DNA of 45,174 nt, from positions 1-45,174 of the forward strand of contig JAUCBJ010000822.1 in NCBI GenBank assembly GCA_032718475.1, written 5' to 3'. Both the position numbers and the translations under genes were made by a program. Source of the DNA: Nemertoderma westbladi. Its lineage: Eukaryota; Animalia; Xenacoelomorpha. How positions within the stretch are numbered: the stretch's first letter is position 1; every line of letters starts with the position of its first letter. Positions 1-45,174 of the stretch are shown one piece after another. Under the pieces are notes generated by a model. The model worked only from the letters and a program-made list of their open reading frames with translations. It had not been told where the DNA came from and made no database searches.

Positions 1-540
1 TCCTATTTATTGGCTTATGGCAGATAAGTCCCATCATTGGTCCACAGGCGGCCGATTTGTATGTGTCGGTGACTTTGGTAAGTCCTGGTACATATGGAGC
101 TGTCACGCCATATACAAGACCTGAGCATCCAACAAGTTGGGGAGTTTATGTCCAACTATGCGCTCGATATCATGCGATATCACCGAACCTGTATTTGATG
201 ATCGTGTCATCCCGAATAACCCTGCTGATGGCATGCGGCAGTTGATTGATCTTCAGTTCAATGTTCCAGTCATAGGTCGCCAGATTGAATAATTCTTGGT
301 TGTTACTTCATCATCGAATATAACGAATCCTTCCTTATGAACTGCTTCAACGAATCTCTACCACTGTTGCGCAGTGGTTGCTTCGTGGTCATTAGGATTC
401 CGAAGTTCGATTCCGTTCTAGATGTTACGCAATGAAGATATTTTGCTGCGGCGTTGTCTAATGCTGGTGTTCCATAGGTTCCGATGAGATGACTCTCGTG
501 GTTGACCCAAAAGTGATCCTGGATGTTGCGAACTTTATCT
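1..540 (-). pseudogene. Degraded homologue of the retrotransposon-borne DEDDy exonuclease ORF at 28171
   Basis: Manual minus-strand translation gives QDHFWVNHESHLIGTYGTPALDNA, W*RFVEAVHKEGFVIFDDE, LFNLATY..QLPHAISRVIRD, HDIERIVGHKLPNLLDAQ and MMGLICHKP. These are colinear with QDHFREMHEQRLVGTYGTPVLDNA, WKRFIESVNKGGYMILDDE, LFDLGTY..RLPKAVQVLVRE, EDAERIIGPDATNLLDMQ and LLGLVCHKP of ORF 28171. It contains stops, frameshifts and a deletion, and runs off the window start. Confidence 0.88.
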
Positions 541-705
541 GTCTGCGGTATCTGGGCTGCACTAGCACTTTGCTATTATTGCCTAGATGCTGCAGAATAT
601 TTACAAATACAATAAGTTATGTATAATTGATATATGTATTGCGTATACCTATATTCATATGGAATTGATTGGAAAAAATTAAATCCAATTAAAAGAAAGA
701 AACGA

Positions 706-793
706 CGTTGCGACAACTATGGAGAATCGGGAAGCCTGGAAGAATCTTATTTCCACTGTCCGAGTTCGCTCGACCTACTGTAGTAGTAGTAGA
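706..793 (+). mobile_element. Probable 3' tip of an RTE-type LINE with a (TAG)n tail
   Basis: Encodes ATTMENREAWKNLIS, resembling the RTE ORF C-terminus (M.DR..W), followed by tagtagtagtag. Confidence 0.35.
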
Positions 794-956
794 ACTAGGT
801 TAGTTAATTTTCTTGAAACTACTTTTCAAGTACTAGAAAGTACTTGATTTTTTTTTTACTGAAATGTAATACTACCTAAAGTCCATTTTTTAAATTAGGC
901 TGCAGCTTATTTTTGGCCATGACTTCGCGAGATTAGATTATGGGAGGGTGATCTTG

Positions 957-1817
957 CTGCAGCCAATAGCGACTGGCTGCAGCCAATAGCAACAGCCGCA
1001 GCCAATAGCGACTGGCCACCGCCAATAGCAACTAGCCGCAGCCAATAGCAACTAGCCGCAGCCAATAGCGACTGGCCGCAGCCAATAGCGACTGGCCGCA
1101 GCCAATAGCGACTGGCCGCAGCCAATAGCGACTGGCCGCAGCCAATAGCGACTGGCCGCAGCCAATAGCGACTGGCCGCAGCCAATAGCGACTGGCCGCA
1201 GCCAATAGCGACTGGCCGCAGCCAATAGCGACTGGCCGCAGCCAATAGCGACTGGCCGCAGCCAATAGCGACTGGCCGCAGCCAATAGCGACTGGCCGCA
1301 GCCAATAGCGACTGGCCGCAGCCAATAGCGACTGGCCGCAGCCAATAGCGACTGGCCGCAGCCAATAGCGACTGGCCGCAGCCAATAGCAACTGGCCGCA
1401 GCCAATAGCGACTGGCCGCAGCCAATAGCGACTGGCCGCAGCCAATAGCGACTGGCCGCAGCCAATAGCGACTGGCCGCAGCCAATAGCGACTGGCCGCA
1501 GCCAATAGCGACTGGCCGCAGCCAATAGCGACTGGCCGCAGCCAATAGCGACTGGCCGCAGCCAATAGCGACTGGCCGCAGCCAATAGCGACTGGCCGCA
1601 GCCAATAGCGACTGGCCGCAGCCAATAGCGACTGGCCGCAGCCAATAGCGACTGGCCGCAGCCAATAGCGACTGGCCGCAGCCAATAGCGACTGGCCGCA
1701 GCCAATAGCGACTGGCCACAGCCAATAGCGACTGGCCACAGCCAATAGCGACTGGCCGCAGCCAATAGCGACTGGCCGCAGCCAATAGCGACTGGCCGCA
1801 GCCAATAGTGACTGGCC
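957..1817. repeat. 20-bp minisatellite (GCCAATAGCGACTGGCCGCA), about 43 copies
   Basis: Directly visible, near-perfect tandem copies. Confidence 0.98.
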
Positions 1818-1841
1818 TTAGGTTTAGAATTTAGGTTCCAT

Positions 1842-2070
1842 CTTGGTGTAGTGGTCGCATTTAATTCACATCTCCCGTAGGTCGTGGGTTCGATCCTCAC
1901 ATGGGCGAGGGCAGTTTTCGTTTCGGCACTATTGCTTTAATGGGACCAGCCAGGGCGCATCTCTACCTTGCATCCTTAAGTGGTAGCTAAATGAGTACTG
2001 GAGTTTCCTCTGGGGAGCAAAGTTCTGGGGGGACCGCACTGGAAATAAGTCGTCAGACTTTGTGCGTAAT
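1842..2070 (+). mobile_element. tRNA-derived SINE-like insertion inside the minisatellite
   Basis: Pol III A box TGGTGTAGTGG (1844-1854) and B box GGTTCGATCC (1887-1896), followed by a non-tRNA body (gtagctaaatgagtac). Boundaries are approximate. Confidence 0.55.
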
Positions 2071-2086
2071 CTTAAATTTATTTTTT

Positions 2087-2290
2087 GGCTGCAGCCAAAT
2101 ACGACTGGCCACAGCCAATAACGACTGGCCGCAGCCAATAGCGACTGGCCGCAGCCAATGAATAGCGACTTACCGAAGCCACTAGCTACTGGCCGAAGCC
2201 ACTAGCTACTAGCCGAAGCCACTAGCTACTAGCCGAAGCCACTAGCTACTGGCCGCAGCCACTAGCTACTGACTGTATAACCACTAGTTA
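2087..2290. repeat. Diverged continuation of the 20-bp minisatellite (GCCACTAGCTACTRGCCGAA variants)
   Basis: Same 20-bp period and a related sequence. Confidence 0.9.
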
Positions 2291-2439
2291 CTGGGAGTAA
2301 TAGCTACTGACAAAACTCTGGTCTGGAACGAAAATACTGGCCACACCCCCCCCCCCCCCCCCCCCCCCCCCCCATGCATATTTATTTATATACTGAGATA
2401 TCAATGCTTTCCGAGTGATTTATACAAAAAAAATTTATC

Positions 2440-3636
2440 ATAAAATATACATAAATGTAGAAATGCAGAAAACATACATTTAAAACATACAGAAACCTAC
2501 TAGACAGCATACTACGAACAGCTAAGAAAGACTTCTAAAGTAAAGCACTGCATTTCAAAACTCAGACAACAAGAATAGTATGGAAACACATAAAAGGACT
2601 CCTTCAAAGACAACATAAACAATCCACACCATCACTGATAATCAACAACAAGCGCACATACACAGACCATCAGGAGATTACTAACTGTTTCAATAGTTAT
2701 TATCAAACTGTAGGTATTACATTACACAAACAGATACCAAAACCGAACGGATCTCCTCTAGACTACCTCCCACAGACAGAACCTTCTGAAAAACTACACA
2801 CCTTCTATTCTATTACCCCTCAAGAAATAATACTAACTGCCAACGGATTAAACGGATGACGAACTGCCAGCCGCTGCCGTGTACCCGACCATCACACTAA
2901 TAGCTGAATTGCTCTCATACATTGTGAATATATCTCTCAGTAGCGGCTCAGTACCAAAACAAATGAAAATTGCCCGTATCACACATATTTTCAAATCAGA
3001 AAATCCGACATTCGTACAAAATTACAGACCAATCTGATATTGGATATCGGATACTTACTTACTTCTCAAAATTACTCAAAAAAATTGTACACACCGAACT
3101 AACAGACTATTTAACCATACAGGCAATATTAACACCAGCACAATTCGGATTTAGAACATAACGGTCCACCCAACACGCATTATTAACCCTCCTAGAACAT
3201 GTGACTAATTCACTGGACAAGGGTGAGTTCACTGTGGGGGTGCCTCTGGACCTCTCTAAGGCATTTGATACAGTGAACCACCAAATATTACTACAAACAT
3301 TACATTGCTACATCGATACGGGATTACAGGTACAGCGCTCAACTGGTTCACGAACTACCTCACTGACAGAATACAATATGTTACAGTAGCAAACGGGAAA
3401 TCGAAAGAACTTACAACGCACATAGGCTTACCGCAAGGCAGCTTACTAAGCCCATTACTGTTATTATTTACACTACCGACATCACAAACCTATTCAACAA
3501 CCACATATTTATTTTGTTTGCTGATGACACGAACATTCTAAAATTAGGAACGGACATTCATCAACTTATCTCACAACTAAACGACGATTTATCTAAACTG
3601 ACTAAATGGTTACAATTAAACCGACTATCCCTCAAT
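2440..3636 (+). pseudogene. Old L2/CR1-group LINE ORF2 (RT) fragment, 5' part; resumes at 10573
   Basis: Fragmented motifs QFGFR, LDLSKAFDTVNH, GLPQGSLLSPLL, FADDTN and WLQLNRLSLN. Confidence 0.85.
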
Positions 3637-3675
3637 CAGTCTGCTATAGCCAGCTATCTGATACAATTTCTTCTG

Positions 3676-5367
3676 ATGGAGCCTAGCCGACTACTAGATC
3701 TACCCGACTTAGGAGCTTGGAGCAATAAATAACTGAGAAAGAAACTGCAGTTCCTTAATCTATCGATTACAGGATCTCGATCCTCATTAATTCTACGACT
3801 TAATAAACAATTTAAAGAAAATGGATACACCAACACCAATGACAACACGCTCACAGATGACGACAGCTCATGGTCTTCCTGCTCAGAGATCTCAACTAAT
3901 GAAGATAACGGTGATGGACCCAAAAACTTTCATGTAGGCGTTACTAATTCTAATCCGGATCCGGATCCAACTATAATTACCGAATCTGCAGACACTCCGG
4001 ATGTTGCCAGTGAAACGATAATCAACCGATTGCTATACCTCGAGGATTCGTTAAAAACACTTTTTACTATACGCGAACAGGATCTTAAGTGAATAAAGGT
4101 ACTTGAAGAACAGATAATACTCCTCACACACTACTCTTCTGGAAAGGGGACCGAGTTAATGGGACAACTATCTAATGAGGGAACTAATACAAACGGCAAC
4201 CCCCCAACCCCGCGGATATCTATCAGGCAGGGCCAGGGTCTGACTGAGGATTCTCAATCGTTTCCATTACCGGTACTCAGCTTAACTCAGAATGAGACAT
4301 CCTCACTATCAGAAATCGGTAGGGGCCTAAACGAATCACCAGTCCTTCTTCCGGACAACTCATCGTTGTTGACTGGTGACAGTGGAAATACGGCTGATAA
4401 TACGGTATTGCCACGTAACACTGAAACAACAACTTCGGTGGGCTTACAATGTAATAGCCTGAACGAAATTACTCCTGAAAGAGGTGCGCCCATAGCGGCA
4501 CCAAACAAATTCACCAAGGTCGACAATGGAAGGCATTCTACTGAAGAAATCTCTACACTGCTATTTATGGATAGCAATAGGAAGTTTGTCTACCCACGCA
4601 AAATAAACCGATTCGCTAAAATGGTACCAACACAAACGTCACAAATATTGTTAGAAAATATACAAACAGCTTCGAGTATATATAATAATATAGAGCACGT
4701 ATATATACAAACAGGAACTAATGATGTTGATAACGCTAGTCAATATCGCAACCCAGTAGAACTCACGAGAAATCTGAAGGAGAGCGTCAAAGCCATTAAT
4801 CAGAAATGGCCGGATGCGAACATCTGTTTATCTGCACTTATTGCGCGAGCGGACAAAAGCGTTACCCCAATTAACAACGAAATTAGCAAAGTTTGTAGAG
4901 ATTTAGATATAACCTTCGTTCATCATGCTAACCTTACCACGATACATCTATATGATGATAAACACCTTTCTCATAACGCTATGGGTCTATATGTTAGCAA
5001 TATTAAGCGTGCGTTATTTGGAAAGTCACAACCCCGGTACCCAATGGGAGCGCGCTTTAATAACAACAATATTCAACATCCAAGTCAACCATCTGAACGG
5101 CCATTGATCCGGACCCACAGGGCCTATTACTGGCCGCAACCGGGGTCCTATAGAGAACACCAACCTACTAACCCTACTCCAACCCTACAGCCGAAATCGA
5201 GCTGGATACCCCAGTCAGTAGATATTCTGGACGCACACCGCTCTAGTTATACTTACTACTTTAATCAGGACGTGGCGGTACTAACATACCGCACACCACT
5301 ACCAGTAAGGGTTTCGATGGGTGGGCGAATCACGGTGAAGGAGGAAGGGTGTTCAATGCTGTTATAG
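3676..5367 (+). pseudogene. LINE ORF1: SAP-like motif, coiled coil and SGNH/GDSL esterase; two premature stops
   Basis: ATG 3676 is in frame with ORF 4159..5367, with in-frame stops at 3730 and 4090. SAP-like WSNK*LRKKLQFLNLSITGSRSSLILRL. SGNH blocks LLFMDSN, IQTGTND and DDKHLS. Confidence 0.75.
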
Positions 5368-6506
5368 ATCTAATGAGAGCGATAGGCGAATCCAAAGACC
5401 AGTATTAATATATTACGGGATGACAGTAGAGTCATACAATATAATAACCACCTCTAAATGACTTAATTAATTACATTCATTTTTATAAAAGATATAATTG
5501 CATTTTTGTCAGTTTTGTCAGTCGATGTACAATTGTGCAATAAAATAGAATTACTACTGGGCGTATGTCTAACTTTAGTGGTCTGCATTACAGGTGTAAG
5601 TTTTTTAACCACACCTCACAAATATTTTATCATTAAAAATGTTTTTTAATATATTACATAAATTTAATTCAAGCGTCACTATCTTATTGATATACATTGT
5701 TATAAATTATTGTATATATTTTCTACCTATCCTACCTGGTACACCGCCAATGAACCCATGTCTACCCGTATATACATATGAAAATAAAACTACGAATATA
5801 CTCTTAATAATATACTCTATTAATAAATAATCTCAATAAATTAAACGACCTAGGTTATGACCACTATTCTAACATTAGTACAATTTCTAGAGAAATATTG
5901 TGCAATATAGTGATAAAAACCTTTATATGTTGTTGGAATATTTTATCTGTGCCAGTACTTACAATTTTCACTCAACTCTCGACTTTAGTAGTTGTATTTG
6001 CAGGAATATTATTACAAAAACAATTTACCAATAAAAAAATTGTGCTAATAACAATATTCCAAAAATTTAGACTCAAATACCGAGGAAATATTCCAACATA
6101 TATGGGATATGAATTTGGATTGCTTTGGTTAGTCGGGCTGCTATTTATTTCTATTCAAAATTATTGCTATTGCTATTCAACGTACATTATATGCATAAAA
6201 CTAATTGATCCTACATATAAAATTAAAAATTGGCATCCAAAATTGCAGACAGCAACTGAAACTCTAAAAACAAATAAAGAAATTATTTCAGCCCTTTGCG
6301 TTATTTTTATTATTTTTAATTCCTATACTTTTCTGAGGAATGACCTCAATTTTACAAAATACAACAATTATTTACACTGGCAGTAAACTTACAAACCAAA
6401 ATTAAAAAGTAATTTATTACTAATATATCATGCAGTAGCATTATCCTTCACAATATATCGAAGCTCTATATTAGATATACTCCTTATTCTCGCGGTAACA
6501 ATCAAT

Positions 6507-9500
6507 ATGCTTCTCCTAATGTCAGGAAATATCCATCCTAATCCGGGCCCACGACGAACTAAAACAAAAAACAAACATAAACAGACTCGTCGTGATATGC
6601 AACAAACATATACTAAACATACTATACACAATTACTCTGATAAATTAAGTAAAAAATATAATATCTATCAATATATAGAGGAAAAAAAAGATTATACAAA
6701 ATTTCTACACATAAATGCACGCAGCCTAGTAAAAAATGGTGATGAGTTACGGGATTTAGCTAAGGGTGCACCCAACCTAATAATTTCTGTGACAGAGACC
6801 TGGCTTAAAAATTATCACCATAATTGCATTGTTAATATACCGGGATACACTCCATACAGAAGAGACCGAAAGAATAAGCGAGGTGGGGGTATCTTTGTTT
6901 ACATTCCAGAATATATACATAGCAAAATTCGCTCGGATATAAAATCAGATAATAATATTGAATCAATGTGGATACAGGTAGGGTCCATATTACTCTGTAC
7001 AGTGTATAATCCACCTCGCGCTAACCCAAATTTCATATCGCAATTTTCGGAAGAAATAGAAACAGCCATTCTATTAGAGCCTAATAGCCAAATCATTATC
7101 CAGGGAGACCTTAACATTAATATCTTAAACAAAAATACGCCAACGTCCAAGGATCTACTCACATCGTTCAATGCCTTAGATTTATCAATACAAAATACAA
7201 TAGAACCAACCCGCATAACTAGAAAAACACCAACATTAATCGACCTAGTAGCTACAAACATGCCGACAAACAAAATCTTAGAAAATAAAGTTTTTCCATG
7301 CTTCTATTCCGATCATGAGTATACTGTCTTCACTCTTAATGTAAATGTTTTAAATAAACAACAAAAAAAAGTACAAAACGAGTGGATTACTTATAGGGAT
7401 TTTAATAATTTTCAAGAACTGGCATTTTTAAACGAAATAAATAACATCATATGGGATGAGCTTTACCAAATTAATGACATAGATTCAAAAGTAAACTTTT
7501 TTGAAAAGCAAATTGAATCTATTCTTGATAAACATGCACCAATTCGACGAAAACTAATAAAAAAGTTAATTAATTACAGAACTAAACCTGAATGGGAAAC
7601 AATAGAACTTTCTGCCTTGCGAATTGAAAAATATAAGAAACTTAATAAATGGCGTTTCACAAAAACAGCTAACGACTTCGTGGAATACAAATTAGCGCGC
7701 AACAAATTTAATAATGTCAACAAGTATTTAAAAAATCAATTCATAAAAAAAAAATATTTAAACCAAACAAATTCAAAAGGCAGATGGAAAGTAATCAATA
7801 CGATACTGGGTAGAAACAAACAAAAATTTTCAGTTGATGAAATCAAACATAAGGGAATTATATATACAGATAAATCAATAATTGCAAACCTTTTCAATGA
7901 AATATTCATCGACTTGGGGAATTTTAACATATCCAATAACACAAAAGAGACAAATAGGAACACTAACAATCTAAATCTAGAAGCAAACTGTGCCTTCGCC
8001 AACATTTCACCATTTTTAACAATGGACATCATCAAAAATTTAAATCAAAATAAACCAAGTCCTTCCCCTATTCCGATCAAAATACTGAAATTAACCAATC
8101 CAAAAATTTATATACAACTGACCCACATTTTTAATAGCTGTCTAACCAAATCATATTTCCCAGAAAGATTTAAAAAAGCCGTGGTAACTGTGACGGGATC
8201 TACGGATCCCGATTTATCCGTTTGGGTTTTCTATCTACGCGTCCCCGCCGTGTATATGAAAAGGTTCGTTAAGAGTTCTGATGTTCGGTAATATGTATAA
8301 AGGTATAATATAGTTGATATAGCACAGTTGAATGGATGACACGGTTACCGGTAGATAAGTATTACATGTGATGGCGGTAGCGGACGGTGATAGAAGTCAC
8401 CGTTCCACCCTACTGAACTGACTGAGTAAACTGAATGAATGCTGCATCGACCGGTAATATATATTGCACGGTTTGGCCGTTGTTACTGTACCCAGTCGAT
8501 GCTTCCCCCCTATTGGCTAATATCCTACTTGTCACCCTTTGCCCCCTTCTGAAGTGCTTCCCTTCGCCCTTGCTATTCTCTCTCTGTCAGGGGTGTAACC
8601 CCTGACCCCTATTGTGCGTTTGTTTCTCCTTCCCACTTTGTTGGGGTGACACGAGGTTGATATTGGTAATCAACCTCGTGCTCCCAATATTGCTTAACGG
8701 CTCACTTTATGGGGTTGGTTAGCGGAATTGAATACGCTAACAGTAACTCCAATTTACAAAAAAGATGATAAACTCGATCCCACAAACTACAGACCAATTT
8801 CTGTTATTAATCCTTTAGCTAAGGTGTTCGAAAAAATACTCTCGTTACAAATGCAAAGCTACATTAGAAAAAACAAATTGCTGTTCCCATGCCAATTTGG
8901 GTTTAGGGCTGGGTATTCATTCTACACAGGATGCAATTTTATATTTAAGCGAATGTTGGCGAGCTCAGCTAGACTCAAACAACTATGTAGCTGTTGCTTT
9001 TCTTGACTTAAGTAAAGCATTTAATTCGGTAGACTACCATACCAGACATTACTTGGCAAATTATCACAACTAGGTTTTCATCCAACTGCTCTTAAACTTA
9101 TAGAAAGTTATCTATACAATAGGGTTCAACAAGTTAAAATAGACAACATAACTTCCCCATGGGCGAGAGAACAACGAGGAATCCACCAAGGGACTCTATG
9201 TGGCCCCTTACTCTTCTCCTTATACACCAACGACTTCCCCAACTACCTATCACACTGTGCTAATATTATTTTATATGCTGACGATACTGTAATATATACG
9301 ACGGCTAAGGATCCACATGTAGCAACCCATTTATTAAGTTTAAATATCAATAAAATGTCGACAATTTATAACACTAATAGGATGAAATTAAACCCAGAAA
9401 AAACAGAATACTTACTACTATCTCCTCGAAAACCCAACGAACAGACTAATAACATTAAACTAAATATTGACAATGCACCTCCCATAGAACAAAGCACTAC

Positions 9501-10100
9501 AGTAAAATATCTGGGTGTATTAATAAATAAATACCTTAATTGGAAAGAACAAATCGAAAAATCTCTTCAAAAAATGGCAATTTCACTGTCTTGTATTCGA
9601 AAAATAAAAGGCCAACTACCCAATTCAACTAAAATCAATATATATAAATCGCTTGTCTTGCCACATCACCACTACTGCTGTATGTTATTAACCTCACTCC
9701 ACAATCGACATGGTTACAAAACGTTATTATACAAATACGAAAAAATACAAAATATGGCTTTGAGAACAATTTTTCAGAACATTCAGGGACAGAACTTCGA
9801 GAAAGGGCAAAAATACCTACACTTTCTCAATATAGGAGCTTCTTCGGCCTAATTTTCTTATTTAGATACATATACAACTTAAGCAAACCATTCAAACTCC
9901 TAGAGCTACCGTATTTAAAACGTAACAATACGCAATTAAATTCTAGAACATACAATCTGAAACTTCCACGCACAACAAGTACACAGGCCCACTACAATAT
10001 TAATACATACCTAATAAAACAATGGAATGCCCTGCCTATTTCAATACGCAAAATAAAAAAATTCCAAACATACAAATCTAAACTACACAAACACTTATTA
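6507..10100 (+). pseudogene. LINE ORF2 (APE endonuclease + reverse transcriptase), interrupted by a solo LTR and frameshifted
   Basis: APE motifs HINARSL, VTETWL, RGGG, VYNPP, QGDLN, TLIDL and SDH. RT motifs NYRPIS, QFGFR, DLSKAF, QGTLCGPLLF and YADDT (about 9270-9290). The end coordinate is approximate. Confidence 0.9.
8189..8742 (-). mobile_element. Solo LTR (554 bp) of a BEL/Pao family related to the element at 17534
   Basis: TG...CA ends with a GTAAC TSD (8184-8188 and 8743-8747). The reverse complement starts tgttagcgtattcaattccgctaac and ends gatcccgtcaca, like the LTRs at 17534 and 31404. Confidence 0.93.
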
Positions 10101-10572
10101 ACTAGGTATAACAGGGAGGAAATTACATAGATCTTTATTTCTTTTTGTTAATTGAATTTTATTTGTTATACCTTTTTGTGATTTCAATAATATATATAGC
10201 AGCCCGGCTCTGTGTAGTACCTTTATTGTATATGTGTGTATATTTGAATACTGTATGTATGTGTGTGTGTATGTGCTGTCTGTATGTATATGCACTGTAT
10301 GTGTTGTATATAGCATACAGTAGGCATGGGTAAATTAATATGTTTTCTGTGCAATATCTACTGTATATTAAAATCCTTATTTTTATTTTTTAATACTTTA
10401 TGTAGGGCGAGGCGGTCTACCGTAGGTAAGTCAGTCTGTCTAAGACAGCTGTTTGATTATAGACGCTTATTAATTATCAGTATCGTGTACTATGTATTGC
10501 GTCTACTGCCTTCGTAGCCCTAATAAGGCTTAGAAGTATTTGTGAATAAAATAATTATCTTATCTTATCTTA

Positions 10573-10660
10573 TCAATATAAAGAAAACTAATTACATTAT
10601 CTTCCATACTAACAACAGAAAACTGAAACTAGATGCTGACACAACTGTGACAATAAACAA
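10573..10660 (+). pseudogene. Continuation of the old LINE RT split at 3636
   Basis: NIKKTNYIIFHTNNRKLKL follows LSLN as expected in L2/CR1 RTs. Confidence 0.75.
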
Positions 10661-12143
10661 AAGGAACTGGCTCATTCAGGACTATGTCCCATTTGAGCCA
10701 CACAAATATATAATGTCACTCCTGATGCACTGTTACTAAAGGCCATTTAAATCCTAACATAACATATACAGTTAGTTATCATAGCATACATCTCATATCC
10801 GCACATCAAACATAAACTGTAGCCATAAAGTCATAAATAAGGACAAGGGGCATCCACGAGAGCATCCATAGCATAGACCATAGACGGACGAGAGCATCCA
10901 TAGCATACATACCATACCATACATACCGTAAACAGCATGCAACATTGAAATCCTAAAGGATATTTTCCTTGTTTTCATGTTCAAACTATGTTTTGATAAA
11001 CTGTTAAACAACTGTGGTAGTTTCCATAATTTTTCATGTGTATTTTGAGTGAATGGGTGGTTTCAAATTTAATATCAAAACAGCTTAGTGAAGTACAAGA
11101 GAGGCGAAGTACAGAACATAGTATTGAGCACAATAGTGGCTTCAAATATAGTTTCACAGATGGGAGGCTAGGTAATAGGTATTATTTCAATGTCTACCTT
11201 TTGCCTTTTGCCTAGCGGAATGGTTAGAGCGCCAAACAGGAGGTCATCAGTTCGACCCCATCTGGACGTCCTTGCCGACTTTGCTAAGCTGGGCCCAACG
11301 AAAGTTACAACAATTATTCATTAATTAATCAATAATTATTGCTGTTCAATCTATTTCAAGGAAATTCATTGATACATAATTATCAGATTCTGCATTTTTG
11401 TACTACTGTTTCTCGCTACTTTGCTTTGTTTCGGCCTATATATACTATATGATTTTTTTTAGAAAGAGAACGCTTTAATTAGGGCCATTATGTCAATTAT
11501 TTTCTTCCGCCACCGAAAATCGTGGTATTTATACCTATTTAATTATTATACGTATTTAAAAAGTTCTGGAAGGGCCATACTTCACTACTTGTTAATTAGA
11601 ACCCCCTAGTGGATCATCTTAGTATTTCATTTATATCTAAGCAAGATAGTAGGGTATGCTCAAAATTACATATTTGCACTGGCCCCTATCGACCAAAGTA
11701 TATATGTATATCTATATATATATATATATATATATCTATATATAATGTTGTGCTGGCTTTTCGACAAAATTGCTTTTCGACACAATTGACAAAACAACTC
11801 CTTATAACGCATGGCATTAACTAAATCATCTGCATCTTCAGGATGTCCTTTAAGATGTGTCTCAATAAATTCATGGGTTATCCATCATGATCAGCAACGT
11901 ATAATCAGCAAGGTACTTGGCTGCATTTCCTCTAATTCTTGTGCCAGAAAGGTGTGTTACCAACATCCCATCTTTATTTAGATGGTTTAAGGATATGTGC
12001 GTAAACCCACTAACAAACCAAATGTAAACTTTGTTAACTCACTACTCTCAATATGTACATCATGATTCCCAATCATGTTACCCTATTATCGAATATTAGT
12101 TACAGATTCCTTCATTATATTGAACATTATATTTTGTTTGCAG

Positions 12144-12799
12144 GGGTGGATTGCCAACATTATGCCTATTGGCCATTAAACATAGAATATGGAGGGAAGG
12201 ACAAGATAGGAAATCAAAATGGAGGCATTCGTCTCAACCCCACATTTGGTCCAGGGCCTGCAGGAATTGATAACCAGGCAATGAATTTCCAGAGTGGTAA
12301 TGTTGTAATTAAACATGGTAAAGAGTTACTCTCAGAAACTTTCACTATGGTTGCCTTCGTAAAATCAGAGGGACCAGTTTCAATATTTCAATATAGAAAG
12401 TGGGCACATCGGGGTAGCTATTTATGGCTATATCCCACAGTAACAAGCCTCTTCTATGATGCACAAAATTTAATTTCATCAACATTTACAATGGCAAATG
12501 CAGCAGAAATGAATGAATGGTATATGGTGGCTATTGCTGTCAATGCAGTGGATAAAAAGGTGATGTTATATAGTCGGAAAGTAGGAAATGTTGAACATCA
12601 GATGATGGAGTTTGATACACAATCAACAGCGAAAGGTACAGAAGATACTAAGAACACACTGCAGATAGGGAGACAAGCAACTGATGGAACTGCGGTTAAA
12701 GGATATATTGCTCATGCCCGCTATTACAGTTGTTTTCAATCTGAAGATCAGATGGAATCAATTTATGATGAAAGCCTAGCTCAAGAAAAAGAGAATTGA
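12144..12799 (+). CDS. Probable terminal coding exon of a host gene with a LamG/concanavalin-A-like (pentraxin-like) domain
   Basis: Splice acceptor ttttgtttgcag ends at 12143 and the frame is open to TGA 12799. Motifs YWPLN..GKD, FTMVAFVK, WYMVAIAV, LQIGR and KGYIAHARYY are typical of LamG-3-like folds. Upstream exons were not located. Confidence 0.7.
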
Positions 12800-13787
12800 A
12801 ACTCAGAAGCAATACAACATTTATTGTTCCAATTGTATATAGTTAGTTGTTAGTTAGGTTTATTGACATTATTAGGTTATAGTTGACATTATAACATCTA
12901 TACATACAAAACACATATACAACAATATATACATATATAACAATACATACATAACATGTAAATATTCACAATAGATAAATCAAAGCACACGATAAACTCC
13001 TAAAAACGTTCAAATATTCATATGAATTTTGTAACTAGGAATTCCTATTAATTATTCAGGGCCAAGTGATTATACAGAACAAAAAAATAATTAAATAAAT
13101 GATTAATGTTAATTATTTATGTCCAGTCATTTATATATAATATCGGCCCATGTGAAGAATACCAGACTTTCTGCCGTTATATTTCACTTTGCTGTTACCC
13201 CCATGTCAAGAATACAAGGTTTTCACCAAAAACACAGGTTACAGAAGGGCCGAATCTAACCAGAACAATAAACGAATTAGTATATGTACAGGTTATAAGA
13301 CAGAAATGTCCGCTATAAAACACTTAATAAAGATAAATTATAAAAAATAAATAATCTTCATATATAAAATTCCAATAAAAAGTCGATCGAAAAGTGAAAT
13401 CCTGGTATTCTGACAAAAGAATCCTGGCAGAAGTAGGCCTATATGTTTAATTACTCTTACATAATCCGGGATATATGGTGTTTTACATGCGCATATTTGG
13501 TGGCACTTCAGTTCTGGATTTATAATATTTCGGTATGTGTGGAATTTTGTGGCAGAGTTTGTTTTATCCAATACACGCTTTAAAATATCCTGGTTAATTA
13601 AAGTTGTCTGGGACCAACCCCGAGCGTCACTAGCCGGGTGTGTCATGAACCTCGCAAAGATTATACGATTGGATAAAAGGAATGTCCACAATAAAATTAA
13701 TTTAAGTAAAATTAAAAAAAAACGTCTGTAAATTATTTTTACATTGAATTAATTGAAATATAATATAATATTATATTATTAGAGTTA

Positions 13788-14249
13788 ATGAATGGGCTTT
13801 CCAGTATTTGGAAGTCACCGAGAATTAATCGGAAACTTAAGGTCCGGTTATTTAGAGCAGCAGTAGTTCCAGTACTCCTCTACGGGAGTCCATGCTGGGC
13901 TCTAACAGCTGAAGACACCAAATCTCTGGATGGCACATTCACAAGAATGCTACGCCGGGTTCGTTGTGTCAAGTACAATGCACGCATCTCCAACCAGACA
14001 CTATATAACATTGGAGGTGTCTCATTGGTTCCCCCAAGCTTGACACTAGAACAAAATCGCCTCCGCTTTGCAGGACATTGCTTTCGCCGTGAGGACCAGC
14101 CAGTGCATAATCTTGTACTTTGGCAGCCTCATGGAGTGAATAAGCATGGTGGACAGCCCATGACTCTCTTGAGACGCATCTTAAAGGACACTGGCCTTGA
14201 AGATGCGAATGATCTAGCAAATGTCATGGGTGGTAGGGAGTTATGGTAG
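13788..14249 (+). pseudogene. RTE-type LINE RT C-terminal fragment
   Basis: KLKVRLFRAAVVPVLLYGS..W..T, LDGTFTRMLRR and RLRFAGHCFR are the RTE post-RT signature. Confidence 0.8.
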
Positions 14250-14719
14250 CGCCATTTTGTCGACAAGCCGGCACAGCATTCTTAAAAATGCAGCTGAATG
14301 CAGCATGCGGATCCTAGTGTAGAATTTGTTGAAGTTCATAGGATGCGAATCAGCCAAAGTCAAAAAACTCAAACATGGCTTTATTAAATGCACTTTTATA
14401 TATAAATAAATTTTTTTTCGTTAGCGTTTTGAAATATATCATATGAAAGAAAATGAATGTTTGTACTTTTGGTAGTTTTCCAGCAAAAAACAACTACCCT
14501 CTTTGGTCCAGTCGGCAACCCGGTCTTTTCTTTCGCTTAAAACATTACCATTTAGAATAATTAGAATAATTTATTGTATCGTGTGGACGGAGTCACTTAA
14601 AGGCCGGCCATACAGTAGTTATAAACTGAAATAACTAAACGAAACGTGTATCGTATGAATTGAAGGAATACCACAAACTGAAACTACATTGCTGAGATGC
14701 AAGACGCACTTTTATGGTA

Positions 14720-15062
14720 AACTATTACATAAGTTGAACTTAGCAAAGGCGATCTTAAATATTTTATGCAACCGAACTTAATGAGGCACTTAGTAAAGTA
14801 GGATTTGAATTTATTTAAGGTGAATTTTCAGCATTGATTACATTCAATATTTAAGTTGAAACTTAAAGATAAGGCTGACCTGAAGTATTAAATGTGACGC
14901 TTAGTTAAGTAGCGCCTTAAAAATATAAGGTGGCACTTAAAATTGTGGATCACCTTAAGTTTCTAAGGTGGCACTTACTTAAGTATGGATGTTGATATTT
15001 AAGGCAACACTTAGGACTTAAGGTGCACCTTAGCTAAGGTTGTTTTATGCAACCGGCCCCAG
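14720..15062. mobile_element. Possible Harbinger-like MITE fragment
   Basis: Internal cttaagg repeats and a terminus ttttatgcaaccggccccag. No matching left TIR was found. Confidence 0.3.
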
Positions 15063-15899
15063 AAGTCTCTAGGGTTGTGCTTATGTCTTTAAGCAAGTTT
15101 AGATAGCTTGTTTTGAAGCTCCTGATTTGTATCTCTGAAGACATAGAACTATTATTTTAGATGACTTTAACGCACCCTGTAGTCTTTCCCTCACATTTAT
15201 GATGGTGCTTTCTCTTCAAAGGTTTGTTACACATTTCTAAGCTACCTAAGTTGACCTGAATGCAACCATGGCGGCTGGAGCTTTTTTTTACCTTTCTTTT
15301 CAGAAGGATATTTTTCCGCGAGTCTACGTTTTCAGGAGTTTATCGAATCTCACAGTGTTCAAGTTTGGAAATTGTTTAGCATTCCAATGCACCATAGCAC
15401 CATAATTATTGTTCAGTTCTTAGAGTTATTTTGCAACCCCCAGCACAAAAAGCTGCAAGCCCAATTTCTTTTTCCACTTAATAGGTAAACCTAAGAATAT
15501 ACTTCTTGTTGTTTCCTATTGCTGGTTGGAGGCCTGGATCTACATTACAATGTAAGACCTGTTACCTTTACAACATCAATAACTGGAGAATAAACGAACA
15601 GATAAATTTGTTCCGTTCTTCATGCCGAGCTCCAGTACATGAAACTGTTGTGTTGTCGGCCAAGAAAATGTGGTCGACTGTATGATATTCCATACTTACC
15701 TCTATAGAATGTAAAGGACCAACAAAGTCATGGGATGACGTACCCTAAATTTCTGTATATTATTATTATTATTCTTTAATCCAGACTTTAGTCCATAAAA
15801 ACATACGTACATTAAACAAAACAAACAGAGCACAATAACAATAAAGCAAGACTATAACTACCCTATGTACATGTACAACCGATGCCGCGTATGCGACTT

Positions 15900-17533
15900 G
15901 TAAAAAAGTTTAGAGTGCAACTGCCCCCACTAATGTATCATTAGATGAATTAGTTCTATTTATTAAAGAAGTTATAGCATTGAAATAAATGTGTATAAAA
16001 CAATAACAAATACACCAAACAATGTACCGGTATAAAGGTATTGTCCAACATAACATATAGGATTACCCCTAAAGCTTCGCAGCTTATTTCCAAGGGGGTC
16101 CTTGAGTTCCGCCGCGACCACAATGCATGACAGTAAAATTGCGTACAAAAACATTGAAATAATTTAATCTTAACACTGGTTGAACATTTATTAAATTTCC
16201 TAATTAGTAAATTACAACGATTATAAAGGCTATGTATGTAATTGGTTCAAAATATCAAAGCTGTCATCAGTTGAGTTGTGAATAATATATATTTATACTT
16301 AGTCACAGCTTCTAAAATTGCACCTTTAATATAAATCTTGTAATTGATTATAATTGAATGTTCAAGTAACTTTAATATATTTCTATTAGTTTTTCATTCC
16401 ATGAAATTAATTGGAAATCAATCCCAAATCATCAGCGTAAATGAGATGATTAGATATTTTACCCCCAAGTTCGCACCCAACGTTAGAATTTGTGAAAAGC
16501 ACACTGAGGTCATCTAGGTACAGACTGTAAAGACGTGATGAGATTATACCTCCCTGTTTAGTTCCATTAGTAACATGGAACCTAGTGGAGATACAACCTC
16601 CCCACCTCACAGTAATAGTCTGCAAACGATACCAAAAACGGAGTACTCGCACAAAAAATATTGGAAATTTACGATCAATAAGTTTAGAAATAATTTATAA
16701 TGATTGACTAAATCGAAGGCTTTGGAACAATGAAGAAATACAGCAGCATATACAGGCTATCTCTTTTAGCTTGTAAACACATAATTATGTACATAGACCT
16801 TTTTTTAAACCAAATTGTGAGTCCGTTGTATGAAGGTGTTCAATATAACGATTAAGATAAATAAGTTCTAGAATTTTACTTCCAGAATTGGATGTAGCAA
16901 TACCTCGATAATTATCAGAGTCGGTTATGTCTGCATTCTTATCCTTGACGAGAGGAATTAGATTGGTGTCCATAAGAGTCTCAGGAATGTATCCGTGAAC
17001 ATTAATAATAGAGAAAAGTAGAGCTAGCTGTACGGATAGGCTAGCGGGACCATGCTTAAAATGCTCACTGACTAATCCATCAGGTACAGCACATTTACCG
17101 CTAGCTAGAGTACTTATACCAACAGACATTTCAACAGGCGAAACAGTCATGTCTTTCGTGTAAATAATATTTAAAAACTTATTTTCAAGTGACAACTTGA
17201 GAGAATCATTGTTCACTGAGTTGTGCAAATTTGAAAATTTATTTTTACAAAAATCACATATTTGCACATCCCCGACGGCACTACCTACTTTACCAGATAA
17301 AGGAGTGTTCAAACCACAATTATTTCTCACATTGCGCCATACATTTTTACTGGTTAAAGAATTCGCAATACGATTGATACAAAGTTGCTGCACCTTAGAC
17401 TTGCACTGACGCATTGCGCGTTTAAATGTTAATTTCGATTTTATGTAATAGTCATAAATTGGACCAAAACGAGGACAGCCATTCGACCTCCAGATTTTAA
17501 AATTAACTCTGGATTCATCATAACGGTCCTTAT
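15900..17533 (-). pseudogene. Degraded non-LTR retrotransposon ORF2 (RT), split by the BEL/Pao insertion
   Basis: LIPLVKDK..DSDNYRGIA, QFGLKK, GTKQGGIIS and HLIYADDL. The reading frame continues across the LTR element from 31945. Confidence 0.85.
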
Positions 17534-18070
17534 TGTTAGCTTATTCAATCCCGCTAACACCCCATAAAGTTATAAGCCGATAAGCAATATTGGGAGCCAC
17601 GAGATTGGATAATTAACCAACTCGTGCCATCCCAATAAGAATGGGAAGGAAGCACACAATAGAGGGTCAGGGGCCAAACCCCTAACCCAGAGAGAATAGG
17701 TGGAGTGAACGGGAACACTCCAAAGGGCGCCAACAAGGGTATCAACCAATCAGAGGGGGGCAAGGCATCGATTAGGTAGTAATTAGGCCAACCGTGCAAT
17801 ATAACCAGTAACCCAATATCAGTAATTCAGTTATCTCAGTGCAGTAGTGCTAGTATAGGTTAGTTAGTTTAGATAGGGGAGCACGGGACTTTAGTTACCG
17901 TATCCCGCCTTCCATATATTATACTATCATCAGATCATATCTATATCTTATACCAATTATATACAGCGAACATCAGAACTCATTTACCGTTTCCATTTAC
18001 TCTTTACACACGGCGGGGACGCATAAGCTAAACACCGGATAAACCGGGATCCCTCCTGGATCCCGTCACA
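17534..18070 (+). repeat. 5' LTR
   Basis: Identical to 31404-31940 except A18023/G31893 by eye. TATA-like TATAA at 17800 and Inr-like TCAGT at 17819-17840. Confidence 0.97.
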
Positions 18071-18138
18071 GTAACTAAATCAGCTGCCGCCCTAGATAAA
18101 CTCAATAACCACTAGCCACCGAAATCTGCAGAAGAGAG

Positions 18139-19632
18139 ATGAGTCGGTCAGGTGATACGACACCGACGCGGACCCCGGACGAAGAGCTAACGATCCGCGA
18201 GGCCGCAACCAGGCGATACAGGCCCACGACGCCGGACCCATCGGTAACGGGTCATCCGGCAGTTCAGGACGAGGGGGACCTGGAACCCGAGGTCGAGCCG
18301 AGAGAAAGAGAGAGCGAGGCGGAGGGAGAAGGAGACGAGTCGACACGGGACGGGGGTCGACGCACCGGTGTCGCCGGCCAGCCACAGGCCGAGAGCGACG
18401 AGCGGCCCACCGAAACGGCGACGGTGGGGCCGACGGTGCGGCCCCGGACGCAGGGAGACGAAGGGGATATCGATACCGATGTCGCCGGCCAGCCACAGGC
18501 CGAGGGCGACGGACGGCCCGCCGGAACGGCGACGGTGGGGCCGCCGGTACGACGTCGAACCCGGAGAGACGGACGAGGGGTCGGCGACGAGGACGTCGGG
18601 GTTTCTGAGCGACTTCGACGGGCCTACAACGCGACCCAGAGACTACTAGATGAAGCCAGAAAGGGGAAAACGATAGACGAGGTAAAACTGAAGTCAGGAC
18701 TAGGTAAGTCGGACAGACATTTATACTATCTAATGCGTTTCGGGCAGAGAGAATTGGCCGAGGAGAGAGCGAGAAAGGTTGCCGAGGAATTGTATGACTC
18801 ATGGGGGTATGGGGGTATACAACCTAGTGTAGTGTACATAGGGCCATATTTAATCGATGCCCGGGGTATAAAATTAATGGGTTGGAACAGACCTGAAGGG
18901 GGCGAATCCGAGGTTAACCCCGAGGATTCGGCCTCGTCGGTCGGAGGGAGTTCCGGGAGGAGGGGGAAAGCTAGTAGATCGGGAAGTTGGAGGGAGTCCG
19001 TCGTAACCGATAAGTCTGCTACATCCTCCGCGAAAGAAAGACTGGTGAGAGAGGCAGGTGCCGCGTACCGTCTCGAGCTGATAGAGCAAGGTCAGAGGGA
19101 AATGGATAAACGGCTAGAGGAGGGGAGAATGCGGCTAGAGAGGGAAGCGGCATTGATTAGAGAAACCGGAGAGAGGGCCGAAAGGGCTTTGAGAGGCCTT
19201 AGGGAGTGTGAAGAGAAGGAGGAAAAGGAGTGTAGGGAACGTGAGGCGAGAGAGGAAAGGGAACGCAAGGAGCGTGAGGCGAGAGAGGAAAGGGAACGCA
19301 AAGAGCGTGAGGTGGAACGTAAGGAGTATGAGGCGAGAAAGGAAAGTGAACGTAAGGAGCGTGAAGCGAGGCGAAGGGAGAGTGCTAGGAAAGTAGTGGA
19401 GCTGGTTGAGCGGGACACGCGGGAGTGTGAGAGGAGAATGACAGGAGCCGAGCGAGACCAGGAGGAATTAAAGAGACGCCAAAGTGAGCTTGGGGAACAT
19501 AGGGTTAGACGCGCGCACGAGCTGCAACTGGTGCGGGCGGGGGTGTCTGAGAGCGAGACAGGCTCGAGTATTTTAGAGGAGCCAGGGGCCGTGGATACAT
19601 TTATTAATACCCCACTTACAGGGACCGCATGA
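18139..19632 (+). CDS. Gag N-terminal region (repeat-rich, long E/R/K coiled coil); probably continuous with downstream gag-pol
   Basis: ATG lies 68 bp after the LTR. 497 aa with an internal 37-aa duplication and a coiled coil. A +1 shift in 19577-19630 joins it to the next ORF. Confidence 0.7.
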   Translation: MSRSGDTTPTRTPDEELTIREAATRRYRPTTPDPSVTGHPAVQDEGDLEPEVEPRERESEAEGEGDESTRDGGRRTGVAGQPQAESDERPTETATVGPTVRPRTQGDEGDIDTDVAGQPQAEGDGRPAGTATVGPPVRRRTRRDGRGVGDEDVGVSERLRRAYNATQRLLDEARKGKTIDEVKLKSGLGKSDRHLYYLMRFGQRELAEERARKVAEELYDSWGYGGIQPSVVYIGPYLIDARGIKLMGWNRPEGGESEVNPEDSASSVGGSSGRRGKASRSGSWRESVVTDKSATSSAKERLVREAGAAYRLELIEQGQREMDKRLEEGRMRLEREAALIRETGERAERALRGLRECEEKEEKECREREAREERERKEREAREERERKEREVERKEYEARKESERKEREARRRESARKVVELVERDTRECERRMTGAERDQEELKRRQSELGEHRVRRAHELQLVRAGVSESETGSSILEEPGAVDTFINTPLTGTA

Positions 19633-19648
19633 CAGACCCAAAACTGGT

Positions 19649-20554
19649 GTGACCGTACGGGCGGGGGGGGGGGGTAATAATGATAATGGTACAGTAGACG
19701 TGGTTAATATTAATAGTACCGTATGGGATAATTCTAATCAAACCTTTATTGCAGGAAATACTTTGCCTAGTGGTAGTAATTTAAATTTAAATCAGAATAA
19801 TCCTAATATTAATGTAGAAAATAATTCTAATATTAACGTAGTTACACAAAATAATTCAAATAATTTAAATAATGATCCAAGCCCGAATTTACAAAATAAT
19901 TCAAATGATTTTATTTCGAACGAACGAATTAATTCCGTTTCCAATATGGGTGCTATTAACGTAAACACGTCGGGCGTGTATAGCCAGACAAACGGGGGCC
20001 TGGTAGGTCATGCAGTTGGTGGGCCGGAAGTAGCTGGGTTAGGTAGACCCAGCGAGGGCCTGGTAGGCCACGCAGTTGGTAGGCAGGAAGAGGCTGGGTT
20101 GAATAGACCCAGCGAGGGCCTGGTAGGCCACGCAGTTGGTAGGCAGGAAGAGGCTGGGTTGAATAGACCCAGCGAGGGCCTGGTAGGCCACACGGTTGGT
20201 AGGCAGGGAGTAGCTGGATTAGGTAGACCGAGCGAGGGCCTGGTAGGCCACGTAGTTGGTAGGCAGGGGGTGGCTGGGTTGAATAGACCCAGCGAGGGCC
20301 TGGTAGGCCACATAGTTGGTAGGCAGGGTGCAGAGGGCCTGGTAGGCCACGTAATAGCAGAGGGAGAGGCGGGGGTGAATAGACCCGACCGTGATAGGGT
20401 TGATGTGTCGACTAGAGAGGGATATAGTAGCGGGATGAGAGATAGCGAAGTTAGATGTGGCGAGTGGGGGGGGGGGGGGCTACGGGAGCCCCACAACAGC
20501 GAGTTAGCGGCAAAAAGGGGGGGCAGAGAGTGTCCCACAGCCGTCAGCGGATAA
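19649..20554 (+). CDS. Gag low-complexity segment (Asn-rich tract and 20-aa tandem repeats)
   Basis: Open frame bounded by poly-G runs and containing GLVGHAVGRQEEAGLNRPSE repeats. Confidence 0.55.
   Translation: MTVRAGGGGNNDNGTVDVVNINSTVWDNSNQTFIAGNTLPSGSNLNLNQNNPNINVENNSNINVVTQNNSNNLNNDPSPNLQNNSNDFISNERINSVSNMGAINVNTSGVYSQTNGGLVGHAVGGPEVAGLGRPSEGLVGHAVGRQEEAGLNRPSEGLVGHAVGRQEEAGLNRPSEGLVGHTVGRQGVAGLGRPSEGLVGHVVGRQGVAGLNRPSEGLVGHIVGRQGAEGLVGHVIAEGEAGVNRPDRDRVDVSTREGYSSGMRDSEVRCGEWGGGGLREPHNSELAAKRGGRECPTAVSG
19995..20350 (+). repeat. 60-bp coding tandem repeat, about 6 copies
   Basis: gagggcctggtaggccac recurs every 60 bp. Confidence 0.93.
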
Positions 20555-20629
20555 TGCGAGGGCCGAAATAGGTAAACCGCAACAACCGGCGACGGAGAGT
20601 AATAGGGGGATTGTGAGTGCCCCAGCGGC

Positions 20630-23600
20630 GTGCGACTGAGTAGAGAGAGACAGGTTGACGTCGTGAGGGGGCGGACGAAGCGTCGAGCCCGATCAGAAGA
20701 GGGAAGAGGAACAGTGGGGTTTAACCGGGAGGTCGACGAGAGATCTCACGAGCGGGAATACTCCACTGATAGGAGAAGAAGAGAAGACAGTAGTAGAAGT
20801 ATCGCCGCAAACGATAGAAGAGCGAGGACGGATAGCGAGCCGTCGGTAGTCGAGATGAGGACAGAGAGTCAGTGGGGTCGGACTCCGGGAGATTGCCGTC
20901 GCCCCGGAGAGATGCGACCCGGCGAGGCGCACTACGCGCCGAGAGAGGGGTACGCGATGTACCGGTACGAAGATGAGAACAGTAGAGAGGGGGGTCGAAG
21001 AGAAACTTTCCGACGGAATACACCTATCGATCGAGAATACGGTAGCCGCGGGGAAGATTATTCGAGAAGAATAAACTTCGATCCCGAACAACACATGCAG
21101 ACTGTAGGACATACTGTAGGCCTTACTGCACATACCATAGGCCATACTGAGAGAGGCAATGTAGGCGATAGGATAGCGTGGACAACGGGATTAAACCCGG
21201 AAGTCGCGGAATACATACCGGCGGGTAGGCCAGAAGCTGATAGGCCTATACCGGTACCAGCACAGCAGTATGACTACAGCATGCAGGGACATAACATATA
21301 CCCAGGGGAGGGGGGAATTATTGCGGATAGGTGTATGGGCCCCAATATATTAACATCAACCCCAGTACCAAACATACCGGTGGGGGGGGAGGGACAGGGT
21401 GACATTCCCCCATCACAATATCAACAATATACCCCGATAGGAGCAAGAACAACGAGACCCTTAGATGAAAATAGGTCGTGTGACACAGAAATATGGAGGG
21501 GGCCACTACCCCCGATGACATACCCAAGTCAGAGAAGATCGAGAAATAGGACGGACGAACCGCACCAGACAGGAGAAACTATACAGCACCCGTCGAATCC
21601 ATTGGAAGCGCAGGCGATGGGGATGGCTACGTTGATCGATGCGTTGAAAACGAGGATCGAGCTACCACCCGTGGAACCATTCAAATTCGATGGGAGTAGG
21701 CCGGAAGAATATCTACAGTTTCGGCGCATGTATAGTAACGAAATACTAACAAAAAACTTGACGCAGGCGGAGTGCCTAAAGTATCTGCAAGTATATACGG
21801 GAGGCCCAGCATACGATATCGTGAGGCAATATCAAGGAATAGAGGGCGGCTTCACGACAGCATGGCGGGCACTGGATAGGGAATACGGGCACCCGGCCAA
21901 GATTATCAGGCAGACGCTGAGGGGCATAACATCGGGTGGCCTACAGGATAACCCCGTTAGCATTAAGACGTTCGCTAACAAAGTCGAAAAGGCGCTAATC
22001 GTGCTGAAGACGCTAGACGCGCCGTACGAGCTCAATGCATCCAACAACATCACCACGATAGCGCAGACACTACCAAACTGGCTGCGCAATAAGTGGAGGA
22101 AAATCGCCTTCTCCACTCGAGATAAGAAGGGTGCGGAACCGGGTTTAGAAGAAATGTCAAACTTCTTAAACTACGGGGCTGAACTGATAACTGACCCAGT
22201 TTATAGCGAAGACAGCCTGGGAAAGGGACCGAAGACAGACTATCATAGACCGAAACCAGAGCACAATACATCAAACGCATTACCGAGACTCAGGCAATCA
22301 TTGCCATATGCAGCGACGCAGGGGACTACAAGTCCACAGCTAGCCGAAGATAAAACAACACCGTGGAACGGACAGGGAAACAATAACAACACAAATAAAC
22401 ATAACCCCAGTACGTCCAGTAGGCAAAATCCAAACAATAAGAATAGTAGGGACTTTGGTACAAACGCAACTGCGATACGCAACGCACTGTATAAAGAGGG
22501 CTACGACCCAAAGAGCAAATGCCAGCTACACGCAAATGCGCTTCATCAAACCATGAACTGCAGGTACTGGCAGGCGCTACCTAGGCAAGATCAGATAGAT
22601 TATGCGTTCAGCAATAAAATCTGCTCGCGATGTGTAATGAGTGGACATAGAGCAAGGGAGTGCAAGGAGAAGCCAATGAAATTTGGTCAAAGGAGAGGCC
22701 AAACGATGGCGACGAGCACAGTAGGGGCGAAGAAGAGGGGAACGGTGCTACTTGGAGTAGTACCAGTGCGAGTGATCGGGGAAGGCAATCGATCAGTAAC
22801 AACACTAATGCTGGTTGATAGTGGAGCTGCCTTCACATTAGTCGAGGAATGGGTGGCCGTGGAGATAGGATTGAGAACGAGGCCAAGCAGGATGGCGGTA
22901 ACAACCATCTCTAGCAAAGATGAGGTCCTGGAGATGAGAACAGGACGGTGCGCAATTGCAGCAGTGGCACCAGGATGCGACTATGGGGCAACCATCGACC
23001 CCATCCAAGTGATAGAGTCAATTAATATTAATGCCAGGCGACCAACCAACATCGAGGTCGAGCAGTATAAATTTCTGGACGACATTGACTTCTCAATCCC
23101 AGACGTGGACGTTAGGAAGGTGTCCATCATAGTAGGCATGGACTGCCCAACGGCCCACGAAAGAATGCAAACGGTCTTCGGCGAAGACAAGCAGAGTGAC
23201 CCGGTGGCAATTTTAACACCATTCGGGTGGACGCTCAGTGGTCCGATCAAGAGTAAGATACCATTTAGGATGTCGGAGACATCAAGATGCATGTTCACAG
23301 GAACAATGCAGGAAATGGGTGACGAGGGAGCAGAAGAGCAGCTTAAAAGACTGCTCAGACAGGATTTCGAGGGACTGAAAGAAACCGGAGTCGGGACCTC
23401 AGTAGAAGACAAGCAGGCTCTACAAAGCGTGGAGGAATCAATGACATGCGATGAGGGACGGTATACTATAGGAATGGTATGGAAACTACCGAAGATACCG
23501 CTGCCCGACAATAGGGGGATGGTACTCACGAGGCTCCGCAAACTGAAACAAACACTAAAACGGAGCCCCGAGAAGAATGAGTACATCCACAGAACAATTA

Positions 23601-25087
23601 AGAAGTACGTCGAGAAAGGATGGGCCGTGGAGTTACCGGTCGACGAGCCGAACACGGATAGGACATATTACCTGCCACTGCACGTGGCTTTAGATCCAAA
23701 GAAAGGTAAACTAAGGATGGTAGTCGACGCATCGGCAAAGACCGACGGAAAATGCTTAAACGATTACCTGTTAGAAGGCCCAAACATATACAATTCGGGC
23801 ATAGAAGTGTTACTTATATTTAGAAATGGGAAACACGCCTTCACGTGCGACATAGAAGGCATGTTCAACCAAGTCCGTGTAACGGAAGAAGATAGCGACA
23901 GTCAACGCTTCTTATGGTATAACGGCGAGGAAGAACCGCCGATAATACCAGCATATAAGATGGTAGTACAGAACATGGGGGCCAAGTCGTCTTCATTTAC
24001 GACGACTATGGCAGTGAGAGACACAGTAAAGGGGAAGGAAGATAGATACAGCAGTAGGGCCGTCGATATGATTCGACGCGGTTTCTACGTAGACGACGGA
24101 ATGGAGTCTGGAAATACGGTTAAGGAGATACTGGATACAGGGCGCGAGGTTCGCGACATCCTAAAGGGATCCGGCTTTAACCTGACCAAATTCCAATCCA
24201 GTTCGGAAGAATTTACCAAGGCGATAGAGGACAGGAGACCAGAATCGACCATGGATAATCCCACAACAGCCAAAGGGCAGGACATGGCAATTAAGAGAAC
24301 AGAATCTCAACAGAAGGCATTGGGAATCGTGTGGAACAGGGAGACAGACGAATTGAAGTATCAGCTGAGCCAGGAGGGCGCAGACATCCACACGAAAAGG
24401 GGCTATGTATCGTATATAGCAAGGATATACGATCCCCTAGGCCTAGCATCCCCATTATTAGTCACGGGGAAACAGATACTCAAGAGAGTATACAAACTGA
24501 AGGATGAGTGGGACGTAGAGGTACCAGAGGAAATCAAGAAACAGTGGAGCAAGTGGACAGGAGACTTGGAGAAGATGGGAACATACAACATCCCACGGGT
24601 GTATTTCCCGGATGGGAACATGACGAATCTGGACCTACACATGTTCTCCGACGCGTCGTTGGAAGCGTACGGAGCGGCACTTTACTTAGTACAACGAGAG
24701 GGGGCTCATAAGCCAAGACTAGCCTTTAGCAAAGCAAAGTCAACGCCGCCAGATTCAGCATCAGTTCCCAAGTTAGAATTGACAGCCGCGAGGCTAGGAG
24801 TAAGGGCCACAGCCTACCTAGTGGATACTATTCCCAACATAGTGGAAACACACTACTGGACGGACTCCATGGTAGTGCTTGGTTGGCTACACAACGAAAG
24901 GACGAGATACCCGATATTCGTCGCGAATAGAGTGGACGAAATAAGGGCGAGCACAGAACTAGGAAAGGTGGCACTACTGCCCAACAGACGAGAACCCAGC
25001 GGACTTGCTGTCGAGGGGCGTGGAACGCCACACTTTCCTGAAGAAGGAAGTATTGTGGCAACATGGGCCACAATTTCTGAGCGATAG
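20630..25087 (+). CDS. BEL/Pao Gag capsid-like domain, zinc knuckles, aspartic protease, RT and RNase H
   Basis: EPFKFDG..EYLQF, CQLHANALHQTMNC, CSRCVMSGHRAREC, LVDSGA, TPFGW, YYLPLH, RMVVDAS, DIEGMF, FYVDD, YDPLG, FSDAS, PKLEL, YWTDS and FVANRV. Confidence 0.95.
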   Translation: MRLSRERQVDVVRGRTKRRARSEEGRGTVGFNREVDERSHEREYSTDRRRREDSSRSIAANDRRARTDSEPSVVEMRTESQWGRTPGDCRRPGEMRPGEAHYAPREGYAMYRYEDENSREGGRRETFRRNTPIDREYGSRGEDYSRRINFDPEQHMQTVGHTVGLTAHTIGHTERGNVGDRIAWTTGLNPEVAEYIPAGRPEADRPIPVPAQQYDYSMQGHNIYPGEGGIIADRCMGPNILTSTPVPNIPVGGEGQGDIPPSQYQQYTPIGARTTRPLDENRSCDTEIWRGPLPPMTYPSQRRSRNRTDEPHQTGETIQHPSNPLEAQAMGMATLIDALKTRIELPPVEPFKFDGSRPEEYLQFRRMYSNEILTKNLTQAECLKYLQVYTGGPAYDIVRQYQGIEGGFTTAWRALDREYGHPAKIIRQTLRGITSGGLQDNPVSIKTFANKVEKALIVLKTLDAPYELNASNNITTIAQTLPNWLRNKWRKIAFSTRDKKGAEPGLEEMSNFLNYGAELITDPVYSEDSLGKGPKTDYHRPKPEHNTSNALPRLRQSLPYAATQGTTSPQLAEDKTTPWNGQGNNNNTNKHNPSTSSRQNPNNKNSRDFGTNATAIRNALYKEGYDPKSKCQLHANALHQTMNCRYWQALPRQDQIDYAFSNKICSRCVMSGHRARECKEKPMKFGQRRGQTMATSTVGAKKRGTVLLGVVPVRVIGEGNRSVTTLMLVDSGAAFTLVEEWVAVEIGLRTRPSRMAVTTISSKDEVLEMRTGRCAIAAVAPGCDYGATIDPIQVIESININARRPTNIEVEQYKFLDDIDFSIPDVDVRKVSIIVGMDCPTAHERMQTVFGEDKQSDPVAILTPFGWTLSGPIKSKIPFRMSETSRCMFTGTMQEMGDEGAEEQLKRLLRQDFEGLKETGVGTSVEDKQALQSVEESMTCDEGRYTIGMVWKLPKIPLPDNRGMVLTRLRKLKQTLKRSPEKNEYIHRTIKKYVEKGWAVELPVDEPNTDRTYYLPLHVALDPKKGKLRMVVDASAKTDGKCLNDYLLEGPNIYNSGIEVLLIFRNGKHAFTCDIEGMFNQVRVTEEDSDSQRFLWYNGEEEPPIIPAYKMVVQNMGAKSSSFTTTMAVRDTVKGKEDRYSSRAVDMIRRGFYVDDGMESGNTVKEILDTGREVRDILKGSGFNLTKFQSSSEEFTKAIEDRRPESTMDNPTTAKGQDMAIKRTESQQKALGIVWNRETDELKYQLSQEGADIHTKRGYVSYIARIYDPLGLASPLLVTGKQILKRVYKLKDEWDVEVPEEIKKQWSKWTGDLEKMGTYNIPRVYFPDGNMTNLDLHMFSDASLEAYGAALYLVQREGAHKPRLAFSKAKSTPPDSASVPKLELTAARLGVRATAYLVDTIPNIVETHYWTDSMVVLGWLHNERTRYPIFVANRVDEIRASTELGKVALLPNRREPSGLAVEGRGTPHFPEEGSIVATWATISER

Positions 25088-26054
25088 GGAGGCCTGGCCG
25101 CCGATGAGGAAGGTGGACCCGGGCTCGGAAGTAGTATCAGAAGGAGAAGAGGGAGATTCAGAGGGAGAAGAGATATACTCCCAGATGGTGAGGGAGATTA
25201 GGGACGTGCAACCAGGAAGGGAACTGTGCGATAACCCAACGGATAAACTCCTCAGCTACAGTTCTAGTTGGTATAAGACCAAGAAACTAGTGGCGTATTG
25301 GAGAGCCTTCGGGAATTTCCTTGCGGGAGTTGGCAAGGACAAGAAAATCAGGACAACCATAGATCTGGAGGGAGCGGCCAAGGCAGTGATCCGCTATGAA
25401 CAACGGAAGAACTACGGCGACGAGGTGGAACGCGTCGGTAACCAACAGCACCTCCGACGGGACAGCGAGCTGATTACGCTGTCGCCACAACTCAATGACG
25501 ACGGGATTCTAGTAATGAATTCTAGGGTGGGATACAACAATAGCATAGTCGTACCACCGAAACCCATCATCATTCCTACAGGATCGCCAATAGTCCACCA
25601 GATTATATGGGACTCCCACAAATCGATATTGCACGGGGGCACCAACCGAACCCTCACAGAGATAAGGAGGACCTATTGGGTCAAACAATTAAGGAAGAAG
25701 GTTAAAGCGGTAGTGGGGCAGTGCCAGACCTGCCGACGGGCGAAGAAGGAGCGAGCCATACAGGAGATGGCGCCACTACCGGCGAGTAGGGTAAGACAGC
25801 ACGACCCGCCATTTACGCATTGCGGTGTGGACATGTTCGGGCCGATAAAGATCAAGGTGATGCGACACACGGAGAAACGCTACGGTATTATCTTCGTATG
25901 CAACAATACGCGGGCGGTAGGGATAGAACTCGCCCAAGATGCAACCGCATCAGCGTTCATTAACGCCTTAGAAAGGTTCAGGGACCTGCAAAGGTGGGAC
26001 GATCGCAGTGATATACAGCGACAACGGCACCAACTTTGTGGGCGCAGAGAGTGA
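24968..26054 (+). CDS. Pol continuation: RNase H end, integrase zinc-binding domain and core start (frameshifted)
   Basis: WHYCPTDENPADLLSRG begins in the new frame near 24968. H..ILHGG, CQTC and GVDMFGP are present. Confidence 0.9.
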
Positions 26055-26727
26055 AATGGCAGAGGCCTTGGACATCTTGGAAGGGGAAGAAGTCAGGGCA
26101 GCCATGAGACGACGAGAGGTAAAGTGGGAGAGAAGGACGCCGTATGCACCACATACACTAGGATGCGTCGAGAGACTGGTGGGCAGTTCAAAGCGTCTAA
26201 TGACAAAGCTAATGAACACCCACATGGTCACTGAGGACGTCTTACGGACAGTACTTGCGAAGTGCGAGGGGATCATTAATAGCAGACCGCTATATCCGGA
26301 GAATGACGACCCTGAGTCACTAGACGTGTTAACGCCTAGCCATTTCCTAATGGAAAGACCAGCGACCATCGATATGCGGGGTGTAGACCCAGATGACATA
26401 CACTCCCGCCAAAGTTGGAAAGTCGCAAAGGCAATAAGCGCTGAGTATTGGAGGAGGTGGGTCGAGGAATACCTACCCACGCTCCATAAGCGAAGCAAAT
26501 GGAGGAAACCGAACAGGGAGTTAAGAGCAGGAGATCTTGTAATCGTTACGGATGATACTATCATCAACAACCAGTGGCGGTTGGCGAGAGTTGTAGACAC
26601 CTACTCCGACGAGGACGGAAGAGTCCGATCGGTAGAAGTGCGGATAGGTGGAAAGATAGGTGCGAAGGACAGAAAAACCTACAAGAGAGCAGTAGGGAAA
26701 TGCTGTCTTCTAGAAGGGGCACCTTAG
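26008..26727 (+). CDS. Integrase core end and BEL C-terminal domain (frameshifted)
   Basis: IYSDNGTNFVG, GCVERLV, INSRPL, LTPSHFL, WVEEYLP and DGRVRSVEV. Confidence 0.92.
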   Translation: MIYSDNGTNFVGAESEMAEALDILEGEEVRAAMRRREVKWERRTPYAPHTLGCVERLVGSSKRLMTKLMNTHMVTEDVLRTVLAKCEGIINSRPLYPENDDPESLDVLTPSHFLMERPATIDMRGVDPDDIHSRQSWKVAKAISAEYWRRWVEEYLPTLHKRSKWRKPNRELRAGDLVIVTDDTIINNQWRLARVVDTYSDEDGRVRSVEVRIGGKIGAKDRKTYKRAVGKCCLLEGAP

Positions 26728-26849
26728 AAGTGGAGTTAGCGCTTAGTTTAGTCGTCCAAGTTTTGGACTGAGGGGGGTGGGATTGAGGGCGAGACGCCCT
26801 TCCCACATATAAAATTTGAAAAATAAAATAAAAATAAAATAATAGTACA

Positions 26850-27675
26850 TGAGTAGGTACGCAGTTAGTAGGCAGAAGGTACGTAGTACCTAATTAGTTA
26901 GTAGGTACGTAGTACCTAGAGTTAGTTAGTTAGTTAGTAGGTACGTAGTACCTAGAGTTAGTTAGAGGGTTAGTAGGTACGTAGTACCTAGTTAGAGAAG
27001 TTAGTTAGTAGGTACGTAATACCTAGAGTTAGTTAGAGGGTTAGTAGGTACGCAGTACCTAGTTAGAGAAGTTAGTTAGTAGGTACGTAGTACCTAGAGT
27101 TAGTTAGTTAGTTAGAGGGTACGTAGTACCGTTAGTTAGAGAAGTTAGAGGGTACGTAGTACCGTTAGTTAGAGTTAGAGTTAGAGGGTACGTAGTACCT
27201 GAGTTAGTTAGAGTTAGAGGGTACGTAGTACCGTTAGTTAGAGTTAGAGTTAGTAGGTACGTAGTACCGTTAGTTAGAGTTAGAGTTAGAGGGTACGTAG
27301 TACCGTTAGTTAGAGTTAGAGTTAGAGGGTACGTAGTACCGTTAGCTAGAGTTAGAGTTAGAGGGTACGTAGTACCGTTAGTTAGAGTTAGAGTTGGAGG
27401 GTACGTGGTACCGTTAGTTAGAGTTAGAGTTAGAGGGTACGTAGTACCGGTAGTTAGAGTTAGAGTTAGAGGGTACGTGGTACCGTTAGTTAGAGTTAGA
27501 GTTAGAGGGTACGTAGTACCGTTAGTTAGAGTTAGAGTTAGAGGGTACGTAGTACCGCTAGTTAGAGTTAGAGTTAGAGGGTACGTAGTACCGTTGTCAG
27601 AGTTAGAGAGTCAGAGGGTACGTAGTACCATTAGTTAGAGAAGAGTTAGAGTTAGAGGGTACGTGGTACCATTAG
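26850..27675 (+). repeat. Internal tandem array (about 30-36 bp units: GGTACGTAGTACC plus TTAG/TTAGAG)
   Basis: Directly visible; units converge on gagggtacgtagtaccgttagttagagttagagtta. Confidence 0.95.
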
Positions 27676-27701
27676 AGAGAGAGAGAGTAAGAGGTAGAAG
27701 G

Positions 27702-28149
27702 GTATATAAGATATAGATATTAGTTAGCAGTTAGTAGAGAGAGGGGGGCATATGAGTACAGCTGGGTAAGTCGTGTGGCCACACGACGCACACTGCTGTA
27801 CTGCATAGGCCAGAACACAGAGTAGGCCAGAATGTGGATTAGAGAATAGAATAATCCATAGGCAGTAGTAAGTAGCAGGACAGTAGAATCAAATTAAAAT
27901 AGATAAATAAATAGAATAGGGCTGAAAGGTGTACAAATAATGGCAACACAAGGAAAGTTATTCTAGAACATAATAAAAGTAACGGACAGAAATTGTAAAT
28001 TACGCCCATTTACTAGCTTCAAAATTAATTAAGGATAATTTAGGTTAAAAGGCGCAGTTAAGTAGGAAATAGGCCATTATCGAACTGTACAGAACATCCT
28101 AGATACATCACTCATCTGTATTGCGCCTTGGTAAGGCACCACCTTGCAG
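27702..28149 (+). promoter_or_regulatory. Putative internal promoter and 5' intron for the accessory ORF
   Basis: TATATAAG at about 27703, donor GG|GTAAGT at 27766, branch-like CTCAT at 28111, acceptor CCTTGCAG ending 28149, and ATG at 28171. Confidence 0.45.
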
Positions 28150-28170
28150 GTGAGCGAGTGAACGTTCGGA

Positions 28171-29889
28171 ATGGCGAGCAAGTTGATCAGAAAGAGAAAG
28201 GCGGAGTCAGGAGGAAAGGAGATACTGGTGGATTTCACCGAGAGGCATCCGGAAGAGAAGATGAGAGGATACTACGAGAAGTTGGAAAGGGGTCACGCGG
28301 CACGAGCGCTGCAGGATCACTTCCGGGAGATGCACGAACAGCGGCTGGTCGGGACCTACGGGACGCCGGTGCTGGACAACGCGATCTTCCAACACTTCCA
28401 CTACGTGGTGAAAGGGGACGAGGCGAAGTTCGGGATTCCGAAGTACCCGAGGGAATCACCGAGGAAGGACTGGAAGAGATTCATAGAGTCCGTCAACAAA
28501 GGAGGATATATGATCCTAGACGACGAGGGAACCGTGGAAGACGAGGCGGGTTCGAGACGAGGAACGGCGGGGTCGGCCAGGACCATACTCCTACATTTGG
28601 CCGCGCCAAATGGGGACATCTTCTTATTCGATCTAGGAACGTATGGGAAGAAGGACGGGCCGAAATTAGACCGGTTACCGAAAGCGGTACAAGTCTTAGT
28701 AAGAGAGAAATCGACGACGAAAGTGGGATCGGCGATTCGCGAGGATGCGGAGAGGATCATCGGTCCGGACGCCACCAACCTCCTGGATATGCAGAAAGTC
28801 TTTATGGCTATGACGGCACCGAATGGATTGGGGGTGGTCGAAAACACAGGCCAATGCGGGGCGGTGGCGATGGGCCAATTATTGGGGCTCGTATGCCACA
28901 AACCAATGGATTGGGGGAAGTTCAGGGAAGAGTACGGAGCAGAACTAGCGAACTCGCTAAAGTGGGGAGCGAGACCGGGAAAGCAGGAGGTATATCAATT
29001 CCGCAGAGGAGCGATAAAGGTATATCAGAAGCGATATATCCTGCAGGAAGACTGGATCATGATAAGTTTGCTTAACTTATTTATGACCGTGGTTGTCGAG
29101 AGGGAACCAGGGGCATTTCTGTTATCAGGATCACCCCTAAGCTACAGGAGAGCCTTTAAGACGGCCTTTGACGGTCTGGTAGACCACCCGGGGCTGAAGG
29201 GCGAGTCGGCGTACTACAACAGCCAGCATCTGGTAGACGGGGAGACAGATACACCGTATCAGAGATGGGAGCAGCTAGAAGCGGATAGACGAGAAGCAAA
29301 GCGACTGGAAGAAGTCGCCAGACAGGAGAGGATAGAAGCGGAGGAGAGGGAAGAGGAGGCCAGGACACAGAGTTACGGCTTCGAGGAACAGGCAGGCCTA
29401 GATGAACTTCATTGGACTTCATCAGGGAGTTCGGGGGAGTCTCTAGGGCGAGAATTGGGATGGACGGTGGGATCACCGAAACAGTCGACGTCGGGGTTGC
29501 AAACGATGCCCATACCGGCGGGCGCCGAGGGCGACCAACTGCCAAGGAAGTTACGGGAGCTAGAGGGATGGAGAGCTACGGGCGAGAGCCAAGGCGGGAA
29601 GGGACATAGTGGATCCATCGGGATACCGGGGTTGGAAACACTACCAGAAGAGGAGGACAACGACGACGAGTTCGGAGAGATGCCGCCCATCGAGAGGATA
29701 GGCCACTCGGACACGGACTGGGTTGGCGGAAGGGTGGTGACGGCCAGTGGGGCGAGGGCCTTCGCACGAGAACCCGGCGATGGATTTCGCGGGGAGCATT
29801 ATCAGGTTGGGCGAGCAACCGGGGACGGCACCACGGATAGTATTCGGGGAGACGATGCCCGAGAGGGGCGGAGAGATCGACGTAGATAG
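28171..29889 (+). CDS. Accessory ORF part 1: DEDDy (DnaQ-fold; WRN/EXD/Mut-7/RNase D-like) 3'-5' exonuclease
   Basis: ExoI ILDDEG (28513-28530), LLHLAAPNGDIFLFDL, LPKAVQVLVREKSTTKVGSAIRED (ExoII), NLLDMQ, G..AMGQLLG...HK and QKRYILQED (ExoIII-like). N-terminal basic KLIRKRK. Confidence 0.75.
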   Translation: MASKLIRKRKAESGGKEILVDFTERHPEEKMRGYYEKLERGHAARALQDHFREMHEQRLVGTYGTPVLDNAIFQHFHYVVKGDEAKFGIPKYPRESPRKDWKRFIESVNKGGYMILDDEGTVEDEAGSRRGTAGSARTILLHLAAPNGDIFLFDLGTYGKKDGPKLDRLPKAVQVLVREKSTTKVGSAIREDAERIIGPDATNLLDMQKVFMAMTAPNGLGVVENTGQCGAVAMGQLLGLVCHKPMDWGKFREEYGAELANSLKWGARPGKQEVYQFRRGAIKVYQKRYILQEDWIMISLLNLFMTVVVEREPGAFLLSGSPLSYRRAFKTAFDGLVDHPGLKGESAYYNSQHLVDGETDTPYQRWEQLEADRREAKRLEEVARQERIEAEEREEEARTQSYGFEEQAGLDELHWTSSGSSGESLGRELGWTVGSPKQSTSGLQTMPIPAGAEGDQLPRKLRELEGWRATGESQGGKGHSGSIGIPGLETLPEEEDNDDEFGEMPPIERIGHSDTDWVGGRVVTASGARAFAREPGDGFRGEHYQVGRATGDGTTDSIRGDDAREGRRDRRR

Positions 29890-30691
29890 AGAGACCAACG
29901 TAGAGAAGTTCACCTACCAGCGACTCCACAGACCGCGGAGATCGCTTGGGACGAAGGACGAGGTGGGACGGGAGACATTGGTACTCGGCTGCGACTACTG
30001 TGGGAGACAGACCCACCAAGAAAAGAATTGCCTTTACCGGTTCCAAAAGGGAACCTTTTGTCTCTACTGCCGAGAACAAAGCCACAGGATGGGGGCGTGC
30101 CCACGGTTGCATAATCGATGTACAAAGTGCCACTTTCGGGGACACTACGGACGCGAGTGCGACTGGGTGAGCGGCGGGGAGAAGTTCACAAGGTTCGAGG
30201 AGTGGGCCGACGTCGGGGCCATGACGCGCCAGCGCATGAAGGCCCAGGAGTTTAAGTGGGGTTTCTTCCTTATCAATCAGGAGACTCACATGGAAATCAT
30301 AAAGCGGAGGCTACCGTTTACCCACCAAGAGGTAGCAACGGCGGTGTCGTACGCTGGAGTGATGAACACGCAAAGGTATCTGGACAGGTGGACGCCAGAG
30401 AACCGAAGAGAGTTTAGGGATTTCTTGGCGGAGCACGTACCAAAGGCAATGAAAATGATCCTATGGGACGCCACCAGAGGGAGACAACCGGGCCACTCTG
30501 AGGGGCCACCGGCGAAGCGATATCGGGCACTAATAACACCAGCGCCCAAGGAGCCAACGACCGGGATCAGCAGGGAGGTGGCGGCGAAGGTCCGAAAGCA
30601 GAAGGCGGATGATGCCAGAGGAATGGTGATAACCAAGAAACGACCCAGGGAAGAGGACGCCAGGGGGAACTATCCCCAGAGGAACAGATAG
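29747..30691 (+). CDS. Accessory ORF part 2: three tandem CCHC zinc knuckles; probably the same gene as 28171 via a +1 frameshift
   Basis: CDYCGRQTHQEKNC, CLYCREQSHRMGAC and CTKCHFRGHYGREC are all CX2CX4HX4C. Basic NLS-like PPAKRYR and KKRPR. Confidence 0.8.
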   Translation: MGRGPSHENPAMDFAGSIIRLGEQPGTAPRIVFGETMPERGGEIDVDRETNVEKFTYQRLHRPRRSLGTKDEVGRETLVLGCDYCGRQTHQEKNCLYRFQKGTFCLYCREQSHRMGACPRLHNRCTKCHFRGHYGRECDWVSGGEKFTRFEEWADVGAMTRQRMKAQEFKWGFFLINQETHMEIIKRRLPFTHQEVATAVSYAGVMNTQRYLDRWTPENRREFRDFLAEHVPKAMKMILWDATRGRQPGHSEGPPAKRYRALITPAPKEPTTGISREVAAKVRKQKADDARGMVITKKRPREEDARGNYPQRNR

Positions 30692-31394
30692 GTTCCCAGA
30701 GTCGAGGGAGAGAGACTGGAACTTGGACGTGGTACGCCTGGAAGGCGCCGCGTGGGACGTACGAATTATTAAGTACAAATTCAATTAATGCAAATAATCA
30801 TATAAGTGCAATTTGTATGTACTGATGTGATTAGTAATCTACGAATATACGCTGGGAGTAAGTACTATAGTCATACAACCTTTCTCAATTAGCTACTGGG
30901 ACTGGGGGGTAAACTGACTATGGCACTATGGACGAGACACCAGACAATTTCACACTTCTTGAGTGCGACGGCACAAGAGGGGGGGGGGGGAGATTCGTCA
31001 GAAGGGATGAGGTAGTCAGAGTAGGGTTGAGGGACAGAGTAGTAGGTGCGAAGTGCGGAGAGCGTGCGGACGCAATTCTAGTGTGGGGGGGGGGAGAATA
31101 AGAGGCTGAGTGAGGGACGAGGAGGTCCGAGTGTATGAGAGAGTTAGGGTGAGAGTGAAGAGGAGATAGGGCGGAAGTGTTGGGGAAACAAAAGTTGCGT
31201 GAGAGGTGAGCGCGATCGGCCCGACATGAGACGCCAGGCACACAGGGTAGCGTTATCATACCCATAGGGGGCAGCCTGGAAAGCCGACTCTGAGAGAAAA
31301 GAATTCCACCCCACACCCGATACTAGATCGGGATCCAGCGGGATTGTAGCGCACTTTTTTGGTTGATGCTATCTTCTTACCGGGAAGATAGCAT

Positions 31395-31403
31395 GGGGGG
31401 GAG
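31395..31403 (+). other. Polypurine tract
   Basis: GGGGGGGAG immediately precedes the 3' LTR TG. Confidence 0.85.
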
Positions 31404-31940
31404 TGTTAGCTTATTCAATCCCGCTAACACCCCATAAAGTTATAAGCCGATAAGCAATATTGGGAGCCACGAGATTGGATAATTAACCAACTCGTGCCAT
31501 CCCAATAAGAATGGGAAGGAAGCACACAATAGAGGGTCAGGGGCCAAACCCCTAACCCAGAGAGAATAGGTGGAGTGAACGGGAACACTCCAAAGGGCGC
31601 CAACAAGGGTATCAACCAATCAGAGGGGGGCAAGGCATCGATTAGGTAGTAATTAGGCCAACCGTGCAATATAACCAGTAACCCAATATCAGTAATTCAG
31701 TTATCTCAGTGCAGTAGTGCTAGTATAGGTTAGTTAGTTTAGATAGGGGAGCACGGGACTTTAGTTACCGTATCCCGCCTTCCATATATTATACTATCAT
31801 CAGATCATATCTATATCTTATACCAATTATATACAGCGAACATCAGAACTCATTTACCGTTTCCATTTACTCTTTACACACGGCGGGGACGCGTAAGCTA
31901 AACACCGGATAAACCGGGATCCCTCCTGGATCCCGTCACA
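31404..31940 (+). repeat. 3' LTR
   Basis: Direct repeat of 17534-18070, followed by the CTTAT TSD. Confidence 0.97.
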
Positions 31941-32190
31941 CTTATCTAAATCATTCCAGCCTGGAACTGTTTTTTGTTTGACTTACTAATTGAGCGTTTG
32001 GGTAATGATGTCTGACCTGCATTTTTGATAGCGGCAATAATAAATATCATTGTATAAATTATCTATTGCACCAAATTGATTTAGGTATAATTTCTGCAAT
32101 AAAACCGAATAGTTTTTGTCATTTTTAGAAGAATGATTTGAGATTCCAACATGCTCCTTGACATTGCCATTATCATTGCAATCCATTAAT
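31941..32190 (-). pseudogene. Upstream part of the LINE ORF2 interrupted by the BEL element
   Basis: Joined across the TSD it reads KTVPGWNDLDK|DRYDESRVNFKIWRSNGCPRFG, the PGWN..W..G.PR.G linker motif of such LINEs. Confidence 0.75.
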
Positions 32191-33240
32191 TAACATAATA
32201 GGTAGGCAATCAGAGTTGCTGTCTATGAGCAAAGGAGCATACCCAGCTATTATGAGTAATATTAATATGCTTAATCGTAATTTAGCGTTTGTTCTATACC
32301 AGTAAAAATTTATCTTTTTCGTAGTTTTTGTTACAACTTTTATTGTAATGCACTTTGGGCTGATAAATTCTTTTTCAATCGTTTAAGAGTTGCATACAAT
32401 ATTGTTAGGCGTCTATTCAACTTTAAATATGACGATAGTGCAAGTGGAATGTTCACTGCTTTGCGCTTAAACTCATTTGTTCATATAAGACGATTCTCCC
32501 TTGCCAGTCTTTTTAACCCCTTAAACCTTTTAATTTATTTAATGTTTAATACGTGCATCGAGTCTTCACCTATTTATGGGACTTTTGTTTCACTAACGTC
32601 TTAGTTTTGCATTTATATTCATATTATTAAAATTATATCAATTGTGTTTTTTGCTGTGCTATAATTAACTTGTTAATATAAGGTGCAGTAGGTTTAACTA
32701 GATATGGATCAGTATTACTATTAAGATTACATTTTAAATTTTAAACTTGATCTGGATTAAATAAATAAATAAAAAAATAATTAAAAAAGGACGATCATGC
32801 ATTTTTAAAATGTCCAAAAACTAGATGTAACAAACTATCTGACTTTATGTTCAATTTTTCCAGCCATCAGTGTAATAACTGAATGCATGCAGTGTTTTAG
32901 TGTTTTATAAACACTCAACATATATAATTGAGCAATTGATTATTCTGGAATATATCTTTGTTGCTTTACTTTAATTTATGTTAATGTATGCTATCGGTAA
33001 TCATTATTAGCCTGATTTGGTGAAAACTTTGAAAATATTAAAAACAGTGCAATGCATCGCCAATAAACATATATATTACTGGTGACGACGACAATAACAC
33101 TAAATATGTCATCTTTAGATTCAACAAAATGTGAAGTACGTGAAGGAAAATATAATTATGAAAAATAACTAAGTTACTCCGCCTCCAACGGGGTAATTAA
33201 TACTCAATGGTATATACAACAATAACAACGATACACACTA

Positions 33241-33733
33241 AGGCCCCCCTCACACGGAGCAACTTGTTTCTGCAACTTGTTTCTGAAACTTGTTGCTGGA
33301 CCCCCTCACACACAGAAACAAGTTGCTGCTACTTGTTTCTGCAACTTGTTTCCGAAACTTGTTTCAGCAACTTGTTGCTGGACCCCCTCACACACAGAAA
33401 CTTGTTGCTCAAGAAAATAACAATTATTTCAAAACGAATAGCTAACATTTCCAGTCATTTATATATAATATCAAATCACTCAATTTATCGAATATTAGCT
33501 CTAATCTAAAAATTTGATTTAAAAAAGGTTTTTTAAAAAGTTGCTGGGTATATAACTTCACACACAGAAATAAGTTTCGGAAACAAGTTGCAGAAACTTG
33601 TTGCTGGAGTCCTCACACACAGAAACAAGTTTCGGAAACAAGTTGCAGCAACAAGTTTCTGTGTGTGAGGGGGTCCAGCAACAAGTTACAGAAACAAGTT
33701 GCAGAAACAAGTTGCTCCGTGTGAGGGGGGCCT
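33241..33733. mobile_element. MITE with long TIRs, PIF/Harbinger-like
   Basis: taaggcccccctcacacggagcaacttgtttctgcaac at left and gttgcagaaacaagttgctccgtgtgaggggggcctta at right; TA/TWA target; internal aacttgtt subrepeats. Confidence 0.85.
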
Positions 33734-35269
33734 TACAGTAGTATATTATACGATAAAAAAATATGGCCAAGGCAAAAGAAAAATTGCTTTCAATTCAATT
33801 CGATAAGAGCCCCTGGTTAATCCTAAACCTCAGAGATTCGATATCCGAGCTATATGGCTGATTGAAAAGTTTCTCACCAATATATGAATAGCTGAAACAA
33901 TGGTCTTGCCAGTTGCATCAATAATACTGACACTGACTTCGTTACTGGTACTGTTTACTGGCTTCTAACATGCAATTATGAAGTCTTTAACACATCAAAA
34001 ATCGATCCATCGTTTTCAAACATGCATTCATTAATTTATCCTAACGCCTTACGAATTCAATTGCATGACTTTTTAAAAATAATTAACTCCTTTGTCTTGT
34101 CGACCAGCAGAAACTCGCGGGTTATGGTGTAGAATAATTTCTTCGTCCCAGAAAGATGTGAGTAGCAGTAATTTATACACAAATTACGACTGAAATTAAA
34201 GATATTAAGAAATGAGGAAGGCCATTCAAATATGACGCCCCTGCTACACAGGGAGCAACAAAGATTTATATCTCCCTGATCGTGTCAAGGGTATAGAATC
34301 CATGAATTAATAATCACCAATTTTATTTGTTTCTGATATGAACATTACGAAGACACTTGATATTTTCTGTAGCAGCAATATCACGGTCTATCACCACCTT
34401 AGTCGACATTTATTAATTAATTTGTTTCTCATAATCAGTAATGCTATAGAAGTTATCACATAATTATTATTTATCTTGTAAATAATTGTCATGACAAACA
34501 AACAACCTTTGTAATCTTCTCGGACTGCACTGATGTGTTTTGCAGTGCATTAAAATTCGTACAATTATTTCTCTGTTAGGTTAGGCGTTAAACATAGCAG
34601 ATATCATACTAATTGGCAAACGATACTGATATAACTATTAAACATTGCTCGCTGAATATAAATTAGTTTCTAATATGCACTGCCGTAAATTATAATAAAT
34701 TTTTTGTAAATTATTACCTTTAAGGGTTTGTCATGTGTACTTACCGCTATATTACATGGTGTTGGGTTGTAGAGGAAGCTGATAATACATCCTAGTCGTG
34801 TAGGCCGATGTGTGTATGTGTGTAATACCGGTAAATTACAACTTACATTCTAATTCAGTAATTTATGCACCAGTGTAAGTTGTCCTATGATAGTGATTGT
34901 GATTATGCTGTGCAGAGCATAGCATAACATGATGATCCACCTTCACATTACTCTATTGTCACTGTCTACCTCATTCCGGTTTGAAGCAAATTATAATTCA
35001 ATCCAGTTGCTAAGGTTTATTTTACTAAACCTGCCTGCCTGGCTTGATACAAATATAAAAAAAACCACTCATATTGTGGTTGGCCAAACAATCAATGACA
35101 TATCAATGATATACTTATTAATCACAAAGAGCCTCATCGGTTATGATTAGCCATGGTCAGAAAATAAGCTAATAATAATATTGAAGAATAACGTTTGAAA
35201 TTGTAAGACACCCTATTTAACTGTCTTAAAATATTAAAAGTATTTGCATGTTATGCTTTAGCATTAGAT

Positions 35270-35500
35270 AGTAGATCCAGTACTCCTATATAAGTGTTCA
35301 GGCTGGGCTCTAACTGCAGAGGATACTAAATCTCTGGATGGCATTTATGCAAGAATGCTACGCCGTGTACATTGTGTCTAGTACAATGTGCACATCTCCA
35401 ATAAGACCATATTCAGCATTGGCGGTATCTCAATAGTCTCCTCAAGTTTCACACTTGTATATAAAGCCGCCTCCGCTTCGCAGGACATTGCTTTCGCCGC
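35270..35500 (+). pseudogene. Second, more decayed copy of the RTE fragment at 13860-14090
   Basis: Shared sequences ccagtactcct, gctgggctctaac, aaatctctggatggcat and gcaggacattgctttcgccg. Confidence 0.8.
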
Positions 35501-36269
35501 AAGTGATAAGCCCTCATAGCATTCTCAATGCACGCTGCATCACAGCAAGCCAATTGTAGATTGTATGATGGTGGCACGAAGTTTTTGTTAAGGTATCACA
35601 TAGCATCTCTATGTGCAGCTCCAATGCAGCAGGCCGATTTTAGATCCTTGCTTCCCTGTATGCGTTGTGTTTATTTTTAGTGTTTATATTTAATATTTAT
35701 TTGAAATAAAGTTATTGTAAAGAAATGGACTGGTGAATGTTTTAATGCCAATCAACACCGGCGTTAATATCCTGGTATTTTAAATTGCCATAATTGATTA
35801 ATGCTGCAAGACACATTGGTTTCTACTTATTAATTAACGATGGATGAAGAAGCACCAGCAGCAGGTATGTCAGTCTACTCTATTCTATATTGATGAGTAA
35901 TATTCACTAATTATTACATAAATATATATAATTGTAATAATACATGTTAAACACCAGCCGATAGTAAGGTACAATACGAATAGCTCTGGTTATACATCGT
36001 CTGGAATATTGGTGTCGTAATTCAGTGTCACCTGTTTGTATCGATGGAAAGCTAGCCATATATGGATTCCCACCCCGTAATAATTCCCATATACCATAAT
36101 TTCCGTACCACAAGTTTTATTTATTTTTTACACCTATTGTGTCACATTGTACGCCAATGTTATGTATGGTCATGAAGTTTTATTCTAGAATACTATATGC
36201 GCATTGTTTACATGATTTAGCTAGACATTTTGTACAATACCTTGGTTAATAACTTGGCCATTATTTTAA

Positions 36270-36860
36270 CATCTCTACACAACAAACACGGTTCAAAGGA
36301 CTTACTATACAATTTCGAAAAAACACAAAACTACGCCCTACGAAAAATTGACGATATTTACAATAAGGGACAGTACGGGATCCAAATTACGCAAGCAAGG
36401 TAAAATGCCACTACTATCAGCCGTCCGAGAATACCACAGTCTAATATTTTTCTTTAACTACATAAAAACACTATCAAAGCCATTTCGACATTTAGATTTA
36501 CCTTTTTTACAAAAAATTCACTAAAAATAAATAGTCGCACAAATAACATAAATATATCGAAAACACAAAATAGATATGGCTTTGACAGTATAGTTGTCAT
36601 CAGTATCATAAAATTATGGAATGCGCTACCTACTAATATTTCAAATTGCTCAGATTACAAAATATATCGGAAAATAATACAAAAAAACATCTTAATTAAC
36701 AAAATACACAAGAGGCGTAACTTGAGAATTGTATTGCATCTTAATTGATCATTTGTGCTATTTGTAAATATAAGTATTTATGTATGAATAGTTACTTTGA
36801 GCTTATATGTGTGAGTGTTGTATGTGTGTGATTGATGGGTGGTGTGCATATAATAACACT
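36270..36860 (+). pseudogene. 3' fragment of an L2/CR1 LINE related to the 3637-10572 element
   Basis: LHNKHGSKDLLYNFEKTQNYALR versus LHNRHGYKTLLYKYEKIQNMALR; IKLWNALP; TG-rich 3' UTR. Confidence 0.65.
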
Positions 36861-36875
36861 AGTTAACTTCAATAT

Positions 36876-37131
36876 CTATCTTTATTGAACTGTTATTTGT
36901 TATTTTGTACGGATATTTTGTACGAGTAACTATTATTTCGTCCAAGGACTGTTATAACGTCCGAGGCGAAGCCGAGGACTTATAACACGTCGTCCTTATA
37001 ACACGTTTTACCTCGGACGTGTTATAAGTCCTCGGCTTCGCCTCGGACGTTATAACAGTCCTTGGACGAAATAATAGTTACTCGTACAAAATATCCGTAC
37101 AAAATAACAAATAACAGTTCAATAAAGATAG
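36876..37131. repeat. Perfect palindrome with 116-bp arms and a 24-bp spacer
   Basis: 36876-36991 is the reverse complement of 37016-37131. Confidence 0.93.
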
Positions 37132-37203
37132 TTGTCTCCCCTAAATCCCGTAATAATTCCTATATATCAAAACACCTTTACTACGGGATTTAGGGGAGAC
37201 AAC
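37131..37203. repeat. Inverted repeat with a 22-bp stem
   Basis: gttgtctcccctaaatcccgta pairs with tacgggatttaggggagacaac. Confidence 0.9.
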
Positions 37204-37767
37204 ATACTTTATTACACCATGTCCCGTAATATAAGTGTCATTTTCTAATGACACGGACCCCCCACCCCCCCCCCCCCCCCTAGATTTTTCTACAAATCTT
37301 TATCATATTGCTTGAAATTTGAAACACAACTAGTTCCACTCACCGTCGATGACCCCATGAAGCCGGAATTTTTTATTTTGACTTTAATTTTTTTATAAGC
37401 TTTTAAAAAAGTGTCTTTTGCGAAATTGCACCCTCCGTATCGTGGCCATTCTTCACATTAGTTGTAATTGGGATATATATAATTGGTATATATATAATAT
37501 CATTGGAAAGCTTGCGTTCCAAGGATTCCAAATATGTAACAATATCTGAATTTCGTTGAGAAACAGCTGAGATATAGGCGTTCAAAGATTGCATGAAGTA
37601 TTGTTCGCTGAAGGCCATTTATTCTATTTAATAAATACACGATGTTCTGGAACATTTTGTTTAAGTATGAATAGCTATGCAATAGATTTATTGGATAGGA
37701 ATACCGCTGTTGCCAGCCAACTTATAAAATAAATAACACATTCTAGAATTTTGTGTATTTATTAAAT

Positions 37768-40700
37768 ACTAGAAAGCCTGTGGCCCTTCGGGCCACAGCT
37801 TTCTAGTGCACGTGCAGATGATATATGAATATGTGTGGGAGATTTGAGAACTGCATACGGAACAGACACCATCATTAAATAAAACACCACCCCCATAAGA
37901 GATAACTGTCAAGTTTCAACTTTAGGCAGATTGTAAATAACAAAATTTCCAGAAAATGATCACTTTCAGATCCACCCTCTACCTGCGGACTGGTGAAATG
38001 CAGACGGCGCTGCAGTTTGGTAAAGATGGGGTTTATGGTGAAGTAAAATGCCTGCCTTTCAAGTTTCAGCTTAAACAGATTGTAAATAACAAAATTGATG
38101 TAGATGTTCACATTCAGACATTTCACCCTCTAGCGGTAGACTGAAGAACTGTGGACGACTCTGGGACTCCGTAAAGATACAGAATATGCTGTAGTAGGTA
38201 GATTCCTGCCAAGTTCCAGCTCAATAGGATTAAAAAGAACCAAATGGGATGAGGTGTTCACTATCAGATATGTCGCCCTCTAGCGGCAGATGGGGGGACT
38301 GTATACAACTCTGTGACTCCGTAAAGGTACAGCCTATGCTGTAGTAGATGCCTACCAAGTTTCAGTCTAAACCGTTAGTAAATAACAAAGTTGGAGAAGA
38401 TGTTAACTTTCAGACATTTCACCCTCTAGCGGTAGACTGGGGAAGTGAATAGGATTCTGCAACCCCGTAAAGATACAGCCTATGATGTAGTAGATACCAA
38501 CCAAGTTTCAGCTCAAAATGATTAAAAAGAACCAAATGGGATGAGGTGTTCACTATCAGATATGTCGCCCTCTAGCGGCAGATGGGGGGACTGTATACAA
38601 CTCTGTAACTCCGTAAAGGTACAGCCTATGCTGTAGTAGATGCCTACCAAGTTTCAGTCTAAACCGTTAGTAAATAACAAAGTTGGAGAAGATGTTAACT
38701 TTCAGACAATTCGCCCTCTAGCGGCTGACTGTGGAACTGTAGACGACTCTACTACTCCGCAAAGATATAGCCTATGCTATAGTAGATGCCTACCAAGTTT
38801 CAGTCTAAAAGGATTGTAAATAACAAAGTTGGAGGAGATGTTAACTTTCATACATTTCGCCCTCTAGCGGCAGACGCGGGTAATGTAGACAACTCTGCGC
38901 GACTCAGTAAAGATATAGCTCTATAATTCTAGTTCACAAGCCTATTCACCATTCCAAACATTAGATTAATTAATTAACTTAACTTAACAAAACGTCACAT
39001 GATTGAGTGTTCTCTCAAACAGTGTCGCAGTGTCCGAGTGGATACGGCGCCTGAACTGCTTACACAATAGTGTTTGGTGGTGCAGGTTCGAATCCGACTA
39101 AAGGCTGTATAAATTTCGCACTGTTGTGTCCCTAGACAAGACACTTTAGACATTAGTGCCTACGCCAACCCAGCGGTATAATGGGAACCTAGCTTTGCTG
39201 GGGTAATGATAATAAAAGCGCTTTGAGTATGCTGAGCGTAGAAAAGCGCTATATAAATAACCAATATTATTATTATTATTATTATTATAAAGAAAAGGAT
39301 TGAAGCTGTTTTACTTTTCAAATATCTACATACTACGTACAACATAAGGCTAAGGTTGTATTAAAGTAGATAAATACCTGCCAAGTATCATTTCCAAAGG
39401 ATTACAAATAGTAAAAATATGCAAGAAGGTTAAACTGTAGAACTGCAGGTGGTTATCATCCTCATAAACACAACCTATAGTTTATTTAGTTTAGTAGGTA
39501 GTGCACAGTACTTTTAGATCGCTGCCAAGAATAAACTCTAAAGAATTTAAATGGGAGAAGGATTTCACTTTCAGACAATTCGTCCCCTAGTGGCGGACTG
39601 GAGAACTGCAGACTGGTCAACGTCCTTCCCAAAGACGCAGCTTATGATGTAGTACAGTAGACCTCTGCCAAGTATCAGCCTAAAAGCATTTTTAGTAAAT
39701 AAATGTGAGAATGTTTTCACTTTTCAGACATTTCGCACCCTCTAGCAGTATACTGGAGAACTGCAGACTGGTTAGCATCCGCCCCAAACACACAGCCTAT
39801 GGTGTAGTATACCTTTCCCAAGTATAAAAAAAAGCATTAGAAACAACGAAATGGGAGAAGGTTTTCATTTCAGACATTTCACCCTCTAGCGGCAGACTGA
39901 GGAATTGCAGATTGGTCAGAGTTGTCCACAAAAACGCAGTCTATGGTGTAGTAGACCTCTGCCAAGTATCAGCCTAAAAGTATTATAAACAACGAAATGG
40001 TATAAGGTTTTCACTTTCAGATATTTCGCCCCCTAGCGGCCGAATGGAGAACTGCAGGTAGTTGGGCGTCCTCCACAGACACACACCATATGGTGTAATA
40101 CACATCTGCCAAGTGTCAGCCTAAAAGCATTATTAATAACGAAATGGGATAAGGTTTTCACTTTCAGACATTTGGCCCCCTAGCGGTAGACTGGAGAAAT
40201 GCAGACTGATTCTAGCTCGTCCCCAAACACGCTGTATGGTGTAGTAGACCTCTGCCAAGTATCAGCAAAAAAGCATTATAAACAAAGAAATGGGATAAGG
40301 TTTTCACTTTCAGATATTTCTCCCCCTAGCGGCAGACTGGGGAATTGCAGATTGGTCAGCATCCTCCCCAAACACACAGCCTATGGTGTAGAAGACCTCT
40401 GCCATGTATCAGCTAAAAGGCTTTAATAATAACGAAATGGGAGATGTTTTCAGTTTCGGATATTTCGCCCCCTAGCGGCAGACTGGAGAACTGCAGATTG
40501 ATCAGTGTCCTCCCAAACACACAGTCTATGGTCGGGAACAGATCTGCAAAGTATCATTTAGAACAGATTAAGTCTGGTATCAAAAAGTAGCATAATAGTC
40601 GAGACCCAACATGTAGAGTGACAGAATGAACTGCTAGGCCTACTGCGCTACCGGTACCAAATTCACGAAATCTGCATTCACGCAAACAAACGCGTAAAAT

Positions 40701-40800
40701 AAGACTCGAGATAGCGACAGTGCACGTGCTCGTGACGAGAGCTTTCGTTCGATGTATCGCGAGCTCAGATTGGTGCTTGTGTGTAGAAACGTATAGCTTG

Positions 40801-40832
<32 letters not shown>

Positions 40833-40852
40833 CATGATATTTATATATATAG
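37768..40852 (+). mobile_element. Helentron/DINE-1-like non-autonomous element, copy 1
   Basis: Terminal hairpin actagaaagcctgtggcccttcgggccacagctttctagt, internal 146-bp repeats, (GACA)n microsatellite and atttatatatatag end. Confidence 0.6.
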
Positions 40853-43850
40853 ACTAGAAAGCCTGTGGCCCTTCGGGCCACAGCTTTCTAGTGCACGTGC
40901 AGATGATATATGAATATGTGTGGGAGATTGGAGAACTGCATACGGAACAGACACCATCATTAAATAAAACACCACCCCCATAAGAGATAACTGTCAAGTT
41001 TCAACTTTAGTCAGATTGTAAATAACAAAATTTCCAGAAAATGATCACTTTCAGATCCACCCTCTACCTGCGGACTGGTGAAATGCAGACGGCGCTGCAG
41101 TTTGGTAAAGATGGGGTTTATGGTGAAGTAAAATGCCTGCCTTTCAAGTTTCAGCTTAAACAGATTGTAAATAACAAAATTGGTGTAGATGTTCACATTC
41201 AGACTTCTAGCGGTAGACTGAAGAACTGTAGACGACTCTGGGACTCCGTAAAGATACAGAATATGCTGCAGTAGATTCCTGCCAAGTTTCAGCTCAAAGG
41301 GATTAAAAAGAACCAATTGGGATGAGGTGTTCACTATCAGACAATTCGCCCTCTAGCGGCAGATAGGGGAACTGTATACAACTCTGCGACTCCGTAAAGG
41401 TAGAGCCTATGCTGTAGTAGATGCCTACCAAGTTTCAGTCTAAACCGTTTGTAAATAACAAAGTTGGAGAAGATGTTAATTTTCAGACATTTCACCCTCT
41501 AGCGGTAGACTGGGAAAGTGTATAGGACTCTGCAACTCCGTAAAGATAGAGCCTAGGATGTAGTAGATACCTGCCAAGTTTCAGCTCAAAAGGATTAAAA
41601 AGAACCAAATGGGATGAGGTTTTCACTATCAGACAATTCGCCCTCTTGCGGCTGACTGTGGAACTGTAGACGACTCTACTACTCCGCAAAGATATAGCCT
41701 ATGCTATAGTAGATGCCTACCAAGTTTCAGTCAAAACGGATTGTAAATAACAAAGTTGGAGAAGATGTTAACTTGCAGACATTTCGCCCTCTAGCGGTAG
41801 ACGGGGAAATTGTAGACGACTCTGCGACTCAGTAAAGATACAGCCTATGCTGTAGTAGATGCCTACCAAGTTTCAGTCAAAACGGATTGTAAATAATAAA
41901 GTTGGAGAAGATGTTAACTCTCAGACATTTAGCCCTCTAACGGTAGACTGGGTAACTGTAGACAAATCAGTGACTCCGGAAATATACAGCCTATGCTGCA
42001 GTATATAGCTACCAAGTTTCAGCTCAAAAGCATTAAAAATAACAAAGTTGGAGAAGATGTTAACTTTCAGACATTTCGCCCTCTAGCGGTAGACTGGGGA
42101 ATTGTAGACGACTCTGCGACTCAGTAAAGATACAGCCTTTGCTGTAGTAGATGCCTACCAAGTTTCAGTCTAAACGGATTGTAAATAACAAAGTTGGAGA
42201 AGATGTTAACTCTCAGACATTTAGCCCTCTAACGGTAGACTGGGGAACTGTGGACATCTCAGTGACTCCGGAAATATACAGCCTATGCTGCTGCTGCAGT
42301 ATATAGCAACCAAGTTTCAGCTCAAAAGCATTAAAAACAACCCAATGAGATCAGGTTTTCAGTATCGGACAAATTCGCCCTCTAGCGGCAGACGGGGGAA
42401 CTTCAGACGGCTCTGAGTATTACGTTGCAACGAGTTAGGGCGAGACCTATCTAACGAGCTATAGTAAGCGTGATTTCATCGAGATTAGATGTATAATATT
42501 AGATAAAATAATAATACAGTAAGTACAGGCCTACAGAAATAATTATTTTACTTTTAATATTTATAACAGTAAAACAAAAATGTTATAAACCTCTCCTTCC
42601 ATGCAGCCAATGATTGAGAAAGCAGAATTACTCTGAGCAATTCGCAACAGATAACCCAAACCCACCCCAATCAACACTCCAGCCTGCTTGCTCCTTATCT
42701 GTGCCCAGCCAGCTAGCTGCGAGTTCATTAATTACCTTAACGTTGCTATGATACAGAAAACAATCCTTCCTTTCTAGTGCACGTGCAGATGATATATGAA
42801 TATGTGTGGGAGATTTGAGAACTGCATACGGAACAGACACCATCATTAAATAAAACACCACCCCATAAGAGATAACTGTCAAGTTTCAACTTTAGGCAGA
42901 TTGTAAATAACAAAATTTCCAGAAAATGATCACTTTCAGATCCACCCTCTACCTGCGGACTGGTGAAATGCAGACGGCGCTGCAGTTTGGTAAAGATGGG
43001 GTTTATGGTGAAGTAAAATGCCTGCCTTTCAAGTTTCAGCTTAAACAGATTGTAAATAACAAAATTGGTGTAGATGTTCACATTCAGACATTTCACCCTC
43101 TAGCGGTAGACTGAAGAACTGTAGACGACTCTACAACTCCGCAAAGATATAGCCTATGCTATAGTAGATGCCTGCCAAGTTTCAGCTCAAAATGATTAAA
43201 AAGAACCAAATGGGATGAGGTTTTCACTATCAGACAATTCGCCCTCTAGCGGCTGACTGTGGAACTGTAGACGTCTCTACTACTCCGCAAAGATATAGCC
43301 TATGCTATAGTAGATGCCTACCAAGTTTCAATCTAAAGGATTGTAAATAACAAAGTTGGAGGAGATGTTAACTTTCATACATTTCGCCCTCTAGCGGCAG
43401 ACGCAGGTAATGTAGACAACTCTGCGCGACTCAGTAAAGATATAGCCTATGCTGTAGTAGATGCCTACTGTACCAAGTTCAGTCTAAATGGATTATAAAT
43501 AACAAAGCTAGATATGTTAACTTTCAGACATTTCGCCCTCTAGCAGTAGACCGGGGAATTGTAGACGACTCTGCTACTCTGTAAAGATACAGCCTATGCT
43601 GTAGTAGATGCCTACCAAGTTTCAGTCTAATCGGATTTTAAATAACACAGTTGGAGAAGATGTTAACTCTCAGACATTTAGCCATCTAACGGTAGACTGG
43701 GGAACTGTAGACAAATCAGTGACTCCGGAAATATACAGCCTATGCTGTAGTATATAGCTACCAAGTTTCAGCTCAAAAGCATTAAAAACAACCCAATGAG
43801 ATCAGGTTTTCACTTTCGGACAATTCGCCCTCTAGCGGCAGACGGGGGAA
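37900..43850. repeat. 146-bp satellite arrays (about 37900-38920, 39400-40550, 41000-42410, 42870-43850)
   Basis: The core c(g/a)ccctctagcgg recurs at 38274, 38420, 38566, 38712 and 38858, i.e. exactly 146 bp apart. Confidence 0.93.
39024..39288 (+). mobile_element. tRNA-derived SINE with an L2-like 3' end
   Basis: A box near 39030, B box GGTTCGAATCC 39085-39095, central gtgtccctagacaagacacttt core, 3' aaagcgctttgag..aaagcgctatataaat and a (TAT)n tail. Confidence 0.8.
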
Positions 43851-44679
43851 CTTCAGACGGTTATGAGTATTACGTTGCAACGAGTTAGGGCGAGACCTAT
43901 CTAACGAGCTATAGTAAGCGAGATTTCATCGAGATTAGATGTATAATATTAGATAAAATAATAATACAGCAAGTACAGGCCTACAGAAATAATTATTTTA
44001 CTTTTAATATTCATAAAAGTAAACCAAAAATGTTATAAACCTCTCCTTCCATGCAGCCAATGATTGAGAAAGCAGAATTACTCTGAGCAATTCGCAATAG
44101 ACAACCCAAACCCACCCCAATCAACACTCCAGCCTGCTTGCTCCTTATCTGTGCCCAGCCAGCTAGCTGCGAGTTCAATAATTACCTTAACGTTGCTATG
44201 ATACAGAAAAAAATCCTTCCCTATTAACTACAGCACTAAGAATAGGCCAATTCGATCGTGCTTGGCGAATATGACATATTTATACACTATTTGATTTTTA
44301 ATCAATAAATAATCATAAATATTTATATTAAACACCTGAATAAAATAAAAACTTTGTGAGAATGGGACACGGCGAATCTACCCATGTTAATTTTATACCA
44401 GGTGGGATAAATGTTAGCCCTCTAAATCATTAATTACCGATAGAAGAACCGAAATAATTCGATAAATTTCGCCCGAAAATCACGAAAATCGCCCTCTAGC
44501 GGCAGACGGGTGAACTTCAGACGACTCTGAGTATTACGTTGCAACGAGTTAGGGCGAGACCTTTCTAACGAGCTATAGCAAGCGAGATTTCATCGAGATG
44601 GGTTCGATTGTATAGCCGATGACAAACACACAGACAGACAGACAGACAGACAGACAATCGATATTTATATATATTAGAT
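40853..44679 (+). mobile_element. Helentron/DINE-1-like element, copy 2, head-to-tail, with an internal duplication restarting at 42771
   Basis: Same terminal hairpin at 40853, the same repeats, (GACA)n at about 44630 and atttatatatattagat end. Confidence 0.6.
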
Positions 44680-45174
44680 AATAAATGGCCTGCAGCGAAC
44701 GATTATTCTTGCAATCTTTGTACGCCTATATCTCAACTGTTTCTCAACGAAATTCAGATATTGTTACATATTTGGAATCCTTGCAACGCAAGCTTTTTAA
44801 TGATATGAAAATATTACGACTAATGTGAAGAATGGCCACGATACGGAGGGTGCAATTTCGCAAAAGACACTTTTTTAAAACGCTAATAAAAAAAATTAAA
44901 GTGCAAAATCGAAAATTCCGGCTTCATGGAGTCATCGACGGTGAGTGGATACTAGTTGTGTTTCAAATTTCAAGCAATATGATAAAGATTTGTAGAAAAA
45001 TCTGAGGGGGGTCCGTGTCATCAGAAAATGACACTATATTACGGTTCATGGTGTACTTATCAATTAATTACACATCATAATTAACATATATCTTATATAT
45101 ATATATATTATATCTATATATATTAACATATAATACAATATCCCTTTACTTTAAGTACTGTACATTAATGTTAC

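Follow-up and report, generated by a model that had tools for sequence, protein, structure and literature searches.

We found that an LTR retrotransposon of the BEL/Pao group (Belpaoviridae) in Nemertoderma westbladi carries, between pol and its 3′ LTR, an accessory gene, ORF3, which is predicted to encode a DnaQ-fold exonuclease domain of the WRN/EXD2/Mut-7 type and, C-terminal to it, three zinc knuckles. Comparison with further copies in public sequencing runs indicates that ORF3 exists in many copies and evolves under purifying selection. Coordinates are collected in Table 1 and refer to the window, i.e. the whole 45,174-nt stretch of DNA that was analysed.

The carrier is a BEL/Pao element

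The LTR retrotransposon occupies positions 17534-31940 (14,407 nt). Its LTR pair with a single base difference, together with the CTTAT duplication on both flanks, points to a recent insertion. In the present copy gag-pol is split across several frames, with ORFs at 18109-19632, 19577-20554, 20606-25087, 24963-26054 and 25972-26727. The Pfam signatures, on which we base the assignment, follow each other in the order DUF1759, aspartic protease, RT, Peptidase_A17 (E = 1e-40), Integrase_H2C2 and DUF5641. These gag-pol signatures and the PR-RT-RH-IN order identify the element as BEL/Pao, in agreement with the LTR pair and with what had been predicted for this DNA. Among the terminal traits of the group, an LTR size within 0.2-1.2 kb, a target duplication and a polypurine tract are present. 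Two traits that the ICTV lists as typical but not defining, an 18-nt tRNA primer site (no TGG follows the LTR) and a length of 4.2-10 kb, are absent. Queries of sequence databases with pol retrieved no related loci. Between pol and ORF3 lies a spacer of 1443 nt that contains a tandem array.

Table 1. Positions of the retrotransposon features and of the ORF3 homolog in the window
Feature	Position	Strand	Basis or remark
Diverged, decayed and frameshifted homolog of ORF3 residues 44-247	5..533	-	tblastn, element masked
5′ target-site duplication, CTTAT	17529..17533	+	same 5 bp as 31941-31945
5′ LTR	17534..18070	+	537 nt, TG...CA, 1 mismatch to 3′ LTR
LTR 9-mer complementary to the primer-site position, candidate self-primer	17890..17898	+	
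Primer-binding-site position without TGG-type tRNA site	18071..18079	+	LTR-adjacent sequence
gag-pol region (gag, PR, RT, RNase H, IN)	18109..26727	+	ORFs and Pfam matches
36-bp tandem array, about 22 copies	26896..27694	+	inside the pol-ORF3 spacer
ORF3 frame 1, 572 aa: basic N-terminus, N-terminal extension, exonuclease domain, linker	28171..29889	+	
Conserved N-terminal extension, residues 44-105	28300..28485	+	48% identity to the homolog at 336-533
Domain of WRN/EXD2/Mut-7-type DnaQ fold (supported)	28459..29100	+	profile, global alignment, ESM Atlas
ORF3 frame 2, 316 codons stop to stop: three knuckles, C-terminal region, basic tail	29741..30691	+	
Overlap of both ORF3 frames, break near 29763	29741..29889	+	deletion relative to other copies
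Three CX2CX4HX4C zinc knuckles	29990-30031, 30059-30100, 30119-30160	+	pattern, frame 2
Polypurine tract, 9 nt	31395..31403	+	sequence inspection
3′ LTR	31404..31940	+	pairs with 5′ LTR
3′ target-site duplication, CTTAT	31941..31945	+	same 5 bp as 17529-17533

ORF3 is interrupted in this copy and lacks env features

ORF3 had been described as about 840 codons of sense-strand coding sequence. Such sequence does span 28171-30691, but in this copy it forms two overlapping frames and not one ORF. The linker in frame 1 consists of a charged helix and a low-complexity stretch. The nuclease domain is intact here, so that it could be assayed directly. At the break, public sequencing runs of the same organism revealed a different form. 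For position 29761 no depth is listed in runs X1 and X2, many contigs start or stop at about 29763, nine X2 contigs have loose ends at this point, and a single X5 contig spans the site and brings extra sequence. The missing depth, the contig ends and the bridging contig thus indicate a deletion in the present copy. Speaking against a fusion of nuclease and knuckles, this sole bridging contig seems, by eye, to hold an in-frame stop at the break. The loose-end sequences show no such stop by eye, and the form of the other copies, read in the same way, is compatible with a single continuous frame. Judged from these contigs, nuclease and knuckles are likely fused as one protein in other copies.

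The three canonical CX2CX4HX4C knuckles of the original prediction were recovered, with starts at 29990, 30059 and 30119. A search of all six frames of the window found this pattern only there and in the gag knuckle. Since gag already has a knuckle of its own, those of ORF3 are extra. zf-CCHC_4 matched them with E = 0.0018, which falls short of its curated cut-off. The stretch 3′ of the knuckles had no match in the ESM Atlas. Basic patches resembling nuclear localization signals, also predicted, were found at both ends of ORF3.

A hydropathy scan detected neither a membrane helix nor a signal peptide in ORF3. The highest 19-residue hydropathy values were 1.44 and 0.38; the segment with 1.44 is the ExoIII helix. 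Based on this maximum and on the basic N-terminus, we classify ORF3 by its sequence as a non-env accessory gene, which agrees with the earlier view that it is not env.

Evidence for a WRN/EXD2/Mut-7-type exonuclease domain

The DnaQ-type motifs quoted in the original prediction were all located in the sequence. A custom profile of 35 WRN/EXD2-like domains (P0059-P0093, the more distant members, with the named ones all eukaryotic) matched residues 136-222 of ORF3 with 18.0 bits (0/5000 shuffles) and an E-value of 7e-8, which, as the best from five kinds of profile tried, bears a small multiple-testing cost. The second-best of the 58 ORFs in the window reached 4.9 bits. With a profile of 30 bacterial WRN-like domains ORF3 scored 5.9 bits (0/5000 shuffles), and when an alignment of 29 bacterial WRN-like domains was compared with the PDB, WRN, Mut-7 and EXD2 ranked first. 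In the ESM Atlas, 24 of the 30 matches fell in clusters with PF01612 (DNA_pol_A_exo1). The best PF01612 entry, 'Werner syndrome-like exonuclease', had a score of 0.93 and 176 shared features, with the family on 38% of its members, and the three highest entries overall were unnamed fungal clusters. The profile and the Atlas neighbours agree and support the proposed DnaQ fold, of the WRN/EXD2/Mut-7 type.

Pfam, NCBIfam and PDB sequence searches gave no nuclease match for ORF3, and the hhalign E-values of 0.003 and 1e-4 are weak. No ORF3 relatives were found in a 90%-cluster protein database (near and shorter lengths) or in plasmids, metagenome contigs or viral contigs. The single match among 50% representatives (P0001) proved to be a repeat-protein artefact. 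An RNase D/Rrp6 type, which would have an HRDC domain, found no support in RNase D profiles or Pfam: the RNase D profile gave 0.8 bits, a short RNase D (NrnC-like) profile gave -1.8, and Pfam found no HRDC domain.

Global alignment identified as candidate catalytic residues D117 (28519) and E119 (28525) in ExoI, D192 (28744) in ExoII, and Y289 (29035) and E293 (29047) in ExoIII; ExoI and ExoIII were placed by this alignment and lie outside the significant local match. In one alignment E123 and not E119 occupies the ExoI Glu column, but the homolog at the window start supports E119. ExoIII aligns as Y289-x3-E293 in place of the canonical Y-x3-D; the residue immediately after E293 is an Asp. Moreover, about 20-30 additional residues separate ExoII from ExoIII. 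A change at 29049, in the E293 codon, is silent; in each of the four runs it is the majority form or the sole one, which means that Glu at this position is not private to the present copy. The predicted DEDDy signature therefore stands for the ExoI D-x-E, the ExoII Asp and the ExoIII Tyr and does not stand for the fourth acid, which aligns to Glu. By alignment, the ORF3 nuclease is DEDDy-like with a non-canonical fourth acid, and not a canonical DEDDy enzyme. With Glu at this site it would probably still be catalytically active.

Structure prediction from the single sequence reached a pLDDT of 31. For an alignment-guided model (pLDDT 68), DEDD enzymes fill the listed top ranks (Z ≤ 11.7, rmsd 3.6, 177 aligned), a comparison that the guide alignment makes circular. 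Adaptor-type DnaQ-fold proteins also exist, for example Egalitarian and EXD1, and both appear among the fold matches, level with active enzymes. Together with a Glu as fourth acid and the basic patches at both ORF3 ends, this would fit a weak or inactive pseudo-nuclease that binds element RNA through its DnaQ fold and knuckles and, as an adaptor, transports or protects it. Inactive DEDD derivatives are indeed described to function in piRNA biogenesis (PMC5408684). However, all four catalytic positions of ORF3 hold a carboxylate, the ExoIII Tyr is retained, and the homolog at the window start keeps the ExoI and ExoII acids. We consider such an adaptor unlikely.

ORF3 is conserved among copies

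Contigs from three studies of the same organism together cover ORF3 over its full length and number 7949 in X1, 4716 in X3 and 85 in X5; they are short, so that no contig joins ORF3 to pol, and their depth is not a copy number. The share of contigs continuing into unlike flanks was 0 in X1, 0 in X3 and 0.17 in X5. Eight low-depth contigs came from run X6, which we guess to be RNA. The runs contain a diverse set of copies, of which many are less than 90% alike.

A first set of substitutions comprised 40 listed out of 505; after removal of 4 non-coding changes, 28 belonged to frame 1 and 8 to frame 2. In frame 1, 21 of the 28 listed changes were silent, where about 31% would be expected (p = 2e-6) and the two other phases gave 7 and 4, although such counts are not a formal dN/dS. 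In the nuclease core silent changes made up 13 of 14, and in frame 2 they made up 4 of 8. A second, closer set (40 of 155 listed, 36 scored, four shared with the first set) gave 9/19 silent changes in the linker and 7/12 in the knuckles. The listed change at a knuckle-ligand codon was silent. Just 3′ of the knuckles the silent share was 0/5: all five listed changes alter the amino acid, which counts against the explanation that we favour below. An overlapping frame at 28062-29075 was rejected as a gene, as only 4 of the 28 listed changes are silent in its phase. Thus other copies carry the gene, and its listed changes are mostly silent. By these sequence comparisons, ORF3 is multi-copy and under purifying selection.

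The homolog at the start of the window was identified by tblastn (E = 2e-11, 4e-7 and 6e-6), while the WRN-like profile does not score it. It is 48% identical to ORF3 over residues 44-105, an N-terminal extension for which Pfam gives no family match, and 28-31% identical over the nuclease core, where it retains the ExoI D-x-E and the ExoII Asp. It extends beyond the window start, and no associated pol was found within the window.

That this homolog stands without pol in the window could suggest that ORF3 does nothing for the element and is a passenger it captured or a nested fragment. In the present copy both ORF3 and gag-pol are broken, deletion derivatives occur among the others (e.g. a joint omitting 30154-30722), and among the other copies no single contig joins ORF3 to pol. 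Set against this are the strong silent-site bias and the complete lack, in X1 and X3, of contigs leading into unlike flanks; in addition, ORF3 is not bounded by terminal inverted repeats among the 25 longest of 26 listed pairs. A passenger without function is therefore highly improbable.

Possible roles of the ORF3 protein

We tentatively propose that ORF3 encodes a knuckle-guided 3′-5′ RNA exonuclease that clears element-derived RNA ends ahead of host small-RNA silencing. The knuckles would bind single-stranded RNA, and the exonuclease domain would shorten the 3′ end of the bound RNA. Element-derived fragments might in this way be removed before host silencing exploits them, and the basic patches could direct the protein to act in the nucleus or at its periphery. 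Nibbler and Mut-7 work in small-RNA pathways. We prefer the anti-silencing reading because ORF3 is separate from gag-pol, resembles the Mut-7/Nibbler subgroup and has similar genes recurring in unrelated elements. WRN-type enzymes act on DNA too. This DNA activity, the non-canonical fourth acid and the insertion of about 20-30 residues speak against the anti-silencing reading. In rotifers, LTR elements gained DEDDy third ORFs at least two times, which suggests a generic rather than lineage-specific benefit, and mut-7 is mentioned in the same source (PMC5408684). A further point against it is that these rotifer ORFs are reported to have no clear relation with copy number and not to deviate significantly from neutrality (PMC5408684).

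Alternatively, ORF3 could act on DNA, as an exonuclease for proofreading during reverse transcription or for trimming cDNA ends ahead of integration, given that the solved structure ranking first for the seed-profile family is the WRN exonuclease and that the DEDDy domain of Dada transposons has been proposed for 3′-end processing (PMC3706591). We regard it as improbable. ORF3 is a separate gene 1.4 kb 3′ of pol, unfused to RT or integrase, and the knuckle-bearing enzyme nearest to it in architecture acts by trimming RNA. The diversity of the copies also argues against proofreading, though age alone accounts for it.

The primer region raises a further possibility. No TGG was found in the 70 nt 3′ of the 5′ LTR, and the primer-site position 18071-18079 is complementary to the LTR 9-mer at 17890-17898 with the polarity needed for priming; a complementarity of 9 nt arises in 58 of 5000 shuffled LTRs. 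ORF3 could then mature a tRNA-independent primer: the 9-mer would pair with the primer site, the knuckles would hold the duplex, and the exonuclease would trim the tail to yield a 3′-OH, a chemistry that a 3′-5′ enzyme supplies. Self-priming is covered for plants (PMC6317226), and Tf1 self-primes from 11 complementary bases. The latter, however, needs RNase H alone (PMC7175516). The pairing in our element is also short, with a probability of about 0.34 in the folded ensemble, and since ORF3 lies outside gag-pol its packaging is not assured. Primer maturation is thus quite improbable. The anti-silencing exonuclease remains our preferred reading.

Comparison with known systems

DEDDy ORFs in bdelloid rotifer elements, which the original prediction named, are published for Juno, Vesta and Athena/Terminon (PMC5408684). 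The ICTV profile of the Belpaoviridae describes gag, pol and env-like genes only (PMC8742986), and the word exonuclease is absent from PMC3118150, PMC13524379 and PMC8220671. In the largely open-access literature covered, we found no report of an exonuclease gene in BEL/Pao, in line with the original prediction. Exonuclease third genes as such are thus already known from rotifer LTR elements; what we did not find reported there is a BEL/Pao carrier.

Juno and Vesta are gypsy-like, unlike the present carrier. By description, their ORF3 and that of Athena/Terminon resemble ours in being a DnaQ-like exonuclease 3′ of pol, in the env position and without membrane features (PMC5408684; PMC6431247). 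The motif of the DEDDy ORF3s in Juno, Vesta and the Terminons is reported as DEED, with activity not demonstrated (PMC5408684), and PMC6431247 and PMC5718144 restate these genes. The acidic motif is altered in both cases, but ours aligns as D-E-D-E. Furthermore, the rotifer ORFs are termed RNase D-like, whereas RNase D profiles fail to score the present ORF3. The words CCHC and zinc are absent from the main text of PMC5408684.

Among cellular proteins, the domain is most similar to the WRN/EXD2/Mut-7 (Nibbler) subgroup of PF01612, with which it shares the profile match, the ExoI D-x-E, the KVG...D of ExoII and the Q-x-x-Y of ExoIII. It differs in its low identity (about 20-25%), the ExoIII Glu, the additional residues ahead of ExoIII and an N-terminal extension specific to its family. 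In overall architecture ORF3 resembles Trypanosoma brucei RNase D (TbRND; PDB 7C42-7C4C), in which a DEDD exonuclease is followed by tandem C-terminal CCHC fingers, four in number, that grip RNA during trimming (PMC7797062). For the alignment-guided model, Foldseek ranked TbRND first in one search and level with others in another, subject to the same circular guide. Yet TbRND is a cellular enzyme of the mitochondrion that combines four fingers with a linker of 28 residues, whereas ORF3 is encoded by a mobile element and has three knuckles and a linker of about 300 residues. The resemblance is best taken as an analogy, without shown ancestry.

Two groups of mobile elements complete the comparison. 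Dada DNA transposons also encode a DnaQ-like exonuclease, a DEDDy domain, but it sits inside the DDE transposase and, unlike that of ORF3, has all four DEDD residues canonical (PMC3706591). Like roo and mosquito gB-type Belpaoviridae, our element has the pol signatures, the domain order, the LTRs and, ahead of the 3′ LTR, a third gene (PMC8742986; PMC13524379). It departs from env-bearing members in that the third gene is of the nuclease-knuckle type, in its length (14.4 kb vs 4.2-10 kb) and in having no tRNA-type primer site. Retrotransposon DEDD nucleases have been described from rotifers, with no demonstrated function, and the compact ORF3 domain is suited to testing a counter-measure to small-RNA silencing against an aid to priming. 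A conserved, multi-copy BEL/Pao example, with a different nuclease subgroup and with RNA-binding knuckles, would show that LTR elements have captured RNA-trimming enzymes repeatedly and independently.

Priming of the BEL/Pao element

Directly after the 5′ LTR of the main BEL/Pao element, no tRNA-type primer site was found, with no TGG within 70 nt. The primer position (18071-18079) could instead pair with nine nucleotides of the LTR interior (17890-17898), to which it is complementary; the extended pairing covers 11 of 12 positions. This LTR segment is a candidate self-primer resembling that of Tf1. A solo LTR of a related subfamily is inserted in a broken LINE; in it the candidate self-primer segment diverges while its flanks stay conserved. 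ORF1 of this LINE gave a weak match to a GDSL esterase (E=0.005).

Features of the window
Feature	Position	Strand	Remarks
Decayed ORF3 homolog	5-533	minus
Broken LINE	3367-10130		AP endonuclease and RT present
Solo LTR, related subfamily	8189-8742	minus	~73% identity; TG...CA ends; GTTAC target duplication
TATA-like box	27703		ahead of ORF3 ATG
Hairpin, 24-bp arms	27755-27802		ahead of ORF3 ATG
Splice-site-like motifs	near 28130-28155		ahead of ORF3 ATG
Hairpin, perfect 11-bp arms	31366-31394		immediately 5′ of polypurine tract

ORF3, its variants and flanking sequence

Two sequencing runs from the same organism (X1 and X3) contain a deletion derivative, missing 30154-30722, in which the C-terminal region of ORF3, the third gene of the element, is absent. 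In run X6, whose label names a second organism, eight low-depth contigs match pieces of ORF3 in a comparison over 27750-31400; their source may be a related species, or the sample may be mixed. From its motifs, the region 27703-28170 is a possible internal promoter or acceptor. The decayed ORF3 homolog is preceded on its own strand by 20-bp tandem arrays (959-2271), which echo the tandem array ahead of ORF3 in the main element. Elsewhere in the window, a 146-bp satellite-like unit forms arrays at 38053-44121.

The gag side of the element

Upstream of the recognisable gag, a low-complexity coding stretch of about 2.5 kb (18109-20554) has charged helices and 60-, 33- and 111-bp repeats, and gave no Pfam match. 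For BEL/Pao it is unusually long.
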